Shown here: piece by piece, positions 1-42,800 of the stretch
Layout of the letters: each line of letters starts with the position of its first letter
Position numbering within the stretch: position 1 is the first letter of the stretch
Source of the DNA: a virus
Taxonomy: Duplodnaviria > Heunggongvirae > Uroviricota > Caudoviricetes
Length of the DNA: 42,800 nt
Virus record (IMG/VR): IMGVR_UViG_2703719347_000006
Span: 1-42,800 of that record
Reading direction: 5' to 3' (one strand)
Made by a program: the position numbers and the translations under genes
Notes under the pieces: model-generated
What the model was told of the DNA's origin: nothing
Seen by the model: only the letters and a program-made list of their open reading frames with translations
Database searches by the model: none

Positions 1-1053
1 CTAGTAGTAATGGTCATAACCTCCGCTTTCTCTTCTGGCTCTGGATGCTCTCACTCGTGCTTTTCTTAACATCCTTAACAGCGGGTGGGTTTGTACTTTG
101 TTCGAGTTTATTGTCTGTGAGGATAGTAACTCCCTGCGCTCTGTCTCTGCCTCTTTGGTGACCGCTATCACTGATAAATCCCAATCGTGTTTGCTAATTA
201 ACGGTGCTTGGAACGGGGTGATTGGTGAGCGATTTATGTCTTGTCGTTTCAATGTACGCTGTATCTGTCGCTTAACTTTGTAGTTGTCTTTCCTTGATGC
301 CTGAATGGCTTTTAGTATGCGTCTTACAGCATGAAAGCCAGTGATAGAAAGTGTTTCTTTTTTTATCTCATGCCGCGCCCAGCCATTCGAATAACCCCAA
401 ACGTTGGCATCTGACCAATCATATAGGCTCTTGCTCGCCTCTCTATTAAAGTCATTTAACTTAGTTTCGGGTTTTGCCATGTAATCAATCTGTTTACCTA
501 TACACCTTGTAGGCTCTGAATATTGCTGACCTTTCAAATCTAGATCCCACTGGGGAGGAACATTTGATGGGATTGCATTGTTTGCCAGTGTTACCCATTT
601 GCTGACAATTTTGCCTGCTTGCCCATTAATGCTTCTTTCGTTCACCATAATTATTGCGTGTACATGCGGCTCTGACTGGTGTTGAGCCCACTCCATGACG
701 TAAACCCACTGATTGCCTTTCGAAGTCAACCATCTGGTAAGTGCCTTTAACGCTTTGTTGAATTTCTCTGGCGTTGTTCCCTTAACGGGTCTGAAGGTAA
801 AGGAGTAGGGGATACCACTAGTTGATTCGACATCCAGAGTAAACAAAGCTCGCCTCATTGTACGCCATTTCTTCTTTGTCCAAGCTGGTGGTATGCAGTG
901 GTTAGCCTTTGATGATTGGCGTTTATTCTCCGCCTTTAATTCATTACGTTTGTGCGTAACTGATCTCACATAAGCTAATGTGCGACCATTGATGTGATTG
1001 ATTACGGCTTGTGATTTTGTGGATAGACTCGCGTCTTTATCGTATAATTCCAT
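1..1053 (-). CDS. Rolling-circle replication initiator-like protein (HUH endonuclease motifs)
   Basis: 350-aa ORF; motifs in canonical order FTLDV (motif I), HVHAII (HUH, motif II), DYMAKP (Y-x-x-K, motif III) with about 60-aa spacing; last visible gene of the leftward integrase operon. Confidence 0.45.
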   Translation of the reverse strand: MELYDKDASLSTKSQAVINHINGRTLAYVRSVTHKRNELKAENKRQSSKANHCIPPAWTKKKWRTMRRALFTLDVESTSGIPYSFTFRPVKGTTPEKFNKALKALTRWLTSKGNQWVYVMEWAQHQSEPHVHAIIMVNERSINGQAGKIVSKWVTLANNAIPSNVPPQWDLDLKGQQYSEPTRCIGKQIDYMAKPETKLNDFNREASKSLYDWSDANVWGYSNGWARHEIKKETLSITGFHAVRRILKAIQASRKDNYKVKRQIQRTLKRQDINRSPITPFQAPLISKHDWDLSVIAVTKEAETERRELLSSQTINSNKVQTHPLLRMLRKARVRASRARRESGGYDHYY

Positions 1054-1121
1054 GTGTAAAGTTCATATATTTCAATTGCTTCAAAGCCGACTCTCGCAAA
1101 GTCGGCTTTCTGCTTTGTCAA

Positions 1122-1508
1122 TCACAGGTATTTGGTTTCAATACCCTTGTAAACAGTTCTAAGCGTGTCTTCAGGCACTTTACCCACCAGCCCACGCAAC
1201 AACGACAACGTTATGTTTACCTTACGCAATGTCTTTACATATCTGGCGTTCGTCCTCCAGATCTTCAATGTTTCGTCTTTATCGCTGTGGTATGCTTCTA
1301 AATTGCGTTCTGTGACGTGATACGCCTCTGTTTTAAACTGCTCAACAGGAATTCCCCAATCGTTGCGTAACAGCGTTAAAACGCGACTACGTTCGTGATT
1401 TCCGGCTTTCCTTAATATGTCGTCAAACTCTTTTGGGGTAAGCTTCCTGCCACTTAGTAGGATATCGCGTATATTCGCGGCGACCTGAGAGCGTGTAAGA
1501 GTGCTCAT
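1122..1508 (-). CDS. Hypothetical protein (128 aa)
   Basis: ORF with 4-nt ATGA-type overlap with the upstream 64-aa gene (1505-1508), suggesting coupling; no recognisable motif. Confidence 0.4.
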   Translation of the reverse strand: MSTLTRSQVAANIRDILLSGRKLTPKEFDDILRKAGNHERSRVLTLLRNDWGIPVEQFKTEAYHVTERNLEAYHSDKDETLKIWRTNARYVKTLRKVNITLSLLRGLVGKVPEDTLRTVYKGIETKYL

Positions 1509-1699
1509 TTTCGTCCCCCCAGAAATCTGTCGGCAAATTGATCAAGGCTGGAGGCAAGCCACACCCGGCGCTTGCGTCCATTGATGGTCTGATTTATATA
1601 GGGAGGAAAGCTTCGGATATATCGCTTTAACTGATAGAAGCGTGACAGACAGACGCCAAGATATTCTGCTGCGTCTTTAGCGGTCAGGTAATTAATCAT
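1505..1699 (-). CDS. Small HTH DNA-binding protein (excisionase/MerR-like helix-turn-helix)
   Basis: 64-aa ORF with motif LTAKDAAEYLGVCLSRFYQL typical of HTH_17/excisionase-type DNA-binding domains. Confidence 0.4.
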   Translation of the reverse strand: MINYLTAKDAAEYLGVCLSRFYQLKRYIRSFPPYINQTINGRKRRVWLASSLDQFADRFLGGRK

Positions 1700-1780
1700 T
1701 TTATTCCCTTACTGTTGTACCAAAATGTAATATGGAGGAGACTTCCTGTCTCCCCAAATTACTCTACAATTTTTGTGCGA

Positions 1781-1972
1781 TTAAATCAGATCTATTACTA
1801 AGTAATCATCGCCAGAGGCAATGCCGATAGCTTTTCCACCGCTGGTGGATTTCACATCATAAACCCAGGTGCTGGTGCTCACCTTTTGTGGCTCTGATCT
1901 AATCAGTGCCGCGAAGGTTTCAAAATCAACATGGGTTACGTTCAGCTTTTGATTGGTAGGTTTCAACTGCAT
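1781..1972 (-). CDS. Hypothetical protein (63 aa)
   Basis: Short ORF co-oriented with neighbours; no motif recognised. Confidence 0.3.
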   Translation of the reverse strand: MQLKPTNQKLNVTHVDFETFAALIRSEPQKVSTSTWVYDVKSTSGGKAIGIASGDDYLVIDLI

Positions 1973-2020
1973 TCTTAATACCTAATAACGTATTGTTTGT
2001 ATCCTGTTTGTTTCTGTTCT

Positions 2021-2212
2021 TTAGTTACTACGCGATTCGGCTATACGTTGATCGATCCAGTCATCGATCTCGCTTTCAATAAAAGCTATTGCGCGAGCAC
2101 CAATCTTGACTGATTGGGGGAATTGTCCTCGGCTCATCAGAGCATATACCCACGCCTTGCTATAGCCAGTGCGTTTCAAAACCTCAGATAGCCGAATCAG
2201 CGACTTTTTCAT
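2021..2212 (-). CDS. AlpA-family transcriptional regulator (P4 Vis-like)
   Basis: 63-aa ORF; sequence LIRLSEVLKRTGYSKAWVYALMSRGQFPQSVKIGARAIAFIESEIDDWI matches the AlpA/Vis small HTH family pattern; downstream of a P4-type integrase. Confidence 0.6.
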   Translation of the reverse strand: MKKSLIRLSEVLKRTGYSKAWVYALMSRGQFPQSVKIGARAIAFIESEIDDWIDQRIAESRSN

Positions 2213-2368
2213 ATCTACCTCGTAATACGTTGCTTGACTATGTGAGATAGTAAATCATTGTTTTTTTAAGTTTTCTGTGAATTTGGAGAAAAAATTTTTG
2301 GGAATAGAATTACCCCAAATTGGGCGTTATTTTTTAGTTCTAACGCACAATTTGGGAACATCCTTCCT

Positions 2369-3115
2369 TTATTTTGGACGCTTTTTGGTTGCTTTTTTCT
2401 TAAATTTGGGGGCGTACTTATCCAAAGCGTTCGTTAGCAATCTCCGAAATGTATCTGGGTGGGTATCGCTGTCTTCATCGTTCCCGAATATTATGTTGTT
2501 TTCTATTACTTGGGCACTAACCCTATTGATACTAAGGTTTCCTCCACTATGGAAATCTTTGCTTGATTCAAATAAGGCAATCGCCATTCCGGCGATCATC
2601 TTTAAAGCCGTATCTTTTCCTCTCCAGTTTTGTTCTCTTTCTACTTTTTTTGACAGTGCTCCAATTTCTGGTTCGTTATCTGGAACATTCATATCCAGTT
2701 CTGGGAAGAAGTTCACAACCTCGGAGCGCTTGAAATAAAACGAATCGTAAGACCCATACCAATCATCCTCATCATCGTGATATAAAAAGTCTTCCCCTTT
2801 CCTAACGTTGAAAGTCCCTTCTTCCCCCGGTATCGGGCTCTCCCTGTATTCATGCCCCATAGCCAGAAGACCTAAAAACTCCACACACTGCTTTTCAAAG
2901 TCGTCATTAGTTGTAAAACCTGATACCCAATCGAACTGATAAAAGCCCAGCCCCCCTAAAGTATCTGGTTTAGCTTTGCTCAATCTGTAGTTACTTAAGA
3001 TAGCGGCAGCGATCATTCTTTCATTTTCATTGTTTAGTCTTGCCAGTTCGCTGATCAGATTACCAAACCAGATTTTATCTTCTGACTCGTTATAAAACGC
3101 ATCTAGTCCTGTCAT
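2369..3115 (-). CDS. Acidic hypothetical protein with basic C-terminal tail, translationally coupled to integrase
   Basis: ATG at 3115-3113 lies 1 nt after the integrase TAA stop (3119-3117); 248 aa from this ATG (ORF track gives a GTG start at 3124); D/E-rich core, C-terminal KFKKKATKKRPK; AT-rich by eye. Confidence 0.5.
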   Translation of the reverse strand: MTGLDAFYNESEDKIWFGNLISELARLNNENERMIAAAILSNYRLSKAKPDTLGGLGFYQFDWVSGFTTNDDFEKQCVEFLGLLAMGHEYRESPIPGEEGTFNVRKGEDFLYHDDEDDWYGSYDSFYFKRSEVVNFFPELDMNVPDNEPEIGALSKKVEREQNWRGKDTALKMIAGMAIALFESSKDFHSGGNLSINRVSAQVIENNIIFGNDEDSDTHPDTFRRLLTNALDKYAPKFKKKATKKRPK

Positions 3116-3116
3116 C

Positions 3117-4403
3117 TTAGTCACGGCGTGTTCTCCTTCCGAACTCGTAAGGGCTTATATGTATTTCTCGATTGGCGTCCAGATAATCTGCCCACCATTG
3201 AAGCATTAGTTTGCGCTCTTCTAAGTAATCAGCCTTGTGCTTGTAGGCTCTTTTAACGTCTTTATATTCTTTGTGGCTCATCTGGCGCTCTACTGCGTCC
3301 TCCTGCCACAAACCGGACTCCATCAGGGAACTACAGGCTGTGGCACGGAATCCATGTCCAGTTACGTCCTCTTGCGTGTTATAGCCCATTAAGCGTAATG
3401 CCTTGTTTACCGTGTTTTCACTCATCACGCCTTTGGTGTTTCTTTCATTCGGAAACACAACATCGTAGCTTCCGCTTAGTTCTCTCAACTGCTTTACAAT
3501 AGAAACAGCCTGACGGCTAAGAAGCACGATATGTTCGTCTTTTCCCGTTTTTGTGCCACGGGTGGAAAACCTCACACCATCGATAGGCTCTCTTTTTTTA
3601 GGGATAATCCACTCAGCCCGATCAAGGTCAAACTCTTTCCAACGGGCAAACCTTAACTCGCTTGAACGAACAAATGTCAACATGGTTAGCTCAATGGCAA
3701 GGCGGGTAAGAGGATTACCTTTAAAGCTGCCCAATCGAGTGAAAAAGTCTGGTAAATCTCTGGGATGTAGTGCGGCATGATGCTTAGTTTCATATTGCAT
3801 TAACCGGACATCGAGATCATTCGTGATGATTTCTGTCTTAATGCCGCTCAGACGGGCGCTATGTATGATGTCCTTAACTCGTTGTTTAAGTCGGTTGGCT
3901 GTATCGTGTTTCCCGGCGTCATCTACCTTCTTAAACAAAGGTAAAATTGTCATCGCCTCCAGTTTGCGAATATCCGAAGTGCCAATGTGAGGGAAAATAT
4001 ACATTTCAAGGCTTCTAAGTACGCGTTTTCGTTGGTCTTCGTTCCACATCTGGTGGCTTTCAACCCATTGACGTCCTATTGTCTCAAAAGTGAATGCGCC
4101 TTTTTCTTCTGCTTTTGCTGCTCTTTGCTCTGCTTTGGGATCTATCCCCTTGACTAACAACTTTTTGGCGTTGTCTCGTTTTTCTCTGGCGTCTTGTAAG
4201 CTAATGGTTGGATATACACCAAAAGCAAGTCTGTCTTCTTTCTTATCTGATGGGCGGCGATACTTCATTCGCCAATACTTCGACCCGGTCTGGGATACTT
4301 CAAGATAAAGACCACCACCATCAGACAATTTATAAGTTTTGTCTCGTGGCTTAGCTGCTTTGCACTGACGGTCTGTTAATTTGTTGAGGGTATTTCTGGA
4401 CAT
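3117..4403 (-). CDS. int: Tyrosine integrase, P4-type (arm-binding N-terminal domain)
   Basis: 428-aa ORF; N-terminus KLSDGGGLYLEVSQTGSKYWRMKYR typical of P4/CP4-57-type integrases; C-terminal catalytic region with HGFR...Y. Confidence 0.85.
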   Translation of the reverse strand: MSRNTLNKLTDRQCKAAKPRDKTYKLSDGGGLYLEVSQTGSKYWRMKYRRPSDKKEDRLAFGVYPTISLQDAREKRDNAKKLLVKGIDPKAEQRAAKAEEKGAFTFETIGRQWVESHQMWNEDQRKRVLRSLEMYIFPHIGTSDIRKLEAMTILPLFKKVDDAGKHDTANRLKQRVKDIIHSARLSGIKTEIITNDLDVRLMQYETKHHAALHPRDLPDFFTRLGSFKGNPLTRLAIELTMLTFVRSSELRFARWKEFDLDRAEWIIPKKREPIDGVRFSTRGTKTGKDEHIVLLSRQAVSIVKQLRELSGSYDVVFPNERNTKGVMSENTVNKALRLMGYNTQEDVTGHGFRATACSSLMESGLWQEDAVERQMSHKEYKDVKRAYKHKADYLEERKLMLQWWADYLDANREIHISPYEFGRRTRRD

Positions 4404-4655
4404 GTTGGGGGCACATATACAATCGAACCAGCAATGCCCCTAATTATGCCCCATAGATTTACTTGATTTCAATAGACGGAAATGGACGTCATGAGAATAA
4501 AATCTCTTTATTTTTATATGTTTACATGGGATTTATAGACAATGGTAGACGTTGGTGTACAGCGGGATGGTGTCCCCTGCAGACATCTACTTGAGGCAGC
4601 AGGGGATTGATTAGAATGGTGTTTTTGAGATGTGAGAAATATTTTACCCGCTATT

Positions 4656-4856
4656 TTACCCATTGGCGCGGCTTAAGAGCTTATTTTTGAATTCACAATG
4701 GTCACGATATAACCATCTTGCTCGTCCGTGGATAACTTTGGCTTTAGGCAGGTCGCCGGACTTAATCCGGTCATAGATGAAGGTCTTACCGAAGCCAGTA
4801 TCGGCCATGATGAATTTCAAATCAACTAGTGAATCAGGCTGTAGTTCGTGTTGCAT
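4656..4856 (-). CDS. xis: Excisionase-like small DNA-binding protein
   Basis: 66-aa ORF from internal ATG at 4856-4854 (Met75 of the track ORF 4656-5078); position between integrase and early recombination genes. Confidence 0.5.
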   Translation of the reverse strand: MQHELQPDSLVDLKFIMADTGFGKTFIYDRIKSGDLPKAKVIHGRARWLYRDHCEFKNKLLSRANG

Positions 4857-4935
4857 GAGTGCTATCTCCAAATAGGGAATCGAACCTGCAAATAAGGCAA
4901 TAAAAAACCGCATTGATGCGGCGATGGAAAATTCC

Positions 4936-5232
4936 TCAGTCATTACTGATAGCGCCAAAGCGTGAGCGGTAATTACGCAGGCGCGGGTCGATATATTCAG
5001 GGAAGTGGGTATATGTGGCTTTGCGGAATGGTCGGATTGATGTCTGGTAAATTCGCTCGCGTTCTTGTTTCTCTGCAAGCCATATACAATGGCGAAATTC
5101 CTTTTCCTCTTTCGTTTCCTGCGGTAGCGACATTATCCGGTCGTAGTTTTTCCTGAATTTATCCAGCACCTCCGATACGGAATTGCCGGAACAGCGGCGC
5201 GGGTCATCTGCACCATACTGAGGCGCTGGCAT
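4936..5232 (-). CDS. Hypothetical early protein (98 aa)
   Basis: ATG at 5232 preceded by AGGAG-type RBS; directly downstream of ssb in the leftward operon. Confidence 0.45.
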   Translation of the reverse strand: MPAPQYGADDPRRCSGNSVSEVLDKFRKNYDRIMSLPQETKEEKEFRHCIWLAEKQERERIYQTSIRPFRKATYTHFPEYIDPRLRNYRSRFGAISND

Positions 5233-5245
5233 GATTTTCTCCTGA

Positions 5246-5752
5246 TTAAATTGCGTGAATAGCGTGACGAGGGAAGGGGAGAGTTACTGGTGCAAAGGGT
5301 ATATCGTCGTCAAAATCCATCGGAGGTTCGTTGTGTTGTGCTGGTGATGATTGCTGCTGTGGCTTCTGTGATTGCCTGCTGGCTGCTTGTTGTTTGCTGT
5401 CGCCAATGCCGCCAAGCATTTGCATCACGCCATTAATTCCGACATGAACCTCGGTTGTGTAACGGTCTTGCCCTGACTGGTCTTTCCACTTTCTGGTTCT
5501 CAGCATTCCCTCGAAATAAATCTGATCACCTTTTTTCACATACTGCCCCACGACCTCAGCCAGTTTCCCGGATACAGCAACACGATGCCATTCAGTCAAT
5601 TCCTTTTGCTCGCCAGTATTTTTATCTCGCCATTGTTCTGACGTGGCTATTGTCAGGTTAGCGAACGCTGTACCTGATGGTGAGTATCGAACTTCCGGGG
5701 CTTGTCCTACCCGACCAAGGATAATCACCTTATTTACGCCTCTGCTTGCCAT
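5246..5752 (-). CDS. ssb: Single-stranded DNA-binding protein
   Basis: 168-aa ORF with OB-fold SSB N-terminus and acidic C-terminal tail DFDDDIPF. Confidence 0.85.
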
Positions 5753-6460
5753 TTATGCCGCCTGTTTTAGCTCGTTAACTCTGATGTTCATTACCTGAAC
5801 GCATTTAGCCTGCGCCTCCTCGTTGCCAGCCATTAATTGCCAGTCACGATGATAACGCTCGATGAGTTTTTTCTTGTCAGTTTCTGTTGACGCATAATCG
5901 CTGAAGTCTTTCAGGATTTGTTCGCAGTCAACCGATGGAGATTTCTGGTTGGTATTTTCTGGTGATGGTTTGTTATCTGATGCTGGGATTGCCCAGCCCG
6001 GCAGCGATGGAGGGAGCCAGTAAAATCCTGTTCCATCCTTGAGTTTTGCCCTGTGCCATCCCTGCTTTTTGTCGAGAGATGTTTGTGCGAAACCTTCCTC
6101 AAGGTTATACAGATACCGACCGATTCCCCACTGAACGGCAGCGCGCTTCATTGCACCGGAACGACCACCTTTGACGGCTTCTACCTGCGTGTTTTCAGCA
6201 GCATCCCATTTGGTTACCCATTCGGAATCAATCTTTATTGATATGCCGCATTCAACGCCGCCGTTGTTGGGAATATCGCGGTATTCATTGCGCCATCCTG
6301 CTTTGCCGCAAACATCGTCCAGGCGTTTCATGATTGCCCGGTTCGTGACATAAGCCAGCACCATAGCCCACACCTTGCCATCGCGTGTTTTACCGCTTTG
6401 CTGTATTCGCCATTCGATATCTTCAGGGCTGAATGGCTCATCGAATTTGTTCAAATCCAT
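5753..6460 (-). CDS. ssDNA-annealing recombinase (Rad52/Sak- or Erf-like)
   Basis: 235-aa ORF immediately upstream of ssb in the position of lambda bet; motif KRAAVQWGIGRYLY. Confidence 0.55.
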   Translation of the reverse strand: MDLNKFDEPFSPEDIEWRIQQSGKTRDGKVWAMVLAYVTNRAIMKRLDDVCGKAGWRNEYRDIPNNGGVECGISIKIDSEWVTKWDAAENTQVEAVKGGRSGAMKRAAVQWGIGRYLYNLEEGFAQTSLDKKQGWHRAKLKDGTGFYWLPPSLPGWAIPASDNKPSPENTNQKSPSVDCEQILKDFSDYASTETDKKKLIERYHRDWQLMAGNEEAQAKCVQVMNIRVNELKQAA

Positions 6461-6559
6461 AATTCACCTCAGAATGGACACGGCCCAAGGAAATAACGCT
6501 GATTTAATACTTCGACTCGGGACAAATTAAGGCATACCCGCATTCCTTCGCGGTCGCCA

Positions 6560-6718
6560 TTATGGCGATACCAGAGAGCTTTCTGCGTGTACATGCGTCT
6601 CTGTAACTTGCTCTCCTTCACTGTGGTTGCAAGTGACATGAATATCTCCTTCGTTACCGATTAATTCTTTCATCTGACGAATGAATTCTTCGTCTGACCA
6701 GTTATCTGTAAAACTCAT
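6560..6718 (-). CDS. Hypothetical small early protein (52 aa)
   Basis: ATG overlaps the TGA of the upstream Kil-like ORF (ATGA at 6715-6718); AGGA RBS; not in the ORF track because under 60 aa. Confidence 0.3.
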   Translation of the reverse strand: MSFTDNWSDEEFIRQMKELIGNEGDIHVTCNHSEGEQVTETHVHAESSLVSP

Positions 6719-6867
6719 TTCCTGCGATACCATGGAAGGTTGATAGCTGATTTCATCGCTTTATTTGCTTCAAGCCACATTTTTGAATCACCAATAAATC
6801 TGGCTATTACTGCTTTGTTTTGTGCTGCACGAAGCATCTGGTGATTGATGGCTATTTCATTGCGCAT
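6715..6867 (-). CDS. Kil-like small protein
   Basis: 50-aa ORF; segment AVIARFIGDSKMWLEANKAMK resembles lambda Kil as recalled; start overlaps stop of the cIII-like ORF. Confidence 0.4.
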   Translation of the reverse strand: MRNEIAINHQMLRAAQNKAVIARFIGDSKMWLEANKAMKSAINLPWYRRK

Positions 6868-6986
6868 AACGCCTCCAGTTGTTTCTTTGCTGCTCTGATT
6901 AATTGTTTAACTCGGCGTGATAATTCAGATTCGTGCGGGTAGAAAGCGGACATGACGCCGCTACCCGCGAGCTGAAAGTGCATCAT
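6852..6986 (-). CDS. cIII-like small protein (FtsH-inhibitor family)
   Basis: 44-aa ORF with strong AAGGAG RBS; HFQLAGSGVMSAFYPHESELSRRVKQLI resembles lambda cIII as recalled. Confidence 0.4.
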   Translation of the reverse strand: MMHFQLAGSGVMSAFYPHESELSRRVKQLIRAAKKQLEALCAMK

Positions 6987-7211
6987 GGGTAACTCCTTAT
7001 ATTTGATTGCATAACGAAAAACGCCTCGAGTGAAGCGTTATTGGTATGCATATAAAAAGGCCCTCACATTGGAGGGCAAAGAAGATTTCCAATAATCAGA
7101 ACAAGTCGGCTCCTGTTTAGTTACGAGCGACATTGCTCCGTGTATTCACTCGTTGGAATGAATACACAGTGCAGTGTTTATTCTGTTGTTTATGCCAAAA
7201 GTAAAGGCCGA

Positions 7212-7835
7212 CTATGCGGCCTCGGAAGGAAGTCCAATCATCTTATTCAAATCTTCTACCCGTAAAGCAGGAAGTGCTGTACTTGCTTTATCTGCTTCTT
7301 CTGGTAGCAATTCTTTGCTTTCAGGCCAAACTTCAATAAGTCGCTTAACTGTTGTGACTGAGTTCAAAGCAGCCCATACATTTGATTCGATATCCTTTTT
7401 CTTGGCTTCAAGTTTTTGTTGCAATGCGCAGATTTCATCAAACCTTTTTGTTATTTCGTGTTCTGCGCTAAACATGCATTTATCTTTGGTCGGAGTAGGG
7501 AGCAATATATCTTCGCCGTTGCCGTCTTTCCCATATGAATGCCATCCAACCCTTCTGCCAGATACAGTCAGATAAATTGAAGTAGAACTAACATCGTATG
7601 AGTAAAATGAACATCCCATCTTTTCAAGTTCTTCACTTATAGCTACCAACTTGGATGATAACTGATCCACTTCCTCAGTTTTCTTTTTACCGCCAAACGC
7701 AATAACTCTGGCGTCAAGTGCAAGCTGGTTCTTTAACTTTGTTACTTCTTTAAGTTCAGTGAAAACCCCAGACTTAATTAAAGCGTTACGAGCGATTTCC
7801 TCTTTCATTCTCGTAGTTAAGCGGATTGATGACAT
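7212..7835 (-). CDS. Hypothetical early-left protein (207 aa)
   Basis: ATG at 7835 with GAGGA RBS, 11 nt after the N stop; the track's TTG start at 7895 would overlap N and is rejected. Confidence 0.5.
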   Translation of the reverse strand: MSSIRLTTRMKEEIARNALIKSGVFTELKEVTKLKNQLALDARVIAFGGKKKTEEVDQLSSKLVAISEELEKMGCSFYSYDVSSTSIYLTVSGRRVGWHSYGKDGNGEDILLPTPTKDKCMFSAEHEITKRFDEICALQQKLEAKKKDIESNVWAALNSVTTVKRLIEVWPESKELLPEEADKASTALPALRVEDLNKMIGLPSEAA

Positions 7836-7846
7836 ATTAATTCCTC

Positions 7847-8173
7847 TCAAATAAGTGGTTTGCTGCCTAATTTCATTTTCTGGCGACCAACACAAGTCAC
7901 ACCCATTTCACTGCGTGGCTTGCTGTACCATGTGCGCTGATTCTTGCGCTCAATACGTTGCAGGTTGCTTTCAATCTGTTCGTGGTATTCAGCCAGCACC
8001 GTAAGGTCTATCGGATTCAGTGCGCTTTCTACTCGTGATTTCGGTTTGCGATTCAGCGAGAGAATAGGGCGGTTAACTGGTTTTGCGCTTACCCCAACCA
8101 ACAGGGGATTTGCTGCTTTCCATTGAGCCTGTTTCTCTGCGCGACGTTCGCGGCGGCGTGTTTGTGCATCCAT
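7847..8173 (-). CDS. N: Antitermination protein N
   Basis: 108-aa ORF beginning MDAQTRRRERRAEKQAQWKAANPLL (arginine-rich motif); matches lambda N as recalled; preceded by nutL. Confidence 0.9.
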   Translation of the reverse strand: MDAQTRRRERRAEKQAQWKAANPLLVGVSAKPVNRPILSLNRKPKSRVESALNPIDLTVLAEYHEQIESNLQRIERKNQRTWYSKPRSEMGVTCVGRQKMKLGSKPLI

Positions 8174-8371
8174 CTGGATTCTCCTGTCAGTTAGCTTTGG
8201 TGATTGGATGGCCGGCGCTGAACCCCGGCTTACTGGTTAGAGCGCCCGCACTACCAGTGACGCTGTCTTGAGGCGCAGATTGGTTACTGCTTGCCATGAG
8301 CGCTGTTTATACATTGGTCGAGCATCAGCCTGCTCATTCATCCAATCCCAAAGCCTTCTGCTTTGAATGCT

Positions 8372-8401
8372 GCCCTTCTTCAGGGCTAAATTTTTAAGAG
8401 C
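8372..8401 (-). promoter_or_regulatory. nutL (boxB hairpin plus boxA) in the N leader
   Basis: Plus-strand gcccttcttcagggc (8372-8386) is the reverse complement of boxB GCCCTGAAGAAGGGC; adjacent ttaagagc (8394-8401) gives boxA GCTCTTAA on the transcript. Confidence 0.7.
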
Positions 8402-8442
8402 CTCACCTTCAATTGTGGTCAGTGCGTCCTGCTGATGACTAA

Positions 8443-8471
8443 ATAGTACGATTTGTACTTTATCGAGTCAA
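8443..8471 (-). promoter_or_regulatory. Putative pL promoter with overlapping operator
   Basis: Minus strand: -35 TTGACT (8471-8466), 17-nt spacer, -10 TACTAT (8448-8443); dyad AGTACGATTTGTACT (8445-8459) overlaps spacer and -10. Confidence 0.45.
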
Positions 8472-8534
8472 TACAAAATGTTCTAAATATAATTAGTTTT
8501 TTATAACGCTTTGTATTTAATGGGTTTATATTTT

Positions 8535-8567
8535 GGAAAAAGAAAACCCGGCGCTGAGGCCGGGTTT
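8535..8567 (-). terminator. Rho-independent terminator after the cI-linked 348-aa gene
   Basis: Stem cccggc (8547-8552) / gccggg (8559-8564) with 6-nt loop; on the minus strand followed by a U-rich run; 12 nt past the ORF stop. Confidence 0.6.
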
Positions 8568-8575
8568 GGAGTGCA

Positions 8576-9622
8576 TCACTCTGGTTCGCTGGGGAATATA
8601 TTTATCAATTGCCCTGTTGAAATGTGCCCATTTTCTACAACCTCTAGGTATGAAATTTCAACAGTTGATTCTTTGGCTACAGCATTCAAAAACTCAAGAA
8701 GCTCATCAGTAGATGTTATGTCGGCTGAGGTCTTTATGGTGAAAGATTCACCATTTGAAACCCTTATGACGTCAATATTTATGTCCTGATTTGTTTCTCC
8801 CGAGCGACGAACGCCCGTGACATAAAAGTTATCTCTTCTAGTTTCCTTTTTTCGATCAATTGATTGTCTTTGGTTTAAGGTATTCAACTGTTCTCTATTT
8901 ACCACTCTCTGACCAATTGTTACCCTCTCAACTGACGAGTCTTGAGCAAGCTTTTTAAGCAACTTGCTTTTACCATCCTCGCCGTGAGCCAGAACCTCTC
9001 TGCTAATGTTTGTTTGACCGCTAATCAACAACTTGAGCACATTGTCTTGTGCTTCGTTTACCGCTTTGGTGCTTTTTTCCACCAATTGCACCTGAGAATC
9101 TTGGTTATGTCGCTGTGTTTCGTAGTACTCATTGATCCACTTATAGCCTACCGTGCTGGCAGCTAAGACGATAGCGGCGACGGCGCATAGTGCTTGCCTT
9201 CCTGTCATTTTGCCTATCGCTTGAGTAAACACTGTCACCACTCCGTTTACAATCGGATCTGAGTCACCATCCGCTTGGCTTGAGCCTTCGCTTATTCGGT
9301 AGACAATATCCAGCAAACCTTTCTCTGCATCTTTTAGCTTCTGCCGATTATGAGTGCTGTGACTGACTACCGTAAATGCTTTTTGTATTTCATGCGTAAG
9401 CTCTGCCATACCAAAAAGCATTGACGCAGTCAATGAAGAATTATATCTATTTGGATCGCCTTTTACATTAATATTGATCTTTGGCCATCCACTGAAAACT
9501 ACGTTAGGGAATGTGAAGTCGCTTGAGTCGATGTCCTTCCTTCCGAGCATTTCTGTTACAAAAGATACAAAGTCGTCTTCTGACTTGATAACATATTGCG
9601 CAGGTTGATCAATCGCTGACAT
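8576..9622 (-). CDS. Membrane protein of unknown function in the rexAB position (candidate lysogen-expressed exclusion protein)
   Basis: 348-aa ORF; ATG 25 nt after the cI stop with AAGGA RBS; one predicted TM segment ALCAVAAIVLAASTVGYKWI followed by a coiled-coil-like stretch; AT-rich by eye; terminator immediately downstream. Confidence 0.7.
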   Translation of the reverse strand: MSAIDQPAQYVIKSEDDFVSFVTEMLGRKDIDSSDFTFPNVVFSGWPKININVKGDPNRYNSSLTASMLFGMAELTHEIQKAFTVVSHSTHNRQKLKDAEKGLLDIVYRISEGSSQADGDSDPIVNGVVTVFTQAIGKMTGRQALCAVAAIVLAASTVGYKWINEYYETQRHNQDSQVQLVEKSTKAVNEAQDNVLKLLISGQTNISREVLAHGEDGKSKLLKKLAQDSSVERVTIGQRVVNREQLNTLNQRQSIDRKKETRRDNFYVTGVRRSGETNQDINIDVIRVSNGESFTIKTSADITSTDELLEFLNAVAKESTVEISYLEVVENGHISTGQLINIFPSEPE

Positions 9623-9647
9623 TCTTAATCCTTAACATCCATTCCTA

Positions 9648-10307
9648 TCACCCAAACGTCTCTTCTGGCCACTGGCTGGCGATAACTTTCCCTACAACGG
9701 AACAGCTATCATTGCATGGGATCATTGGATATTGCGGGTTTAGTGGTTGTAGGAACACCTGACCGCTATCCCTGATCAGTTTCTTGAAGGTAAACTCGTC
9801 ACCACCAAGTCTGGCTATGCAGAAATCACCTGGCTCAACAGCCTGCTCAGGGTCAACGAGAATTAACATCCCGTCAGGAAAGCTTGGCTTGGATCCTGTT
9901 GGTGCGGTCATGGAATTACCTTCAACTTCAAGCCAGAACGCACAATCACTGGCTTTTTTGGTTGTGCTGACCCATCTCTCCGCATCACCTTTCGTAAAGG
10001 TTCTAAGCTCAGGCGAGAACATCCCGGCCTGAACATGAGAAAAAACAGGGTACTCATATTGTTTTTTAACGGGGGCAGATGAGTATTCGCCAACAGGTGA
10101 AAATGTACCGTCGTGGTTGAATGAGACGTTATCAATACCAAGGTATTTAAACACCACACCAATCTCGTCAAGAGATGGATGACGAGATCCGCGCAACCAG
10201 TGACCAATTCCACCCTGCGTCATACCAAGCTCTTCAGCTAACTTCTCTTGAGTTATGCCGAGCTCTTTCATTCTGGATCTAGCCAGTTCATACCATTTCA
10301 TTTTCAT
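9648..10307 (-). CDS. cI: cI-type prophage repressor (HTH N-terminal domain, LexA-like S24 C-terminal domain)
   Basis: C-terminal half [21 protein letters not shown]...[15 protein letters not shown]...FTFKKL matches lambda cI as recalled; N-terminal HTH differs; start at 10307 or 10301 preferred because the track start 10370 falls inside the pR -35. Confidence 0.85.
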
Positions 10308-10316
10308 ACCCTTATT

Positions 10317-10331
10317 ATTACGCTCTGTACT
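10317..10331. promoter_or_regulatory. Putative operator site (oR, cI-proximal)
   Basis: ATTACGCTCTGTACT shares the 13-mer TACG-N5-GTACT with sites at 8447-8459 and 10377-10389. Confidence 0.45.
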
Positions 10332-10364
10332 AAAACCATCCACGCACAAGATGTATTTTTTTGT

Positions 10365-10393
10365 TTGCATTCTAAAAGTACATATCGTATTAT
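10365..10393 (+). promoter_or_regulatory. Putative pR promoter with embedded operator
   Basis: -35 TTGCAT (10365-10370), 17-nt spacer, -10 TATTAT (10388-10393); operator-like 13-mer at 10377-10389 lies in the spacer. Confidence 0.5.
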
Positions 10394-10419
10394 TGTTTCA
10401 TGGTTACTATGGAGGGCAT

Positions 10420-10635
10420 ATGAGCAACCTACGAAAATATCGAGAGTCACTGAATATCTCTCAAACAACACTTGCTAAGGCAGTTGGATGCACACAGGGA
10501 GCTATCGGACATTGGGAATCTGGTCGTCGCTTCCCAGACCTTAAAACATGCCGTGCTCTTGTTGAGTGCCTAAACAAGTTAGGCGCAAAAGTCAGTCTTG
10601 ATGACGTGTTCCCGCCGGAACACAAAGCCGCTTAA
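10420..10635 (+). CDS. cro: Cro-like HTH regulator
   Basis: 71-aa ORF from ATG 10420 with GGAGGG RBS; XRE-type HTH ISQTTLAKAVGCTQGAIGHWESG; divergent from cI. Confidence 0.75.
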   Translation: MSNLRKYRESLNISQTTLAKAVGCTQGAIGHWESGRRFPDLKTCRALVECLNKLGAKVSLDDVFPPEHKAA

Positions 10636-10643
10636 GACATTCC

Positions 10644-10675
10644 CGCTCTTACACATCCCAGCCCTGAAAAAGGGC
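10644..10675 (+). promoter_or_regulatory. nutR (boxA CGCTCTTA plus boxB hairpin)
   Basis: cgctctta at 10644-10651 and gccctgaaaaagggc at 10661-10675, matching lambda nutR as recalled. Confidence 0.75.
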
Positions 10676-10754
10676 ATCAAATTAAACCACACCTATGGTG
10701 TATGCATTTATTTGCATACATTCAATCAATTGTTATCTAAGGAAATACTTACAT

Positions 10755-11033
10755 ATGCAACTTACAAGTACTCGCAAGAAAGCGAATGCAATTACAAGCA
10801 ACATCCTGAATCGAATTGCTGTACGTGGTCAGCGAAAGGTTGCCGACGCGTTAGGGATTAATGAATCGCAAATTTCGCGATGGAAAGACAGCTTTATCCC
10901 AAAGATGGCCATGCTTCTGGCTGTGCTGGAGTGGGGTGTTGAAGACGAGGAATTAGCGGAGCTGGCAAAGAAAGTAGCCATGGTGCTGACAAAAGAAAAG
11001 CCTCAAGACTGCGGCAACAGTTTTGAGGCCTGA
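10755..11033 (+). CDS. cII: cII-like transcriptional activator
   Basis: 92-aa ORF from ATG 10755 with AAGGAAA RBS; motif ESQISRWKDSFIPKMAMLLAVLEWGV resembles lambda cII. Confidence 0.75.
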   Translation: MQLTSTRKKANAITSNILNRIAVRGQRKVADALGINESQISRWKDSFIPKMAMLLAVLEWGVEDEELAELAKKVAMVLTKEKPQDCGNSFEA

Positions 11034-11067
11034 TGTAGAAAGACTGGATCAATCCACAGGAGTAATT

Positions 11068-11229
11068 ATGACAAAACGTCGTAAGAAATACCAGGAAAAA
11101 GAAGAGATTCGACACCCTGATTCACCTGAGGGATTAGTGGTAGCCGCAGCAAATAACAGGGCGTTCGCAGAGCGCCTTGTTGGTGTTTACAGACTAGCCA
11201 AAGCAGGAGTGAAACATGGGCGTCGTTAA
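11068..11229 (+). CDS. Hypothetical basic small protein (53 aa)
   Basis: ATG at 11068 with AGGAG RBS; overlaps start of O gene. Confidence 0.3.
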   Translation: MTKRRKKYQEKEEIRHPDSPEGLVVAAANNRAFAERLVGVYRLAKAGVKHGRR

Positions 11230-12037
11230 GTTAGCTGATTACAGGCCTCAACTGGAGGTCGTGGAGCATCGCGTGGCAGATACCGAAGATGGTTTCATGC
11301 GCGTTGCTAACGAGATTACCGACAGTCTGCTGATGGCTGATTTAACCGTCCGGCAGTTGAAGGTGATGCTCGCTATCATGCGCAAGACATACGGATTCAA
11401 TAAGCCGATGGATCGACTCACAAACACGCAGATAGCAGCCATGACAGGTATTCATCACACTCATGTTTGCGCTGCCAAGCGCCAGCTTATCGAGCGTAAA
11501 TTCCTCATTGCTGATGGCGTGAAAATCGGAGTGAACAAGGTGGTTTCTCAGTGGATTAGCCAGGACAGCTTAACATTAGCTAAAACAGCTAATAAAACAT
11601 TAGCCGAGTCGGCTAATGGGTATAAGCCAAGTCAGCTAAACACAAAAGACAATATACAAAAGACAATAAATACAAATACCCCCTTACCCCCTAACGGGGG
11701 CGGCGATGGGCAGGTTAAACCTGAACGTCGCAAGGCAGAACGAATCGACTACGAATCCTTCCTGAACGCCTACAACACCGAGGTCGGTGACAGACTGCCG
11801 CACGCTGTTGCGGTCAACGAGAAACGCAAACGTCGCTTGAAGAAAATCATTCCGCAACTGAAAACGCCAAACGTGGACGGTTTCAGAGCGTATGTCAGGG
11901 CGTTTGTGCATCAGGCCAAGCCGTTTTACTTCGGAGACAACGACACGGGCTGGACGGCCGATTTTGATTACCTGCTGAGGGAAGATTCGTTAACGGGAGT
12001 ACGGGAAGGGAAGTTTGCAGACAGGGGGATTGCATGA
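11216..12037 (+). CDS. Replication initiator O-like protein
   Basis: 273-aa ORF; N-terminal region [31 protein letters not shown] typical of phage replication protein O family; contains iteron array. Confidence 0.8.
11556..11680. repeat. Putative origin of replication: four iterons plus AT-rich tract inside the O gene
   Basis: Dyad repeats TTAGCCAGGACAGCTTAA (11556), TTAGCTAAAACAGCTAA (11576), TTAGCCGAGTCGGCTAA (11600), TAAGCCAAGTCAGCTAA (11623) at about 20-24 bp spacing, followed by an AT-rich stretch 11641-11680. Confidence 0.55.
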
Positions 12038-13410
12038 GACAGGATATCGAAGCGAGCGTTATCGGTGGCCTGCTGATTGGTGGATTAACTCCAACCGCCA
12101 GCGACGTTCTGGCAACACTGGAGCCGGAAGCGTTTTCAATTCCGCTCTACCGGAAAGCCTTCGAGGTTATCCGTAAGCAGGCGAGAAACAGAAACCTAAT
12201 CGATGCGCTGATGGTTGCCGAGGAGTGCGGAGAGGAGCATTTCACGTCAATCCTGATGACCAGCAAAAACTGCCCGAGTGCCGCAAACCTGAAGGGATAT
12301 GCCGGAATGGTCGCGGATAACTATCACCGCCGTCTGGTGCTGGAAATCATGGATGAAATGCGTGAACCAATTCAGAGCGGAACCATCGACGCATCGAGTC
12401 AGGCGATGGATGAGCTTGTAAAGCGTCTCTCAGCCATCAGAAAGCCCCGTGACGAGGTTAAACCTGTACGGTTAGGGGAAATCATCACTGACTACACCGA
12501 CACGCTTGACAGGCGTCTGAGGAACGGAGAAGAGTCAGATACCCTGAAGACCGGAATCGAAGAACTTGACGCCATCACCGGAGGGATGAACGCAGAAGAC
12601 CTGGTGATTATCGCCGCTCGTCCTGGTATGGGGAAAACCGAGCTGGCGCTGAAGATTGCCGAAGGTGTTGCAAGCCGCGTTATTCCTGGTTCTGACGTCC
12701 GGCGCGGAGTGTTGATTTTCTCGATGGAAATGAGCGCATTGCAGATTGCAGAGCGAAGTATTGCCAACGCCGGGAGGATGTCGGTTAGCGTGCTGCGAAA
12801 TCCTGCATCGATGGATGACGAAGGCTGGGCGCGCGTTGCTAACGGCATGAGTCAGCTTGCAGATTTGGATGTATGGGTAGTCGATGCCTCGCGGTTATCG
12901 GTCGAAGAAATACGCTCAATCGCAGAACGGCACAAACAGGAAAATCCAAACCTCTCACTCATCATGGCGGATTATCTTGGCCTGATTGAGAAGCCGAAAG
13001 CAGACCGCAACGACCTCGCAATTGCTCACATCTCCGGAAGCCTGAAGGCGATGGCGAAAGACCTGAAAACGCCTGTTATCTCCCTAAGTCAGCTTTCACG
13101 CGATGTTGAGAAACGACCAAACAAACGCCCGACAAACGCAGATTTGCGTGATTCAGGAAGCATTGAACAGGACGCAGACTCAATCATCATGCTCTATCGT
13201 GAGGCGGTATATGACGAGAACAGTAGCGCCGCACCATTTGCTGAAATCATTGTGACAAAAAACCGTTTTGGCTCACTTGGTACGGTTTACCAGCGGTTCT
13301 GCAACGGACACTTTGTTGCATGTGACCAGGATGAAGCCAGACAGATTTGCACAGCATCAAATGCACCTGCTGCGCGTGGCAGACGATATGCACAAGGGGC
13401 TGACGTATGA
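12034..13410 (+). CDS. Replicative DNA helicase (DnaB-like)
   Basis: 458-aa ORF with Walker [10 protein letters not shown] and DnaB-type C-terminal domain; 4-nt overlap with O gene. Confidence 0.85.
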
Positions 13411-13435
13411 CCATCTACATCACTGAGCTAATAAC

Positions 13436-13467
13436 AGGCCTGCTGGTAATCGCAGGCCTTTTTATTT
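13436..13467 (+). terminator. Rho-independent terminator after helicase gene (tR2-like position)
   Basis: Stem aggcctgc (13436-13443) / gcaggcct (13452-13459), 8-nt loop, followed by ttttattt. Confidence 0.6.
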
Positions 13468-13482
13468 GGGGGAGAGTAAATC

Positions 13483-13689
13483 GTGGTTGAGTTTATGCTC
13501 GTCGCACTCAAATGCGTTGGCGTTGGATGGATTCTTCTGACGTTTTTTATTGTTCTGCATAGCTACATTCGTCTTGTGAATGACGGTAAAGATCCATGGT
13601 ATACGTTGTTTGGCGCTGCATTTGTCTGGGTGATTATCGGTGTTATGCCTGTCGCTGTAGCAAAAATGGCGTGGCGTTTTGTGAGTTGA
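13483..13689 (+). CDS. Small membrane protein (68 aa)
   Basis: Two hydrophobic segments; first gene after the terminator in the nin-like region. Confidence 0.4.
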   Translation: MVEFMLVALKCVGVGWILLTFFIVLHSYIRLVNDGKDPWYTLFGAAFVWVIIGVMPVAVAKMAWRFVS

Positions 13690-13706
13690 ACTGAGGGTAA
13701 GTATCG

Positions 13707-14021
13707 ATGGACGAATCAAGAAAGCAGTTTGAGGAATACGTTGCCAAAAAATTGAAATTACCATTCGAGATGATAACCGAGGCAAGAAATGGTGATAGGT
13801 ACTTCGCATTTTCAAGCATGGATATTCGTCACTCCTTAAATGAGTGGTGGACTTTATGGCAGGCATCGCGAGCAGCTATTGAAATAACCGCGCCAAAGTT
13901 TATCGACAGCAGAGAAGCATTAACCAAAGGGTTTACTGTTGATTATTCCAATGGCTTCGGCGATGGAATGGATGCTTATGAGGAAAACATCCGCGCTGCT
14001 GGAGTCAAGGTGAAGGAGTAA
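13707..14021 (+). CDS. Hypothetical nin-region protein (104 aa)
   Basis: ORF tightly packed before ninB-like gene; no motif recognised. Confidence 0.45.
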   Translation: MDESRKQFEEYVAKKLKLPFEMITEARNGDRYFAFSSMDIRHSLNEWWTLWQASRAAIEITAPKFIDSREALTKGFTVDYSNGFGDGMDAYEENIRAAGVKVKE

Positions 14022-14023
14022 CG

Positions 14024-14434
14024 ATGAAGCAGACAATCTTCCTCCGAAGTAAGCAACAACAGCAAGCCGCAATCAACGCCATCCTCGCAACTCCTCTCGA
14101 TAAAGAAAAGCCAGTCACCATCCGCATTACTGACTACAAGCGCAACCTTGACCAGAACGCAAAATTTCACGCGATGCTGGCGGATATCTCTCGTCAGGTT
14201 CAATGGTGCGGCAAATGGTTAAAACCAGAACAATGGAAGGTTTTGTTGATCAGCGGTCATGCAGTGGCAACAAAGCAGGAAGCTGATGTTTTGCCCGGCC
14301 TTGAAGGCGAATTCGTCAACATTCGGGAGAGTAGCGCACAGATGAGCGTGAAGCGTATGGCAAGTCTGATCGAGTACACAACAGCCTGGGCTATTGGTCA
14401 GGGTGTCAGATTTACCGACAGGAGGTACGAATGA
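14024..14434 (+). CDS. ninB: NinB-like recombination protein
   Basis: 136-aa ORF; resembles lambda NinB (Orf) as recalled, e.g. [25 protein letters not shown]. Confidence 0.75.
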
Positions 14435-14613
14435 GACGACAGCGACGAAGTTTCACCGACATCATCTGCGAAAACTGCAAATACCTTCCAACGAAACGCT
14501 CCAGAAATAAACGCAAGCCAATCCCAAAAGAATCTGACGTAAAAACCTTCAACTACACGGCTCACCTGTGGGATATCCGGTGGCTTAGAGAACGTGCGAG
14601 GAAAACAAGGTGA
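14431..14613 (+). CDS. ninE: NinE-like protein
   Basis: 60-aa [26 protein letters not shown]... near-identical to lambda NinE as recalled. Confidence 0.8.
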
Positions 14614-14780
14614 TTGACCAAAATCGAAGTTACGAACAAGGAAGTGTCGAGCGAGCTTTAACGTGCGCTAACTGCGGTCAGAAGCTGCATGTGCTGGAAG
14701 TTCACGTGTGTGAGCACTGCTGCGCAGAACTGATGAGCGATCCGAATAGCTCGATGCACGAGGAAGAAGACGATGGCTAA
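14610..14780 (+). CDS. ninF: NinF-like protein
   Basis: 56-aa ORF from GTG 14610 (overlapping ninE stop), translation [56 protein letters not shown]; absent from ORF track because under 60 aa. Confidence 0.7.
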
Positions 14781-15384
14781 ACCAGCGCGAAGACGATGTA
14801 AAAACGATGAATGTCGGGAATGGTTTCACCCTGCATTCGCCAATCAGTGGTGGTGCTCTCCAGAGTGTGGAACCAAGATAGCACTCGAACGACGAAGCAA
14901 AGAACGCGAAAAAGCGGAAAAGGCAGCAGAGAAGAAACGACGACGAGAGGAGCAGAAACAGAAAGATAAACTTAAGATTCGAAAACTCGCCTTAAAGCCC
15001 CGCAGTTACTGGATTAAACAAGCCCAACAAGCCGTAAACGCCTTCATCAGAGAAAGAGACCGCGACTTACCATGTATCTCGTGCGGAACGCTCACGTCTG
15101 CTCAGTGGGATGCCGGACATTACCGGACAACTGCTGCGGCACCTCAACTCCGATTTGATGAACGCAATATTCACAAGCAATGCGTGGTGTGCAACCAGCA
15201 CAAAAGTGGAAATCTCGTTCCGTATCGCGTCGAACTGATTATCCGCATCGGGCAGGAAGCAGTAGACGAAATCGAATCAAACCATAACCGCCATCGCTGG
15301 ACTATCGAAGAGTGCAAGGCGATCAAGGCAGAGTACCAACAGAAACTCAAAGACCTGCGAAATAGCAGAAGTGAGGCCGCATGA
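14773..15384 (+). CDS. ninG: NinG-like protein (Rap, recombination endonuclease family)
   Basis: 203-aa ORF with Cys-rich N-terminus [12 protein letters not shown]...WWCSPECG and basic linker, as in lambda NinG. Confidence 0.8.
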
Positions 15385-15587
15385 CGTTCTCAGTAAAAAC
15401 CATTCCAGACATGCTCGTTGAAGCATACGGAAACCAGACAGAAGTAGCACGCAGACTGAAATGTAGTCGCGGCACGGTCAGAAAATACGTTGATGATAAA
15501 GACGGGAAAATGCACGCCATCGTCAACGACGTTCTCATGGTTCATCGCGGATGGAGTGAAAGAGATGCGCTATTACGAAAGAATTGA
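15381..15587 (+). CDS. ninH: NinH-like protein
   Basis: 68-aa [39 protein letters not shown] with HTH-like segment; 4-nt overlap with ninG. Confidence 0.7.
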
Positions 15588-16236
15588 TGGCAGCAAATAC
15601 CGAAATATTTGGGTAGTTGGCGATCTGCACGGATGCTACACGAACCTGATGAAAAAACTGGAGACGATAGGATTCGACACCAAAAAAGACCTGCTTATCT
15701 CGGTTGGCGATTTGGTCGATCGCGGTACAGAGAACGTCGAATGTCTGGAATTAATCACATTCCCCTGGTTCAGAGCTGTACGTGGAAACCATGAGCAAAT
15801 GATGATTGATGGCTTATCAGAGCGCGGAAACGTCAATCACTGGCTGTTTAATGGCGGTGGCTGGTTCTTTAATCTCGATTACGACAAAGAAATTCTGGCT
15901 AAAGCTCTTGCCCATAAAGCAGATGAACTTCCGTTAATCATCGAACTGGTGAGCGAAGGTAAAAAATATGTCATCTGCCACGCCGATTATCCTTGTGACG
16001 AATACGAATTTGGAAAGCCAGTTGATCATCAGCAGGTAATCTGGAACCGCGAACGAATCAGCAACTCACAAGACGGGATCGTGAAAGAAATCAAAGGAGC
16101 TGACACGTTCATCTTTGGTCATACGCCAGCAGTGAAACTACTCAAGTTTGCCAACCAGATGTATATCGATACCGGCGCAGTGTTCTGCGGAAACCTCACA
16201 TTGATTCAGGTACAGGGAGAAGGCGCGTGGGCATAA
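15565..16236 (+). CDS. ninI: Ser/Thr protein phosphatase (lambda PPase / NinI-like)
   Basis: Start at internal ATG 15565 (MRYYERIDG...); metallophosphatase motifs GDLHG, GDLVDRG, GNHE. Confidence 0.85.
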
Positions 16237-16745
16237 GAGAACTAAACCTCACCAAAGAGCAGCACGAGTGGCTGAATGGCTGGCTTGAACTGTGGGGCGC
16301 ATGGGTTTATTCAGGTCGTCTGGAAAAGCGCATGAGCAGCGTAATAGCGAAGTTCATGGAGAGCGTAGAGCCGGGAAGAGTTATGACAAGGCCAATGTGC
16401 AATGATGATGATGGAATGTTGATTTCTCAGGTCGTCGATTCCGTCATGTACATTGACAAGAAAGCCTTTGGCATCCTCCTCAGCTACTACGCTCATGGTT
16501 CATCTAAGCGAGCAATTGCATCCTACTATCACGCGACTGCAAAGCCACGCAAGATGTGTGGACGTGGTGGCGAGGGATGGAGAAAACCTTCACTGGCAAC
16601 CTGTAGAAACGAAATTGACGACATCCTGAAAGCGTCATTATTTGTTTTATACCAGCCAATGCAAAATGCTTTCAAAATGCGTAAACGTGTTGAGAAAGTT
16701 AAGCATGTTGCCGTTAAAAGCCTTGACATGCAATTAGCCATTTAG
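16227..16745 (+). CDS. Late-gene antiterminator Q-like protein
   Basis: 172-aa ORF (GTG start with GGAGAAGG RBS) in the Q position between nin genes and the late promoter; Cys-containing; not lambda-Q-like in sequence. Confidence 0.5.
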
Positions 16746-16752
16746 CCATAAT
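16723..16752 (+). promoter_or_regulatory. Putative late promoter pR'
   Basis: -35 TTGACA (16723-16728), 18-nt spacer, -10 CATAAT (16747-16752), overlapping the 3' end of the Q-like gene. Confidence 0.45.
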
Positions 16753-16762
16753 TAGAGGGTAA

Positions 16763-16805
16763 GCTGCCGTTAGTGACTCTTAAGTTGCAACGGTGGCTTT
16801 TTTTA
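16763..16805 (+). terminator. Putative tR'-like terminator
   Basis: Imperfect 9-bp stem gctgccgtt (16763-16771) / aacggtggc (16789-16797) with a long loop, followed by a T-run 16798-16805. Confidence 0.35.
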
Positions 16806-16808
16806 TTT

Positions 16809-16883
16809 GGGTCAGTCGTATAAAGGTCATTACGGAAGGCTGTTAACCTTCTTATCGTGGTTCGAGTCCACGCTGTCCCGCCA
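16809..16883 (+). tRNA. tRNA-Asn (anticodon GUU), by manual cloverleaf folding
   Basis: 75 nt: acceptor gggtcag/ctgtccc (one mismatch), anticodon stem gaagg/ccttc, loop ctGTTaa, T-arm cgtgg-TTCGAGT-ccacg, discriminator g and CCA. Confidence 0.6.
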
Positions 16884-16888
16884 AATAT

Positions 16889-16964
16889 GCTGGTTTAGCT
16901 CCAATGGTAGAGCAGTCGCCTTGTAAGCGAATGGGTAGCGGTTCAAGTCCGTTAACCAGCACCA
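16889..16964 (+). tRNA. tRNA-Thr (anticodon UGU), by manual cloverleaf folding
   Basis: 76 nt: acceptor gctggtt/aaccagc, D-arm gctc/gagc with GG in loop, anticodon loop ctTGTaa, T-arm agcgg-TTCAAGT-ccgtt, discriminator a and CCA. Confidence 0.7.
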
Positions 16965-17206
16965 TAACTGAGCCGTAGCCACTGGCTATCCTGAATTCAT
17001 CAGTGATAGTTACGCTGCGGCATTCTACGCATGACCTTCGTGAAAGCGGGTGGCATGAGGTTGCCCTAACAACCTCCTGCCGTTTTGCCCGTGCATATCG
17101 GTCACGAACAAATCTGATTACTAAACACAGTAGCCTGGATTTGTTCTATCAGTAATCGACCTTATTCCTAATTAAATAGAGCAAATCCCCTTATTGGGGG
17201 TAAGAC

Positions 17207-17530
17207 ATGAAGATGCCAGAAAAAAATGACCTGTTAGCCGCCATTCTAGCGGCAAAGGAACAAGGCATCGGGGCAATCCTTGCGTTTGCAATGGCGTACC
17301 TTCGCGGCAGATATAATGGTGGTGCGTTTACAAAAACAGTAATCGACGCAACGATGTGCGCCATTATCGCCTGGTTCATTCGTGACCTTCTCGGCTTCGC
17401 CGGACTAAGTAGCAATCTCGCTTATATAACGAGCGTGTTCATCGGCTACATCGGTACTGACTCGATTGGTTCGCTTATCAAACGCTTCGCTGCTAAAAAA
17501 GCCGGAGTAGAAGATGGTGGAAATCAATAA
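17207..17530 (+). CDS. S: Holin S (class I, dual-start MKM)
   Basis: 107-aa [25 protein letters not shown]... matching lambda S as recalled. Confidence 0.9.
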
Positions 17531-17990
17531 TCAACGTAAGGCGTTCCTCGATATGCTGGCATGGTCAGAGGGAACTGATAACGGACGTCAGAAAACCAGA
17601 AATCATGGTTATGACGTCATTGTAGGAGGAGAGCTATTCACTGATTACTCCGATCACCCTCGCAAACTTGTCACGCTAAACCCAAAACTCAAATCAACAG
17701 CAGCCGGACGTTACCAGCTTCTTTCCCGTTGGTGGGATTCCTATCGTAAGCAGCTTGGCCTGAAAGACTTCTCTCCGAAAAGCCAGGACGCTGTGGCATT
17801 GCAGCAGATTAAAGAGCGTGGCGCTTTACCGATGATTGATCGCGGTGATATTCGTCAGGCTATCGACCGTTGCAGCAATATCTGGGCTTCACTGCCGGGC
17901 GCTGGTTATGGTCAGTTCGAGCATAAGGCTGACAGCCTGATTGCAAAATTCAAAGAAGCAGGCGGAACGGTCAGAGAGATTGAGGTATGA
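17514..17990 (+). CDS. R: Endolysin R (lytic transglycosylase)
   Basis: 158-aa ORF matching lambda R as recalled. Confidence 0.9.
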
Positions 17991-18454
17991 GCAGGGTCAC
18001 CGCGATTATCTCCGCTCTGGTTATCTGCATCATCGTCTGCCTGTCATGGGCTGTTAATCATTACCGTGATAACGCCATCGCCTACAAAGAACAGCGTGAT
18101 AAAAAAGCCAGTGAGCTGAAGCAGGCGACCGCCACCATTACTGACATGCAGCAGCGCCAGCGTTCTGCTGATGCACTCGATGCTAAATACACGAAGGAGT
18201 TAGCTGATGCGAAAGCTGAAAATGATGCTCTTCGGCGCAAGCTTGATAATGGTGGTCGGGTGTTCGTCAAAGGAAAATGCCCTGTGCCATCCTCAGCCGA
18301 AACCTCCAGCGCCTCCGGCATGGGCAATGATGCCACCGTCGAACTCTCTCCAGTTGCTGGACGAAACGTTCTCGGTATCCGGGACGGAATTATCCGCGAC
18401 CAAACAGCACTGAGAACGCTTCAGGAATACATCAGGACGCAATGCCTGAAATAA
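17987..18454 (+). CDS. Rz: i-spanin Rz
   Basis: 155-aa ORF with N-terminal TM segment and coiled-coil periplasmic domain. Confidence 0.85.
18207..18413 (+). CDS. Rz1: o-spanin Rz1 (lipoprotein embedded in Rz in the +1 frame)
   Basis: Signal peptide with lipobox VVGC and proline-rich [11 protein letters not shown]; wholly inside Rz. Confidence 0.8.
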
Positions 18455-18511
18455 TTTTTTTGCAAATCAATACCATGATTGCTGACATCGTTAATCATAG
18501 AAATTGGAGCA

Positions 18512-19084
18512 ATGTTTCGGAGGTGTGATTTGAAACAGCTCACACCTAAGCAGGAACTGTTCTGCAGGGAATATTTAAAAGATTTAAACGCCACTCAGGC
18601 AGCTATCAGGGCGGGTTACAGCGAGGATTCTGCCGCCTCACAGGGGTGCGAGAACCTTATAAAACCTAATATCGCAAAACGCATTGCTGAGCTAAAGGCT
18701 GAACGCAATGAAGAGGTAGGTATAGACGCTGCCTATGTATTGCGACGGCTGACTGAAATCGATCAGATGGACGTGCTTGACATTCTGCTTGCCAATGGCG
18801 AACTGAAGCCGATTAAAGACTGGCCTAAGGTGTGGCGTACAACGCTATCAGGAATGGATGTCGTCGAGATGGCATCAGCAGATAGTGCTGCTCTCCTGAA
18901 GAAAATCAAATGGCCTGATAAGGTTAAAAACCTTGAGTTGCTTGGGCGTCATGTTTCTGTTCAGGCGTTTAAAGACAACGTCAAAAATGAAGTGACTGGT
19001 GCTGACGGAGGACCAGTCAGAACAGAAATTACCAACTTAACGCCGGAGCAGGCTGCAGAGGCGTATAGAAAAATGATGGGCTAA
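18512..19084 (+). CDS. Terminase small subunit
   Basis: Start at ATG 18512 with GGAG RBS; motif [13 protein letters not shown] typical of HTH-type small terminase; immediately upstream of large terminase. Confidence 0.7.
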
Positions 19085-19086
19085 GT

Positions 19087-20709
19087 ATGCCGTTACCATT
19101 CCCCTTCGATTTTAAACATCCTGATTACCAGATGGTTTTTGAATGGCGGATGGAACGCCTACAGCGCATTCGCCAGAATCCTGAAATATTGCCTGCACTA
19201 AAACAGTTTTACCGAACCAATCCGGCTCAGTTCATCATCGACTGGGGCATGACAACGGACCCGCGTAATATTGATTATGGCCTGCCGGTGACCATTCCGT
19301 TTTTACTCTTCCCTAAGCAGGAGGAGTGGATCCACTGGATTATGGAACGCTGGGGTAATCGGGAGAATGGTATTACCGAAAAATCCCGTGAAATGGGGCT
19401 CAGTTGGACCGCGATCGGGCTGGCATGCTCGCTTTGTCTCTTCAACAAAGAAATGGTTATCGGTTTCGGCTCCCGTAAAGAGGAATACGTCGACAGCACC
19501 GGTGACCCGAAAGCATTGTTCTGGAAGGCACGCAAGTTCGTGGAAACGCTACCTGTAGAGTTTCGCGGTTCGTGGAGTGAGAAGAAGCACGCGCCATATA
19601 TGCGTGTTGAGTTTCCTGAAACTGGTGCCGTTATCAAAGGCGAGGCTGGCGATAATATTGGTCGTGGTGACCGTACCACGCTTTATCTGGTTGATGAGGC
19701 TGCATTCCTTCAGCGTCCTCTGCTGATTGATGCGGCGTTGTCACAAACGACGCGTTGCCGTATTGACCTGAGTTCAGTTAACGGCATGGCGAACCCGTTC
19801 GCTCAGAAGCGTCATGGCGGGAAGATACCGGTATTCACATTCCACTGGCGGGATGATCCTCGCAAGGATGAAGAGTGGTATCGCAGGGAATGCGAGAAAA
19901 TAGATAATCCGGTGGTGGTGGCACAGGAACTTGATCTGAACTACAGCGCATCAGCGGAAGGCGTCCTGATTCCATCCGAATGGGTACAGGCTGCTGTCGA
20001 CGCGCATATCAAGCTGGGCATCCAGCCAACAGGCAAGCGACTGGGCGCGATGGACGTCGCCGACGAAGGCAGGGACAAAAATGCCTTTTCCACCCGTCAT
20101 GGCTTCCTCCTGGAGAATGTGCGGGAATGGTCCGGTGTGGGCAGCGACATTTATCAGTCCGTCGAGAAGGTTTTCGGCTTTTGCGAACAGGACAACCTCG
20201 AAGAGTTTCGCTTTGACGAGGACGGGCTGGGCGCTGGCGTTCGCGGCGATGCACGCGCTATCAACGAACTGCGTAACGCTGCGCGTCGACCGTCAATACT
20301 TGCCACACCGTTTCGAGGTAGTGGCGCGGTATTTGATCCGGATGATGAAGCTGTTCGCGGGGACAACGGGCAAGCCGCACGTCTGAACAAGGACTTCTTC
20401 GCTAACGCCAAAGCCCAGAGCTGGTGGCGGTTACGTAAACTTTTCCAGAACACCTGGCGTGCCGTGGTTGAAGGTATGGCTTACAACCCGGACGAAATCA
20501 TCTCAATCAGCAGTAGCATGGCACTCAAAGATAAACTCATCATCGAGCTTTCGCAGCCGACCTATTCCATTAATGGTGTGGGAAAAATCGTTATTGATAA
20601 ACAGCCTGATGGAACCCGGTCGCCAAACCTTGCCGACTCGGTGATGATCAGCTATGCCCCAATGAATTCAGCCCTGAATATCTGGGAGCTGCTAGGGAGA
20701 CAGGCCTGA
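19087..20709 (+). CDS. Terminase large subunit
   Basis: 540-aa ORF; deviant Walker A-like EKSREMGLS, Walker [10 protein letters not shown], acidic nuclease-domain residues; upstream of portal with TGATG overlap. Confidence 0.7.
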
Positions 20710-22175
20710 TGGCACGAAACAAACAAGCCCTGCGGAGAACTGCGCAGGCCACCGCTGATGGCTATGAGAACTTTGTCGCCCGCGTGGGAATGCAGACGCC
20801 TAACCAGCACTCAGCATCGACCTACCGGGCTAACTTCACCAGTCGCAACCGCATGCTGGTGGAATGGTCCTATCGTTCGTCCTGGATCATCGGCGAAGCG
20901 GTCGACGCTATCCCGGATGATATGACCCGCAAAGGCATTCGCATCACTTCGGAAATTGATGCAAAAGATCGCGGCATTCTCGAATCACAACTTGATGAGT
21001 TGCAGATCTGGGATGCGCTGAACGACGTGCTGAAATGGTCTCGCCTCTACGGCGGCGCGGTGGGGTTCATCATGATTGAGGGGCAGGCACCAATGACCCC
21101 GCTGCGGCTCGAAACCATTGGAGAAGGCAAGTTTAAGGGTATTCTCCCGCTCGACCGCTGGATGATTAACCCGGTGCTGACCCGCCGCATTAAAGAGATG
21201 GGGCCAGATCTCGGCAAACCTGAGTTTTACGACGTGGTGACCACTGCAACGGGCATCCCGGCCTGGCGCATCCATCACAGCCGCCTGATTCGCTTCGATG
21301 GCGTCACGCTGCCATTCCAGCAGAAGATGACCGAGAACGAATGGGGAATGTCGGTTGTAGAGCGAATCTGGGATCGGCTTACTGCGTTCGACAGCGCCAC
21401 TGTCGGCGCGGCGCAGCTGGTCTACAAAGCGCATTTGCGTACCTACAGCGTGGAGAAGCTGCGCGAGATTATCGCGCTTGGTGGTCCTGCGTATGAAGCG
21501 CTGCTGAAGAACATCGACCTGATCCGCAAGTTCCAGAGCAATGAAGGCATGACGCTCATGGACTCGCGGGATAAGTTTGAAACGCATCAGTACAGCTTCA
21601 GTGGTCTGGATGACATCCTATCGCAGTTTGCAGAACAGATTAGTGGCGCTGTTGGTATTCCACTGGTGCGGTTGTTCGGACAGTCCCCGAAAGGATTTTC
21701 TACCGGTGATGCAGATCTTGCCAACTATTACGACCGGGTGAGCTCATTGCAGGAGCGCCGCTTACGGATGCCGATGCGCCGGATACTGGACATTATGCAC
21801 CGCTCGGAACTCGGTAAGCCGCTGCCGGACGATTTCACGTTTGAGTTTAACCCGCTCTGGCAAATGTCTGATGTCGATCGCTCAACGGTGGCGTTAAACA
21901 CTACCAACGCAATCAGTACGGCGCTGGGTGATGGTCTGATGACACTGAAAGCCGCTATGACCGATTTGCGCGAAAATTCTGACGTAACCGGCATCGGGGC
22001 ATCCATTACCGACGAGGACATAGAGAATGCCGAAGACGAAGCGCCGCCAGGCATCGGCGAACTTGGCGACAAACCGCCAGAGTCGCCAGGCGGAGATCCG
22101 ATATCGAACGAGCCTACGGCAGATAGCGCGGGCGGTCGGGGATATCGTAAATGGTCGCTACGATGGTTCAAATGA
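20709..22175 (+). CDS. Portal protein
   Basis: 488-aa ORF directly after large terminase and before the head morphogenesis gene; acidic C-terminus. Confidence 0.65.
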   Translation: MARNKQALRRTAQATADGYENFVARVGMQTPNQHSASTYRANFTSRNRMLVEWSYRSSWIIGEAVDAIPDDMTRKGIRITSEIDAKDRGILESQLDELQIWDALNDVLKWSRLYGGAVGFIMIEGQAPMTPLRLETIGEGKFKGILPLDRWMINPVLTRRIKEMGPDLGKPEFYDVVTTATGIPAWRIHHSRLIRFDGVTLPFQQKMTENEWGMSVVERIWDRLTAFDSATVGAAQLVYKAHLRTYSVEKLREIIALGGPAYEALLKNIDLIRKFQSNEGMTLMDSRDKFETHQYSFSGLDDILSQFAEQISGAVGIPLVRLFGQSPKGFSTGDADLANYYDRVSSLQERRLRMPMRRILDIMHRSELGKPLPDDFTFEFNPLWQMSDVDRSTVALNTTNAISTALGDGLMTLKAAMTDLRENSDVTGIGASITDEDIENAEDEAPPGIGELGDKPPESPGGDPISNEPTADSAGGRGYRKWSLRWFK

Positions 22176-22191
22176 CAGTGTCACCGAAATA

Positions 22192-22800
22192 ATGGATGCG
22201 CTGGAGCGCTACAGCGAAATCATCACCCCCTGGGCGACGAAGGTTGCTGAGAACTTTACCGCCGACATTGCGCGCCAGAATGAAAAGCAGTGGCGTCAGC
22301 ACAGCAGGAACATCAGCGCAGAGCTGCGCAACATGGTCGACCGCGCCCCGGTAGGCCAGGTGATGAAATCCATCGTCGCCGAGCAAATTAAGTACATCAA
22401 GTCACTGCCTCTTGAGGCCGCCGATCGGGTGTATGACATTCAGAACAAGGCCATCGAGGCCGTTGTGTCTGGTGGCCGCGCTGAGCCATTCGCGAAAGAG
22501 ATAGCTGCGTCCGGTGACGTGTCACGCTCACGAGCGAACCTTATCGCCCGTACCGAGCTTGGACGTGCAACCGGCGCGCTGGATCAGGCGCGTGCGCTGT
22601 CAATCGGCTCGAATGGTTATATCTGGCGTACAGCCGAAGATGGCGACGTCCGGCATTCTCATCGGGAGATGGAAGGTAAGTTTGTCGAATGGGGCAAACC
22701 TCCAACGCTTGATGGCATGACCGGTCACGCTGGCGAGCTCCCGAATTGTCGCTGTTATAAAGAAATCGTTTTTCCCAATCCTCATTCTTATCTCGCCTGA
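22192..22800 (+). CDS. Head morphogenesis protein (Mu F-like / SPP1 gp7 family)
   Basis: Conserved C-terminal motif GDVRHSHREMEGKFVEWGKPP...LPNCRCY; track ORF starts at 22027 overlapping portal by 149 nt, first in-frame ATG after the portal stop is 22192, true start uncertain. Confidence 0.6.
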   Translation: MDALERYSEIITPWATKVAENFTADIARQNEKQWRQHSRNISAELRNMVDRAPVGQVMKSIVAEQIKYIKSLPLEAADRVYDIQNKAIEAVVSGGRAEPFAKEIAASGDVSRSRANLIARTELGRATGALDQARALSIGSNGYIWRTAEDGDVRHSHREMEGKFVEWGKPPTLDGMTGHAGELPNCRCYKEIVFPNPHSYLA

Positions 22801-22814
22801 ATCGCAGGTAAACC

Positions 22815-24035
22815 ATGAAATATTTTTTCAATACCCGGCTGGGGGAAACCCGCTATCAGCTGGCTGACGGCTCGCTGCTGTGCAAAGACGTGCCGATAGG
22901 TCGAACGGGTAAGCAGCTTTACGGCGCTGCCGATCTGCCAAACCTCAAACCCGACAAGCTCGGCGAGATAGTCGTAACGCGCTCTCCTGATCAGGTATTC
23001 CATCCGGCCACGCTCGCCTCATTCGAAGGGATGAGCATCACGATCCTGCATCCTGAAGATGAAAACGGGAATGTGCGGCTGGTCAACCCCGAGAACTGGA
23101 AAGAGCTTGCGGTCGGGCATCTTCAGAACGTTCGGCGCGGGACTGGTGATCAGTCTGATTTGATGCTGGCTGACCTTATCGTCAAAGACGAAAGCGCCAT
23201 TCAGCTGATCGAAGATGGTCTGCGCGAAGTGTCGTGCGGCTATGACGCTGAGTACGAGCAGACCGAACCCGGAAAAGCCGAGCAGGTCGATATTACCGGA
23301 AACCATGTGGCTCTTGTCCCTAAAGGCAGAGCCGGAAATCGTTGTGCAATTGGAGACAGAGACACAATGGCAAATCAAAAGAAAAACTGGTGGAACCGCA
23401 TGCGTGCAGCCATCAAGACAGGAGATGCCGACACCATGAACGAACTGGTGGAGTCGGCTCCCGCATCGGTTACAGGAGATGAGGGGGATTTGCCGCAGGG
23501 CGTTAATCTCAACATCAACCTGTCCCCGCAGCAACCACTACCGGACAAAGCACCAGAGATGGGTGGAGGTCCAACCGGCGACAGTGATGATGACCTCAAA
23601 ACATTACTGAAAGCCCTGCTGGCTAAGCTGGAAGGAAATGCCACGGGCGATAACGATAATAAGCCTGACGATAATCCGACCGGTGACGGCGAGGATGATG
23701 AAGAGGAAACCACGATTACTGGTGACTCAGCCTGGCGTGCCGAAGTTATCGTTCCGGGTATCGATCTGAGCCGTAAGATGAAACCGACCGCGTTCAAACG
23801 CGAGGTTCTGGCTTCCGCTGACAAAACGCTGGTTCGCCAGATAGTCGGTGATGCGGATATCCGCAAATTACCGAAACAATCGGTCAACATGGCGTTTAAT
23901 GCCGTGTCTGAGATTGCCAAAGGGCGAAACACCCGCGCCACCACCGGCGATGCACAGCGCCCAAACATGGGCATGACCAGTATCGCTTCCCTGAACAAAC
24001 AAAACGCTGAATTCTGGGCAAACCGTAAAGGGTAA
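22815..24035 (+). CDS. Putative capsid scaffold/prohead protease protein
   Basis: 406-aa ORF between head morphogenesis and capsid genes; long acidic low-complexity region (GDSDDD...GEDDEEE). Confidence 0.4.
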   Translation: MKYFFNTRLGETRYQLADGSLLCKDVPIGRTGKQLYGAADLPNLKPDKLGEIVVTRSPDQVFHPATLASFEGMSITILHPEDENGNVRLVNPENWKELAVGHLQNVRRGTGDQSDLMLADLIVKDESAIQLIEDGLREVSCGYDAEYEQTEPGKAEQVDITGNHVALVPKGRAGNRCAIGDRDTMANQKKNWWNRMRAAIKTGDADTMNELVESAPASVTGDEGDLPQGVNLNINLSPQQPLPDKAPEMGGGPTGDSDDDLKTLLKALLAKLEGNATGDNDNKPDDNPTGDGEDDEEETTITGDSAWRAEVIVPGIDLSRKMKPTAFKREVLASADKTLVRQIVGDADIRKLPKQSVNMAFNAVSEIAKGRNTRATTGDAQRPNMGMTSIASLNKQNAEFWANRKG

Positions 24036-24038
24036 AAA

Positions 24039-24545
24039 ATGAATAATGTATTTCTGTACCGGATGCCTGTTGGCATTGCCGGGGCTGTCTCTCGCCCGCA
24101 GGACTTAACCGTCGAACCGGTGGTCCTTAAATCCGATAACGCCTTTGCTGCCTATGGGCTGGCTGGTAAATACGATGATGACGGTTTTTTCGTACCGCTG
24201 GCAGATGGTGATACCGCAGACAAGGTGAAGGGGATCTATGTGCGCCCTTATCCGACCACGTCGCAGCCGGACATGGTTCGCCAGGTGGGGAGTGGCAAGA
24301 ACTTCCCGGGAGACGCCATGAAGCGTGGCTACGTGACCGTTAATCTCGGTTCTGATTTTGATGCCAGCACCATCAAAAAAGGCGACCCGGTATACGTTGT
24401 CGTCTCCGCTGATGAATCCATCAAAGTGCCGCTGGGTGGATTCATGTCCACGTCAGTCAGTGGCAAAAATGTGGTGCTGACCAACGCTGAATTCACAGGT
24501 GCCGGTGATGCTAACGGCAATGCAGAAATTTCCTGGAAGATTTAA
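24039..24545 (+). CDS. Putative head structural/decoration protein
   Basis: 168-aa ORF immediately upstream of the major capsid gene. Confidence 0.35.
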   Translation: MNNVFLYRMPVGIAGAVSRPQDLTVEPVVLKSDNAFAAYGLAGKYDDDGFFVPLADGDTADKVKGIYVRPYPTTSQPDMVRQVGSGKNFPGDAMKRGYVTVNLGSDFDASTIKKGDPVYVVVSADESIKVPLGGFMSTSVSGKNVVLTNAEFTGAGDANGNAEISWKI

Positions 24546-24556
24546 GGAACAGACGA

Positions 24557-25498
24557 ATGATTACTTTTGATCAGGCAACCGTTGACAGCTCTGGTGCCTT
24601 TCTCATCGGGGAGCTGGAGCGACTCGACCAGACGCTGAACCTGCCACTGGTGGGGTACACCTGGACCCGCGATATTCAGTTGCGTGAAGATGTCTCTATC
24701 GCAGATGACATTTCCAGCTGGACGAATACCAGCTTCGCCGCTGCGGGTACTGGCGCAAATCCGAATGGCAAAAACTGGGTAGGCAAAGACTCAACCGCTA
24801 TTGCTGGCGTAAACGTGGATATCGGCAAATCCGGTAACCCGCTGAATCTCTGGGGCATGGAACTGGGCTGGACCGTTGTAGAGCTGGCAGCAGCTCAGCA
24901 GGTAGGTCGCCCGATTGACACCCAGAAGTACGACGGGATGCAGCTCAAATGGCAGATGGACAACGACGAGCAGGTGTATGTTGGCGATTCCGCATTAAAC
25001 CTGAAAGGTCTTGTTACCCTGAACGGTGTTCCTGTCAACAACGCTGCCAAAACGTGGGCAACCTCAACACCGGACGAAATCCGCGCAAGCATTAACCAGG
25101 TGCTGTCTGATGCGTGGGCCGCTTCCGGTTACTCTGTGGTTCCGCGTGATTTGCTGATCCCGCCTGAGCAGTTTGCTCTGTTGTCCAGCATCATCGTTTC
25201 ATCTGCGGGTAACCAGTCCCTGTTGACGTACCTTCAGACCAACACCATCAGCTATCACCAGAACGGTGTTCCGCTGAATATCCGCGCGGTTAAATGGCTG
25301 AAAGGCCGTGGTGTGGGGAATAAGGATCGCATGGTTGCGTACACCAACGATAAAAAATACGTCCGCTACCCGCTGGTTCCGCTTCAGAGCGTTCCTATCC
25401 AGTATCGTGGTCTGTATCAGATTGCGACCTACTACGGCAAGCTCGGTGCGGTCGAGCCAGTGTACAAAGAAACCATTTCGTACGTTGATGGCATTTAA
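24557..25498 (+). CDS. Major capsid protein
   Basis: 313-aa ORF in canonical position, followed by an 8-bp GC stem-loop. Confidence 0.6.
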   Translation: MITFDQATVDSSGAFLIGELERLDQTLNLPLVGYTWTRDIQLREDVSIADDISSWTNTSFAAAGTGANPNGKNWVGKDSTAIAGVNVDIGKSGNPLNLWGMELGWTVVELAAAQQVGRPIDTQKYDGMQLKWQMDNDEQVYVGDSALNLKGLVTLNGVPVNNAAKTWATSTPDEIRASINQVLSDAWAASGYSVVPRDLLIPPEQFALLSSIIVSSAGNQSLLTYLQTNTISYHQNGVPLNIRAVKWLKGRGVGNKDRMVAYTNDKKYVRYPLVPLQSVPIQYRGLYQIATYYGKLGAVEPVYKETISYVDGI

Positions 25499-25539
25499 CA
25501 GCCACATGGCCCCCTGGCGGGGCCATTAAGGATGACCCG

Positions 25540-25761
25540 ATGGCAAAAAATGATGCAGTAATACACGTACATACCCCGTTTGTGCTCACGCTTCCCGACG
25601 GTTCTCGGCGCGAGTTTGTTAAAGGCCGTCATGCTGTGGAGGAAGACGTTGCCACGCACTGGTTCACTCGTGCGCACGCGGAAGTATCCGTTGGCAAAGC
25701 CACAGACGCGCGTAACGAGGTAAAAAATGCCAAAGAATCAAAGTCTGCCAGCGGTAAGTGA
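25540..25761 (+). CDS. Hypothetical protein (73 aa)
   Basis: Small ORF after capsid gene. Confidence 0.3.
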
Positions 25762-26134
25762 TTTTCGCCGCGACTTCCCGCAGTTTGCTGACCCTGCCAA
25801 ATATCCCGAAGCGCAAATCCAGTTTCGTCTGAATCTGGCCGATGAACTGCTGAGCGAAAACGTCACCGGAAAAAAGTTGTTTCCGTACTTTGCCGAGTTG
25901 TTCGTGGCTCACTACATGACGCTATGGGCGGCAGATAGTCGGGCAATGCTGGTTGGCGGCCCGGGCGGTTCAACCAATGGTGTTCAATCCTCCAAGTCTG
26001 TTGACAAGGTAAGCGTCAGCTATGACACCAGCGCGACGCTAAACCCTGACGCAGGCTTCTGGAATAACACCCGATATGGCGCTGAATTTTATCAGCTGAT
26101 CACGATGTTCGGTGCGGGCGGTCGCCAGCTATGA
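25727..26134 (+). CDS. Putative head-tail connector/adaptor protein
   Basis: 135-aa ORF in the head-completion block between capsid and tail sheath genes. Confidence 0.35.
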
Positions 26135-26685
26135 GTTTCAAAAGCGGTGTAACAACGAGGGTGGATAACGCTCAGGCCATTCTGGATGCGCTCAGGTCGC
26201 TAACCAAAAAGGATGTGTTGGTCGGCATCCCTTCGGAAGACAGCGAGCGTGAAGATGTTCCGTTTGGTAATGCGGGGATCGGCTACGTCAATGAATACGG
26301 CTCACCGGCGCAAAATATCCCCCCACGCCCGCACCTGATCCCCGGCGTTAAATCGGTAGAGGAACAGACAGTGCCGCAGCTTAAAGCAGCGGCGCAGGCT
26401 GCGCTTGATGGAAATGCGGCGGGTGCGGAAAGAGCGCTTAACCGCGCCGGAATGCTGGCCGCGAATGGCGTCAGGCGTTACATGACCATTACCGGCTTTA
26501 CACCGCTTGCTGATAGCACCGTTGAAGCACGCGCACGCCGTGGGCGCAAAGGGGCAAAAGAGGAACTTGCGCGGCGCGCTGCTGGTGAGTCTCCTGGAAC
26601 CGATCTGGCGAAACCATTAATTGACACCGGGCAATATCGCAGAGCTATTACCCATGTTGTGAGGGATAAAGATGCCGACTCTTGA
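26131..26685 (+). CDS. Putative head-tail joining protein
   Basis: 184-aa ORF with 4-nt overlap to neighbours. Confidence 0.35.
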
Positions 26686-27061
26686 TGTAACAGATGTGCT
26701 TTTTGACCCCGATTTTTGCGACTTCAATTTGTGGGTAACACGCCGAGTGCAAACGGTGGATGAGGACGGGATCGGCAGCGACAGTGAAGTTAAAAAGCAG
26801 TTTGCCGGAGTCGTAACTGTTGATCGCTCTCTGGAAAACCGCCGTATGCAGGCAGGGCAGGTAATCAGCGGTGCAATTCTGATTGTGACGACTGAGCGAC
26901 TGACGCAGGGACAGACTGGTCGTGATGCCGATATCGTGACGTATCAGGGCCGTGATTATCGTGTGACCTTCGTCGACCCGTATACAGCTTATGGGGCCGG
27001 ATTCGTTCAGGCGCATTGTGAGTTGATGCCGTTTGATGGGGGAATTCCGGTTGAGCAATAA
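26672..27061 (+). CDS. Putative neck/tail completion protein
   Basis: 129-aa ORF in tightly overlapping gene series. Confidence 0.35.
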   Translation: MPTLDVTDVLFDPDFCDFNLWVTRRVQTVDEDGIGSDSEVKKQFAGVVTVDRSLENRRMQAGQVISGAILIVTTERLTQGQTGRDADIVTYQGRDYRVTFVDPYTAYGAGFVQAHCELMPFDGGIPVEQ

Positions 27062-27599
27062 CACCAGCACAGAGCGCGGATGGCTGATACCAACCAGTGG
27101 CGATCCGGATTATGACGAAGCGCTCGACAGGCTGTTAAGCCAGTGGATGCGTAACGTTTCCGGTCTGTCTGCCGGGATGGTTCGCCCGCGCTGGCAGAAA
27201 GAGCAGCCGCCACTGCTACCGGTTGAAACGAACTGGTGTGCGTTTGGGGTTATCGGATGGTCAGGTGATGACAGTCCGGCATTCACCAGACAGACCGATG
27301 ATGGCTCTCAGCTCTGGCGGCATGAAACGATTGAGTGTATGGCTTCGTTTTATGGACCGGCTGGGATGGTGTATGCGTCCCGGTTTCGTGACGGTATATC
27401 TGTGCCGCAGAACAATGCAGCACTGAATGCGCTGGGGCTGTCTCTTGGCGATTACACAGGTCTGACTCCCTTCCCTGAACTTATTAATCAGCAATGGGTC
27501 CGCCGCTACGATATGACGGTGCGCCTGCGCCGGAAGGTTGTGCGCGAGTACGGTATTAAATCGCTGGTGGAAGCACCAGTCATCTTTTTCGGAGATTAA
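27033..27599 (+). CDS. Putative tail completion protein
   Basis: 188-aa ORF; start uncertain (ATG 27033 or TTG 27051). Confidence 0.35.
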   Translation: MMGEFRLSNNTSTERGWLIPTSGDPDYDEALDRLLSQWMRNVSGLSAGMVRPRWQKEQPPLLPVETNWCAFGVIGWSGDDSPAFTRQTDDGSQLWRHETIECMASFYGPAGMVYASRFRDGISVPQNNAALNALGLSLGDYTGLTPFPELINQQWVRRYDMTVRLRRKVVREYGIKSLVEAPVIFFGD

Positions 27600-27602
27600 G
27601 CT

Positions 27603-28748
27603 ATGGCACAGGGCTTGCCTGTATCAAACGTTGTTAATGTTGATGTGATCATGTCGCCGCGTGCAGCATCAGGGCGAAATTTTGGTGCATTACTCATTCT
27701 CGGCCCGTCCACAATCATTCCGGTAAGTGAGCGCATTCGTCGTTATTCTGCCGCGGAAGATATTGGAAAAGATTTTGGCGTGGAATCACCAGAATATAAA
27801 GCTGCGCAGGTGTTTTTCTCACAATCACCGAAACCTCAGGAGGTTTTTGTTGGTCGTTGGGTGAAAACGAAGGGAGACAGCGAACAGGCCACGACTGAGA
27901 CGCTGGAGCAGGCTGTGAATGCCATGCTCGATTATACTTCATGGTATGGGCTGGGGATTGCAGACGATGAAGATATTCCGGATGCAGACTGGCTGAAAGT
28001 GGCTGCGGCGATAGAATCCTCTTCTGTAAGTCGTATTCTGGCGATTACGACAAGCGATGAGAAATGCCTGCAGACTGCATCCAGCGATGATTTGGCATCA
28101 AAACTGAAAACCGCCGGATATTCACGCAGTTTTATTCAGTATTCATCGGGTAATAAATACGCTGCGTTATCTGCATTTGGCCGGGCATTCACGGTTAATT
28201 TCAATGGCAGTAATACCGCGATTACGCTCAAGTTTAAGCAGGAGCCGGGTGTCGGGTATGAAACACTGACAGTCAGCCAGGCATCGGCACTTGATGCAAA
28301 AAACTGCAATGTGTTCGTGTACTACCAGAATGATACAGCTATCCTCCAGCAGGGAGTGATGGCTAACGGCGATTTCTTTGATGAACGCCACGGCCTGGAC
28401 TGGTTACAGAATTATGTGCAGACCAACCTCTATAACCTGCTTTATACCAGCGCCACGAAAGTTCCCCAGACTGAAGCCGGTATTACCCGACTGTTATCAA
28501 ATGTTGAAAAATCACTGGATCAGGCCGTTCAGAATGGACTGATTGCTCCGGGCGTATGGAACGGTGGCGACCTTGGTCAGTTGTCATCAGGTGACACGCT
28601 GCCCAAAGGTTATTACGTATACGCCCAGCCGCTGGATGAACAGGCACAATCAGAACGTGAAGCCCGTAAGGCTCCGGTGATTCAGGCTGCAATAAAACTT
28701 GCAGGCGCGGTTCATTACGCTGACGTACAGATTAACGTTGTTCGCTAA
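27603..28748 (+). CDS. Putative tail sheath protein
   Basis: 381-aa ORF followed by small tube-like gene, chaperone and tape measure; gene order typical of contractile tails. Confidence 0.5.
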
Positions 28749-28758
28749 GGGGAAGTGA

Positions 28759-29199
28759 ATGTCTACCTATTCTTTTATGGATGTCACTGCGACGCTGACC
28801 GGCCCGACCGGTTCGATTGACCTCGGGTACGGTTCTGCAAGTTCTGAAGAGGGGATTGTGGTTGCGATGGGCGGTCCTAAAAACACCATGACCATCGGTT
28901 CTGATGGCGAAGTGATGCACAGTCTCCATGCAGATAAAAGCGGGACGATTACCGTTAACCTTCTGAAGACATCACCGACAAATAAAAAATTGTCGCTGGC
29001 GTATAACGCACAGAGCCAGTCTTCTGCCACATGGGGGAATAACGTTATCGTGATCCGCAACAAGGTCAGCGGCGACATCATCACGGCACGCAGTGTTGCG
29101 TTCCAGAAACAACCGGATAACGCCAACGCTAAAACCGGTAATACGATGCCGTGGGTGTTTGACTGCGGCAAGATTGACCAGGTTCTCGGGGAGTTTTAA
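28759..29199 (+). CDS. Putative tail tube protein
   Basis: 146-aa ORF between sheath-like and chaperone genes. Confidence 0.5.
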   Translation: MSTYSFMDVTATLTGPTGSIDLGYGSASSEEGIVVAMGGPKNTMTIGSDGEVMHSLHADKSGTITVNLLKTSPTNKKLSLAYNAQSQSSATWGNNVIVIRNKVSGDIITARSVAFQKQPDNANAKTGNTMPWVFDCGKIDQVLGEF

Positions 29200-29202
29200 T
29201 AC

Positions 29203-29655
29203 ATGGAATTCGAAATCAAAGGCGTGAAATATCGCGCGGCAAAACTCAGCGTTTTTGATCAGCTGAAAGTGACCCGCAAACTTCTGCCTGTGCTGGCAGG
29301 AATGATGTCAGATTTCGGGAGCATTCGCTCCCGTTTGCCTGCTGATGGCAAAATCGACACCGTGAAATTCGAGCAGTTAAAACCGGTGTTTGAAACCATG
29401 CTCCCGCGTATCGCTGAGGAACTGTCTTCCCTGACCGAAGATGACACCAGTGCGATTATTCATCCCTGTCTTGCGGTGGTATCGCGGCGTCATATGGACG
29501 GATGGGTTCCGGTATTTACCCAGGGCGAACTGATGTTTGATGATATTGACTTGCTGGTCATGCTGCATCTGGTGGCGCGGGTGGTCGCCGATTCGCTGGG
29601 AAATTTTTTGCCTACACCCCTTACCAGCACGACGCAGAGCCTGCAACAGGGCTGA
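29203..29655 (+). CDS. Tail assembly chaperone
   Basis: 150-aa ORF immediately upstream of tape measure gene; contains slippery heptamer T_TTT_TTG at 29604-29610. Confidence 0.55.
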   Translation: MEFEIKGVKYRAAKLSVFDQLKVTRKLLPVLAGMMSDFGSIRSRLPADGKIDTVKFEQLKPVFETMLPRIAEELSSLTEDDTSAIIHPCLAVVSRRHMDGWVPVFTQGELMFDDIDLLVMLHLVARVVADSLGNFLPTPLTSTTQSLQQG

Positions 29656-29843
29656 CGTTTAACAGCCTGCCGGACGGGCTGTCTTACCTTCTCAATCCGG
29701 TTGACGCCGGGTTAATTCCTTATACAGCACTTAAAGATGGCTCTGTCGATTTGTACGACATTGCTCTCTTGAATGACCATCTGGCGGTAAAAGCGGATAA
29801 CCAGCGGCGCATTGAGAAATGGAGAGAGGATAATGAACGCTGA
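29203..29843 (+). CDS. Tail assembly chaperone, predicted -1 frameshift extension product
   Basis: -1 frame is open from the slippery site to TGA at 29841-29843, overlapping the tape measure ATG. Confidence 0.45.
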
Positions 29844-31821
29844 AACTATTAAAGATTTCCTCGTCTCGCTTGGCTTCAGTGTGGATGATGCAGGAGCGAA
29901 AAAGTTCGGTTCTGTCCTCGCCGGTACAACTGCAAATGTCATCAAAATGGGGCTGGCTGTTGAAGGAGCTGCGCTGTCCGTGGTGGCCTTCACGGCTAAG
30001 ATCGCCTCCGGTCTGGATAATCTCTACTGGGCGTCACAGCGCACCGGCGCGACGGTTCAGGGGATTCAGTCTATTGGCTATGCGGTTTCGCAGGTTGGCG
30101 GCAGTGTGGACGCTGCGCGATCTTCTCTGGAAAGCCTCTCCCGGTTTATTCGTAACAATCCCGGAGCAGAAGGCTTTCTGAATCGCCTGGGCGTACAGAC
30201 CCGTGATGCCAGCGGTAACATGCGTGACATGGCTGCTATCTTTACGGGCGTTGGACAGAAACTCAGCAGCATGCCGTATTACCGGGCTAACCAGTATGCG
30301 CAGATGCTGGGCATTGACGAAAATACCCTTATGGCGATGCGCCGGGGTGTGGTTGGTTTCTCCGGGCAGTACAGCGCAATGGCGAAAGCTATCGGTTTCA
30401 ATGCTGACGAGGCGGCCAGAAGCTCCAACAAATTCATGACCTCCCTGCGCGAGTTCGGCGCGATGGCAGGCATGGCCCGTGACAAAATCGGCTCTAATCT
30501 TGCGGGTGGGCTTGCGGGTTCGCTGGACACCCTGCGCCGCCATATCCTGGACAACTTCCCTCGTATCGAGCAGACCCTGACGAAAGCCATAAAAGGCATT
30601 CTGGCGATCGGAGACATCATCGGGCGGCTGTTCTTCAGGCTAATTGAGGGAACATCCAGCCTTATCACCTGGTGGCAATCGCTGGATAAGCAAACGCGGG
30701 AGCTCATCTCGCTGTTTGGTGCACTGACGATTGCGCTGCGCATTCTGAACAGTACGTTCTGGATGTCGCCGATTGGCCTCATTACCGCGCTGGCGGCGGG
30801 TATTGCCCTCCTGTGGGAGGACTATCAGACCTGGAAGGAAGGCGGCGACAGCCTGATTGACTGGGGCAAGTGGAAGCCGGAGGTCGATGCCGCGCTGAAG
30901 ATGGTTCGTGACCTGAAAGGGTCTGTTAATGAACTGGCGAAAGCGCTGGCGAAACTGCTCAATATTGACCCCAAATCATGGTCCCTGAAGTGGGATTTCA
31001 GCAACTTCATCGACCAGATGGGCGAATTCAGCAAAATGCTGAACATGATCGCCGACCTGCTCAACGCTATCAAAGATGGCCGCTGGGCTGATGCCGTCAT
31101 CATCGGCAAACAGATACTTAATCAGGGCAGCGAAAATCCGTCAGCGATGCCGATGGTTACAGACAGCGCTAACAGTGCTGCCGACTGGATTAAAGAGCGC
31201 TGGGGATTCGATCCCCGCAGTGTGGGCCGGACGGTACGCGGCTGGTTTGGTGATGATGAGCCGGAACAATATGCACAGGCTACGAAACGAGGAGAACGGA
31301 ATAACAATCCGGGAAACCTTAATTTTGCTGGTCAGGCAGGGGCTTCTCTTGAACGCCCGGGCGGGCGATTTGCCAGATTTGAAACTGCTTTTGATGGATT
31401 ACGGGCTCTTGCTCGTCAGTTAATGCTGTACGCCGGACGGGGAATAAACAGTGTGGAGAAAATTATCTCTACCTGGGCACCTGCGTCTGATAATAACAAC
31501 ACAACTGCGTATATCAGGGCTGTATCGCAACGACTGGGAGTGGATCCCCGGGCTGCCCTGAATATGAGCGATCCGCAAACCATGTCAGCATTGATGAGCA
31601 GCATTATCCAGCATGAGAATGGAAGAAATATCTATTCTCGAGAGCTGATTAATAAGGCTGCCGTGGCGGGAATCAGTGGCAAAATGACAGAGGTTAACCA
31701 GCAAAATACTTACCACATCTACGGTGGTGGTGACCCGCGTTCTGTCGGTACCGAGGTCGAGCGCCGGCAGCAGTCGGCAAACGCCCAGGTCATGCGCGGT
31801 AATCAAACGAAGGTGGGCTAA
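29833..31821 (+). CDS. Tail tape measure protein
   Basis: 662 aa from ATG 29833 (RBS GGAGAGAGGA); long helical protein with central hydrophobic segments. Confidence 0.75.
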   Translation: MNAETIKDFLVSLGFSVDDAGAKKFGSVLAGTTANVIKMGLAVEGAALSVVAFTAKIASGLDNLYWASQRTGATVQGIQSIGYAVSQVGGSVDAARSSLESLSRFIRNNPGAEGFLNRLGVQTRDASGNMRDMAAIFTGVGQKLSSMPYYRANQYAQMLGIDENTLMAMRRGVVGFSGQYSAMAKAIGFNADEAARSSNKFMTSLREFGAMAGMARDKIGSNLAGGLAGSLDTLRRHILDNFPRIEQTLTKAIKGILAIGDIIGRLFFRLIEGTSSLITWWQSLDKQTRELISLFGALTIALRILNSTFWMSPIGLITALAAGIALLWEDYQTWKEGGDSLIDWGKWKPEVDAALKMVRDLKGSVNELAKALAKLLNIDPKSWSLKWDFSNFIDQMGEFSKMLNMIADLLNAIKDGRWADAVIIGKQILNQGSENPSAMPMVTDSANSAADWIKERWGFDPRSVGRTVRGWFGDDEPEQYAQATKRGERNNNPGNLNFAGQAGASLERPGGRFARFETAFDGLRALARQLMLYAGRGINSVEKIISTWAPASDNNNTTAYIRAVSQRLGVDPRAALNMSDPQTMSALMSSIIQHENGRNIYSRELINKAAVAGISGKMTEVNQQNTYHIYGGGDPRSVGTEVERRQQSANAQVMRGNQTKVG

Positions 31822-32408
31822 TGGATATTCTCTCTACACTTTTTCATCAGCAGAGCAGAAAAATAGGAATGATTGTTCCCAGTGTTGTTATTTCAGAGAA
31901 GCATACAGATATGCTTGAAATAACAGAGCATCCGGTAGAGGTCGGGGCCGCTGTCGCTGATCATGCCTATAAAAAACCGTCAGAAGTGGTGATGGAGGTT
32001 GGTTTCGCCGGTGGCGGTGCATTGCTGGATTTTGCCAGTAATCTGACGGCTACCAGCATGCTCGGCCTGAGTCCTCAGCAGACGTATCAGGAGCTACTGG
32101 ATCTGCAGGAAAGCCGTATCCCCTTCGATGTGGTAACCGGTAAACGGCTGTACAGCAACATGTTGATCCGGGCGCTGGAAGTGACGACGGACAAGACAAC
32201 CGAAAACGTCCTGTCCGCCGTCCTCACCCTGAGGGAGGTCATTATCTCCCGGACACAGCAGATTACCGTCGCGGATAAAACCAACATGAAGGAAGGGGCC
32301 AGCACGTCGGCGGTACAGAACAGCGGCAACAAAACCACAAAGCCTCCAGATACTTCACTGCTGAAAAGCATCACGGGTAACGTGGCGTCATTACTGGGGG
32401 GCGGTTGA
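31821..32408 (+). CDS. Putative tail/baseplate protein
   Basis: 195-aa ORF directly after tape measure. Confidence 0.4.
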   Translation: MDILSTLFHQQSRKIGMIVPSVVISEKHTDMLEITEHPVEVGAAVADHAYKKPSEVVMEVGFAGGGALLDFASNLTATSMLGLSPQQTYQELLDLQESRIPFDVVTGKRLYSNMLIRALEVTTDKTTENVLSAVLTLREVIISRTQQITVADKTNMKEGASTSAVQNSGNKTTKPPDTSLLKSITGNVASLLGGG

Positions 32409-32710
32409 TGACAATTCAGGAAATTCCGCTGACAGCGGATAACCAGCAGTTCAGTATCGCCCTGAGCGGTGTCACCTGGCGGATTAGCATCATATGGCGA
32501 GATCCTTACTGGATTATGGACCTGCAGAACGACAGAGGAGAGCCGGTAATCTCCGGTATTCCTCTCGTCACTGGCGCTGATCTGCTGGCGCAGTACGCCT
32601 GTATGGGGCTTGGTTTTAAGCTGTTGGTGGTCTGCGATGACAACACACAGGATTATCCCACGAAAACTGACCTGGGCAGTCGCAGCCATTTACTGGTATC
32701 AACGGAGTAA
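32405..32710 (+). CDS. Putative baseplate protein (101 aa)
   Basis: Overlapping neighbours by 4 nt. Confidence 0.35.
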   Translation: MMTIQEIPLTADNQQFSIALSGVTWRISIIWRDPYWIMDLQNDRGEPVISGIPLVTGADLLAQYACMGLGFKLLVVCDDNTQDYPTKTDLGSRSHLLVSTE

Positions 32711-32712
32711 GC

Positions 32713-33777
32713 ATGTCACAGAACTGGATGAGACATTTCGAGCTGCAGCTTGTGGACGGGAACGGTAAGGGAATTGAGCTAAGTGATTTCAAAGTCACCT
32801 TTACGATCGACTGGTTCAACATCAGCAGCGCGTCCCGGGTAGGGACTATCAAAATTTATAACCTTTCGGCAGATACTGTGAACCGAATTACCGGGCAGGA
32901 GTTTTCGAAAGTGCGGCTGATTGCCGGTTACGACGGTATCGCGCCGGAGGTGGCAGCAAGCGACGTCGGGACTGTGCGGGAAGTTGACGCGGCGGACGTG
33001 GGCCAGAGTGATGGCCGCAACTACGGGCTGATTTTCAGCGGAGAAATTCGCTACTCGGTCACAGGAAAAGACAGTCCGGTTGATACCTACGTCCTGATTC
33101 AGGCAGCAGATACTGATCTGGCATTTGCCACCAGTATAACCTCGCAGACGCTGGCGGCCGGTTACACGGTCGCAGATGTGAACCGTGCGCTGATGAAAGA
33201 CTTTGAGGCCAAAGGCGCGACCGAAGGACTGACGCCTGAAATGCCTGCTACCGTATTCCCTCGAGGGCGGGTGCTGTTCGGCATGACACGGCATCTTATG
33301 GATAACGTGGCCGGACAATGTGGCGCAACATGGCAATTTGTGGACGGTCAGCGCCAGATGGTGGCGAATAACGAGTATGTTCACGACGCGATTGTGCTCA
33401 ACAGCGCCACCGGGCTTATCGGCATGCCGCAGCAGACTATCGGCAACGGTGTAAACGTCCGCGCTCTTATTAATCCGAACATCCGGGTTAACGGGCTTAT
33501 TCAGCTGGATCAGGCTTCCGTGTACCGCACCGCGCTGTCGAACAATGATATTGCGATGGCTGGTGGGCAGATCACCGACCAGAACACGGACGGAAATATC
33601 ACGCTCAGCGGCACCACAGCACAACCTGCCAGCATCGCAACGGATGGCGTTTATATTGTGCGCGGGATTATGTACACTGGCGATACAAGGGGCCAGGCGT
33701 GGTACATGGATATGATGTGCGAAGCGCGTGGCGCGGCGGATCTTGTTTCCTCATCAGCGAGGGAAAGAGGGCTTTAA
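32713..33777 (+). CDS. Putative baseplate hub protein
   Basis: 354-aa ORF in baseplate cluster. Confidence 0.4.
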   Translation: MSQNWMRHFELQLVDGNGKGIELSDFKVTFTIDWFNISSASRVGTIKIYNLSADTVNRITGQEFSKVRLIAGYDGIAPEVAASDVGTVREVDAADVGQSDGRNYGLIFSGEIRYSVTGKDSPVDTYVLIQAADTDLAFATSITSQTLAAGYTVADVNRALMKDFEAKGATEGLTPEMPATVFPRGRVLFGMTRHLMDNVAGQCGATWQFVDGQRQMVANNEYVHDAIVLNSATGLIGMPQQTIGNGVNVRALINPNIRVNGLIQLDQASVYRTALSNNDIAMAGGQITDQNTDGNITLSGTTAQPASIATDGVYIVRGIMYTGDTRGQAWYMDMMCEARGAADLVSSSARERGL

Positions 33778-34109
33778 TGAAACGGTTATGTTTGGCGTTA
33801 GTTATGATGGTTACTGCTCCGGCGATGGCTGCAATTCAGTGCGGCAACTACACGATGACCGGTGACGGAATGACTGTTATTAACGGTGAAACTGTCACAT
33901 CACAGAAGATAAAATTTCTGGGAAAAGATGGTGACTATTCAAACATAAAAATGGACATGGGCCTGATGCCTTCCCGTGATGGTAACAATTACGGCTTTGA
34001 GTTTGTGAAACGTAACGGAAAAGCTTTCCTGAATGTCCAACTGCTGCAGAACAGCATGGATGCGCCGAAAATCATCGGTTCCTTTCCATGCAAAAAGATT
34101 GTTGATTAA
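33777..34109 (+). CDS. Secreted (periplasmic) small protein, moron candidate
   Basis: 110 aa from ATG 33777 (TAATG overlap with baseplate gene); signal peptide MKRLCLALVMMVTAPAMA with AMA-A cleavage motif; two Cys in mature part. Confidence 0.45.
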   Translation: MKRLCLALVMMVTAPAMAAIQCGNYTMTGDGMTVINGETVTSQKIKFLGKDGDYSNIKMDMGLMPSRDGNNYGFEFVKRNGKAFLNVQLLQNSMDAPKIIGSFPCKKIVD

Positions 34110-34126
34110 TCACTCGTAATTATAAT
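34099..34126 (+). promoter_or_regulatory. Putative sigma70 promoter for the 79-aa membrane-protein gene
   Basis: -35 TTGTTG (34099-34104), 16-nt spacer, consensus -10 TATAAT (34121-34126). Confidence 0.4.
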
Positions 34127-34162
34127 GTGATACTTCTACTTTCACGATAAGGAATTTGTCGC

Positions 34163-34402
34163 ATGTTCGGATTTGATAAATTAATAACTCCAAAAATCAT
34201 CAACGTTCTGTATGGCATCACAATGTTACTTCTGGTTGTTGCCGCCATTATAACGTTTGTTAATGGGAAGGCTGCTGGCGCTTTAGTGCTTTTGTTATGT
34301 GCTGTATTTTGCCGAATATTCTTTGAGTGCATCATGGTTTCATTTAAAAACAATGAGTATCTTCGCCGAATAGCTGAAGCGTTAGAAGCAAACAAGCAGT
34401 AA
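34163..34402 (+). CDS. Small two-helix inner-membrane protein, candidate superinfection exclusion moron
   Basis: 79-aa ORF with hydrophobic segments IINVLYGITMLLLVVAAIITFV and GALVLLLCAVFCRIFFECIMV; own promoter and terminator; AT-rich. Confidence 0.5.
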   Translation: MFGFDKLITPKIINVLYGITMLLLVVAAIITFVNGKAAGALVLLLCAVFCRIFFECIMVSFKNNEYLRRIAEALEANKQ

Positions 34403-34420
34403 TGAAACTTCAATAATGAA

Positions 34421-34442
34421 CCCGCCACCCGGCGGGTTTTTT
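34421..34442 (+). terminator. Rho-independent terminator
   Basis: Stem cccgcc (34421-34426) / ggcggg (34431-34436), loop accc, then tttttt. Confidence 0.7.
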
Positions 34443-34461
34443 GCTTTCTGGAGCCTACTAA

Positions 34462-35217
34462 ATGGCAGTATCTGACCAGACCCGCAGCGGCGACCTTGCT
34501 GAAACATTCAAATCTGAACGGGAAACAACAAAGAACCAGATCCGAGTCGCCTTGCCTGGCATTATTCAGTCATTCGATCCTGATGCGGTGACGGCGGTTG
34601 TGCAGCCTGCTATCCGTTCGGTTGAAAAGGATAATGACGGCAACCGCATTACCAAAAATTACCCATTGCTGGTGGATGTTCCAGTGATATTCCCACGTGG
34701 CGGAGGATGTACGCTAACGTTTCCGATTAAAGCCGGGGATGAGTGTCTTGTCGTTTTTGCCGATCGTTGTATTGATTTCTGGTGGCAGAGCGGCGGAATA
34801 CAGGAACCGGTTGATGACAGAATGCATGATTTATCGGATGCGTTTTGTATTGTCGGTCCGCAGTCTCAGGCGCAGAAAATCAGCGGAATCAGCACCAGCG
34901 CCGCGCAACTGCGTACTGATGATGGCGCTGCGTTTGTGGAAGTTGCCGCAGGCCATAACATCACGGTTAAAACCCCCGGCGCGCTGACGGCGACAGCAGA
35001 AGGAGGAACCACGATCACATCACCCACCATCACGCTAAACGGCAACGTGACAATAAACGGGAATCTCTCTCAGGGGATGGGCGAAAGCGGCGGCACCGCG
35101 ACGATGCTTGGCCCTGTCACGGTGACTAACGATGTAAAAGCTGGTGGTAAGAGCCTGATGACGCACACGCACGGCGGAGTACAGACCGGCGGCGGTAACA
35201 CAGGAGCGCCTAACTGA
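34462..35217 (+). CDS. Baseplate spike protein (gpV-like)
   Basis: 251-aa ORF; C-terminal Gly-rich repeat region; position before W/J/I-like genes. Confidence 0.5.
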   Translation: MAVSDQTRSGDLAETFKSERETTKNQIRVALPGIIQSFDPDAVTAVVQPAIRSVEKDNDGNRITKNYPLLVDVPVIFPRGGGCTLTFPIKAGDECLVVFADRCIDFWWQSGGIQEPVDDRMHDLSDAFCIVGPQSQAQKISGISTSAAQLRTDDGAAFVEVAAGHNITVKTPGALTATAEGGTTITSPTITLNGNVTINGNLSQGMGESGGTATMLGPVTVTNDVKAGGKSLMTHTHGGVQTGGGNTGAPN

Positions 35218-35570
35218 TGCGATACAGACGCGAAGACGCCGATGGCGATTATACCTTTGGCAGCGGTGATGACACCTGGCTGATTAACTCACCGGAGGCC
35301 GTGGCGCAGGCGGTAAAAACGCGATTCGAATTGTGGTATGGGCAATGGTTTCTCGATACCACCGAAGGGACTCCGTGGATCCAGTCTGTGCTCGGTAAGC
35401 AGAAGCCGGAAACCTACAACCTGGCGATCCGTAAGCGCATCCTCGAAACGCGTGGCGTTAAATCAATCCTCTCTTTCAATACGACGGTGGATACCACGAC
35501 CCGACGTGTCATGTTTTCCGCTGAAATCGACACTCTTTATGGAATAACGACTGTTACATCGGAGGCGTAA
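35217..35570 (+). CDS. Baseplate wedge protein (gpW/gp25-like)
   Basis: 117-aa ORF in the canonical V-W-J-I order. Confidence 0.4.
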   Translation: MRYRREDADGDYTFGSGDDTWLINSPEAVAQAVKTRFELWYGQWFLDTTEGTPWIQSVLGKQKPETYNLAIRKRILETRGVKSILSFNTTVDTTTRRVMFSAEIDTLYGITTVTSEA

Positions 35571-36766
35571 TGGCTCTGAACCTTGATTCTCTTGGTTTAT
35601 CTGCAAAGGTAACCGCAGAGGGGATCAGTGCGCCTGATTATCAGACGATACTCAGCACCCTGATTAGCTATTTTCAGCAGATTTATGGCAGTGATGCCTA
35701 CCTCGAACCGGACAGCAAAGACGGCCAGATGGTCGCTCTGGTGGCTCTGGCCATTCACGATGCCAACAACACGGCCATTTCTGTTTACCGGTCATTTTCT
35801 CCGTCGACGGCGCTGGACGATGCATTAACCAGTAACGTCAAAATTAACGGCATCACTCGCCGTGCTGCGACAAACTCTACGGTCGATGAGCTGATTGAAG
35901 GCGAAGCCGGAACGTTGATCACAAACGGGTCTGTGAAAGATGCCAACGGTATCATCTGGAATCTTCCTGCTCAGGTGACAATTGGTATTGATGGGACGGT
36001 TATTGCTACAGCGACGTGTTCTGTTGCTGGTGCTGTGGCGGCCCCTGCCGGGTCAGTCAATAAGATAAACACCCCGACACGTGGCTGGGTATCAGTAACT
36101 AACCCTCAAGCGGCTACCGTTGGCGTTGCTGCCGAAACAAATGCTGAATTGCGTGTCCGGCAATCACAGAGCGTTGCTTTACCATCTCTGACGCCGTTTG
36201 AGGCGGTAGATGGTGCGATAGCAAATATCAGCGGCGTAACGCGACACAAGCTGTATGAGAACGATACAGATACCACTGATGCAAATGGCCTGCCGCCGCA
36301 CTCAATCGCGGCCATTGTAGAAGGTGGTGATGCGACAGTCATTGCGAACAGCATTCGTGGTGTGAAAGGGCAGGGCGTAACACCCTACGGTAGTACGGTG
36401 ATTGTTGTGCCTGATAAGTACGGAAACCCTCACCCGGTAGGTTTTTCAAGGCCGGTCGATGTACCCATTTACGTCAAAATCACTATCGAGCCCCTTACGG
36501 GTTACACATCCCAGGTCGGCGAAGAGATAAAGGCGGCTGTATCTGCCTACATTAACTCTCTGGCAATCGGCGCCAGCGTTCTTCTCAGTCGCGTTTACTC
36601 ACCGGCTAACCTTGGTGTTGTCAGTGGAGGTAATGCCAGGTATTACGACATTACCGAGTTGCTGATCGGGACGTCTGCCGGTGGCGTAGCCGCGGCAAAC
36701 GTGGATATTGCCTTTGACCAGTCAGCATCCTGCGCCGTCAGCAATATTAATCTGGTGGTCTCATGA
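35570..36766 (+). CDS. Baseplate J-like protein
   Basis: 398-aa ORF between W-like and I-like genes. Confidence 0.5.
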   Translation: MALNLDSLGLSAKVTAEGISAPDYQTILSTLISYFQQIYGSDAYLEPDSKDGQMVALVALAIHDANNTAISVYRSFSPSTALDDALTSNVKINGITRRAATNSTVDELIEGEAGTLITNGSVKDANGIIWNLPAQVTIGIDGTVIATATCSVAGAVAAPAGSVNKINTPTRGWVSVTNPQAATVGVAAETNAELRVRQSQSVALPSLTPFEAVDGAIANISGVTRHKLYENDTDTTDANGLPPHSIAAIVEGGDATVIANSIRGVKGQGVTPYGSTVIVVPDKYGNPHPVGFSRPVDVPIYVKITIEPLTGYTSQVGEEIKAAVSAYINSLAIGASVLLSRVYSPANLGVVSGGNARYYDITELLIGTSAGGVAAANVDIAFDQSASCAVSNINLVVS

Positions 36767-37536
36767 GCAGATACACTGACCGCATAACAAACTACCACGC
36801 CGGTAAACCAAAGTTCTTTGCCCACGTCGACCTGTCCACCAGGCCACTGAGTGATGTTTCCGATGCCATGTCACGGCTAATACCCGATTTTGACATTGAT
36901 ACCGCCGTAGGCGTGCAACTCGACGTTGTGGGCGAATGGGTTGGTCGTTCCCGTCGCGTGGCTACACCGGTAACCGGGATTTATTTTTCGTGGGACACCG
37001 AACGGGTTGGCTGGGACCAGGGGATTTGGCAGGGACCATATGACCCAAACGACGGTTTTATCGATCTAAGCGATGAAATATATCGGCTAATTCTGAAGGT
37101 GAAAGTGGCGATAAACAACTGGGATGGTCAGAACGATTCGCTGCCTTCAATTCTTGATGCCGCCCTTGCCGGGTCCGGGATCCGCATGGCTATTGTCGAC
37201 AACCAGGATATGTCGATTTCTATCTGGATACTCGGTGACCCATCGGTAGCCCTAAGTGAAATAGACCGGTTAATTCTGGATAGCGCCGTCAATAAAGGCC
37301 CCTTTATCGCATTACCGGCAGGTTACGTACCATCGCGCTATGACATTAACCCGATTGACCAGGTTAACAGCGAGCTATGGTGGGCGATTCAAAACGGTTA
37401 TATGACGGTTAAGGCCGCCGGAGTTCGTGTCCGTGAAATAGAGACCGTCAGTGATGGTTATCAGTTTTTTGGCTTCGATATCGAAAATGACTATATCGCT
37501 GGTTTCGACCGCGGGTCATGGGGAGAGAGATTTTAA
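36763..37536 (+). CDS. Baseplate/tail protein I-like
   Basis: 257-aa ORF; its C-terminal two-thirds has a paralog at 41825-42300. Confidence 0.45.
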   Translation: MSRYTDRITNYHAGKPKFFAHVDLSTRPLSDVSDAMSRLIPDFDIDTAVGVQLDVVGEWVGRSRRVATPVTGIYFSWDTERVGWDQGIWQGPYDPNDGFIDLSDEIYRLILKVKVAINNWDGQNDSLPSILDAALAGSGIRMAIVDNQDMSISIWILGDPSVALSEIDRLILDSAVNKGPFIALPAGYVPSRYDINPIDQVNSELWWAIQNGYMTVKAAGVRVREIETVSDGYQFFGFDIENDYIAGFDRGSWGERF

Positions 37537-37673
37537 TGGCGACTAACGATTTTAAGCGCTTCGCTACTGGTAGTGGGGCAAACGTATTATCTCAGGCAGA
37601 CTATGAGTCACTATCTGCCCTGGCATCAGGGAAGGGCGCTAACGGCTATGTCATCATTGAGGAGTACGCATAA
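37536..37673 (+). pseudogene. Truncated tail-fibre N-terminal remnant (45 codons)
   Basis: MATNDFKRFATGSGANVLSQADYESLSALASG aligns with the N-terminus of the fibre ORF starting at 42300, then diverges and stops. Confidence 0.45.
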
Positions 37674-37870
37674 TGGCAGGTAATTACGCAGTCATTGAAA
37701 GTGGAATAGTTAAAAACATCATAATTGCGGAAAGCGGTTATGAATATGATGGTGCTGAACTTATCGAATATCCTGAAAGTGTATTTTGCCAGCCTGGGAT
37801 GTTTTATAACAAGGCAGACGGGCTATTTTACGATGATAAAGAATATTCAAAAATAAATAGCAAGAATTAA
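37673..37870 (+). CDS. Hypothetical protein (65 aa)
   Basis: ATG overlaps stop of the fibre remnant; followed by a terminator. Confidence 0.35.
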   Translation: MAGNYAVIESGIVKNIIIAESGYEYDGAELIEYPESVFCQPGMFYNKADGLFYDDKEYSKINSKN

Positions 37871-37894
37871 GTCACTAAATTACCAGAAAGCAAA

Positions 37895-37916
37895 CTGACC
37901 TTATGGTCGGTTTTTT
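37895..37916 (+). terminator. Rho-independent terminator
   Basis: Stem ctgacc (37895-37900) / ggtcgg (37905-37910), loop ttat, then tttttt. Confidence 0.55.
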
Positions 37917-37928
37917 ATTGGGGCGACT

Positions 37929-39788
37929 ATGAGTGAATACGATACCGGCAATCCTGTGCCGTCTGCATCCATGCCTGATGCATGGGATAATATGCAGTCT
38001 ATTGACAAGTTCGTTAATAGCAGTGATGAAACCATTACCACACGCACAGGCAAACAGTTAGATACTTTGCATGGCGTTAATGTTAAAGCGGACAACCAGC
38101 TAACGCAGCAGCAAGCAGATTTTGAAACATCGCAAGAAGAAAGGGATGCTGTAGTTGAGGAAACCAGGCAAAACCTGATCCCTCTGAGCAAGCAATACAT
38201 GACGCTTGCTGATGCACAGGCAGATATTGCTAATATCCCTGCGGGAAGTGCCACTTATTACCGCAGCCCGGATGATAGCGCGCTGGCTATTGAGGTAATC
38301 AATAACGCCGGGACGTTACAACCTACCGGACGAAAAATGCCATCCATGGACAGCATCATTTCGGCTTTGGGTGTGTACTTCGACGGTAGCAACCCAGACC
38401 TGCTGATTGGCTTTAAAGACGTGGATAACAAAGTTTTCGCGGCATGGGACCTGTCGGGAAAATATATTGGGGATCTGGAGTATGCGTCATTTGATGAGAC
38501 GGGACGGATGATTGCAGATCTGGCAGTGCTGGGTGATATGCAGATAAGCCAGGCGTATCAGAACCCGGATGTAGCTATGTATATCCTCGATGATGATGGG
38601 CTTGTGCTGCTGGAGGTCCCATTCGTCGAGTCGCAGAGCGACGTCAACGAGGAAATAGAGGCAATCAATACCAGGCTGGATGTGTTTGTTCGTGATGACG
38701 GCATTTTAAAGTCGGAGTTTTACGGCCTCAATTTCATGTCGGAGACACGTCGCGCATTGATGATGGCAGAAGCTAAGGAGGGGCAATTTGTCATCAATAT
38801 CATTGGGAACTCGTGGGTAGCTAACGAGTGGAACCTTCCGCGTCGTTTAACTCAGGTCCTGCAAGACCGATTCGGTGATGCAGGCGCCGGATTTGCTGGT
38901 TACAACCGTAACTTTGCCCATCCAGGACGTGCATTTCTAGCGATTCAATCGGGAACGTGGACTGAGGAGACTGTTACGACACCTACAGCCACAAACTTCG
39001 GCCCGGCTGGCTCACAGGGGATCACCTCTACCGCAGGTGCCTCTATGGCATTCCAGTCTCTGACTGGTGATACCTCAGCGGCTATCTACCACAATGGCAG
39101 CTCCAGCGTCAGCCCTGTAATCAAAATCAAGTACAAGGACAATGTCACGGGCGACCAGACTGCTGAAACACAGGTTACCCTTTCTGGTACGGGTGTAGTC
39201 AGAACTGAGTTGCCCGTACCGCCTGTGACAGGAAACTGGACGGCTACGCTGACGCTCGTTTCAGGAACACTGGCGTTCTGTGGCATCGAGCTGAAAAAAA
39301 GTACCCCGGGTGTTCGTGTCAATAAATTAGGTACTGGCGGCTCTACCTGGCGGCAATGGACAACCCTGAACCGTGCCGGGTGGGTGCAGGGCATCACGCC
39401 GCTGGCGGCAAACCTGAATATCCTGCTGGAGTCCGTCAACGGCGCGTACAGCTACGATGCCGACTACGAGGCGACCTATACAACGGAAATGGCATCACGC
39501 GTGAGGTCAGCCTCTGCCTTCAGCGACGTTCTGGTTATCTCGCCACCACAAACACTGGGCACACCAACCTACTCGTTACGCGACTTCGCATACAAGCTGA
39601 GAGGTATCGCTGGCTCTATTCAGGCAGGGCATATCGATCTGCAACAGGTTTTCGGACAAAACATCGCAGAGTATACGGACAATGGGAAGCGCTACATCCT
39701 GTCATCAGATGTAAACCATCCAACATATCCCGCCGGGCAATGCGTTATTACTGAAACTGTACTCCGCGCCATCCTTTCTGCTTTTTAA
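37929..39788 (+). CDS. Tailspike/tail fibre with C-terminal SGNH-hydrolase-like (esterase) domain
   Basis: 619-aa ORF; block-I-like INIIGNSW and block-V-like DVNHPTY (D-x-x-H) near the C-terminus. Confidence 0.5.
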   Translation: MSEYDTGNPVPSASMPDAWDNMQSIDKFVNSSDETITTRTGKQLDTLHGVNVKADNQLTQQQADFETSQEERDAVVEETRQNLIPLSKQYMTLADAQADIANIPAGSATYYRSPDDSALAIEVINNAGTLQPTGRKMPSMDSIISALGVYFDGSNPDLLIGFKDVDNKVFAAWDLSGKYIGDLEYASFDETGRMIADLAVLGDMQISQAYQNPDVAMYILDDDGLVLLEVPFVESQSDVNEEIEAINTRLDVFVRDDGILKSEFYGLNFMSETRRALMMAEAKEGQFVINIIGNSWVANEWNLPRRLTQVLQDRFGDAGAGFAGYNRNFAHPGRAFLAIQSGTWTEETVTTPTATNFGPAGSQGITSTAGASMAFQSLTGDTSAAIYHNGSSSVSPVIKIKYKDNVTGDQTAETQVTLSGTGVVRTELPVPPVTGNWTATLTLVSGTLAFCGIELKKSTPGVRVNKLGTGGSTWRQWTTLNRAGWVQGITPLAANLNILLESVNGAYSYDADYEATYTTEMASRVRSASAFSDVLVISPPQTLGTPTYSLRDFAYKLRGIAGSIQAGHIDLQQVFGQNIAEYTDNGKRYILSSDVNHPTYPAGQCVITETVLRAILSAF

Positions 39789-39797
39789 GGTACTTTT

Positions 39798-40697
39798 ATG
39801 ACAACTATTTTTCAGGCACCAGTTCCAAGCAATAACCCAGCGCTGCAGTATGCGGTGCCAGATAACCTCTTGAAAGGGTACGGGACGAAAGAGGGGACTA
39901 CTGATGGGGTATATCTGTTCCGCCTCGATGACAAACGATCGTTTCCTCTACAGGCCGCGCCGACGAGCAATGCTGAAGGCGCAATCGTGAATCTGGCTGA
40001 TAGTGTTAGCGCGCAGGCATCCCTTGGTGGCGACGTGTCTGCATTCGTGTGGAACGGAACACGTAAATCACTGGCGATGAACAGTAAAAGCGCACCGTGT
40101 TACCTGCAGAGCGCCAGTAACTTTATGGCCCGATTTGATGCCACCACCCACCCGTCGAAACTCCAGTATTTTGCGCTTGGAATGTACGTGCGTATTCCGT
40201 CAGCTGATGATTTTGTCGCGGTCAGTACCAACTACTCAGGTATCTGCGGGACGGCGGAATCCCTGACACCGGCAAACGAGTTTGGCGGAATTGCTTTCAC
40301 TAACGTTAACGGCACAAAGGCGATCAATGCCATTCGCGGGACTGACGGCGGCGCGCTGCGCACAGTAGCTGTCCCGGCGACTAATTTCCTCGGCAAAGTG
40401 TGCCTGGTCGTCGTCTACCGGGACGCCGCAGGGATGCACCTCTATGTCGAGGCAACCGACGGGACAAAGGCTTCTGCGATGACCGCGATTGCGAATGTCC
40501 CTGTTTTGACAACGACCATGACCAGCCGGAGCCTGAAATTCGGCGTTACTGGTTTTTACTCCGGTAGCCTCGTCTATAAACATGAGTTTTTTGGCGGCTG
40601 GTTAATCGACCTGGAAACTATCACCGTTTCTGATATCCCTGCGTTTGCATCTGCCGACCTGGCCAGACAGATCGCCAGAGGGTGGATGACAAGCTAA
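39798..40697 (+). CDS. Hypothetical protein (299 aa) downstream of tailspike
   Basis: ORF 10 nt after the tailspike stop; no motif recognised. Confidence 0.4.
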   Translation: MTTIFQAPVPSNNPALQYAVPDNLLKGYGTKEGTTDGVYLFRLDDKRSFPLQAAPTSNAEGAIVNLADSVSAQASLGGDVSAFVWNGTRKSLAMNSKSAPCYLQSASNFMARFDATTHPSKLQYFALGMYVRIPSADDFVAVSTNYSGICGTAESLTPANEFGGIAFTNVNGTKAINAIRGTDGGALRTVAVPATNFLGKVCLVVVYRDAAGMHLYVEATDGTKASAMTAIANVPVLTTTMTSRSLKFGVTGFYSGSLVYKHEFFGGWLIDLETITVSDIPAFASADLARQIARGWMTS

Positions 40698-40777
40698 AAA
40701 CCATTGTGTGTTAATTTGTTGTCTGCCTGAAATGATTTTATCTGTCAGCCAACTATTGATCTGCCACTCACTTAAAA

Positions 40778-40797
40778 CTACTGTATATAAAAACAGT
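40778..40797. promoter_or_regulatory. LexA (SOS) box
   Basis: TACTGTATATAAAAACAGTA: CTGT-N8-ACAG with AT-rich spacer, 20 nt upstream of the 79-aa ORF. Confidence 0.7.
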
Positions 40798-40816
40798 ATT
40801 TATCGGAGGGCAGATC

Positions 40817-41056
40817 ATGCTTAGGCAGTCAGACATCGCCGCGGCTTTCCGCGAGTCCATTTTGCGCAGTTCCAAGGGGTTCCAGTACCTTCACACCCGC
40901 GACTTCGTTACTGCGCTTCGCCGGCGCGGCATTCATTTTACCGAGGTGGAGGCTAACGCCTGGATCGCTCGCGAGCAGACGTATTTTGTCGATAAGACGC
41001 CTGACCATAGCGAAAACAGGCTGTGGATGATGGCCAACATGGGGAGGGTGATCTAA
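40817..41056 (+). CDS. SOS-regulated hypothetical protein (79 aa)
   Basis: ATG 40817 with GGAGGG RBS just downstream of the LexA box; overlaps the next gene (TAATG). Confidence 0.45.
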   Translation: MLRQSDIAAAFRESILRSSKGFQYLHTRDFVTALRRRGIHFTEVEANAWIAREQTYFVDKTPDHSENRLWMMANMGRVI

Positions 41057-41373
41057 TGGGCTTTCCTTCGCCGGCGTCAGACTACGTTGAGCAGCGTCTG
41101 TCTGTTAACTCGATCTGCAATGTAGGCCCAAACACGCTAGTTTTCGAGCGTTCTGGTGGTTACGTTGTACTGGATATCTCCCTGAAGCCAAAGCAGGGTA
41201 GTCAGGTTCTGATCCAGCACGGCGGCGGGACGGAGCTTGCCACGCTGAGAGGGCGGTCGCTGATAACCGAAGATGGCGAAGCAATTGAAGGTGAGGCCTT
41301 GGATGATGTCACTGTCGCAGGCGTCGTGACGCACATCATTTGTGATGTGCGAAGCGATAGCCTGGCGGTTTAA
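41056..41373 (+). CDS. UmuD'-like protein (HumD-like, lacking the RecA-cleavage N-terminus)
   Basis: Starts MGFPSPASDYVEQR, aligning with UmuD from Gly25; catalytic Ser and Lys of UmuD appear replaced (SGGYV, ATLRGR). Confidence 0.65.
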   Translation: MGFPSPASDYVEQRLSVNSICNVGPNTLVFERSGGYVVLDISLKPKQGSQVLIQHGGGTELATLRGRSLITEDGEAIEGEALDDVTVAGVVTHIICDVRSDSLAV

Positions 41374-41547
41374 CAATGAAAGAGTGGTGCGCACCGTAAC
41401 TACAACAAGTATGTCCGCAGTTATGGTGCGATACCTTGCGGGTTGAGTAAACGGCCAGTGTTCATTTCTGGATATCTGCTCGCAGATCTTGGCATCTAAG
41501 GAGGTAGCGCAGATGGAACCTGACCCTGGAAGAGTTCGCGTAATGGC

Positions 41548-41820
41548 TTACTGGACTGCACGACCATCGATGTAATCAGCCCACCACTGCATCATCTACC
41601 TGCGCTTATCGAGATACTGAGCATGGTTGTAAATCCCGCGCACAGATCCGCCGTTGGCATGTGCCAGTTGCACTTCAATGGCGTCGGCAGGCCATTCGTG
41701 CTCGTTCATAATCGTGCTGAATTCATGCCTGAATCCGTGACCGCTTTCCAGACCTTCATAGCCGATTTGTTTGATCACAAGCAATACCGCGTTCTCGCAG
41801 ATTGGCTTCTTCTTATCGTT
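41548..41820 (-). pseudogene. Integrase remnant (C-terminal catalytic region only, with in-frame TAG)
   Basis: HGFRHEF...LAHANGGSVRGIYNHAQYLDKRR then TAG (41598-41596), then in-frame MMQWWADYIDGRAVQ to TAA (41550-41548); homology begins abruptly near 41820. Confidence 0.6.
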
Positions 41821-42300
41821 GAGCCAATTAGCGGCGTTTATTTCAGCTGGGACACTGACGGGCTCGGATATGACCAGGGCATCTGGCAAGGGCCATATGA
41901 TCCTGATTCTGGCTATACGACGCTAAGCGATGAGACGTACCGCATCATTCTGAAAGCGAAGATTGCGATTAATAACTGGGACGGGCGGAACGACTCGCTG
42001 CCACCAATTCTGGACGCTGCAACTGCTGGCTCTGGCCTGAAGATGCAGATCGTCGACAACCAGGACATGACGATATCGGTCTGGGTGTTCCCTGAGACTG
42101 ATATTTCTGATGTGTCTCTCGAACTGATCGCCGCTATCAAACAGGGCTATCTCACCGTTAAATCAGCTGGCGTATGGGCCGGTGATGTTGAAACGCCTTC
42201 GGTAGAAACACCGTCAGAAGGCTCTAAATTCTTTGGGTTTGATATGGATAACGAATACATCGGCGGGTTCGATGTTGGAGCATGGGGGACAATACTCTAA
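41623..42300 (+). pseudogene. 5'-truncated paralog of the gpI-like gene, fused to unrelated upstream sequence
   Basis: Residues from about 68 onward (GVYFSWDTDGLGYDQGIWQGPYDP...) parallel 36763-37536; the first ~67 codons are antisense to the integrase remnant. Confidence 0.45.
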
Positions 42301-42800
42301 TGGCAATAAACAACTTTAAACCTTTCGCGCTTGATCCGAACGCTAACGTCACCTCACAAGCTGACTGGGAAGCACTTCCGGCTCTGCTTTCAGGGTTTAC
42401 GGCAGGTAAAGCATCCAGCGCACAGGTCAACAAAGCTATTCGGCAAGCCAGCTTTATCGCGGCAGCGTTGGCGCAGTACACCGCCAACAAAAGCGGGCTG
42501 GATGTGCTTGATGATGGAGACCTGAACGGGTTTATATCCAAAATGGGGACCGCTTTCGGGAAGGATTTCCAGGCCCTTGATGCCACGCTGACGGCATTAG
42601 CTGGGCTGGAAACCGGTGCAAATAAACTCCCGTATTTCACTGGAAATGATACAGCTGCGCAGACTGATTTGACTTCTGTTGGCCGTGACATTATCGGGAA
42701 AAAGACTATTGCTGACATTCTCACATACCTTGGTTTGGGAGAAACGATAAATAAAGCCTCCGGAGCTATGCAGAAATCGGCTAATGGATCTGATATTTCT
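42300..42800 (+). CDS. Tail fibre protein, N-terminal part (runs off the window)
   Basis: Frame open from ATG 42300 to the window end; N-terminus MAINNFKPFALDPNANVTSQADWEALPALLSG. Confidence 0.55.
   Translation, partial: MAINNFKPFALDPNANVTSQADWEALPALLSGFTAGKASSAQVNKAIRQASFIAAALAQYTANKSGLDVLDDGDLNGFISKMGTAFGKDFQALDATLTALAGLETGANKLPYFTGNDTAAQTDLTSVGRDIIGKKTIADILTYLGLGETINKASGAMQKSANGSDIS

Follow-up and report, generated by a model that had tools for sequence, protein, structure and literature searches.

A MuF-like head-morphogenesis gene that probably starts within the 3' end of the phage portal gene

Introduction

Some long overlaps between phage genes on the same strand are genuine, among them those of phiX174 and of lambda Rz/Rz1, where the +1 frame holds an embedded Rz1. 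The overlap described here, between a portal gene and a MuF-like gene, resembles these cases in encoding two proteins in one stretch of DNA, in having, within the first gene, a Shine-Dalgarno (SD) sequence and a probable start for the second, and in its suppressed synonymous variation. It differs from them in that (i) it is terminal, in that the 3' end of one gene and the 5' end of its neighbour are shared and neither gene is fully nested in the other; (ii) it links two essential virion-assembly genes, whose products interact in SPP1; and (iii) neither gene appears to be newly created.

How long can a real codirectional overlap be? A survey of 338 prokaryotic genomes ascribed all those longer than 60 bp to misannotation, mostly because the downstream gene's start was wrongly predicted, and the holD/rimI overlap, at 32 to 56 bp, has been termed the longest real one (PMC2478687). 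Like holD/rimI and the short 1- or 4-nt coupling overlaps, the portal/MuF overlap is codirectional, with both protein ends and the nucleotides themselves conserved among orthologues. At 149 to 158 nt, however, it is about three times longer than holD/rimI, and unlike the 1- and 4-nt overlaps it exceeds what termination-reinitiation coupling allows, a mechanism that was considered and discarded because 146 nt separate the MuF ATG from the portal stop farther downstream. Whereas the published long overlaps failed when lengths were compared among orthologues, this one holds up in that comparison. It is a well-supported exception to the rule of thumb that codirectional overlaps above 60 bp are prediction errors.

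Genes of the MuF superfamily adjoin the portal gene on its downstream side, and SPP1 gp7, a MuF protein, binds the portal at 1 to 2 copies per capsid (both in PMC5576092, the latter in summary). The protein studied here belongs with this family by a domain match above the curated cutoffs of PF04233 and TIGR01641 and by its position right after the portal, and is a short form without the C-terminal toxin domain. It departs from the family picture in two ways. Its gene begins within the portal gene, with 149 nt of +1-frame overlap, and its N-terminal helix (residues ~20 to 65), conserved across this subfamily, lies beyond the reach of either model. Natural portal-MuF fusions (phrog_2662) likewise have a portal domain followed by a MuF domain; here, in contrast, the two are encoded by separate open reading frames (ORFs) that differ in frame and share neither a start nor a stop, and no evidence of a fusion was found. 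A literature search with little coverage of subscription journals returned nothing relevant on a portal/MuF overlap. What is reported is a genuine long codirectional overlap and an annotation correction, not a new system or mechanism.

The portal and MuF genes and their shared stretch

The window is the whole stretch of DNA analysed, 42,800 nt from a tailed-phage record. Its packaging and head genes run TerL, portal, MuF, DUF2213, cement protein, and major capsid, an order also found in relatives; in both, the MuF gene lies directly downstream of the portal gene. The TerL/portal junction is of the usual 1-nt TGATG type. The features of the portal/MuF junction are as follows.

20709..22175, + strand: portal gene (488 aa), Phage_portal_3 / HI1409 family (PF06381, TIGR01555, PDB relatives)
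22027..22800, + strand: MuF-like head-morphogenesis / minor capsid gene, 257 aa when read from the ATG at 22027
22027..22089, + strand: overlap part A, encoding the portal acidic/proline linker (AEDEAPPGIGELGDKPPESPG) and, in the MuF frame, a basic N-terminal tail (MPKTKRRQASANLATNRQSRQ)
22090..22175, + strand: overlap part B, the dual-coding core, encoding the conserved MuF helix/loop (AEIRYRTSLRQIARAVGDIVNGRYDGSN) and the portal C-terminal tail (DPISNEPTADSAGGRGYRKWSLRWFK, then the stop)
22173..22175, + strand: portal stop codon TGA, composed of the MuF codons Asn-Asp (AAT GAC)

The identity of the portal protein is supported by matches to PF06381 (353.9 bits) and TIGR01555 (245 bits) and to solved structures, namely the Pam3 portal (8hds, E = 6e-36) and E217 gp19 (8fvh, E = 4e-13); its PDB relatives are portals of the Pam3, E217, and Pa193 type. 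Residues ~452 to 488, at the C terminus, fall outside every match. The MuF protein matches PF04233 at 66.9 bits (cutoff, 29.6) and TIGR01641 at 45.4 bits (cutoff, 39.65), in both cases over residues 137 to 243 only, which leaves out the N-terminal helix. phrog_324, on the other hand, spans residues 5 to 255 (E = 7e-90). A sequence search of the PDB for solved MuF relatives gave only spurious helical-repeat matches.

The two genes share 22027 to 22175, which takes in the final 49 portal codons; relative to the portal, MuF is read in the +1 frame. An overlap of about 150 nt had been noticed in a sequence-only reading of the ORFs, and the value of 149 nt bears this out. The MuF ORF is open from 22024, just after a TAG at 22021 to 22023, and ends at 22800; because of that TAG, no MuF start upstream of 22027 is possible in the window. 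By itself, an uninterrupted +1 frame of some 50 codons could be a chance occurrence.

Conservation and predicted fold of the MuF N terminus

Where does the MuF protein begin? The sequence-only reading offered two possibilities, a start at the ATG at 22192 or an unusual upstream start at a non-ATG codon, and proposed that alignments might show conservation only downstream of 22192. Conservation instead starts upstream of it. Among 18 relatives with 60 to 98% identity, residues ~20 to 55 are strongly conserved, and G38, I40, Y45, D46, S48, and N49 are invariant. By a count from the table of matches, the alignment begins no later than query residue 30 in about 130 of the best 150 representatives (36 to 63% identity). 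Even at 36 to 48% identity, alignments start at about residue 18 to 25, and 24 sequences in this range keep L30 without exception and the motif AE..Y...LR.IA..IG.I over residues 22 to 41. Over its whole length, the 257-aa protein can be aligned with homologues of 240 to 260 aa. On the portal side, ORF length is likewise conserved among relatives (488 to 492 aa), and the MuF tail stays basic, and the portal motif acidic, in relatives. Given this conservation, the overlap is more than a product of chance.

The AlphaFold2 model of MuF has a mean pLDDT of 90.1, with residues 21 to 60 at 95 to 97 and residues 1 to 20 at only 55 to 62, and its first helices span residues 3 to 44 and 49 to 65. The region upstream of 22192 is therefore conserved and, in the model, confidently folded. 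In the same model, a protein starting at M56, which lies within the helix at 49 to 65, would lose one predicted helix and have the next one cut.

Nucleotide variation in the overlap

Diversity by codon position was computed from an alignment of 83 sequences; these are phylogenetically related, and the comparisons of site classes share one tree but could be blurred by recombination. In part A, diversity is 0.165, 0.15, and 0.209 at the three portal codon positions, without periodicity in either frame. Part B has the periodicity of the MuF frame, with 0.048, 0.062, and 0.203 by MuF codon position. Here, portal third positions have a diversity of 0.062, compared with 0.376 outside the overlap (p = 1.9e-13), and MuF third positions are about half as variable as those outside (0.203 versus 0.370; p = 5.8e-5). 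MuF third positions from 22161 to 22170 fall to between 0 and 0.05, and from the portal stop onward they rise to about 0.5. Because the MuF third positions are less variable and recover at the portal stop, both frames are constrained, each being under purifying selection across 22090 to 22175.

The portal stop itself varies. In 23 of 65 distinct junctions the MuF Asn codon is AAC, and the portal protein then ends one codon later, at a TAG, with the tail WFKR. Farther away, 31 of 68 unique distant loci have a portal ORF that extends 5 to 281 nt beyond the start of the conserved MuF helix, and in every one of them MuF occupies the +1 frame. Clades in which MuF is only ~45 to 50% identical still have portal tails containing Trp.

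The start codon at 22027

The codon at which the MuF ORF is proposed to start is an ATG preceded by an SD sequence, both written within portal codons.

22014..22018, + strand: SD sequence GAGGA, inside the portal codons Glu-Asp (GAG GAC), with an 8-nt spacer to the ATG
22027..22029, + strand: proposed MuF start ATG, across the portal codons Asn-Ala (AAT GCC)

The GAGGA has a duplex energy with the 16S 3' end of -5.9 kcal/mol, comparable to that at the start of the major capsid gene in the window (-6.1), and it is present in all 83 relatives. So is the ATG at 22027 (83/83). The complete arrangement, GAGGA-N8-ATG, occurs in 65 of 65 distinct junctions, including those of Arsenophonus, Morganella, and Pantoea prophages at 60 to 70% identity. 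Could this simply reflect the portal protein? The conserved portal peptide TDEDIENA could account for part of the SD and ATG conservation, but not for the invariant synonymous bases: base 22016 (GAG rather than GAA) and base 22028 (AAT rather than AAC) are free to change as far as the portal is concerned, and each is invariant in all 83 sequences, while the adjacent synonymous sites 22013, 22019, 22022, and 22025 vary.

Distant homologues with a single available start give a further comparison. In these loci (n = 20), 6 to 28 codons precede the helix, with a median of 18.5, and most have 17 to 28; the ATG at 22027 places 21 codons before the helix. Taken together, the probable start of the MuF gene is the ATG at 22027, within the 3' end of the portal gene, and 22027 to 22175 would be read in two frames. 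The earlier suggestion of an upstream start thus stands insofar as the start lies inside the portal gene, but a non-ATG codon need not be invoked because 22027 is itself an ATG, and one with a conserved GAGGA. That codons 1 to 21 would be translated in the MuF frame is suggested by the SD and ATG conservation, the retained basic character of the tail, and the analogy with distant homologues; variation within these codons is without codon periodicity. The paper on SEN34 was checked for proteomic evidence and reports none.

Alternative explanations

Two further codons have been taken as the MuF start in databases.

22063..22065, + strand: TTG, codon 13, alternative start candidate; the PGAP start for 245-aa relatives
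22192..22194, + strand: ATG, codon 56, downstream; the RefSeq start for identical DNA and the start in SEN34 and yong1; rejected here

If MuF started at the TTG at 22063, the protein would have 245 aa and the overlap, still real, would shrink to 113 nt; alternatively, 22027 and 22063 might both be used. NCBI proteins of 245 or 244 aa (P0001, P0020, and others) do start here, a choice that PGAP makes for many E. coli and Salmonella relatives and in thousands of genomes, and in all 65 junctions codon 13 or 14, 8 to 10 codons before the helix, could serve as a start (TTG, ATG, or GTG). A few single-start distant homologues also have extensions as short as this, with 6 codons in loci L175 and L177 and 9 in L148. 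The SD pairing at the TTG, however, is -2.5 kcal/mol, the median for positions of the region, and its codon drifts, being TTG at -9, ATG at -8, or GTG/ATG at -10/-9 relative to the helix, as expected of a conserved hydrophobic residue. The codon at 22063/22066 was accordingly rejected as evidence of a second start: a conserved Leu, Val, or Met residue, with codons that are by coincidence able to serve as starts, accounts for it better. Moreover, a start at the TTG leaves the invariant bases 22016 and 22028 unexplained and gives only 9 codons before the helix, against the 17 to 28 of most single-start homologues. This alternative, in either form, is unlikely, and the codon at 22027 would be the one used in its place.

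Might MuF instead be reached by ribosomes already translating the portal? In a programmed +1 frameshift, some of these would slip to yield a portal-MuF fusion, thereby placing MuF at the portal vertex. It fits this idea that MuF lies in the portal +1 frame both here and in each of the 31 distant loci whose overlap is unavoidable; that a natural fusion exists in phrog_2662 (annotated "portal protein"), to which MuF residues 26 to 248 align at profile positions 496 to 708 of 717; and that SPP1 gp7 is bound to the portal at its low copy number (PMC5576092). On the other hand, no conserved +1 slippery site was found, the sole candidate, AAA TGA C, being AAA CGA TAG in 23 of 65 junctions, and none of the best 150 MuF representatives has a portal-sized N terminus before the MuF region. 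Nor is RNA structure near the overlap start significant: folding of 21975 to 22085 gave -29.9 kcal/mol compared with -28.5 for shuffled sequences (z = -0.43), which also yields no structure sequestering or exposing the internal start. Since initiation could occur independently at the conserved SD and ATG, a frameshift is unnecessary, and it is very improbable. Also rejected, in its simple version, was an origin of the overlap from an ancestral portal-MuF fusion through one frameshifting mutation. The portal motif (N/D)AE.E.PP, common to distant portals without an overlap, lies downstream of the MuF ATG, and there is therefore no single point at which the frame could have switched.

The ATG at 22192, which would give a 202-aa MuF with no overlap and leave the upstream conservation to the portal tail, is effectively excluded: although it is the first in-frame ATG past the portal stop, was picked by the annotators, and would agree with the survey of long overlaps cited above, MuF homology starts ~35 residues farther upstream, also in loci without portal overlap there (L089, L146, and L165), part B varies with MuF-frame periodicity, 23 of 65 distinct junctions have ATT, ATC, or CAG as codon 56, and the ribosome-binding site, correctly described as weak in the sequence-only reading, amounts to no SD at all, with a duplex energy of +0.1 kcal/mol.

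Proposed mode of expression

With the start at 22027, expression would proceed as follows. Ribosomes that initiate at the portal ATG at 20709 would read to the TGA at 22173, ending the portal protein in the tail RKWSLRWFK, which is presumably functional. Other ribosomes would initiate at the internal GAGGA-N8-ATG on the same late mRNA, in the +1 frame and independently of portal translation; no internal promoter or terminator for a separate MuF transcript was found on the + strand between 20600 and 23000. The product would be the 257-aa MuF, whose first 55 residues comprise a basic tail and the long conserved helix. The composition of the region may make such an arrangement accessible: the GAR and GAY codons of the acidic portal linker read as Lys and Arg in the +1 frame, and the linker includes the GAGGA, so that the overlap would be easy both to evolve and to keep.

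The overlap ties the C terminus of the portal to the N terminus of MuF, and in the SPP1 model these proteins are known to interact. Is it more than a tolerated accident? One speculative idea, which we consider unlikely, is that the shared 149 nt form a co-adapted dual-coding module in which the acidic linker and the aromatic/basic RKWSLRWFK tail of the portal make a docking contact with the basic tail and first helix of MuF, the segments being electrostatically complementary. If so, an internal start within translated portal RNA could fix a low ratio of MuF to portal, and the +1 overlaps in distant loci, together with the persistent Trp-containing portal tails, would fit a selected and widespread arrangement.

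Consequences for annotation

The practical consequence concerns gene records. In the RefSeq entry for this exact DNA (WP_000339323.1), and in SEN34 and yong1, the start at 22192 costs the protein 55 conserved residues, including the confidently predicted helix. The shortening is probably caused by automatic penalties on overlaps, and the gap in PF04233 and TIGR01641 coverage of the N-terminal helix probably contributes to it. Five lengths for this one gene family are found in databases: 257, 245, 244, 202, and 176 aa.

Layout of the Portal and MuF Genes

The prophage head module in the window is SEN34-like (Brunovirus-type) and runs, in order, large terminase, portal, MuF-like, DUF2213 protein, cement protein, and major capsid protein. 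E. coli chromosomes carry DNA identical to the window, and among complete genomes of this species, 339 of 5,426 have close relatives. Two neighboring tRNA genes also lie within the prophage (16809-16964, +).

Features of the region
16809-16883, +, tRNA-Asn(GTT)
16889-16964, +, tRNA-Thr(TGT)
19087-20709, large terminase gene
20709-22175, portal gene (PF06381, 353.9 bits)
ORF to 22800, MuF-like gene (PF04233, 66.9 bits)

The MuF frame is closed by a TAG at 22021-22023 and is open from 22024, with an ATG as its second codon (22027-22029), while the portal stop, TGA, occupies 22173-22175. The two ORFs therefore have 22027-22175 in common, or 149 nt, with MuF in the +1 frame. The sequence-only reading had put the overlap at about 150 nt, with MuF open inside the portal gene, and was right to do so. 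One gene upstream, the large terminase stop and the portal start share a single base (cTGATG, 20707-20711), the usual coupling type and a clear contrast to the 149-nt overlap.

The Start of the MuF Protein

Where does MuF begin? Public databases give five lengths for this one gene family (relatives P0001 to P0120, homologous MuF proteins): 257, 245, 244, 202, and 176 aa. RefSeq assigns 202 aa to the product of DNA identical to the window (WP_000339323.1, start at 22192) and 245 aa to close relatives. The SEN34 and yong1 records also use 22192, the phage 606R2 annotation is shorter still (176 aa), lengths of 245 or 244 aa are common among NCBI relatives, and 257 aa comes from metagenome callers.

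Conservation begins well upstream of 22192. With residues counted from ATG 22027, positions ~20 to 55 are among the best-conserved parts of MuF in 18 relatives at 60 to 98% identity, in all of which G38, I40, Y45, D46, S48, and N49 are invariant; at position 56, M, I, L, and Q all occur. When all 1.84 billion representative proteins were scanned with HMMER, 7,212 homologues came up. For ~130 of the best 150 (mostly 36 to 48% identical; counted from the output table), the alignment starts at query residue 30 or earlier, and the others are mostly fragments or same-clade proteins annotated from codon 56. Twenty-four of the best homologues, when aligned, gave the motif AE..Y...LR.IA..IG.I over residues 22 to 41, with L30 invariant, and phrog_324 covers residues 5 to 255. 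An AlphaFold2 model built with the homologue alignment (mean pLDDT, 90.1; residues 21 to 60 at 95 to 97) has N-terminal helices at 3 to 44 and 49 to 65.

The initiation signal points the same way. GAGGA at 22014-22018 is followed by an 8-nt spacer and ATG 22027, and the predicted pairing with the 16S 3' end (-5.9 kcal/mol) is similar to that of the capsid gene start (-6.1). GAGGA-N8-ATG is kept in all 65 distinct junction sequences drawn from 87 related loci, even in Arsenophonus, Morganella, and Pantoea prophages at 60 to 70% protein identity. The motif sits within a conserved portal peptide, TDEDIENA, yet the portal-synonymous bases 22016 (GAG versus GAA) and 22028 (AAT versus AAC) are invariant in 83 of 83 aligned relatives, whereas neighboring synonymous sites vary: 22013 (C72/T11), 22019 (C33/T50), 22022 (A15/C59/T9), and also 22025. 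We infer that MuF probably starts at ATG 22027, and the evidence favors a length of 257 aa.

TTG 22063 (codon 13, 245 aa), alone or in addition to another start, is an unlikely alternative. PGAP places the start of the 245-aa relatives there, and every relative has a start-capable codon at that position or the next, but the type and register of this codon drift, the site being a conserved Leu, Val, or Met. Its 16S pairing, -2.5 kcal/mol, equals the regional median. In 20 distant loci with a single possible start, 6 to 28 codons (median, 18.5) precede the conserved helix; in the window there are 21 from ATG 22027 and 9 from TTG 22063.

ATG 22192 (codon 56, 202 aa), the next in-frame ATG after 22027 and the first past the portal stop, has the weak ribosome-binding site noted from sequence alone (pairing, +0.1 kcal/mol) and is a most improbable start, refuted by the upstream conservation, by the loss of the first predicted helix and a beginning in mid-second helix that it would entail, and by a codon 56 that is ATG in 42 of 65 junctions and ATT, ATC, or CAG in 23. 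The trivial start-site call, with homologues conserved only downstream of 22192, thus falls. The other option offered, an upstream non-ATG start, holds as to upstream; no exotic codon is needed, since the one at 22027 is ATG.

Probable Dual Coding of the Shared DNA

The overlap is genuine, and each of its two frames is under constraint. Nucleotide diversity was computed per codon position for 83 distinct relatives aligned over 1.35 kb.

Nucleotide diversity at codon positions 1/2/3
Portal only, outside overlap (portal frame): 0.10 / 0.07 / 0.38
Overlap part A, 22027-22089 (portal frame): 0.165 / 0.15 / 0.209
Overlap part B, 22090-22175 (MuF frame): 0.048 / 0.062 / 0.203
MuF only, outside overlap (MuF frame): 0.10-0.14 / 0.05-0.08 / 0.36-0.38

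In 22090-22175, the periodicity of variation follows the MuF frame, and portal third positions fall to 0.062 versus 0.376 outside (Mann-Whitney p=1.9e-13). MuF third positions have about half their outside variability (0.203 versus 0.370; p=5.8e-5). Those at 22161-22170, the first bases of portal codons R-W-F-K, are essentially invariant. From 22173, where the portal stop begins, diversity leaps to ~0.5, the step that portal-frame constraint predicts. Across 22027-22089, the 83 relatives have no codon periodicity in either frame, and both products (portal, AEDEAPPGIGELGDKPPESPG; MuF, MPKTKRRQASANLATNRQSRQ) look like tolerant linkers. Why is this combination of frames workable? A simple reason may be that, read in the +1 frame, the portal's acidic GAR/GAY codons become AAG/ACG/CGC (Lys, Thr, Arg); they also furnish the GAGGA.

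An antisense ORF of 147 aa with a TTG start (21728-22171, -) crosses the region and is open in SEN34 too; the frame probably stays open as a side effect of strong constraint on G+C-rich coding DNA.

Distant Loci and Portal Tails

Around MuF homologues ~36 to 50% identical to the window protein, 93 loci were collected, and an HMM was used to map where the portal stop falls with respect to the beginning of the conserved MuF helix. Both genes were present in 68 unique loci. The portal ORF continues 5 to 281 nt beyond the helix start in 31 of them, making overlap unavoidable, and all 31 have MuF in the +1 frame. In 26, the portal ends 0 to 110 nt upstream of the helix, giving a short overlap or none, depending on the start codon, and in 11 the genes are separated by something else. 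Because of those 31, we regard the long +1 overlap as widespread in this module, though variable in length.

In several clades, with or without overlap, aromatic/basic motifs terminate the portal.

Portal tail ends (L numbers, loci of relatives)
Window: YRKWSLRWFK
L128: IRQWLSRW
L105: ARQWLSAWRSKR...
L116, nonoverlapping: FFRRFWFKRG
L156, nonoverlapping: VSWLKRLRRK
L148, nonoverlapping: LFGRWRKKR

Another set of portals terminates in LHP.L...L.KL, and tails of both kinds fall outside all matches to solved portal structures. These sequences suggest, but do not prove, the role that we infer for the tail motif: a functional element in these portals, fitted into the MuF frame. In an Arsenophonus sp. 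locus (L005; JAZHPL010000011.1, 1687-3756), the portal is called at just 366 aa, its portal-frame tail stopping early, with the MuF gene and GAGGA-ATG intact; the locus probably belongs to a symbiont prophage in decay.

Expression and Comparison with Known Systems

In the simplest model, both proteins would be made from a late polycistronic mRNA, some ribosomes initiating independently at the internal SD/ATG and others completing the portal. No + strand promoter or terminator consensus occurs in 20600-23000, and RNA folding around the MuF start is no better than that of shuffled sequence (z = -0.43). A +1 frameshift yielding a portal-MuF fusion is conceivable, as natural fusions exist (phrog_2662), but a conserved shift site is lacking: in 23 of 65 junctions, the candidate AAA TGA C reads AAA CGA TAG instead. 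In phrog_2662, labeled "portal protein," the MuF-like region is C-terminal (profile positions 496 to 708 of 717 match MuF residues 26 to 248). The 146 nt between the MuF start and the portal stop rule out termination-reinitiation coupling.

Phages have well-known long overlaps, Rz/Rz1 and phiX174 among them, and the portal/MuF case is therefore a well-supported further example rather than a new mechanism. MuF genes are known to lie directly 3' of portal genes, and in SPP1 the portal is bound by gp7 (PMC5576092); no portal/MuF overlap turned up in the literature searched. When 338 prokaryotic genomes were surveyed, all 715 co-directional overlaps of >60 bp were judged spurious, and holD/rimI, at 32 to 56 bp, was the longest genuine case (PMC2478687), and composition has been held responsible for the phase-1 bias of long overlaps (PMC2542354). 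Many distant MuF homologues (P0135, P0141, P0155, P0171, P0249, and others) have 430 to 1010 aa with the MuF region N-terminal, in keeping with the polymorphic-toxin architecture described for MuF (PMC5576092). The window encodes the short, toxin-less form.

Follow-up and report, generated by a model that had tools for sequence, protein, structure and literature searches.

Organization of the hub-spike locus

The window analyzed here is a 42,800-nt stretch of viral DNA (IMG/VR record IMGVR_UViG_2703719347_000006, positions 1 to 42,800). It derives from an E. coli prophage in which lambdoid early genes are combined with a contractile tail of the SEN34/Pam3/E217 type, and which encodes a lambda-family holin, an endolysin, and an Rz-like gene. 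In the EJN001 prophage, which is 100% identical, a Q-type antiterminator is annotated upstream. The locus of interest, whose features discussed below are on the plus strand except for one antisense reading frame, is anchored on the left by the gene of a 354-aa baseplate hub protein (32713-33777; PHROG 196 "baseplate hub", E=2e-89, with a weak match to Pfam E217_GP41), and on the right by the gene of a 251-aa membrane-puncturing spike (34462-35217; Pfam phage spike N-terminal domain PF18352, E=2.5e-44, and GpV Apex motif, E=6e-8).

The first-pass annotation had placed two small genes between hub and spike, a 110-aa open reading frame with a signal peptide and a 79-aa one with two hydrophobic helices, and both were found to be present. 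They are referred to below as ORF-A (33777-34109) and ORF-B (34163-34402). The AT-richness claimed for this region was also borne out. The GC content dips locally to ca. 35%, with values of 0.353 for the cassette of ca. 320 bp that contains ORF-B and 0.375 for ORF-B itself (18 points under the flanks), whereas the hub gene has 0.552 and the spike gene 0.541; ORF-A is likewise lower in GC than the flanks. An antisense 102-aa open reading frame (34120-34428, minus strand) always co-occurs with ORF-B, of which it is a mirror image, and was set aside as a mechanical reading frame without independent support.

ORF-A is a conserved gene of the tail lineage

The ATG of ORF-A overlaps the stop codon of the hub gene (TAATG). 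Its 110-aa product (phrog_3443, E=4.5e-53) starts with a classic Sec signal peptide (MKRLCLALVMMVTAPAMA↓A), followed by an all-beta mature part; an AF2 model (pLDDT 77) consists of the signal helix and seven strands. In an alignment of 26 ORF-A sequences, a signal peptide was found in all members, and two cysteines, C22 and C105, were invariant. There was no Pfam match, a search for structural and sequence relatives returned none, and an exhaustive HMM search yielded only 63 clusters (50% identity), none of them linked to a named family.

ORF-A directly follows the hub gene, 3-33 nt downstream, in 76 of 79 hub-anchored relatives, and in the three loci that lack it the replacement is likewise a lipoprotein or a signal-peptide protein. 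Since translation of ORF-A is coupled to that of the hub gene, and since ORF-A is kept in nearly all of these relatives, we conclude that it is a lineage-conserved backbone or accessory gene of this tail lineage, and not a moron. The earlier proposal that the secreted protein is part of a moron therefore fails, as does the view of the two genes as one unit: ORF-A belongs to the conserved backbone, while ORF-B alone is variable cargo. A virion structural or tail-assembly protein would be cytoplasmic and conserved with the tail module; ORF-A is linked to the module but is secretory, and the signal peptide and the two invariant cysteines, present in every aligned homologue, imply that the protein is exported and so removed from where tails are assembled. 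E217 gp42, whose gene lies between those of hub gp41 and tip gp43 and which is absent from the proteins named in the virion structure, was considered as an equivalent of ORF-A and rejected as a homologue, being an unrelated protein of 177 aa without a signal peptide.

ORF-B is a small membrane protein of the DUF4282 family

The 79-aa product of ORF-B matches Pfam DUF4282 (PF14110, E=1.2e-10; score 42.2 bits, where the cutoff is 27) over profile positions 2-85 of 86, and is thus a full-length family member; the RefSeq label of the same protein is also DUF4282, and phrog_12129 is matched with E=8e-48. Two hydrophobic helices (TM1, residues about 12-33, and TM2, about 39-60) form a helical hairpin in the AF2 model (pLDDT 85). 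From the distribution of charges, the protein is predicted to reside in the inner membrane with both termini inside (N-in/C-in). The homologues, 87 clusters at 45-99% identity, are constant in length and share an invariant motif predicted to be cytoplasmic; the conserved C-terminal helix of ORF-B, also predicted to be cytoplasmic, reads FKNNEYLRRI. The conserved surface of the protein is, accordingly, predicted to be cytoplasmic or juxtamembrane, and the periplasmic loop is only ca. 5 residues long. DUF4282 genes are under purifying selection, with dN/dS values of 0.1-0.26 in five pairs (dS being saturated for most pairs).

Searches of ORF-B against PADLOC models returned no family at E≤0.1, and in Pfam, at the same threshold, only DUF4282 and YbhQ (E=8e-4, below cutoff) were returned and no characterized family. 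By sequence match to either resource, ORF-B is thus not a member of a known superinfection-exclusion or defence family. NCBIfam and PDB profile searches gave no meaningful matches, no holin family was matched in Pfam or PHROG, and a limited literature search on DUF4282 found no papers.

Homologues occupy other positions in unrelated phages. In three other lineages, the Klebsiella, Salmonella, and Edwardsiella phages, DUF4282 genes are located directly after tape-measure genes; the preceding tape-measure proteins have no C-terminal similarity in common. The gap is just 0-9 nt in GF-2 and in a Salmonella prophage, so the homologues are probably expressed late there, rather than in the lysogen. 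Pantoea prophages carry a homologue just downstream of a holin-lysozyme-Rz cassette, with two other small genes intervening, and a Franconibacter homologue occurs in a non-phage chromosomal context.

Transcription signals around ORF-B

A putative σ70-like promoter of the cassette (34099-34126) consists of TTGTTG (34099-34104), a 16-nt spacer, and TATAAT (34121-34126). Its -35 element overlaps the last codons of ORF-A, and its -10 element ends 36 nt before the ATG of ORF-B. The -10 hexamer is perfect, while the -35 hexamer matches the consensus at three of six positions (9/12 in total). A consensus promoter scan did not call this site, and 29 plus-strand sites scored equally; no other site in the window, however, combines TTG with a perfect TATAAT at a spacing of 16-18 nt. 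In loci L172 and L173, which carry an 87%-identical homologue, both hexamers and the spacing are identical despite diverged spacer and flanks, and independent promoter-like sites occur 30-39 nt upstream of the Klebsiella and Pantoea homologues. We regard the site as a putative promoter of ORF-B. The description of it as a near-consensus promoter belonging to the 79-aa gene should be tempered: the site, its perfect -10 element, and its retention in a diverged homologue stand, but the -35 element is poor and the scan passed the site over.

An intrinsic terminator, identified by a terminator scan, lies downstream of ORF-B (34418-34445), ca. 20 nt before the spike gene begins. It consists of a G+C-rich hairpin of nine pairs (34418-34439; GAACCCGCC-ACCC-GGCGGGTTT; fold z = -2.9 against shuffles) followed by T6. 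A perfect-stem hairpin was present at 67 of the 79 loci, including all four loci in which nothing is inserted between ORF-A and the terminator. Across 41 distinct sequences, 93.8% of hairpin cells were paired, and double-sided changes were seen at four hairpin pairs, a number reached by none of 500 shuffles. Hairpins with T-runs also follow DUF4282 homologues in other phages. We conclude that the terminator is a conserved element of the backbone, found with any cargo or with none. The strong terminator attributed to the 79-aa gene is real, hairpin and T-run included, but is not private to that gene. A conserved terminator within a late tail operon also shows how a lysogen can keep cargo and structural genes insulated from each other.

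ORF-B is mobile cargo of an insertion slot

Comparison of the same junction in related phages, which had been proposed as a check, showed that the 79-aa gene is variable. It is absent from most relatives, in which ORF-A and the spike gene lie between 65 and 1504 nt apart. The four relatives mentioned above have nothing in the slot (65-71 nt), and most others hold different inserts; among 115 distinct hub-to-spike sequences at least 20 cargo types were distinguished, DUF4282 being present in 13. The left limit of the slot, and the left recombination boundary of the cassette, is the 3' end of ORF-A (34035-34098; encoding ..QLLQNSMDAPKIIGSFPCKK), whose nucleotide sequence a four-way alignment showed to be conserved whatever the cargo. 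Its right limit is formed by the terminator and the spike ribosome-binding region (34446-34464; CTTTCTGGAGCCTACTAAATG), with a GGAG that is invariant in an alignment of 41 junctions. The conserved flanks measure ca. 70 nt on the left and ca. 45 nt on the right.

The cassette has evidently moved between these boundaries. Prophages carry it at 99% or higher nucleotide identity although the genes on either side share only 36-68% identity, and it is paired with ORF-A alleles only 36-55% identical to that of the window. The prophages of H27-H29 match the window at 34035-34453 only, at ca. 99%. Of 5426 complete E. coli genomes, 84 carry the cassette, with at least 99% identity in all cases. ORF-B is, therefore, mobile, swappable cargo. 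Morons in the sense of Juhala et al. 2000 are recognized as extra DNA with a different base composition, their own promoter and terminator, and expression from a repressed prophage. The ORF-B cassette is extra DNA relative to syntenic relatives, given the four empty slots and the mostly different inserts elsewhere, and it differs from both flanking genes in base composition. Together with the conserved promoter-like site, the terminator that follows the gene, the near-identity of the cassette within diverged flanks, and the homologues elsewhere in unrelated phages, this makes the moron reading of the 79-aa gene well supported.

The alternative cargo includes PD-lambda-1/SNIPE (8 of the 115 distinct junction sequences; PD-Lambda-1 match, E=1e-84), HEPN modules, a YafO toxin pair, and an Mrr nuclease, with HEPN, MUG113/T5orf172, and Mrr_cat domains and matches to Mrr-like nuclease models. 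Since known defence and toxin genes are among the alternatives, the slot is a defence/moron hotspot. Prophage hotspots for defence genes have been described in P2-like phages and P4 satellites (Rousset et al. 2022, PMC9122126), and the hub-spike slot resembles them in its fixed position, in alternative cargo that includes defence systems, and in recombination between conserved flanks. It differs in lineage and position, being located in the late structural operon of a SEN34/Pam3-type tail, directly upstream of a terminator. A limited literature search found no description of a hub-spike hotspot.

Possible function of ORF-B

Because related phages carry known anti-phage defence genes in the same slot, ORF-B is probably a protective factor encoded by the prophage. 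In the model that we favor, the cassette promoter would transcribe ORF-B in the lysogen, and the backbone terminator would keep this transcript from running on into the spike and baseplate genes; once lytic growth sets in, the Q-type antiterminator would let late transcripts read through. The product would adopt an N-in/C-in hairpin in the inner membrane, exposing its conserved surfaces to the cytoplasm, and would, most likely, interfere with the entry of incoming phage DNA, by analogy with HK97 gp15. Taken as a whole, this explanation, comprising the slot, the DUF4282 cassette, and a protective membrane protein expressed in the lysogen, appears to us moderately probable. Superinfection exclusion at DNA entry is our best guess for the role of ORF-B, and is plausible since the slot holds validated defence genes elsewhere. 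Several points tell against this explanation. ORF-B matches no characterized family, the -35 hexamer is poor and the promoter scan passed the site over, the GF-2 and Salmonella homologues are probably expressed late, and the Franconibacter homologue is chromosomal, in a non-phage setting. In addition, with the conserved residues predicted to be cytoplasmic and a short periplasmic loop, any contact with an incoming tail tip would have to take place within or below the membrane.

T4 Imm is a phage inner-membrane protein that blocks DNA entry without masking the receptor. P22 SieA acts in the same way (PMC10883804), and the two define the functional class proposed for ORF-B, although they belong to different families with no detectable similarity to it and differ also in genome position and timing of expression. 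A close parallel is HK97 gp15, a small YebO-related inner-membrane protein encoded by a superinfection-exclusion moron that adjoins the tape-measure gene (PMC3594210). Both proteins are small, reside (in the case of ORF-B, by prediction) in the inner membrane, and are encoded by inserts beside entry-apparatus genes of a tail operon; both inserts have their own promoter (putative for ORF-B), a terminator, and a GC content unlike that of their flanks; and homologues of both are limited to Enterobacterales, some being chromosomal. There is, however, no sequence relationship, the Pfam scan of ORF-B having returned DUF4282 and YbhQ only. In addition, HK97 is a siphovirus and the phage studied here a myovirus, the terminator here belongs to the backbone, and the function of ORF-B is putative. 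SNIPE is a membrane nuclease by which phage DNA is cut as it is being injected (PMC13190303). [quoted passage not shown] The siting of its homologues beside tape-measure genes, as for HK97 gp15, points to the entry apparatus.

A different role, in lysogenic conversion or host physiology, would make ORF-B a small inner-membrane regulator of a transporter, a sensor kinase, or a stress response. Non-defence fitness factors are often encoded by morons (PMC3594210), a modulating role is typical of many small membrane proteins, and the chromosomal Franconibacter homologue, the weak similarity to YbhQ, a host inner-membrane family, and a conserved surface that is cytoplasmic or juxtamembrane would all suit such a function. 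Yet the identifiable alternative cargo in the slot is related to defence or toxins, and such a role would not explain why, in four tail lineages, the gene repeatedly sits next to tape-measure, hub, or spike genes. We consider this role unlikely.

The general layout of class II holins is that of a small protein with two transmembrane helices, an N-in/C-in topology, and a charged C-terminus. ORF-B, with its 79 residues, two helices, predicted topology, and highly charged C-terminus, fits this outline, and a holin-like, antiholin-like, or membrane-depolarizing protein could affect lysis timing or serve as an abortive-infection effector. The position of the Pantoea homologue next to lysis genes and the apparent late co-transcription of the GF-2 and Salmonella homologues agree with this, but the Pantoea prophages have a separate holin, from whose cassette the DUF4282 gene is set apart, and the prophage studied here already possesses its own lysis genes. 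Moreover, ORF-B matches no holin family and sits in the tail module, and so does not qualify as a class II holin, and a constitutive promoter driving a holin in a lysogen would be toxic. A role in lysis is accordingly quite improbable. Least probable, and largely refuted by gene distribution, is a two-component envelope system of periplasmic ORF-A and membrane-bound ORF-B: the genes are adjacent, on the same strand, low in GC, and both envelope-targeted, but ORF-A occurs without ORF-B in ca. 90% of relatives, phages of Klebsiella, Salmonella, Edwardsiella, and Pantoea have ORF-B but no ORF-A, and at least three ORF-A alleles that differ strongly from one another are found beside ORF-B. We reject this pairing.

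Returning to exclusion at DNA entry, a broader generalization can be offered only tentatively. DUF4282 proteins might constitute an unrecognized group of DNA-entry blockers linked to the tape measure or the tail tip, the hub-spike junction might be an undescribed "landing pad" for defence genes upstream of a conserved intra-operon terminator, and the adjoining ORF-A might act on the envelope, for example by masking a receptor or entry. An exclusion phenotype, if true, would provide the first function for Pfam DUF4282. The hotspot is compact and easily scanned, and a dozen uncharacterized inserts found in it are candidate defence or exclusion genes. Several percent of the complete genomes of E. 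coli contain a prophage of the lineage with the slot.

ORF-A is an exported backbone gene

With the hub protein alone as query, 79 IMG/VR loci were collected, a sample without bias towards ORF-A. In 76 of them a homologue of ORF-A (33777-34109, plus strand; 110 aa) begins 3-33 nt past the baseplate hub gene; in the window its start overlaps the hub stop codon (TAATG), and its N-terminal sequence is a textbook Sec signal peptide. ORF-A is replaced in the other three (L157:3948-4673; L163:4487-5098), once by a 241-aa lipoprotein with lipobox LTSC and twice by a signal-peptide protein of ~175 aa, so that the gene directly 3' of the hub always encodes an exported protein in these 79 loci. We conclude that ORF-A is a backbone gene and no moron. 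The first-pass annotation had described a two-gene moron: both small ORFs are present as it described them, including the two helices of the 79-aa ORF-B (34163-34402, plus strand), but only ORF-B is mobile cargo.

All 26 aligned ORF-A homologues (58-88% identity) have a signal peptide, variable in sequence; the mature part is strongly conserved, and two cysteines are invariant. The family is narrow (63 clusters at 50% identity among 1.84 billion representatives), and no Pfam or NCBIfam model was found for it. ORF-A would be a late-expressed periplasmic accessory factor working on the envelope; one role considered is that of a periplasmic partner or inhibitor of the tape-measure lytic transglycosylase. 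In the identical record of E. coli EJN001 the annotation of the tape measure protein (29812-31821, 669 aa) is lytic transglycosylase, and Pfam SLT is present in its Erwinia homologue.

A second secreted protein, distantly related to ORF-A (hhalign probability 79%, E=1.6e-5), is found among the cargo of some phages. These 124-127-aa proteins (cargo clusters C34 and C159; L054:3875-4258 and L091) look like distant ORF-A paralogues, which would place two ORF-A-like exported proteins in tandem. Pseudomonas phage E217 gp42 (L181:9595-10128), encoded between hub gp41 and tip gp43 and absent from the proteins named in the published virion structure, was rejected as a relative: it is an unrelated 177-aa protein without a signal peptide.

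The terminator belongs to the phage backbone

A hairpin at 34418-34439 (nine pairs, six of them G-C) with a T-run was called as a terminator and outfolds all but 1 of 200 shuffles, which bears out the strong terminator of the first-pass annotation, but not its assignment to the insert. A perfect-stem hairpin with a T-run lies ~20 nt upstream of the ATG of the membrane-puncturing spike gene in 67 of 79 loci, all four empty slots included. When 41 distinct junction sequences are aligned, 93.8% of hairpin cells are paired and the loops vary freely, while four of the eight stem pairs show changes on both sides (for example, CCCGC/GCGGG to CCTGC/GCAGG, CCCAC/GTGGG or CCAGC/GCTGG), a number reached in 0 of 500 shuffles. 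This conserved intrinsic terminator inside the late tail operon (34418-34464; L013-L171 junctions), with its compensatory stem changes, is a backbone element independent of cargo. In the lysogen it would keep cargo transcription out of the spike and baseplate genes, and antiterminated late transcripts would pass through it.

ORF-B occupies a hypervariable slot

Among the first 79 loci measured, the spike ATG lies 65 to 1504 nt past the end of ORF-A. When different slot variants were aligned four ways, two common blocks emerged, with unrelated DNA between them: on the left the final ~70 nt of ORF-A, and on the right the hairpin with its T-run and the ribosome-binding site of the spike. Comparison of this junction among related phages had been proposed from the start; with all loci pooled, 160 junctions yielded 115 distinct hub-to-spike sequences. 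Cargo consisted of HEPN-containing two-gene modules (37 of the 115; Pfam E=1e-6), DUF4282, the family of ORF-B (13), a YafO toxin pair (11; NCBIfam E=2e-7), PD-lambda-1 (8; PADLOC E=1e-84, with MUG113/T5orf172 domains) and smaller groups comprising an Mrr_cat nuclease (Pfam E=3e-27), DUF2335, other membrane proteins, secreted proteins and reverse-strand genes; in four cases the slot was empty. Examples of cargo between ORF-A and the spike are found in L087:3600-5217, L047, L073, L046 and L004:3011-4001. PD-lambda-1 has since been characterised as SNIPE, an inner-membrane nuclease that associates with tape-measure proteins and cuts phage DNA during injection (PMC13190303). ORF-B is thus cargo in a hypervariable slot that, judged by its cargo families, is a defence/moron hotspot. 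About 12 uncharacterised inserts were also seen, including a 170-aa protein, transmembrane proteins and reverse-strand zinc-ribbon genes.

The DUF4282 cassette (ORF-B with its promoter-like site) was found in 84 of 5426 complete E. coli genomes, every copy with at least 99% nucleotide identity, while its flanks diverge (ORF-A alleles down to 36% identity, spikes down to 68%). In diverged backgrounds the identity runs from the ORF-A 3' end (~34035) to past the terminator; the cassette moves as a unit. AT-richness was confirmed: GC content is 0.35 in the cassette and 0.43 in ORF-A, versus ~0.55 in hub and spike.

The near-consensus promoter claimed for ORF-B was overstated. TTGTTG-16-TATAAT has a perfect -10 element, but its -35 element matches at 3 of 6 positions; it was not among the calls of a consensus promoter scan, and its score of 9/12 is shared by 29 other plus-strand sites. 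It is the only site in the window that combines TTG with a perfect TATAAT at a spacing of 16-18. L172 and L173, relatives with an 87%-identical homologue, keep the two hexamers at the same 16-nt spacing, although spacer and downstream bases differ; this lends modest phylogenetic support to a real promoter. Since the -35 hexamer shares bases with the final codons of ORF-A, whose C-terminus varies with cargo (KKIVD in the window, KKVSSK with the 170-aa cargo), the site moves together with the insert.

DUF4282 proteins recur beside tail genes

ORF-B has two hydrophobic helices, modelled by AF2 as a helical hairpin (H10-33, H37-78; pLDDT 85). The distribution of K/R residues (two at the N-terminus, one in the 5-residue loop, four at the C-terminus) predicts an N-in/C-in topology. 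The 87 homologous clusters (45-99% identity) are nearly all 77-82 aa long, and their named sources are all Enterobacterales; dN/dS is 0.1-0.26 for pairs with calculable dS. Invariant residues (F4, I8, T9, P10, R51, E55 and FKNNEYL-RI) are located in the N-terminal stretch, TM2 and the juxtamembrane C-terminal helix. A 102-aa antisense ORF (34120-34428, minus strand) overlapping the whole of ORF-B was rejected as a gene, being its mirror image, co-occurring in every locus and without independent support.

Among relatives from Erwinia, Pectobacterium and metagenomes, DUF4282 genes occupy the hub-spike slot. Others directly follow a tape-measure gene: one in a siphovirus-type prophage of Klebsiella, one in a Salmonella prophage whose tail is E217-like (9-nt gap) and one in Edwardsiella phage GF-2 (TAAATG overlap). 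In Pantoea prophages the gene comes after the lysis cassette and has a called promoter and a terminator of its own; in Franconibacter it stands at a non-phage chromosomal site. No C-terminal similarity was found among the three tape-measure proteins, and the placements behind them are therefore independent. A hairpin with a T-run follows each homologue in these other contexts. The Klebsiella hairpin-plus-RBS block, AAACCCGCTCCGGCGGGTTTTTTATGCCCGGAGG (L008:5241-5290), has an almost identical counterpart among the terminator variants of the myovirus hub-spike slot (L058:4211-4261), suggesting at least one joint move of gene and terminator; the terminator scan did not call this hairpin because stem extension uses up the T-run. 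In GF-2 (L180:5408-7316), two Arc-like regulators and an Ant antirepressor form an island behind the homologue, inserted between the tape-measure and baseplate genes and thus a further cargo site in a tail module.

Possible functions of ORF-B

Context favours a role for ORF-B in phage exclusion at DNA entry: the kind of cargo that shares its slot, and the repeated placement of DUF4282 beside tape-measure, hub and spike genes, would both fit. HK97 gp15, a small inner-membrane superinfection-exclusion moron, likewise adjoins the tape-measure gene (PMC3594210; PMC10883804). Against exclusion, no homology to any defence family was found in Pfam or PADLOC, the conserved surface is predicted to face the cytoplasm, DUF4282 is apparently co-transcribed late with the tape-measure gene in two phages, and a chromosomal homologue exists. 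ORF-B may instead be a host-physiology factor or a holin-like or abortive-infection membrane protein, both less likely readings. A two-component system of ORF-A and ORF-B is largely excluded, as it is contradicted by the distribution of the two genes. The ORF-B finding is real: the gene illustrates a moron well, but the kind is already known. More is gained from the hotspot itself and its uncharacterised inserts, DUF4282 among them.

Prophage setting

A 1-kb stretch around the two small genes matches a prophage of E. coli EJN001 at 100% identity. In that record a contractile-tail module comes after early genes of lambdoid type (NinB, NinE, RusA, a Q-type antiterminator and a lambda-family holin). 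The gene order of this module is tape measure protein with lytic transglycosylase domain, Dit-like baseplate protein, Pam3_gp18-type plug, hub, ORF-A and ORF-B, spike, sheath initiator, baseplate J and wedge. Downstream of the tail-fibre genes (window ~41400-42800; L002:27801-29823), EJN001 has an annotated integrase pseudogene fragment followed by a second partial set (DUF2612, gp53-like, tail-fibre-assembly) adjoining intS and tRNA-Arg, which suggests that a second, related prophage has left a remnant or that a tail-fibre module was swapped.

Follow-up and report, generated by a model that had tools for sequence, protein, structure and literature searches.

KplE1 (CPS-53) of E. coli K-12 is a 10-kb prophage remnant without structural genes, located at the argW site. 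Its integration module, also present in HK620, Sf6, and CUS-3, carries the same 16-nt core at both ends, with intS beside the tRNA gene and torI at the far end, and the core sequence has been published (PMC2951348). DUF2612 proteins are reported to touch the fibre as well as the J-like protein (PMC9887876); one of them, the baseplate wedge protein GP075 of Pseudomonas phage K8, is encoded between a J/gp47-like gene and a fibre gene. The locus described below shares features with both systems and with mosaic temperate phages. For temperate and lambdoid phages, the formation of mosaic joints by illegitimate or relaxed homologous recombination is established, and most of the joints described lie at gene borders and involve no duplication. 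In P2, Mu, P1, and lambdoid phages, tail-fibre modules have reportedly been exchanged at conserved linker motifs. Here we analysed a stretch of 42,800 nucleotides (the window; virus record IMGVR_UViG_2703719347_000006, positions 1 to 42,800), the right end of which is probably a hybrid that arose when one illegitimate recombination joined two related argW phages. Features lie on the plus strand unless stated otherwise.

The window shows the KplE1 arrangement. Its distal att core at 4567..4582, ATGGTGTCCCCTGCAG, is the reverse complement of the 16-nt KplE1 core, and the core (CTGCAGGGGACACCAT) matches exactly both at 4567-4582 and at the 3' end of tRNA-Arg in the relative EJN001 (L001 28129). 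No further copy occurs in the window or onward up to tRNA-Arg, and none at the joint described below; since the core copies are confined to the outer ends, there is no internal att site. The 385-aa intS is located beside tRNA-Arg (argW) in EJN001, 5CRE51, and ECO3183, outside the window, and torI is annotated in 5CRE51 at the equivalent of window 4656-4856, which places IntS and TorI at opposite ends. The locus forms the right end of a temperate argW prophage of ~42 kb with a KplE1-type IntS/TorI module. Unlike KplE1, this prophage has a contractile-tail late region, following lambdoid early genes, and contains an internal integrase fragment that appears to mark a second, partly deleted phage. 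It encodes a Rad52-family recombinase, judging from how relatives are annotated, and its GC profile has no shift specific to any module. The best phage-database match is labelled Wanchaivirus, a genus within Hendrixvirinae; this is presumably a genus of lambdoid siphoviruses, which misfits the contractile-tail late region, and the label was therefore not used for classification.

Comparison with relatives resolves two parental layouts, here called A and B. EJN001 is 99.5-99.9% identical to window 16962-42800 and continues rightward through DUF2612', a gp53-like fibre gene, tfa, full intS, and tRNA-Arg (argW). The second fibre set that the preliminary description suggested looking for to the right is present there, followed by the tRNA-Arg gene with the att core. 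ECO3183 has the clean B layout, composed of J, DUF2612 (226 aa), fibre, tfa, intS, and tRNA-Arg. Its identity with the window is ~100% up to ~35.4 kb, drops to 55-66% from ~35.78 kb, and is back at 98.9% at 41833. The left mosaic boundary lies inside the baseplate J/gp47 gene (35570..36766, defined by alignment and annotation of relatives). The native A layout is found in ST540 and strain 361, where an intact 289-aa fibre gene is followed by the 65-aa ORF, a large enzyme receptor-binding protein (RBP), an accessory gene, the 79-aa gene, and the UmuD-like gene. Among A-type prophages lacking the junction, the closest reaches ~94% identity, and the collections contain no high-identity A parent. 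In whole-prophage comparison, the immunity and replication modules differ between EJN001 and ECO3183. The ~100% identity that ECO3183 shows left of 35.4 kb is equally compatible with two histories, namely entry of the A block into a resident B prophage or a region shared beforehand.

Two copies of a DUF2612 gene flank this part of the prophage. The full-length copy of the A-type module, DUF2612_A (36763..37536, 257 aa), encodes a baseplate wedge protein and matches PF11041 over profile positions 1-165 (E 1.4e-46, 159 bits). The second copy, DUF2612_B' (41822..42300), comprises the 3' 160 of the 226 codons of the B-type wedge gene. It reaches 97 bits, above the gathering score, and is truncated because PF11041 is covered at positions 63-177 of 181 only; this N-terminal truncation sets it apart from DUF2612 wedge proteins such as K8 GP075. 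The two copies share 71% nucleotide identity between 36980-37227 and 41837-42084 (E 7.5e-30), and residues 69-254 of DUF2612_A share 50% amino acid identity with the second copy (E 4e-64). A second repeat block pairs 37444-37564 with 42210-42328 at 68% nucleotide identity. The preliminary description had reported that the last two-thirds of a gpI-like gene and the fibre N-terminus reappear about 4.3 kb downstream. This significant similarity bears the report out: a full gene and a divergent partial allele, differing by an indel too, are spaced 4.3 kb apart, and two-thirds is right because 160 of 226 codons are kept, the start being moved from 41825 to 41822. The name gpI-like holds as a positional analogy and fails as a family assignment, as the gene is Pfam DUF2612 and the P2 gpI-type family is absent among its Pfam hits. 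DUF2612_B' has no start codon of its own, and its stop overlaps the start of the following B-type fibre gene, same as in the clean B layout.

Immediately upstream of DUF2612_B' lies the integrase remnant already recognised in the preliminary description. This int' (~41548..41821, minus strand) comprises the 3'-terminal ~278 nt (~92 codons) of a tyrosine integrase gene of the IntS type, and it matches the 3' end of the complete intS that follows in EJN001 at 96.8% identity. A TAG at 41596-41598 replaces the GAA of intact alleles, and PGAP calls int' a pseudogene missing the N-terminus. The remnant does not hold the full catalytic domain and N-terminal arm-binding domain of a tyrosine recombinase. 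Every intS allele aligns up to 41821, and the intact B-type DUF2612 genes of PK8277 and ECO3183 align from 41822, the second base of codon 66 of DUF2612_B. There is no microhomology at this joint (41821..41822), which, judged from the allele alignments, is illegitimate and non-homologous. In ST540, the 3' end of the corresponding integrase sequence and its downstream flank are A-type-specific.

Of 5,426 complete E. coli genomes, 9 share this very joint down to the A at 41822, as do two metagenome contigs. The nine genomes, apparently six chromosomes and three phage-plasmids, come from different countries and laboratories. No sequenced phage isolate carries the joint, and a junction-string search of IMG/VR contigs and GTDB species representatives gave no hits. 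The common joint points to a single origin, and it is kept across prophages with differing early regions and cargo. In a phage-plasmid, a 2.15-kb unit is present in circularly permuted form inside a fibre gene, at a duplicated YLGLGE linker; strains E8 and D72, whose fibre genes are uninterrupted, have the two flanks of this unit side by side. Both the phage-plasmid and the metagenome contig L011 have the tfa gene of B type directly 5' of int'|DUF2612'. The plasmid int' is B-like at its stop-proximal end only and A-like at 41635, 41680, 41686, 41784, and 41791.

Between the two DUF2612 copies, the order of genes agrees with the preliminary description, in which a fibre ORF ending after 45 codons is followed by ORFs of 65, 619, and 299 aa. 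The 45-codon stub (37536..37673), with an N-terminus matching tail-fibre phrog_11303, is composed of the N-terminal 32 aa and the C-terminal 13 aa of the 289-aa glycine-rich A-type fibre, and reflects an in-frame 732-bp deletion between 10-nt direct repeats (GGCATCAGGG). Module replacement, which had been suggested as the cause of the truncation, does not account for it: the deletion is internal, and the downstream genes are native in the A layout. This deletion is confined to the junction-bearing genomes, and the fibre is intact in 12 A-type prophages without the junction; the association may mirror one lineage, not selection. The 65-aa ORF (37673..37870, phrog_18617) is the native partner 3' of the A-type fibre and is 100% identical to the ST540 ORF. 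In EJN001, EBJ001, and 5CRE51, a 194-nt deletion (37598-37791) has abolished this ORF. A consensus scan placed a terminator-like hairpin with a T run (37892..37913) between the 65-aa ORF and the RBP gene. On the B side, fibre_B (42300..42800) encodes a gp53-like tail fibre of 299 aa; its first 167 codons lie in the window, and its frame is open past the end of the window. Read in EJN001, where tfa, intS, and tRNA-Arg follow, the B set pairs this fibre (Gp53-like_C domain PF21882, E 2.5e-8) with a Caudo_TAP chaperone encoded by tfa (PF02413, E 6.6e-31). Promoter and terminator scans gave consensus-level hints on fibre_B expression and no more.

The RBP gene (37929..39788) encodes a 619-aa tailspike-like protein, as indicated by phrog, fold, and motif evidence. 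Its N-terminal anchor (aa 1 to ~138) is conserved and common to many RBPs. The following gene (39798..40697) encodes a 299-aa accessory protein of unassigned fold, which is exchanged together with the RBP C-terminus. Alignment of otherwise near-identical composite and A-type prophages delimits a variable cassette (38345..40754), composed of the C-terminal part of the RBP and the accessory gene, with limits at 38344 and ~40755. The 299-aa protein shares 14-19% identity with its positional counterparts, too divergent to call homology, and Pfam and NCBIfam searches gave no match for the 65-, 299-, and 79-aa proteins.

The preliminary description noted SGNH-like esterase motifs in the 619-aa protein, and conservation and predicted fold corroborate them. 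G293, S295, W296, and H597 are invariant, and D594 nearly so, in 15-16 homologues, in agreement with the G-x-S and D-x-x-H motifs, and the GNSW of the protein aligns with the GDSW of an SGNH-annotated homologue. The best Foldseek matches are the peptidoglycan O-acetylesterase Ape1 (4k3u, 8gkd; E 2e-13 to 2e-11), followed by CE2 esterases. The match to Ape1 has a target-normalised TM of 0.55-0.59, and the predicted model (mean pLDDT 57.8, C-terminal domain mostly 70-85) displays the SGNH alpha/beta/alpha fold. We thus assign the C-terminus as a predicted SGNH-type carbohydrate O-acetylesterase with a beta-sandwich insert. It resembles Ape1 and the CE2 esterases in predicted C-terminal fold and in the conserved G-x-S and D-x-x-H, whereas it has no Pfam GDSL match even at E<=10, reads GNS instead of GDS in block I, and has a phage RBP anchor as fusion partner. 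Matches to PF13472 and PF00657 are seen for the variants in P21_SE1_04.20 and strain 361, and a PDB sequence search with the 619-aa protein returned nothing. Phage esterase tailspikes such as G7C gp63.1 may be a related kind of protein.

The putatively LexA-controlled module named in the preliminary description is recognisable downstream of the cassette. A perfect LexA-box consensus CTGT-N8-ACAG (CTGTATATAAAAACAG, 40781..40796), the sole zero-mismatch match in 42.8 kb, is located 21 nt 5' of the 79-aa gene (40817..41056, phrog_3893), the first of a moron pair. The second gene (41056..41373) encodes a 105-aa UmuD'/HumD-like S24-family protein (phrog_3469, E 6.9e-46), which scores 51 bits with NCBIfam HumD, below the curated cut-off. 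The 79-aa gene adjoins the UmuD-like gene also in relatives.

In the hybrid that we consider probable, the A-type block spans from inside the J gene (~35.6-35.8 kb) to 41821 and contains DUF2612_A, the fibre, its 65-aa partner, the esterase tailspike with the accessory gene, the LexA-boxed moron, and the 3' end of its own integrase. One non-homologous event would have fused this block to codon 66 of DUF2612 in a B-type prophage, leaving the fibre, the tail-fibre assembly gene, intact intS, and attL/tRNA-Arg of B type 3' of the joint. This is essentially the junction with a second related prophage and an internal deletion that the preliminary description offered as an option, with the right end of A joined into DUF2612_B. 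Along the simplest route, A and B would have been co-resident at argW, by tandem lysogeny or through homologous recombination with an incoming genome, and a ~38-kb deletion from within int_A to within DUF2612_B would then have removed the internal att site; the undeleted tandem did not turn up among the genomes compared. The partial duplication would be a by-product and not a device. After fusion, two fibres with similar N-terminal docking domains would have been present, and the A fibre may have decayed, possibly owing to this redundancy, by the in-frame 732-bp deletion and then, in some relatives, by the 194-nt deletion. The enzyme-RBP cassette probably continued to be swapped by homologous recombination at conserved flanks. 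In addition, the two integrase 3' ends form direct repeats around DUF2612'-fibre_B-tfa_B, and recombination between them could free the 2.15-kb unit as a circle. It is unlikely that this int-bracketed segment serves as a recurrent vehicle, a mobilised fibre cassette entering the fibre or integrase genes of unrelated phages by a single homologous crossover of the 2.15-kb circle, with the wedge fragment perhaps aiding docking, although one such entry seems to have taken place in the phage-plasmid.

A primary tandem duplication would explain the joint differently, by doubling a 2.15-kb B segment from mid-DUF2612 to mid-int and thereby creating int'|DUF2612', with the first copy later replaced by the A block through crossovers in J and int'. 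Tandem duplications are frequent spontaneous rearrangements in bacteria, and the position of tfa_B directly before int'|DUF2612' in the phage-plasmid and L011 is what a B-B duplication predicts. Moreover, the window int' equals intS_B without difference over 41600-41783, so that a later gene conversion must be assumed under the hybrid reading. However, none of the six junction-bearing chromosomes (four read directly) has the predicted context, and the plasmid int' resembles ST540(A) at the five diagnostic sites, among them the two closest to the joint; with only its stop end B-like, it has the pattern that a later recombination of an A-like int' with intS_B would produce. We regard the duplication as improbable. 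A foreign cassette, in which an integrase-bearing element would have brought the block from the 65-aa ORF to the integrase into the fibre after codon 45, is suggested by the integrase fragment at the right edge of the intervening DNA and by the true exchangeability of the RBP C-terminus and accessory gene. It was rejected as highly improbable, since the same genes follow the intact 289-aa fibre in ST540 and strain 361, and the stub holds the first 32 and last 13 codons of the fibre and thus records an internal deletion rather than an insertion site. The integrase fragment comes from the argW integrase of the phage itself, of which it is the 3' end, and no att sites or terminal repeats surround the block.

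A functional dual-fibre design, with DUF2612_B' expressed as an adaptor that docks fibre_B on the A-type baseplate and is selected for it, would agree with the intact fibre_B and tfa_B in all composites, the overlap of the DUF2612' stop with the fibre_B start, the persistence of the joint despite different early regions and cargo, and the reported interaction of a DUF2612-type protein with the tail fibre in phage K8. Against it, the in-frame ORF has lost its native start and its upstream candidate starts have no clear Shine-Dalgarno sequence, the adjacent int' has gained a nonsense codon, and on the plasmid the fragment can be no more than a passenger, since the tail system around it is unrelated. 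The N-termini of the A and B fibres share 67% identity over 75 aa, which makes an adaptor unnecessary, and we consider the design very unlikely; fibre_B itself may still be expressed and used in the virion. Nor does the locus belong to programmed fibre switching of the kind known from the invertible segments of Mu Gin and P1 Cin or from DGRs, because no significant inverted repeats flank it and its recombinase sequence is limited to a truncated pseudogene. A collapsed or chimeric assembly, for which nothing speaks beyond the repeat itself, has a negligible probability, because the copies are 71% identical with an indel and the identical joint recurs in nine complete genomes and two metagenome contigs.

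The hybrid falls within ordinary phage mosaicism, unusually well documented, and involves no new mechanism or system. A sharp boundary inside the conserved J gene, which fits homologous exchange, is combined with one homology-free joint. Unlike most described joints, this one runs through two genes, and the scar therefore reveals both parents. As in the fibre exchanges of P2, Mu, P1, and lambdoid phages, an RBP C-terminus is swapped with a chaperone or accessory gene between conserved flanks, and the plasmid insertion lies exactly at the conserved ...YLGLGE linker. In contrast to the classic exchanges, the plasmid unit carries non-fibre scar DNA (int' and DUF2612'), which reveals the donor and implies an intermediate that was circular or tandem. 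The scar is a lineage marker showing that a phage-plasmid received tail-fibre DNA from an argW prophage of the chromosome. In annotation terms, it accounts for the pseudo-integrase and for the 'second' DUF2612 gene that PGAP calls real. Our analysis provides a clear example of temperate phages reshuffling their receptor-binding genes, in which parents, breakpoints, fibre decay, and cassette swaps are all legible, and host range may hinge on a fibre encoded past the apparent prophage end.

The tail-fibre locus begins with a 257-aa gene assigned to the Pfam family DUF2612 (DUF2612_A, 36763-37536, plus strand). A 45-codon ORF (fibre_A stub, 37536-37673), which starts at the stop of this gene, and ORFs of 65 aa (37673-37870), 619 aa (37929-39788), 299 aa (39798-40697), 79 aa (40817-41056) and 105 aa (41056-41373) follow on the same strand. 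An integrase-like fragment (int', 41548-41821, minus strand) lies 3' of the 105-aa ORF, and beyond it a second ORF resembling the 257-aa gene (DUF2612', 41822-42300, plus strand) ends at 42300. This map agrees with the ORFs listed in the preliminary description, and the gpI-like repeat claimed there is borne out by nucleotide alignment: 36980-37227 and 41837-42084 share 71% identity (E 7.5e-30), and a second stretch pairs 37444-37564 with 42210-42328 at 68% identity, a similarity far above chance. At the protein level, the two copies are 50% identical (E 4e-64) with an indel of ~34 residues. Both belong to DUF2612, a 181-position profile of which the first matches 1-165 and the second only 63-177. 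Given this identity and the partial Pfam coverage, the second copy represents a divergent allele that has lost its N-terminus, rather than a recent duplicate.

The E. coli genomes EJN001 and EBJ001 match 16962-42800 at 99.5-99.9% identity, the only exception being 194 nt (37598-37791) absent from both. The second fibre set looked for to the right of the window is present in EJN001, where the truncated DUF2612 gene leads into a 299-aa gp53-like fibre and a Caudo_TAP tail-fibre assembly gene, followed by complete intS (minus strand), tRNA-Arg (argW) and yfdC. At its 3' end, the tRNA gene carries the 16-nt core published for KplE1/CPS-53 (PMC2951348), and the window contains exactly one copy, at 4567-4582, adjoining torI. 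The prophage therefore extends from 4567 to argW and carries a KplE1-type IntS/TorI module; the core search across the window found no internal att site in it. A separate small element (1-4566) abuts this distal att core and encodes a 350-aa rolling-circle Rep-like protein (1-1053, minus strand), a 428-aa tyrosine recombinase (3117-4403, minus strand), small HTH/DNA-binding proteins and a 251-aa ORF. In 5CRE51, no second argW core occurs within 9.4 kb to the left of the element. In addition, tRNA-Asn (GTT) and tRNA-Thr (TGT) genes are located at 16809-16964, just downstream of the Q antiterminator region. The baseplate operon contains a variable moron slot (33699-34428; 40880-42431 in L002, the 5CRE51 locus), occupied in the window and EJN001 by genes for a 136-aa signal-peptide protein and a DUF4282 membrane protein, and in 5CRE51 by two Arc-family genes and a P22 Ant-like antirepressor gene.

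Two related argW prophage layouts, A and B, account for the parts of the locus. The B-type layout at argW in ECO3183 comprises baseplate J, DUF2612 (226 aa), a gp53-like fibre, tfa (tail-fibre assembly gene), intS and tRNA-Arg. The A-type layout, seen in ST540 and strain 361, comprises DUF2612 (257 aa), a 289-aa glycine-rich fibre, the 65-aa ORF, a large enzyme-type receptor-binding protein (RBP), an accessory gene, the 79-aa gene and a UmuD-like gene, after which intS and tRNA-Arg come in ST540. ECO3183 is ~100% identical to the window from at least 27979 to ~35.4 kb, drops to 55-66% from ~35.78 kb, within gene J, and returns to 98.9% from 41833. These identity steps, together with the A-type layouts, show a B-like late region that carries an A block of ~6 kb (~35.6/35.8 kb to 41821) and is joined to the terminal part of a B prophage, in keeping with the proposed junction with a second related prophage. 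The A-type tail/RBP module of strain 361 with its UmuD-like pair (NZ_CM132949.1 1973817-1985247) ends beside yecD/aspS without intS; by its sequence context, the A-type late and RBP module is thus also paired with a different integration site.

The A block ends in int', which corresponds to the 3'-terminal ~278 nt of an IntS-type gene, shares 96.8% identity with the complete intS located 3.3 kb beyond it and has acquired a nonsense codon (TAG at 41596-98, GAA in intact alleles). The 3' end of int' and the flank downstream of it belong to the type that accompanies the UmuD-like gene in ST540. The match of all intact intS alleles stops at 41821, and that of intact B-type DUF2612 genes (PK8277, ECO3183) starts at 41822, the second base of codon 66. 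Comparison of these alleles revealed no microhomology at the joint, which is therefore illegitimate. Within int', the stretch 41600-41783 shows no difference from the genome's own intact intS (26860-27043 of L001, the EJN001 locus), and differences lie on both sides of it, a pattern consistent with gene conversion between the two direct repeats.

A 300-nt probe spanning this junction is covered in full by 9 of 5,426 complete E. coli genomes, apparently six chromosomes (EJN001, EBJ001, 5CRE51, EC31, 98219 and P21_SE1_04.20) and three phage-plasmids. It also occurs in two metagenome contigs, and has no match in IMG/VR contigs or GTDB species representatives. Of the phage-plasmids, p92_MLI108-2 (NZ_CP116996.1, ~58.9-66.1 kb) was the one inspected; it is 92 kb long and carries RepB, ParM, portal, head and tail genes, and MLI108K1 and Iso00270 apparently have the same structure. 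Its order is fibre_B C-terminus, tfa_B, int'/DUF2612' and fibre_B N-terminus, which is the 2,155-bp unit between the two chromosomal integrase 3' ends in circularly permuted form. The unit sits at the duplicated ...YLGLGE linker of a 1,446-aa fibre gene, which it splits into two chimeric fibres, and in strains E8 and D72, whose fibre genes are uninterrupted, the two flanking plasmid sequences directly adjoin each other. The permuted order cannot come from a linear double crossover with the chromosomal arrangement. It can come from a circle, or a tandem copy, of the unit made by int'/intS recombination.

The best reading of the locus is that the genomes of two related argW phages were brought side by side and that one illegitimate deletion of ~38 kb then ran from int_A into DUF2612_B. 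Co-residence could have arisen through tandem site-specific insertion, or the A genome could have entered a resident B prophage by homologous recombination; the immunity and replication modules of EJN001 and ECO3183 differ, and none of the genomes compared showed an intermediate. A primary B-B tandem duplication would instead derive the broken integrase from a B prophage. The plasmid int' has a B-like stop-proximal end, equals the window int' next to the joint, and at five diagnostic positions resembles that of ST540 (A-type). This pattern is the one predicted for int'/intS recombination, and its ST540(A)-like positions favour an A-type origin of the broken integrase. A switching device was ruled out, because inverted repeats flanking the locus are absent and no intact recombinase is found there.

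The fibre gene of the A block was not cut short by an interruption. Both ends of the 289-aa A-type fibre survive in the stub, 32 codons from the start and 13 from the end; two copies of GGCATCAGGG bound the 732 bp that were lost, which identifies a short-repeat-mediated deletion that kept the frame. This deletion joint is found only in EC31, P21_SE1_04.20 and 98219, all junction-bearing. EJN001, EBJ001 and 5CRE51, junction-bearing too, carry the additional 194-nt deletion, by which the 65-aa ORF is destroyed as well, and twelve A-type prophages without the junction keep full fibre_A. Since the window equals EJN001 without the 194-nt deletion (99.9% identity on both sides of the site), the 732-bp deletion came before it. 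The 194-nt deletion has the same end-points and ~2-nt microhomology in EJN001, EBJ001, 5CRE51 and one metagenome contig. As 5CRE51 is otherwise quite unlike EJN001, both on the left (83% identity) and in cargo, the lesion has been reassorted by recombination among prophages. Fibre_A and fibre_B are 67% identical over their first 75 residues, and the DUF2612 protein of phage K8 reportedly contacts both the J-like protein and the fibre (PMC9887876). Two fibres vying for one docking site may have made fibre_A and its 65-aa partner dispensable, so that they decayed; the association of fibre_A loss with the junction is suggestive only, because the junction genomes may be one lineage.

Receptor-binding module replacement, also put forward earlier, is real for the RBP cassette and independent of the duplication. 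All relatives match the window as far as 38344, which falls at residue ~138 of the 619-aa protein, and the match resumes at ~40755. In between, 5CRE51 encodes a 798-aa protein, P21_SE1_04.20 a 561-aa SGNH protein and ST540 a TolB-like protein, and the accessory proteins of these cassettes share only 14-19% mutual identity. The 619-aa protein has no Pfam match to a GDSL domain; an SGNH-annotated homologue can be aligned with it over the full length, and it conserves G293-x-S295 and D594-x-x-H597. Its AlphaFold model is of moderate overall confidence (pLDDT 70-85 for most of the C-terminal domain); structural matches to this model are the SGNH O-acetylesterase Ape1 and CE2 esterases (E 2e-13 and below), in line with the SGNH-like motifs ascribed to the tailspike. 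The closest full-length relatives of this esterase-type RBP (proteins P0003-P0020, 76-96% identity) are almost all from K. pneumoniae or K. quasipneumoniae. The A-type J/DUF2612 DNA of the window is 96.6-97.4% identical to Klebsiella prophages, versus ~91-94% to E. coli ST540. Judged from these identities, the Klebsiella-like RBP and J/DUF2612 DNA suggest recent exchange between genera. Moreover, the sole perfect predicted LexA box of the window is positioned 21 nt upstream of the 79-aa gene, as expected of the LexA-controlled module described before, and the 105-aa protein is UmuD'/HumD-like, its N-terminal cleavage segment apparently absent. This moron pair (40781-41373), whose 79-aa protein is phrog_3893, sits between the tail genes and the integrase, and its place beside the integrase is conserved in E. 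coli and Klebsiella prophages.

In all composites, the prophages with the junction, the fibre_B and tfa_B frames are intact. No convincing start was found for the truncated DUF2612', and promoter and terminator scans around fibre_B gave consensus-level signals only. The locus is phage mosaicism of a known kind: it belongs to a KplE1-type argW prophage, shows tail-fibre module exchange at conserved linkers and has an illegitimate mosaic joint. It is unusual only in the completeness of its readable history and in the passage of the scar into a phage-plasmid.

Follow-up and report, generated by a model that had tools for sequence, protein, structure and literature searches.

An E. coli prophage cassette pairing a tailspike with a predicted Ape1-type SGNH esterase head and a predicted concanavalin-A-like partner protein

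Results

Two genes after the baseplate genes

The window considered here is the whole 42,800-nt stretch of IMG/VR virus record IMGVR_UViG_2703719347_000006, and near its end lie the two open reading frames, of 619 and 299 aa, that the original prediction had reported; both are present as described. Together they probably form a two-gene cassette for receptor recognition that completes the tail module of an E. coli prophage of myovirus type, in which the gene order runs from a gpV-like spike through a gpW-like protein, Baseplate_J and DUF2612 to the 619-aa ORF. The label of tailspike given earlier to the longer product is well founded, as its N-terminal anchor is common to tail-fibre PHROGs and its gene directly follows the baseplate genes. 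No promoter-like site was seen in the 9-nt gap between the two genes, and a promoter and terminator scan returned nothing beyond the shuffled expectation. The 299-aa gene, whose product we call the partner, lies near the prophage end and adjoins an SOS-regulated, UmuD-like moron operon. The glycine-rich fibre next door is deleted in this prophage, and the element may therefore be defective. The features of the two genes are as follows.

37929-39788, + strand: tailspike ORF, 619 aa (ORF call)
37929-38344, + strand: tailspike residues 1-138, N-terminal anchor/adapter that attaches the spike to the tail (PHROGs matches, identity to EC31)
38345-38711, + strand: tailspike residues 139-261, stalk/linker with a low-confidence monomer model
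38712-39788, + strand: tailspike residues 262-619, predicted Ape1-type SGNH O-acetylesterase head (model, Foldseek, profile, invariant columns)
38811-38813, + strand: head codon S295
38886-39323, + strand: predicted beta-sandwich (CBM35/CBM6-like), residues ~320-465, between SGNH blocks I and II (model, Ape1 topology)
39330-39332, + strand: head codon G468
39339-39341, + strand: head codon G471
39438-39440, + strand: head codon N504
39708-39710, + strand: head codon D594
39717-39719, + strand: head codon H597
39798-40697, + strand: partner ORF, 299 aa, predicted ConA-like/LamG jelly roll of an undescribed family, starting 9 nt past the spike stop

Spike anchor and stalk

Residues 1-138 are, on sequence grounds, a widely shared tailspike anchor. 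Residues 1-150 match the tail-fibre PHROGs 3257, 9750, 4201 and 17635, and matches to tail-fibre PHROG families extend across residues 1-226. DNA identity of 97% to the backbone of the E. coli prophage EC31 continues through position 38344, where it ends. According to Pfam annotation, the same N-terminus carries beta-helix, SASA, CotH or SGNH heads in other proteins. A spike profile also gave a weak match over residues 2-58 to PDB 9occ, 'tail protein gp13' (E 4e-5). The stalk that follows is probably the trimerisation region. Residues 138-261 have a pLDDT below 50 in the monomer model, and the stalk diverges independently of the esterase head, with 66% identity versus 88-91% for the head in four relatives (L003, L017, L018 and L019).

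The predicted SGNH esterase head

The original prediction took GNSW and DxxH-like blocks near the C-terminus as signs of an SGNH-like esterase. DVNH (residues 594-597) does lie near the end of the protein, but GNSW (residues 293-296) is located mid-protein, at the start of a C-terminal catalytic domain of ~358 residues. Bare motif strings of this kind are weak, DxxH being expected about once by chance in a protein of such length. What makes GNSW and DVNH real SGNH blocks is their place in columns that are invariant in alignments with PF13472-bearing homologues, and also their alignment to the catalytic residues of Ape1. In Ape, Ser80, Gly236, Asn268, Asp366 and His369 have been defined experimentally as catalytic (PMC6174289). 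The block I motif G293-N294-S295, with the nucleophile Ser, aligns to IGDSHT of Ape1, G471 to Gly236 and N504 to Asn268 (blocks II and III), and DVNH to DGVH, which holds Asp366 and His369 (block V). In alignments of 24 and 8 sequences, G293, S295, G468, N504 and H597 are invariant and D594 and G471 are conserved in at least 90% of sequences, D594 being replaced by Ser in L006. The SGNH reading thus holds for the S, G, N and H residues and the triad Asp, all of which are present.

Structure prediction, proposed at the outset as the check that could overturn this reading, returned both an SGNH fold and the catalytic residues. The AlphaFold2 model of the head (pLDDT ~80-90) adopts the alpha/beta/alpha, flavodoxin-like SGNH fold and matches multiple SGNH esterases with a Foldseek probability of 1.0; its best PDB fold match is Ape1 (4k3u, E 2.5e-19, target TM 0.77 over 385 columns), and a second O-acetylesterase, 8gkd, was matched at E 3.7e-18. 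A head profile compared with PDB sequences likewise found 4k3u best, at E 4.1e-16 and in an alignment that covers blocks I, II, III and V. In BLASTP, the head matched PF13472 proteins at E ~1e-20, and head homologues at 25-36% identity do bear PF13472. No Pfam or NCBIfam model, including PF13472 and PF00657, matched the 619-aa protein at E<=0.1, but this is a sensitivity failure of the curated models and no argument against SGNH membership. Direct searches of PHROGs, PADLOC and PDB sequences were likewise uninformative for the head.

In the model, the segment at ~321-468, between S295 and G468/471, is all-beta, and further Foldseek matches of the head include CBM6, CBM61 and porphyran-binding CBMs. 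The spacing of the catalytic residues (S to G, G to N and N to D) is 176/33/90 residues in the spike versus 156/32/98 in Ape. The combined evidence supports an SGNH esterase of Ape1 type with a CBM-like insert as the predicted identity of the head. The head departs from the consensus in block I, which is GNS instead of GDS, and in block III, which is VNG instead of GxND; both changes occur in its own clade and in L008, and more distant partner-linked relatives retain GDS and GTND. Since the block I Asp helps to position catalytic residues in Ape (PMC6174289), the activity of the spike could be reduced. The head is under strong purifying selection, with a dN/dS of 0.03-0.06.

The partner protein

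The partner had been described as an ORF without a recognisable motif, and it indeed found no match in Pfam, PHROGs, NCBIfam, PADLOC or PDB sequences. None of 15 partner-family members matched a LamG or lectin Pfam model at E<=5, and the partner had no match to PF02413/Caudo_TAP or another known chaperone family. Its AF2 model (pLDDT 82.6, pTM 0.86) is a two-sheet jelly-roll beta-sandwich with 238 PDB and 203 BFVD fold matches at E<=1e-3, mostly ConA-like and with TM of 0.4-0.59. The Foldseek matches, moderate in TM-score (0.4-0.55), include BoNT Hc-N, the cyanophage Pan3 tailspike 9vyh_p, PL7 lyases and legume lectins, and among the best viral matches, from BFVD, are an S-PM2 virion structural protein and many phage proteins annotated as 'ConA-like lectin/glucanase'. 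The fold predicted for the partner, a jelly roll of concanavalin-A-like (LamG) type, is a confident one.

Positions D22, L25, P55, P134, G249, L272 and R290 are invariant in the partner family. Conserved Ca2+ or sugar-site residues were not evident in the partner alignments, and the sandwich holds no invariant His, Tyr, Gln or Glu in the family, Y260 and H262 being conserved in a 7-sequence subset only. The partner sequence has no visible signal peptide or membrane segment. It is under purifying selection (dN/dS 0.07-0.10). A tblastn search of 50,697 phage genomes gave no match, with no sequenced phage isolate carrying the partner, and single-protein searches found it absent from GTDB species representatives and present at only 5 loci in IMG/VR.

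Pairing, co-divergence and exchange

Each of the 13 loci with available upstream sequence pairs an esterase-head homologue with a partner homologue 2-14 nt downstream. These loci span DUF2612-type, lambdoid TipJ, Klebsiella siphovirus and Mu-like tails and a GC range of 40-68%, and the adjacency persists in 13/13 down to ~26-30% identity. Partner divergence follows that of the esterase head at about 1:1 (partner/head identities of 98/99.7, 90/90.5, 88/88, 34/43, 32/29, 31/32 and 30/26%), whereas that of the anchor and stalk does not. Neither 14 representative clusters nor a search of all collected spike homologues with a partner HMM yielded an esterase-partner fusion. KpV522 and P0064 have SGNH spikes and encode no partner.

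The boundaries of the exchanged unit emerge from two sets of alignments. Klebsiella-type relatives (L004, L016, L003 and L019) align from 38139/38157 to 40685-40792, and the E. coli backbone of EC31 aligns to 38344 and resumes at 40773, which gives the following features.

~38139-40772, + strand: exchangeable receptor-recognition cassette, distal spike plus partner (Klebsiella-type versus EC31 alignments)
38139-38344, + strand: left recombination zone, within the conserved anchor end

The nearest full-length relatives of both genes are in the Klebsiella pneumoniae complex. E. coli and Klebsiella prophages have cassettes with 96% protein identity, which documents that the two genera recently exchanged a receptor-recognition unit. 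Like a Tfa protein, the partner sits directly downstream of a distal receptor-binding protein and is co-exchanged with it; the Caudo_TAP protein of the sibling prophage L025 adjoins a gp53-like fibre and is not placed after the spike.

ORFs of 251, 249, 258, 267 and 270 aa downstream of sibling spikes were compared with the partner family. The 270-aa protein of EC31 matched it at an hhalign E of 1e-5, over 66 columns only, and the 267-aa protein of ST540 matched weakly in hmmsearch; matches of the 251-, 249- and 258-aa ORFs were not significant. We take these comparisons as a hint, and not as a claim, that the sibling 249-270-aa ORFs may be related to the partner family.

Discussion

Our data suggest that this spike combines an anchor, a stalk and an SGNH esterase head, and that the partner probably works with the head as a glycan-binding subunit. 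The anchor (aa 1-138) would plug the spike into the baseplate, with the stalk (aa 139-261) carrying the head (aa 262-619) beyond it. Ser295 would act as the nucleophile, His597 and Asp594 would complete the triad, and Gly471(468) and Asn504 would form the oxyanion hole. During adsorption, the head most likely strips O-acetyl groups off a surface polysaccharide, be it capsule, O-antigen or a comparable glycan; O-acetylated peptidoglycan is an unlikely substrate for an enterobacterial phage tailspike. The partner is presumably made in the cytoplasm, expressed late, and active with the esterase head rather than the tail. In the arrangement we prefer, it would be a separate subunit that docks on the spike head and binds glycan, with its better-conserved N- and C-terminal segments potentially forming the docking surface and its variable core binding glycan, and the outcome would be a 'bind plus de-acetylate' device.

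Among the roles originally offered for the partner, cargo is argued against by the 13/13 synteny and the co-divergence, while a second receptor-binding protein and an assembly factor both remain. An assembly role would make the partner a dedicated, Tfa-like chaperone for the esterase head, as in P2, Mu and lambda, needed for folding or trimerisation, then released and leaving no lectin in the virion. We regard this as possible but doubtful. Its cassette logic is that of fibre-tip and Tfa pairs, the partner being immediately downstream, co-exchanged and co-diverging; the partner is never fused to the spike in the 14 representative clusters and lacks conserved ligand-site residues. In PMC13123978, 34 of 50 prophage receptor-binding enzymes failed to express alone, yet the same source describes two SGNH spikes that were produced active without a partner. 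Moreover, neither Caudo_TAP nor any other known chaperone family resembles the partner in sequence, and its ConA-like jelly roll is common in virion receptor-binding modules. To our knowledge, the ConA-like jelly roll is not a tail-fibre chaperone fold. The partner is probably either a glycan-binding subunit or an assembly factor, and the former is the reading we prefer.

The substitution of Asn for the block I Asp (GNS) and the degeneration of block III from GxND to VNG, together with the failure of Pfam SGNH models on the head at E<=0.1, could alternatively indicate an 'esterase fossil', a weakened or dead module that recognises acetylated glycan without deacetylating it. This is unlikely: the Ser, Gly, Asn, His and triad Asp are kept, invariant or nearly so, under the strong purifying selection noted above, and the substituted positions are neither nucleophile, base nor oxyanion donors (PMC6174289). 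Still less probable is that the partner is itself a PL7- or GH16-like enzyme, a glycan lyase or glycanase of ConA fold that cleaves the polysaccharide after its de-acetylation by the spike. Such a sequence of events is plausible, and the Foldseek matches do include PL7 alginate lyases (E ~4e-6 to 2e-5), but non-enzymatic lectin domains match as well or better, and we rejected a PL7-like enzyme because the conserved catalytic residues are absent, with no invariant His, Tyr, Gln or Glu in the sandwich and Y260/H262 confined to their subset. It is more improbable again that the partner gene is a moron or cargo without relation to the spike (for lysogenic conversion or defence) and only its accidental neighbour. 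Its position near the prophage end, beside the UmuD-like operon, would suit such a gene, but adjacency to the esterase head in 13/13 loci of four tail types, to ~26-30% identity, would not, nor would a 9-nt gap without a promoter of its own or the lack of a visible signal peptide or membrane segment; we rejected a cargo or defence role on the synteny and the absence of a PADLOC match.

For receptor-binding proteins, both specificity prediction and expression have proved unreliable. If this head clade always works with a separate lectin-fold partner, the two genes should be treated as one unit in host-range prediction, recombinant production and phage engineering, and catalogues of receptor-binding proteins should include the partner family, which Pfam, PHROGs and NCBIfam all miss. 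Should the partner be only a chaperone, a practical hint for expressing such spikes would remain, but the finding would be biologically ordinary. More speculatively, the partner family could be a phylogenetically broad, undescribed group of detachable lectin subunits, from hosts of 40 to 68% GC, that dock on Ape1-type heads. Each pair would then be a phage 'haemagglutinin-esterase' made of two polypeptides, with glycan binding by the partner and destruction or editing of the receptor by the head; if so, the weak similarity of the 249-270-aa sibling ORFs would suggest that accessory proteins of spike heads are a general and fast-evolving class missed by current catalogues.

Comparison with known systems

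The closest structural relatives of the head are Ape1/Ape of Neisseria meningitidis (4K3U/4K7J) and Campylobacter jejuni (8GKD), which, like the spike, are SGNH enzymes with a CBM35-like sandwich between blocks I and II; in Ape1, this domain (residues 104-221) is inserted between Ser80 and Gly236 (PMC6174289). Unlike the spike, whose head sits on an anchor and stalk, Ape1 is a periplasmic housekeeping enzyme that acts on O-acetylated MurNAc. The spike also differs in having GNS rather than GDS, shares only ~16% identity with Ape1, and probably has a surface polysaccharide as its substrate.

The spike is a further member of a known SGNH tail-esterase type, because Klebsiella prophages are already reported to carry Ape1-like esterases, and activity has been demonstrated for two SGNH spikes. 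These are the prophage tail esterases KPS2894/KPS3995/KPS7939 of K. pneumoniae (PMC12115436) and the active esterases 164_08-KL2 and 174_38-KL55, receptor-binding proteins of Klebsiella prophages (PMC13123978). Like the spike, the Klebsiella prophage proteins carry SGNH heads on modular anchors and are proposed acetyl esterases (shown for two). The spike clade escapes Pfam SGNH models, and resembles the Klebsiella proteins in kind and in ecological setting. Term searches of PMC13123978 and PMC12115436 gave no mention of a lectin or LamG partner; while the kind of spike is already known, its fixed pairing with a partner appears not to have been described before.

According to literature cited in PMC13123978, gp63.1 of phage G7C is a virion SGNH esterase that de-acetylates surface polysaccharide as the adsorption step, and a second receptor-binding protein, gp66, is attached through it. 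This protein is absent from the 30 profile matches and the top 50 Foldseek matches of the spike head, and therefore represents a different SGNH lineage and architecture. In G7C, gp66 is borne on the N-terminal portion of gp63.1, whereas the partner in this cassette varies together with the catalytic head.

A distal fibre gene and a small downstream gene also form an exchange unit in P2 (H/G), Mu (S/U), lambda (Stf/Tfa) and T2/S16 (gp37/gp38), where the downstream Tfa/gp38-type product is a chaperone or tip adhesin that co-diverges with the tip. The spike and partner resemble these cassettes in their co-exchange and co-divergence. The partner differs from Tfa and gp38 in that it has no sequence relationship to them and is predicted to be a ConA-like jelly roll, and in that the upstream product ends in a putative enzyme head, not a fibre tip.

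Influenza C HEF and the HE proteins of coronaviruses and toroviruses combine a jelly-roll lectin with an SGNH O-acetylesterase and are both receptor-binding and receptor-destroying. Coronavirus OC43 HE gave a weak Foldseek fold match to the head (5n11_B, E 6e-4), and we draw the likeness as an analogy only, without evidence of common descent. Lectin and esterase share a single polypeptide in HE, the lectin being an insert, whereas the cassette described here has one inserted sandwich in the esterase head and a second, separate partner protein encoded immediately downstream.

Prophage setting and gene order

Strain EJN001 is 99.8% identical over the region to the window, an E. coli prophage; of 5,426 complete E. 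coli genomes, only 2 carry it at that level. The 619-aa spike and its 299-aa partner lie at the distal end of the tail module:

34462-35217: gpV-like puncturing spike
between the gpV-like spike and Baseplate_J: gpW-like protein
35570-36766: Baseplate_J
36763-37536: DUF2612
37518-37673 (start probably 37536): 45-51-aa ORF
37673-37870: 65-aa ORF
37892-37913: terminator-like hairpin
37929-39788 (+): 619-aa spike (anchor, residues 1-138; stalk, 139-261; head, 262-619)
39798-40697 (+): 299-aa partner
40779-41373: LexA-boxed two-gene operon
41596-41889 (minus strand): integrase fragment
41623-42300: second DUF2612 gene, N-terminally truncated

The 45-51-aa ORF is what an in-frame deletion has left of a 289-aa glycine-rich (PF21722) tail fibre: its first ~32 and last 13 residues. 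The fibre is intact in the related E. coli prophages CFS3246, ST540 and AZ147; EC31 shares the deletion, and in EJN001 another 194 nt (window 37598-37791) are missing as well. The prophage may be without one of two receptor-binding proteins and, because the fibre is cut to a 45-aa in-frame remnant, fully functional virions may not be made. The conserved 65-aa ORF (phrog_18617, of unknown function; WP_016244718 in RefSeq) always lies between glycine-rich fibre and spike in this prophage lineage, is 56-67 aa long in relatives, and could encode a small adaptor or assembly factor. It is separated from the spike by the hairpin (9-bp stem, then a T-run; 16 nt before the spike's start codon), a kind of site whose count in the region does not exceed shuffled expectation.

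Downstream of the partner come a UmuD-like operon and then the remains of an older prophage. The operon, preceded by a perfect LexA box (TACTGTATATAAAAACAGTA, 40779-40798), encodes a phrog_3893 protein of 79 aa and, from phrog_3469, a UmuD-like protein of 116 aa if a GTG is taken as start or 105 aa with the ATG as annotated; the operon is common to many Klebsiella phages and resembles a moron under SOS control at the end of the prophage. Beyond it, the integrase fragment overlaps the truncated DUF2612 gene, which in EJN001 is followed by a gp53-like fibre, Tfa, intS, tRNA-Arg and yfdC: positions 41596-42800 are left over from an older prophage of the same type, located at argW, which the present prophage adjoins.

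The spike head

The original prediction, an SGNH-like esterase tailspike followed by a 299-aa ORF, was right about both ORFs, which are 9 nt apart, and about the presence of GNSW (293-296) and DVNH (594-597). It misplaced GNSW near the C-terminus: this motif lies mid-protein, at the start of a ~358-residue C-terminal domain. No Pfam SGNH model matches this head; BLASTP links it to PF13472-bearing proteins (25-28% identity, E ~1e-20), and in a 24-sequence alignment five positions (G293, S295, G468, N504, H597) are invariant and two more (D594, G471) nearly so, a pattern of catalytic-block conservation that recurs among distant partner-linked relatives. Two substitutions in the head are derived (GNS versus GDS in block I, VNG versus GxND in block III). 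GDS and GTND persist in more distant relatives; the positions concerned are distinct from the catalytic residues.

In the AlphaFold2 model (pLDDT 80-90) the head adopts an alpha/beta SGNH fold into which an all-beta segment (~321-468) is inserted between blocks I and II. Its top Foldseek match in the PDB was the peptidoglycan O-acetylesterase Ape1 (4k3u, E 2.5e-19, target TM 0.77, 385 columns; C. jejuni 8gkd, E 3.7e-18), above CE2 and single-domain SGNH esterases, and the alignment profile, using sequence only, again placed 4k3u first (E 4.1e-16). The aligned blocks of 4k3u (IGDSHT, GINGA, GTNE and DGVH) correspond, at a chain offset of +18, to Ape Ser80, Gly236, Asn268, Asp366 and His369, the experimentally defined triad and oxyanion hole (PMC6174289). 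Both things on which the original prediction depended, a predicted SGNH fold and the catalytic residues, are thus present. Together with the literature, they support its reading of a receptor-modifying esterase: we infer that the spike is most likely a receptor-modifying O-acetylesterase.

An exchangeable spike-partner cassette

The spike anchor matches several PHROGs (tail-fibre and unknown-function) and occurs at 70-98% identity in other database proteins, whose C-terminal parts carry PF13472 (SGNH), PF13229 (beta-helix), PF03629 (SASA esterase) or PF08757. Such a combination of one anchor with varied C-terminal domains is characteristic of modular receptor-binding-protein anchors. The stalk gave a poor AlphaFold2 monomer model. 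At the DNA level, the EC31 backbone (E. coli, 97%) aligns to 38344 and resumes at 40773, and Klebsiella-type relatives align from 38139/38157 to ~40690-40790. These boundaries define a cassette of distal spike plus partner and place the recombination in the anchor's conserved end. The closest relatives of both proteins are in the Klebsiella pneumoniae complex (96% for spike residues 88-619, 96% for the partner), which points to recent exchange between genera. The E. coli protein P0125 (199 aa), probably a recombination or deletion scar, joins an alanine-rich fibre-like N-terminus to the partner's last 45 residues at 100% identity, suggesting that the cassette's right end is likewise a recombination site.

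In all 13 loci with sequence upstream of a partner homologue, the preceding gene is an esterase-head homologue (BLASTP E 1e-9 to 0) ending 2-14 nt before it. These loci span GC contents of 40-68% and at least four tail architectures: DUF2612/Baseplate_J, as in the window; lambdoid TipJ (E. coli p10A); Klebsiella siphovirus-type (L004); and Mu-like baseplate (L013). Partner and head identities to the window proteins track each other almost one to one (98.3/99.7, 90.3/90.5, 88.2/88.0, 34.4/42.7, 31.7/29.2, 30.7/31.6 and 30.2/25.8%), while anchor plus stalk is just 57-69% identical in relatives with an 88-99% identical head. Both genes are under purifying selection (dN/dS 0.07-0.10 for the partner, 0.03-0.06 for the head). 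The partner's function belongs with the head, not the tail.

In p10A (NZ_CP049081, 2032-10470), the cassette (~77%/88% identity for spike and partner) directly adjoins IS26 and a wcaM gene (colanic acid locus) disrupted by ISKpn26, and is arranged back to back with a TipJ tail gene and an SGNH protein of 975 aa, so that it is found here in a different, lambdoid context.

Sibling cassettes of the same prophage lineage carry a 249-270-aa ORF, to all appearance unrelated, 2-14 nt after a spike with another head (other SGNH types, one beta-propeller):

L002: 5212-6024
L021: 8193-8948
L022: 8414-9217
L024: 5818-6567
L025: 5749-6525

Against the partner profile, the EC31 protein (270 aa) matched weakly (hhalign E 1e-5, 66 columns only), the ST540 protein (267 aa) marginally, and the remaining sibling ORFs not significantly. 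Several end in what by eye is a LamG-like C-terminal strand motif. Partner and sibling ORFs may form a single fast-evolving superfamily of spike-head accessories.

The partner

As originally noted, the 299-aa protein has no recognisable motif: Pfam, PHROGs, NCBIfam, PADLOC and PDB sequences all gave no match. Among 5.8 billion proteins, a word-indexed search returned just five relatives, each of them from Klebsiella or E. coli; HMMER, run exhaustively over 1.84 billion cluster representatives, returned 14, ten of them full-length (283-312 aa, 27-34% identity). None of 15 aligned family members has a Pfam domain, and their PHROG matches are marginal only. With the family alignment as input, AlphaFold2 confidently predicted a jelly roll of two sheets, to which a short N-terminal extension and a C-terminal helix are added (pLDDT 82.6, pTM 0.86). 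Its PDB fold matches include the lectin-like Hc-N domain of botulinum neurotoxin, the 269-aa tailspike of cyanopodophage Pan3 (9vyh_p), PL7 lyases, legume lectins, the trans-sialidase lectin domain and a phage Dit carbohydrate-binding module; those in BFVD include a virion structural protein of S-PM2 and numerous phage proteins annotated as ConA-like lectin/glucanase or LamG-like jelly roll. Conservation peaks at residues 16-30, 46-60, 196-210 and 271-299, and the invariant residues (D22, L25, P55, P134, G249, L272 and R290) include no recognisable catalytic or sugar-binding set.

We favour a separately encoded glycan-binding subunit that would dock on the spike head, since the predicted fold is one typically seen in virion receptor-binding modules, conserved termini flank a variable core, and the gene is apparently co-expressed with late tail genes. 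This corresponds to the second receptor-binding protein among the options originally offered. Another of these, an assembly factor, is the main rival in the form of a dedicated Tfa-like chaperone, a reading supported by the identical cassette logic and by the finding of no spike-partner fusion proteins. Cargo, or a moron, is unlikely given the 13/13 synteny with the esterase head and the lack of a PADLOC match, as is an enzyme in a family with no conserved catalytic residues.

Comparison with known systems

SGNH spikes with no partner exist (KpV522 gp45 and P0064), and a limited literature search found no description of the obligate pairing of such a spike with this undescribed jelly-roll family. 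The spike itself is of an already known kind. In Ape, a CBM35-like domain (residues 104-221; PMC6174289) is inserted at the same place as the all-beta insertion of the spike head, and tail esterases described in K. pneumoniae prophages (similar to 4K7J/8GKD; PMC12115436) are, like this head, Ape1-like.

Follow-up and report, generated by a model that had tools for sequence, protein, structure and literature searches.

The window, i.e. the whole stretch of 42,800 nt (42.8 kb) of viral DNA analysed here, carries a two-gene operon that ends the prophage tail-gene block, after the tail-fibre genes, and that is best explained as a LexA-repressed bicistronic accessory 'moron' of a temperate enterobacterial phage. 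The first gene, orf79 (40817..41056, + strand), encodes a 79-aa protein predicted to form a stand-alone winged helix, and the second gene (41056..41373, + strand) encodes a 105-aa UmuD′-like protein of the short clade PHROG 3469 without the catalytic Ser-Lys dyad. The type of system is not new, since the 105-aa protein is an uncharacterised short form of the known phage HumD/UmuD′ type; by sequence comparison, the short clade is a group separate from HumD and more degenerate. As the leading interpretation, to which we give slightly better than even chances, the operon would supply host Pol V with a UmuD′ surrogate or modulator that is induced by SOS and does not depend on cleavage.

The LexA (SOS) box TACTGTATATAAAAACAGTA is located at 40779..40798 (+ strand; 20 nt) and differs from the 20-nt consensus TACTGTATATATATACAGTA by two mismatches, so that the near-consensus SOS box described ahead of the 79-aa ORF in an earlier note on this DNA is indeed present. 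It is the sole such site within the 42.8 kb, and none of 100 shuffles gave one; the core CTGT-N8-ACAG alone occurs once in the window vs 0.5 expected occurrences. In every letter the box agrees with the umuDC operator of E. coli K-12, which precedes umuD. In a sample of UmuD′-like genes gathered from IMG/VR by means of a degenerate DNA pattern that encodes MGFPSPAxD[YF], a CTGT-N8-ACAG box was found at most 330 nt upstream of the gene in 95/111 cases. The box sequence and its conservation in relatives thus support LexA control of the module, as the note had proposed. The left half of the box, TACTGT, would at the same time serve as the -10 element, and a -35 hexamer, TTGATC (40756..40761, + strand), is situated exactly 17 nt upstream of it. 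TTGAT[CA] at equal spacing was present in all seven homologous phage loci inspected (7/7) as well as in two IMG/VR loci (L020 and L030), and the geometry of -35, -10 and box is kept in homologues from Klebsiella, E. coli, Cronobacter and Erwinia phages. From this cross-locus conservation, a promoter TTGATC-17-TACTGT overlapped by the LexA box is proposed. A generic sigma-70 scan called no promoter at the module because the -10 fits the consensus at just 3/6 positions.

A Shine-Dalgarno sequence for orf79, GGAGGG, was read from the sequence at 40805..40810 (+ strand), and the leader GGAG.GCAGATC-ATG upstream of orf79 is kept in relatives. The Shine-Dalgarno sequence of the UmuD′-like gene, GGGGAGGG (41041..41048, + strand), lies within the C-terminal codons of orf79 (MGRV), 7 nt upstream of the start. 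The stop codon of orf79 and the ATG of the 105-aa gene share one base (TAATG), in agreement with the overlap of the two frames noted earlier, and both the G-rich Shine-Dalgarno sequence and this overlap are kept in close relatives (TGATG in one). The conserved Shine-Dalgarno sequence and stop/start overlap indicate translational coupling. A 116-aa ORF with a GTG start at 41023, which had been called mechanically, was rejected as the gene because every homologue begins with MGFPSPA.

Directly after the operon, an imperfect inverted repeat with a stem of approximately 16 bp was found at 41386..41435 (+ strand); the RNA fold of 41366-41480 has a free energy of -35.2 kcal/mol (z -2.0) and no U-tract, and the repeat is possibly a terminator or a recombination-site element. 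The Rfam search over 40500-41900 revealed no RNA family, and no att-type direct repeats (exact, at least 12 nt) were detected between 1001-3200, left of the int gene, and 41301-42800. In tblastn searches of the window, neither a umuC match (E. coli UmuC as query), in line with the lack of a umuC partner noted before, nor a dinI match (E. coli DinI and the phage HK140 DinI protein as queries) was obtained. The sequence of the window agrees at 99.9% with that of an E. coli chromosome, and E. coli as a species carries umuDC. The CI protein of the prophage consists of an HTH and a full Peptidase_S24 domain (1e-28) and, judging from these domains, should be RecA-cleavable by itself.

The 105-aa protein matched PHROG 3469 ('UmuD-like protein') with an E-value of 6.9e-46, residues 1-102 aligning with positions 1-102 of the 106 positions of the profile; this clade comprises 203 clusters at 50% identity (E<=1e-3), chiefly of 98-112 aa. 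Pfam Peptidase_S24 (PF00717) was not matched by the protein even at E<=1, using the same library in which CI was recognized. The match to NCBIfam HumD (NF051876) reached 51.2 bits (E 1.2e-13), which is below the cut-off of 120 bits, and spanned residues 1-101 of the protein and positions 1-121 of the 129 profile positions. With phmmer against the PDB, UmuD was found at 1.6e-5 by the N-terminal 42 residues only, similarity beyond them being weak, and tblastn reached HumD of P1/P7 and gp26 of N15 with 34-36% identity across 95% of the length. The AF2 model of the protein has a moderate pLDDT of 79.6, with values below 65 in the arm and the tail. The best Foldseek matches in the PDB were the UmuD′ structures 1I4V, 1AY9 and 1UMU (TM 0.57-0.64, with 0.62-0.64 for the best), and the top 15 matches were all UmuD′, the C-terminal domain of M. 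tuberculosis LexA or the C-terminal domain of lambda CI, at modest E-values (at least 2.5e-3). The protein is therefore modelled as taking the UmuD′/S24 fold.

The N-terminus M1-G2FPSPA aligns without gaps with G25FPSPA of UmuD, i.e. with the residues after the Cys24|Gly25 cleavage site, which bears out the earlier proposal that the 105-aa protein begins at the equivalent of this site. UmuD residues 58-68 (11 residues) and 107-111 are deleted in the 105-aa protein. Ser60 falls inside the first deletion, and Lys97 aligns with Ala62 in an ungapped stretch starting from the conserved Gly83/Gly48. According to the earlier note, both catalytic residues were substituted: the dyad is absent and Lys97 is replaced by Ala, but Ser60 has been deleted rather than substituted. 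Retention of the dyad at shifted positions, which the note had considered, was not seen in the alignment, in which the dyad is absent from all 68 short-clade sequences examined: Ser60 is missing in every one of them, and the Lys97 column holds Ala (41), Gly (20), Val (5), Ser (1) or Phe (1), and never Lys. UmuD contacts the groove of the RecA filament with Y52, V54 and F94 as well as D91 and E93 (PMC9926225). At these columns, L, F and T occupy the pocket of the window protein and G and G its acidic positions, and the short-clade consensus reads R, I and T, followed by G and R, with Arg as the most frequent residue in the E93 column. As these RecA-contact residues are not kept, any activation of a Pol V-like complex that depends on RecA might proceed differently. 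Conserved throughout the family are the motif MGFPSPAxDYxE, a helix with L-x-[LV]-[ND], and V-x-G-V-V-T, which corresponds to UmuD L125-I132; the 105-aa protein thus retains the N-terminal arm, the helix and the C-terminal beta-strand of UmuD′, which are elements of the dimer core. Since the search pattern makes the invariance of its residues circular in the IMG/VR sample, conservation of the arm was taken from an independent alignment. The GFPSPA arm represents the P′ side of a UmuD/CI-type cleavage site.

Both genes are under purifying selection, with dN/dS values of 0.08 and 0.10 (median of 0.10 for the 105-aa gene) at dS values of 0.4-0.8. The lengths of 79 aa and approximately 105 aa are kept across genera down to 30-50% identity, although some relatives are altered, with the UmuD′-like protein cut to 42 or 95 aa or orf79 fused to an invertase. 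Of 5,426 complete E. coli genomes, 216 had a match to the module, at least 80% of which was covered in 95 of these 216; matches also came from several hundred protein clusters (90% identity), most of which, where a source is named, stem from Klebsiella.

For orf79, the structure model is confident (pLDDT 90) and predicts a stand-alone winged helix with the topology H1-b1-H2-H3-b2-b3, structurally similar to known wHTH domains. Scans of Pfam, NCBIfam and PADLOC gave no match, PHROG 3893 (function unknown) was the only PHROGs match, the sequence search of the PDB was negative, and the fold search of BFVD returned only an orthologue and generic HTH proteins. Helix 3 (EVEANAWIARE) is acidic and hydrophobic instead of basic or polar and is, by its composition, probably not a typical recognition helix. 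orf79 precedes short as well as long UmuD′-like genes, with a linkage of 48/69 in the short and 11/35 in the long clade of the IMG/VR sample; 45 of 104 UmuD′-like genes are without orf79, and of 68 orf79 loci whose downstream sequence was long enough, 56 have an intact short UmuD′-like gene. In close relatives orf79 is lacking precisely while the same promoter and UmuD′-like gene are retained, so that it constitutes a precise, dispensable cassette. Translational coupling and co-occurrence make it reasonable that the orf79 product may interact with the 105-aa protein. A 'split LexA' homology was rejected, since hhalign of the orf79 profile with the LexA N-terminal domain gave a probability of 0.2% and PF01726 was not matched. 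The likeness of GRVI-M-GFP to GRVAA-GEP of LexA is missing in the Erwinia and Cronobacter homologues and is best explained by the G-rich Shine-Dalgarno sequence embedded in the last codons of orf79. Membership in the DinI/ImpC family, ImpC being DinI-like, was likewise rejected: tblastn on the window showed no DinI similarity and the predicted topology differs.

The closest known counterparts are the HumD proteins of P1/P7, gp26 of N15 and gp23 of phiKO2 (NF051876), which are likewise phage-borne without an adjacent umuC, start with MGFPSPA at the position of the UmuD cleavage site and have a LexA box in the promoter region, 33-41 nt upstream where orf79 is absent (the GenBank annotation of P1 places the LexA site 20 nt upstream of the humD start). 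In lambdoid phages, genes of the HumD type occupy the same slot as in the window, tail fibre followed by att/int, and HK140 couples such a gene with an orf79 homologue. The window protein, in contrast, is approximately 24 residues shorter than HumD (105 vs 129) and lacks the [DE]FDDxPx[IM] tail. In the long clade of the HumD type, the Lys97 column holds Lys in 23/33 and Arg in 5/33 sequences, as opposed to Ala in the window protein, and the Ser60 column holds Ser or Thr in 28/33, the loop being deleted in the window protein; the RecA columns read Y, M and F and D and E, so that Y52, F94, D91 and E93 are kept there and lost in the short clade. Dyad loss of the HumD kind, as assumed in the earlier note, does not hold, as K/R97 and S/T60 are each present in 28/33 long-clade sequences and both are missing in the window protein. 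Since HumD-type proteins mostly retain the dyad and the RecA-contact residues, the HumD analogy is only partial. HumD is named a functional UmuD′ homologue in SOS mutagenesis in the title of McLenigan 1999 (as cited in PMC11541004).

With E. coli UmuD′ the window protein shares the N-terminus and arm (GFPSPAxDYVEQR) and the VxGVV C-terminal strand. UmuD′, however, is released when a 139-aa precursor carrying the Ser60-Lys97 dyad cleaves itself under stimulation by RecA*, and umuC is encoded alongside, whereas the window protein is made directly, is approximately 10 residues shorter than UmuD′ and has no dyad, RecA-groove residues or umuC. The impCAB operon of plasmid TP110, the subject of a paper cited in PMC11541004, resembles the module as an SOS-type operon in which a small third gene of approximately 80 aa (impC) is followed by the UmuD-like gene (impA). 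It differs by its DinI-like ImpC, compared with the winged-helix model of orf79, and by impA, a cleavable full-length UmuD homologue that is followed by the umuC-like impB. Small LexA-regulated antirepressors are found in accessory SOS loci of enterobacterial prophages, often beside dinI (PMC3121763); those of Gifsy-1/2/3, 186 (Tum) and N15 (AntC) share with the window a LexA-box small-gene operon outside the immunity region, but they are unrelated in sequence, and the window prophage has a putatively cleavable CI and a UmuD′-like cargo. In Gram-positive bacteria, YolD/YqjX is a minimal non-catalytic SH3-like beta-core that was proposed as a UmuD′ stand-in for a Y-family polymerase (PMC6511836). 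YolD is an evolutionarily distinct family encoded with the polymerase, while the window protein is a degenerate true UmuD homologue without a polymerase gene.

In the favoured model, LexA would occupy the -10-overlapping operator in the undamaged lysogen and keep the operon off, and DNA damage would switch it on through RecA*-induced cleavage of LexA. The orf79 product and the 105-aa protein would then be made in a translationally coupled manner, and removal of the initiator Met would give the 105-aa protein the N-terminus GFPSPA of RecA-processed UmuD′. With the Ser60 loop deleted and Lys97 replaced, the protein would neither cleave nor need cleavage. It would dimerise and engage host Pol V, either via UmuC, which is not phage-encoded, or via host UmuD/UmuD′; engagement of Pol V, modelled on the homology to P1 HumD, is the most likely form of action. 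The RecA*-cleavage checkpoint would thereby be bypassed, and the induced lysogen or phage would gain immediate control of translesion synthesis, in an activating or an inhibiting direction. The orf79 product would be an optional accessory, regulator or adaptor. The model is favoured by the single box identical to the umuDC operator, the conserved promoter geometry, the start at the G25 equivalent, the S24-type fold matches, the PHROG, NCBIfam and tblastn matches, the family motifs, the dN/dS values of both genes, the window's lack of umuC, its near identity to a chromosome of a species with umuDC, and the title of McLenigan 1999. Against it count the failure to reach the curated Peptidase_S24 and HumD thresholds, the weak similarity to UmuD after residue 42, the lost RecA contacts and the moderate confidence of the AF2 model, as well as the fact that it leaves the role of orf79 unexplained.

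An inhibitory or regulatory role of the 105-aa protein is as conceivable as that of a constitutively active UmuD′ mimic. UmuD heterodimerises with UmuD′, and the short protein might be dominant-negative or anti-mutagenic by forming heterodimers with host UmuD/UmuD′ or by titrating UmuC into inactive complexes, by which Pol V mutagenesis would be damped during phage genome replication after induction. Retention of the dimer elements with loss of catalytic and RecA-docking features is consistent with such a role, as is the clearly greater degeneration of the short clade relative to the functional HumD type. DinI restricts RecA-mediated UmuD processing, and it also fits damping that in three E. 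coli phages (HK140, mEp390 and Eeyore) a phage dinI lies in divergent orientation to the module, on the other side of the same SOS region; the RecA groove is common to DinI and UmuD (PMC9926225). The window, however, has no dinI, and the long HumD type, which was reported to promote mutagenesis, shares this locus and in some cases also the orf79, so that damping is possible but rather unlikely. A broader role, which we consider unlikely, is that of a distinct SOS-phase effector: the short clade, often with orf79, would form a non-cleavable S24-fold dimer that is not a Pol V subunit and binds host S24 proteins (UmuD, LexA, phage CI) or their partners, enabled by the invariant GFPSPA arm and the lost RecA contacts. 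It would retune mutagenesis or prophage induction, with the orf79 product as a DNA- or protein-targeting adaptor.

Further readings give more weight to orf79 or less to the module as a whole. A winged helix followed by an S24 domain starting from the exact cleavage site reproduces the domain order of LexA, and together with the TAATG coupling, the co-occurrence in 56/68 orf79 loci and the short-clade preference this could point to one 'split' non-cleavable LexA/CI-like factor that is formed only during SOS and acts on phage or host promoters or repressors. We regard this as quite improbable in view of the negligible hhalign probability for the LexA N-terminal domain, the acidic and hydrophobic putative recognition helix, the clean absence of orf79 from close relatives, and the 45/104 UmuD′-like genes without it. 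As a small gene of no assigned function that comes first after the LexA box, orf79 might also be a LexA-controlled antirepressor or induction factor of the Gifsy GfoA/GftA, 186 Tum or N15 AntC type, genes of which kind populate the accessory SOS loci of enterobacterial prophages (PMC3121763), with the UmuD′-like gene merely co-transcribed. This idea is weakened by the CI protein with its HTH and full Peptidase_S24 domain, which suggest cleavability. The lambdoid phages of Klebsiella, E. coli, Erwinia and Cronobacter in which orf79 occurs also differ strongly in their immunity regions, which is unlike an antirepressor matched to one repressor, and orf79 is dispensable in close relatives; an antirepressor is thus very unlikely. 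That the operon is a functionless, decaying remnant, with a spurious ORF ahead of a degenerate piece of umuD, could be suspected from the failed thresholds of curated families, the two internal deletions and the truncated or fused relatives, but it is extremely improbable, since the low dN/dS values of both genes contradict decay, the lengths are kept across genera, the confidence of the fold models is moderate to high, and SOS box, Shine-Dalgarno sequences and coupling are conserved.

The RecA*-cleavage checkpoint normally delays error-prone Pol V, and pre-processed UmuD′ homologues of phages bypass this checkpoint. An active short clade could allow the lysogens that carry it to begin mutagenic translesion synthesis sooner once antibiotics have induced SOS, which would bear on the evolution of resistance; an inhibitory one would represent a phage-encoded brake on host mutagenesis. 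In either case, the short clade is a natural 'minimal UmuD′' in which arm, helix and C-terminal strand survive the loss of catalysis and RecA docking, and it is useful for mapping the UmuD′-UmuC interface. The new information is orf79, a widespread SOS-regulated small protein without a family that is predicted to be a winged helix.

A LexA (SOS) box, TACTGTATATAAAAACAGTA, is located at positions 40779-40798 and deviates from the 20-nt LexA consensus by 2 mismatches. It is the single 20-nt LexA-type site in the 42.8-kb window, none arose in 100 shuffles (0/100), and the core CTGT-N8-ACAG occurs once against 0.5 expected occurrences. In a sequence comparison, every base matched the upstream operator of E. 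coli K-12 umuD. The region matches its description in the earlier note, the near-consensus SOS box ahead of the overlapping ORFs included. The hexamer TTGATC (40756-40761) lies 17 nt 5′ of the TACTGT half-site, and the spacing TTGAT[CA]-17 nt-TACTGT was found in all homologous phage loci examined (Klebsiella RothC and RCIP0114; E. coli HK140, mEp390 and Eeyore; Erwinia Eho59; Cronobacter phiES15). Because of this recurrence, the element was taken as a putative sigma-70 promoter, the -10 of which would be occluded by LexA. A generic promoter scan made no call at this element, since TACTGT agrees with TATAAT at just 3 positions. LexA binding and SOS induction of the operon are predicted.

Two overlapping genes follow the box. 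orf79, encoding a 79-aa predicted winged helix (40817-41056), is preceded six bases 5′ by the Shine-Dalgarno sequence GGAGGG. The orf79 stop codon and the next ATG overlap as TAATG, and the Shine-Dalgarno sequence GGGGAGGG of the second gene sits within the final codons of orf79, an arrangement typical of translational coupling. The downstream gene (41056-41373) encodes a UmuD′-like protein of 105 aa with the N-terminus MGFPSPASDYVEQR. A mechanically called 116-aa GTG ORF was ruled out as the true gene because all homologues begin with MGFPSPA. Against 60-odd close IMG/VR relatives the median dN/dS was ~0.08-0.10 for both genes at dS of 0.4-0.8, and both are therefore maintained as proteins. 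Directly 3′ of the operon, an imperfect inverted repeat of ~16 bp (41386-41435; RNA fold -35 kcal/mol, z -2.0) without a U-tract may act as terminator, as recombination site or as arm-type site.

The 105-aa protein had no match to Pfam Peptidase_S24, even at E<=1, and scored 1e-13 and 51 bits with the NCBIfam HumD model, the cut-off of which is 120; as it falls short of both curated thresholds, it is classed outside HumD proper. In PHROGs it belongs over its full length to phrog_3469 'UmuD-like protein' (7e-46). A phmmer search of the PDB returned UmuD/UmuD′ only, with G2-L43 aligned ungapped on UmuD G25-I66. An AlphaFold2 model built with 30 diverse family members as input (pLDDT 79.6; core >85, arm and tail <65) has the all-beta S24 architecture, and the Foldseek top 15 against the PDB consisted of UmuD′ (1I4V, 1AY9 and 1UMU leading, TM 0.57-0.64) followed by C-terminal domains of LexA and lambda CI. 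When 1.84 billion representatives were searched exhaustively with phmmer, 203 clusters at 50% identity emerged, mostly of 98-112 aa. Conserved in them are the N-terminal arm and a short helix, together with a G-[YFW]-A hairpin and the motif LITxDGEAIEGEALDDVxVxGVVT.

Alignment of UmuD and an IMG/VR sample of 101 UmuD′-like proteins separated a long clade of HumD type (120-135 aa, n=33), which includes P1 HumD and N15 gp26, from a short clade (98-112 aa, n=68), to which the window protein belongs. UmuD residues 58-68 (GDSMIDGGISD, the Ser60 loop) are deleted in 68/68 short-clade sequences, and residues 107-111 are likewise missing in the window protein. The Lys97 column, reached by an ungapped run from the conserved Gly83, holds Ala62 in the window protein and Ala, Gly or Val across the short clade. 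The earlier conclusion that the protein has no Ser-Lys dyad is therefore right, although not through two substitutions as claimed: the Ser60 loop is deleted and only Lys97 is replaced, by Ala. The proposed likeness to P1 HumD is apt in part, as the long clade mostly keeps what the short clade has lost, with Lys or Arg at position 97 in 28/33 sequences and Ser or Thr in the Ser60 column in 28/33. In the RecA-UmuD cryo-EM filament, contacts are made by a Y52, V54 and F94 pocket and a D91 and E93 acidic patch (PMC9926225). These five residues are retained in the long clade and all lost in the short clade, where the E93 column is most often Arg. With dyad and RecA-contact residues gone, the short clade is a further-reduced derivative consisting of UmuD′ arm and dimer core without catalysis, and probably does not dock in the RecA groove in the manner of UmuD.

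The C-termini also differ, as compared in the window protein, loci L003 (P1 HumD), L004 and L008, and IMG/VR loci L011-L130. HumD-type proteins end in [DE]FDD[CNS]P[VC][IM], and most short-clade proteins in P-[VTIA]-[IMV] preceded by an acidic stretch. These tails resemble the C-terminal tip of SSB, DFDDDIPF, on which many replication and repair proteins dock; an acidic-Pro tail of this sort is missing from E. coli UmuD. The window protein ends in RSDSLAV (41350-41373), the Pro being lost in it and its Klebsiella-type relatives (…DSLAV, …DNAVV).

The third helix of orf79, EVEANAWIARE, with A46, N47, W49 and I50 invariant, is atypical for a DNA-recognition helix, and a protein-binding role seems at least as likely. 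A profile search gave 760 clusters at 90% identity, the named ones all from Enterobacterales; a few bear the label 'DNA polymerase V', seemingly taken over from the adjacent gene, as no similarity to a polymerase was detected. Linkage was assessed in 111 complete UmuD′-like IMG/VR genes with enough upstream sequence, drawn by a degenerate DNA pattern for MGFPSPAxD[YF]. Short-clade genes were found 48 times with and 21 times without orf79, long-clade genes 11 times with and 24 times without. CTGT-N8-ACAG was present <=330 nt upstream in 95/111, at 272-283 nt from the gene with orf79 and mostly 33-41 nt without it. Conversely, in the 68 close orf79 loci whose downstream sequence was long enough, the short UmuD′-like gene was intact in 56, truncated in 3 and missing in 9. 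Some loci without it have an in-frame fusion of orf79 with invertase fragments; in the Raoultella/Klebsiella fusions P0191 and P0126, the C-terminal part of a serine invertase (Resolvase or HTH_7) replaces the UmuD′-like gene. Locus L020 shows promoter, box, leader, ATG-orf79, TAATG and MGFPSPA in order, and in the near-identical L030 promoter, box and leader are unchanged and are followed directly by ATG-GGA-TTT (MGF...). orf79 is thus a precise cassette, lacking in L030 over exactly the interval between the two start codons, and these counts and this pair make it a frequent yet dispensable partner, preferentially of the short clade.

The window represents a temperate phage. Its CI (HTH and Peptidase_S24; 9648-10370, minus strand) is expected to be RecA-cleavable, and the phage also carries CII together with replication genes of O-like and DnaB-like type. 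Its long late operon ends in baseplate and tail-fibre genes, and the SOS operon comes next after the last of these. The same slot, after the tail fibre and before att/int, is used in RothC, RCIP0114, HK140 and mEp390, in N15, and in the Erwinia and Cronobacter phages. The annotated attP of HK140 reaches into the 3′ end of the UmuD′-like gene, and integration could therefore alter the C-terminus. A dinI homologue is read divergently from the SOS-box region of the operon in HK140 (L004), mEp390 (L005) and Eeyore (L006), and in P1 one LexA box serves humD and the divergent lxr gene; neither dinI nor umuC was found in the window. The final 8 kb are 99.9% identical to the E. coli EJN001 chromosome, where each module gene is listed as 'hypothetical protein' and the block adjoins intS and tRNA-Arg. 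Among phages, temperate ones of Klebsiella come closest to the module (81-91% identity), and matches occur in 216/5,426 complete E. coli genomes.

Right after the operon, 41576-41889 (minus strand) holds the 3′ end only of an IntS-type integrase gene (97-codon ORF, Pfam Phage_integrase 1e-14; 41576-41825 96-97% identical to HK633 int and EJN001 intS). From ~41830 onwards, a second, partial DUF2612 gene and tail-fibre genes of a different kind follow abruptly (to 42800); the first DUF2612 copy lies at 36763-37536, with 72% identity between 36986-37227 and 41841-42084. Because of this fragment and the second DUF2612 gene, the tail-fibre/orf79/UmuD′-like/truncated-int block resembles a cassette acquired by recombination in the tail region of a resident prophage. 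Another, full-length tyrosine integrase (3117-4403, minus strand; Arm-DNA-bind_3, Phage_int_M, Phage_integrase) left of the early region has a C-terminus unrelated in sequence to the fragment (41596-41889), and no direct repeats >=12 nt were found between 1001-3200, left of this gene, and 41301-42800. Elsewhere, the window carries tRNA-Asn(GTT) and tRNA-Thr(TGT) genes (16809-16964), a gene for the nucleotide-modification-associated protein Nmad5 in the left early operon (7212-7895, minus strand) and a REP_ORF2-G2P-like replication protein at its left edge (1-1053, minus strand). A ~194-nt indel relative to EJN001 (37597-37792), with flanks otherwise 99.9% identical, precedes the 619-aa tail-fibre ORF (37929-39788) and extends into its start.

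The data establish how the operon is built, that box, promoter and coupling are conserved, which fold the protein has, that catalytic and RecA-contact residues are gone, and that purifying selection acts. In the proposed mechanism, LexA would keep the operon repressed until DNA damage, Met1, which is followed by Gly, would be removed to leave the exact UmuD′ N-terminus, and the protein would dimerise via the retained helix and C-terminal strand and act on the host Pol V pathway. Homology with HumD makes a cleavage-independent UmuD′ surrogate for host UmuC the leading model; the P1 record annotates HumD as complementing UmuD′, and HumD reportedly facilitates SOS mutagenesis. The broader reading, action on UmuC/UmuD with an effect in either direction, is somewhat favoured. 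A specifically inhibitory, dominant-negative role is unlikely, though the extent of features stripped from the short clade and the dinI neighbourhood in relatives speak for it. That orf79 and the S24-like protein form one joint regulatory unit would fit domain order and coupling, but this is without sequence support and orf79 is dispensable, which leaves the idea rather improbable. An antirepressor function of orf79 has still lower standing, and it is very hard to credit that the module is a decay product.

The kind of gene is already known: P1 HumD and N15 gp26 are likewise LexA-controlled, pre-processed UmuD′ homologues on temperate phages without umuC, and the short clade is labelled 'UmuD-like' in PHROGs and some phage records. 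A literature search found no account of the short-clade loss of the Ser60 loop, Lys97 and RecA contacts, nor of orf79. Unsurprising in concept, the short clade offers a widespread, testable minimal UmuD′ with an uncharacterised SOS-regulated partner.

Follow-up and report, generated by a model that had tools for sequence, protein, structure and literature searches.

An integrase remnant joined to a truncated baseplate gene, probably a recombination scar within a single argW-integrated prophage of Escherichia coli

Results

The integrase remnant

The window, that is, the whole 42,800-nucleotide stretch analysed here (positions 1 to 42,800 of the Caudoviricetes record IMGVR_UViG_2703719347_000006), carries near its right end, on the minus strand at 41548-41821, only codons 297-385 of a tyrosine integrase of the IntS/KplE1 type (hereafter int′). 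To its left lie a 174-bp spacer and a UmuD-like gene; to its right follow, on the plus strand, a truncated copy of a DUF2612 (gpI-like) baseplate gene and the 5′ part of a gp53-like tail-fibre gene of the original cassette, which is cut by the end of the window (42300-42800). The minus-strand frame reads ...LNDKKKPICENAV...HGFRH...GIYNHAQYLDKRR, stop, MMQWWADYIDGRAVQ, stop, and translation of 41374-41892 on the same strand gives ...LNDKKKPICENAVLLVIKQIGYEGLESGHGFRHEFSTIMNEHEWPADAIEVQLAHANGGSVRGIYNHAQYLDKRR, stop, MMQWWADYIDGRAVQ, stop. An alignment with full-length integrases, which a preliminary description of this DNA had proposed and which we ran with IntS (385 aa), HK633 Int (393 aa) and Klebsiella phage RCIP0114 Int (386 aa), places the truncation point at IntS residue 297. 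That description saw in the minus strand only the catalytic C-terminal part of an integrase, and this view is confirmed by a match to Pfam Phage_integrase (PF00589) at profile positions 98-170 of 172 (E=1.8e-14, with the stop masked); the profile is missing up to position 97, and DUF2612 sequence is there instead. At the DNA level, 41576-41825 is 96.8% identical to the intact intS 3′ end of E. coli EJN001 and ECO3183 and of phage HK633.

The C-terminal motifs of tyrosine recombinases (HxxR, the second His and the nucleophilic Tyr) are present in int′ (HGFRH, LAHA and GIYNH). A complete PF00589 catalytic domain, including the box I Arg and the Lys, is not, and by alignment to lambda Int we take the remnant to be devoid of the first catalytic Arg (Arg-I) and of the Lys. 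The arm-DNA-binding domain (PF13356) and the central domain (PF22022) of P4-type/IntS integrases, which related genomes retain in their intact intS and which the integrase encoded at 3117-4403 also has, are both absent from int′ as well. Because the arm-binding and core-binding domains, along with Arg-I and Lys, are missing, int′ is unable to act as a recombinase. An intact upstream half of the remnant does not exist.

The remnant is itself a mosaic. Its E. coli IntS-type part (41599-41821, minus strand), made up of the last base of codon 296 and codons 297-370, differs from the resident intS by two mismatches only, at 41784 and 41791. The remainder (41548-41595, minus strand), which comprises the 15 codons MMQWWADYIDGRAVQ and the closing TAA at 41548-41550, is the allele of Klebsiella phage RCIP0114, to which 41507-41597 shows zero mismatches. 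The switch between the two parents, from intS-type to RCIP0114-type, falls within 41597-41604. Compared with IntS of the KplE1/CPS-53 prophage of E. coli K-12 and its relatives in Sf6, HK620 and HK633, all of them argW-specific P4-type tyrosine integrases, int′ is thus alike in its approximately 99% DNA identity over codons 297-370. It is unlike the intact protein in that it consists of the last 89 codons only, is interrupted by a TAG and ends in 15 codons of the RCIP0114 type, and, unlike in IntS loci, no att core adjoins it.

The in-frame TAG that had been reported for the remnant is indeed there: at 41596-41598 (minus strand), where the 97-codon frame of the ORF list ends, it takes the place of the codon for Glu-371 of IntS, a position at which IntS, HK633 Int and RCIP0114 Int all carry GAA or GAG. 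With the adjoining position 41599 it makes up a two-base change, from AGA GAG to AGG TAG; 41598 and 41599 are the sole private substitutions of int′, and they fall exactly at the parental switch. The TAG and the RCIP0114-type tail were found together in all 10 chromosomal loci checked (EJN001, 5CRE51, 98219 and seven further assemblies), and all five plasmid loci checked (L008, L009, L015, L020 and L021, see below) lack the TAG and carry a tail of the intS type. A sequencing or assembly error within an otherwise intact integrase, in favour of which there is nothing beyond the general possibility, can be considered ruled out, since the identical TAG recurs in 10 independent chromosomal assemblies and since the 5′ 296 codons are gone, with DUF2612 sequence there instead. 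The TAG has no consequence, because int′ is already non-functional.

RefSeq flags int′ as a partial integrase in EJN001, 5CRE51 and 98219, so that as such it is already known to annotation, and it resembles the partial integrase pseudogenes that PGAP reports from cryptic and mosaic prophages ('incomplete; partial in the middle of a contig; missing N-terminus'). The PGAP call on int′ ends at the TAG and omits the 15 further codons, the mosaic origin and the junction shared with phage-plasmids.

The junction and the truncated baseplate gene

At 41821/41822 int′ is fused to codon 68 of the DUF2612 gene. When the full-length DUF2612 allele of strain PK8277 is used as reference, integrase identity runs, base by base, to 41821 and DUF2612 identity begins at 41822, which bears out the observation that integrase homology ends abruptly exactly where the truncated gpI copy begins. 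Only a GCC trinucleotide (41823-25) matches both parents, and the microhomology at the join amounts to at most 3 nt and is imperfect. The join is an illegitimate one, neither site-specific nor homologous. A 12-nt imperfect inverted repeat (41796-41807 and 41822-41833, 10/12 complementary) straddles the junction; it may be due to chance or may have aided the illegitimate join.

The truncated copy (DUF2612′; 41822-42300, plus strand) corresponds to codons 68-226 of the ECO3183-type allele. Its longest ORF, of 225 aa, spans 41623-42300, and PGAP instead calls a chimeric 191-aa ORF starting at 41725; the N-terminus of either consists of antisense int′. The 41623-42300 ORF matches DUF2612 only at profile positions 62-177 of 181, so that the second copy does not hold a full-length gpI-like baseplate wedge domain (PF11041), its codons 1-67 having been replaced by antisense int′. 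The first DUF2612 copy, at 36763-37536, is full length.

The 46-nt junction between int′ and DUF2612′ occurs in 9 of 5426 complete E. coli genomes, and an exact 26-mer scan of viral contigs and species-representative genomes gave no match. The exact 191-aa product was found on 151 contigs, all from Escherichia or Shigella, and the 225-aa chimeric ORF is open and identical (225/225 aa) in two types of replicon, prophage and phage-plasmid. These figures describe a scar that is moderately spread and recent.

The 174-bp gap

The distance of 174 bp from the stop of the UmuD-like gene (41373) to the end of the remnant had been given correctly, and the spacer in between (41374-41547) had been put forward as a candidate att site or prophage boundary. 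This proposal did not hold up. The gap is colinear, at 96.8% identity, with the stretch that separates the UmuD-like gene from int in RCIP0114, a free phage isolated from sewage. Over 40752-41820 as a whole the two sequences are colinear at 87.7% identity, and the counterpart of this segment is found in the middle of the phage genome, with the tail genes on one side and, on the other, an intact int and then xis. Both flanks of the gap are thus phage DNA, neither side being bacterial, and the combination of a core or repeat with a non-phage flank that would make an att site or prophage boundary is not found at 41374-41547. There is no copy of the argW 16-nt core in the gap even with 3 mismatches allowed, the proposed repeat search with repeat finders returned no significant repeat shared with the left end of the window, and tRNA scans detected no tRNA fragment. 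In a search of the gap for RNA and terminators, Rfam gave nothing at E<=1, the predicted fold was no more stable than that of shuffled sequence (z-score -0.37), and nothing was seen apart from a local hairpin of 16 bp (41386-41435) and a single weak site resembling a terminator.

A module boundary does exist in the gap, because homology to the Klebsiella prophage Kp4864-1 stops inside it, at about 41484. The gap can therefore be divided into a left part of 111 bp (41374-41484) that travels with the UmuD-like gene cassette and a right part (41485-41547) that travels with the 3′ flank of int. Together with the finding that the cassette of the UmuD-like gene and its 79-aa neighbour forms the extreme record end in several Klebsiella prophage-derived records, this is what would speak for an att site or for a boundary between two prophages at this place. 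We reject such a site in view of the RCIP0114 colinearity, which extends through the int 3′ end, the phage DNA on both flanks and the failure to find core, left-end repeat or tRNA fragment; moreover, the att core of the IntS family lies upstream of int (also PMC2951348). The gap is ordinary phage intergenic DNA between a UmuD-like gene and int.

Limits of the prophage and the neighbouring island

A 16-nt core, ATGGTGTCCCCTGCAG, which corresponds to the 3′ end of argW, lies at 4567-4582 (plus strand) and adjoins torI/xis (at about 4656-4856); it represents attR and the true left boundary of the prophage. Queries with the argW region and with the core, allowing 3 mismatches, found the KplE1 core once in the window, at this position. 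In KplE1 the 16-nt core is duplicated, and attL overlaps the intS promoter (PMC2951348). The same KplE1-type arrangement is found here, with the core CTGCAGGGGACACCAT at both ends (at the attL end by homology to near-identical genomes), intS by argW and torI opposite; in HK633 and RCIP0114 the core sits between the int 5′ end and xis.

The window is near-identical to the argW region of the E. coli chromosomes EJN001, EBJ001, 5CRE51, EC31, P21_SE1_04.20 and 98219. In EJN001, 5CRE51, 98219 and seven assemblies int′ is followed by DUF2612′, a gp53-like gene, tfa, an intact intS, a tRNA-Arg gene and yfdC; in these relatives the intact intS, to the right of what the window covers, encodes 385 aa, DUF2612′ is annotated with 191 aa, and the tRNA-Arg gene is argW. 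From homology to these near-identical genomes we infer that the attL end and the intact intS lie outside the window. On this basis the window contains one single argW-integrated prophage, running from 4567 to argW, about 2.3 kb past the right edge; its working integrase is the intact intS by argW, and integration and excision would depend on intS and torI.

The P4-type integrase of 428 aa encoded at 3117-4403 (minus strand), named as the full int in the preliminary description, is not that of the prophage but part of a separate island, which borders on attR and lies beyond the core at 4567-4582. That int′ is distinct from it stands, the protein being 32% identical to IntS. In the window the island (1-4566) encodes, besides this integrase, a 251-aa protein, small DNA-binding proteins and a rolling-circle Rep (1-1053). 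It measures about 10.5 kb in 5CRE51, also encodes an AlpA-like regulator and further genes, and is absent from EJN001, in which csc sucrose genes adjoin torI; at least 80% of a 4.7-kb island query was recovered in 221 of 5426 E. coli genomes. The two elements, island and prophage, appear to share the argW core in tandem.

Some further observations concern the attachment region. The last 31 nt of argW are represented by two collinear 16-nt halves, at 4567-4582 and 4876-4891, about 290 bp apart, which flank torI with one half on each side. An identical split is seen in phage HK633, and it could be due to chance or be the trace of an older, longer att identity. In the RefSeq record of HK633 (locus L004, NC_019719) attP is annotated downstream of int, at 3802-3882; the argW-type 16-nt core of this phage is located at 5296-5311, together with a region resembling the intS promoter, between int and xis, and the attP annotation looks misplaced. 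The prophage also carries two tRNA genes, tRNA-Asn (GTT) and tRNA-Thr (TGT), at 16809-16964.

The replaced tail-fibre block and the accessory cassette

ECO3183 harbors a prophage with a simple right end, J, DUF2612 (226 aa), gp53-like, tfa, intS and argW. The window is 100% identical to it from 30979 to about 35,200. Between about 35,400 and 35,780, where J begins, the identity drops from this 100% to about 65%, a level that is kept through J and DUF2612; from 41833 on it is back at 98.9%. The drop at 35,400-35,780 probably marks the left crossover of an exchange, and what sets the window apart from ECO3183 is a foreign block of about 6 kb, with int′ as its end. The replacement tail-fibre block proper (35570-40697, plus strand) consists of a variant J (J-alt), a variant DUF2612 gene (DUF2612-alt, the full-length copy mentioned above), a 45-codon fibre stub, a 619-aa fibre gene and a gene for a 299-aa protein. 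The fibre genes that separate DUF2612-alt from the UmuD-like cassette vary from one chromosomal carrier to another, coding for 619 and 299 aa, for 812 and 270 aa, or for a GDSL protein of 1006 aa. Because the fibre genes differ among the chromosomal carriers, the fibre region upstream of the scar must therefore have been exchanged repeatedly. No similarity that would reveal a shared N-terminal attachment domain was detected by BLASTP between the two fibres. At 37537-37872 the 45-codon stub, a P2-H-like fibre N-terminus starting MATNDFKRFATGSGANVLSQADYESL..., is followed by a 65-aa ORF, both sitting between DUF2612-alt and the 619-aa fibre gene; EJN001 is without 194 bp at this place, which is another scar of fibre exchange.

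Between the fibre block and the gap lies a two-gene accessory cassette (40817-41373, plus strand), encoding a 79-aa protein (phrog_3893, 40817-41056) and a UmuD-like protein of 105 aa (phrog_3469, 41056-41373), which is colinear with Klebsiella phages. The segment 40752-41484, also seen in loci L010 and L011, has 82-92% identity with many Klebsiella phages. Several prophage-derived records have this cassette at their extreme end, and it appears to be mobile and to sit, as a rule, beside the integration module. In a draft assembly (GCA_008917205.1, locus L018, 8968-10097) the gp53-like gene and tfa are followed by an inverted tfa and Collar-domain fibre genes, with no intS, which suggests a further rearrangement at this end of the prophage.

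Copies in phage-plasmids

Phage-plasmids of the D6/P1 type, 92-94 kb in size and found in E. coli and Shigella, share the identical 46-nt junction; they were assigned by their P1 gp16, R and DarA genes and their 82% identity to phage D6. Here the tail of int′ is of the intS type (...RREMMQWWADWLDEKVE, stop), without the TAG, and the genes are ordered as the gp53 C-terminal part, tfa, int′, DUF2612′ and the gp53 N-terminal part. The insert is exactly one unit of 2155 bp (5989-8143 of the ECO3183 locus L007), circularly permuted and inserted at a 44-nt patch common to fibre genes, and tfa is near-identical in both copies. Since the argW prophage family, and not the P1-like plasmids, is the native setting of int′ and DUF2612′, the junction probably arose in a prophage, in the order gp53-tfa-int′-DUF2612′-gp53. 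In the five plasmid loci listed above the 2.15-kb cassette splits a large S-like fibre gene, and the adjacent Cin-like invertase gene is reduced to a 64-aa fragment, which PGAP calls 'incomplete'. None of the tail genes seen nearby in the P1-like carrier plasmids is a DUF2612 gene.

Discussion

The reading that we favor, at a probability of roughly 0.8, is that the feature is a non-functional recombination scar inside a single argW-integrated prophage of the IntS/KplE1 type. As the base-by-base mapping shows, one illegitimate join linked codon 68 of DUF2612 to the 3′ 89 codons of intS, which the plus strand carries in antisense. The topology of the join suggests that this came about through a tandem duplication, or through re-insertion of a 2.15-kb circle, of the segment DUF2612′-gp53 fibre-tfa-int′, the product of which would have been ...gp53-tfa-int′-DUF2612′-gp53-tfa-intS-argW, with the new junction between int′ and DUF2612′. 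Later, in the lineage of the window, homologous recombination would have swapped the upstream copy for a foreign block comprising J-alt, DUF2612-alt, other fibre genes, the genes for the 79-aa and UmuD-like proteins and the 3′ tip of an int of the RCIP0114 type. Of the two crossovers of this exchange, the left one would lie at the start of J, at about 35.4-35.8 kb, and the right one inside int′, at 41597-41604, the site of the AG-to-GT double substitution that makes the TAG; the nonsense codon may thus have arisen at, or just after, the right crossover. On this reading, the right-hand neighbours of the remnant belong to one and the same prophage, as its original fibre cassette and its real integrase. 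Since the pure chromosomal intermediate, gp53-tfa-int′ joined to DUF2612′-gp53-tfa-intS, was absent from all collections searched, we infer the order of these events. No donor of the replacement block was identified in E. coli.

It could also be that two IntS-type prophages once lay head to tail at argW as a tandem double lysogen and that one illegitimate deletion of about 35 kb took away the 5′ two thirds of the left int, the hybrid att site and the right prophage from xis to codon 67 of DUF2612. DUF2612′-gp53-tfa-intS would then be the remains of the older prophage, whose integrase the newer one borrows. Such a deletion would yield exactly the observed junction and gene order. With the core upstream of int, a tandem array puts the left int face to face with the right xis, and the separate island at the same core attests to repeated use of the site. 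Against this, a check of relatives, as the preliminary description had suggested, brought up no intact second prophage or dilysogen in 5426 complete E. coli genomes, PLSDB, phage records and a sample of draft assemblies, nor any partial intermediate among the 5426 genomes; in ECO3183, the closest relative of simpler make-up, J-DUF2612-gp53-tfa-intS-argW occurs once. Left of J, the backbone matches this single prophage at 100% identity, and the right-hand cassette is intact in it; a replacement within one prophage is the simpler fit to that backbone. The phage-plasmids, moreover, show one exact permuted unit, with near-identical tfa in both copies, as a duplication would produce. Thus, we consider a former double lysogen unlikely, and a duplication within one prophage followed by replacement of the upstream copy is preferred.

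Another question is whether the scar has acquired a function. Antisense int′ might provide a promoter or a start and a new N-terminus to a truncated but functional DUF2612′, so that the second fibre cassette would be expressed and the phage would have two fibres. From 41623 onward the frame on the plus strand stays open, PGAP annotates a 191-aa CDS, a sigma-70-like site (41684-41712) lies upstream of the ATG at 41725, and the exact 225-aa product recurs in prophage and phage-plasmid contexts on more than 150 contigs. Against this, the one promoter-like site found compares with 2.1 expected by chance, and the first 67 residues of DUF2612 are gone; in the P1-like carriers the tail genes seen nearby include no DUF2612 gene, and there the piece is passenger-like; the two fibres are without N-terminal similarity, and the exchange that brought in the new fibre also replaced the baseplate genes J and DUF2612. 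Recent transfer explains the identity across contexts. Co-option of the scar is therefore doubtful in our view. It is just as doubtful that the scar serves as a portable linker that moves the fibre cassette between argW prophages and P1/D6-like phage-plasmids, with int′ as a homology handle and with a DUF2612′ ORF that might let the second fibre set be expressed.

Exchange of fibre genes at conserved patches was reportedly described by Haggard-Ljungquist et al. in 1992 and by Sandmeier in 1994. The present case is like the tail-fibre mosaicism of P2, Mu, P1 and lambdoid phages in that fibre genes differ among near-identical prophages. It is unlike it in that the end of the mobile block is marked by an integrase fragment, which would also have served as the right-hand homology for the later exchange.

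For annotation, the scar implies that the limits of the prophage should be set at the argW core (4567-4582) and at argW, right of the window, that the working integrase should be given as the intS outside the window, and that the integrase at 3117-4403 should be assigned to the neighbouring island. An internal integrase fragment of this kind is not to be taken for a prophage border by prophage-finding tools. Beyond this, the locus offers a base-resolved example of how fibre cassettes are stacked and swapped between a prophage and phage-plasmids, as an illustration rather than as a new principle.
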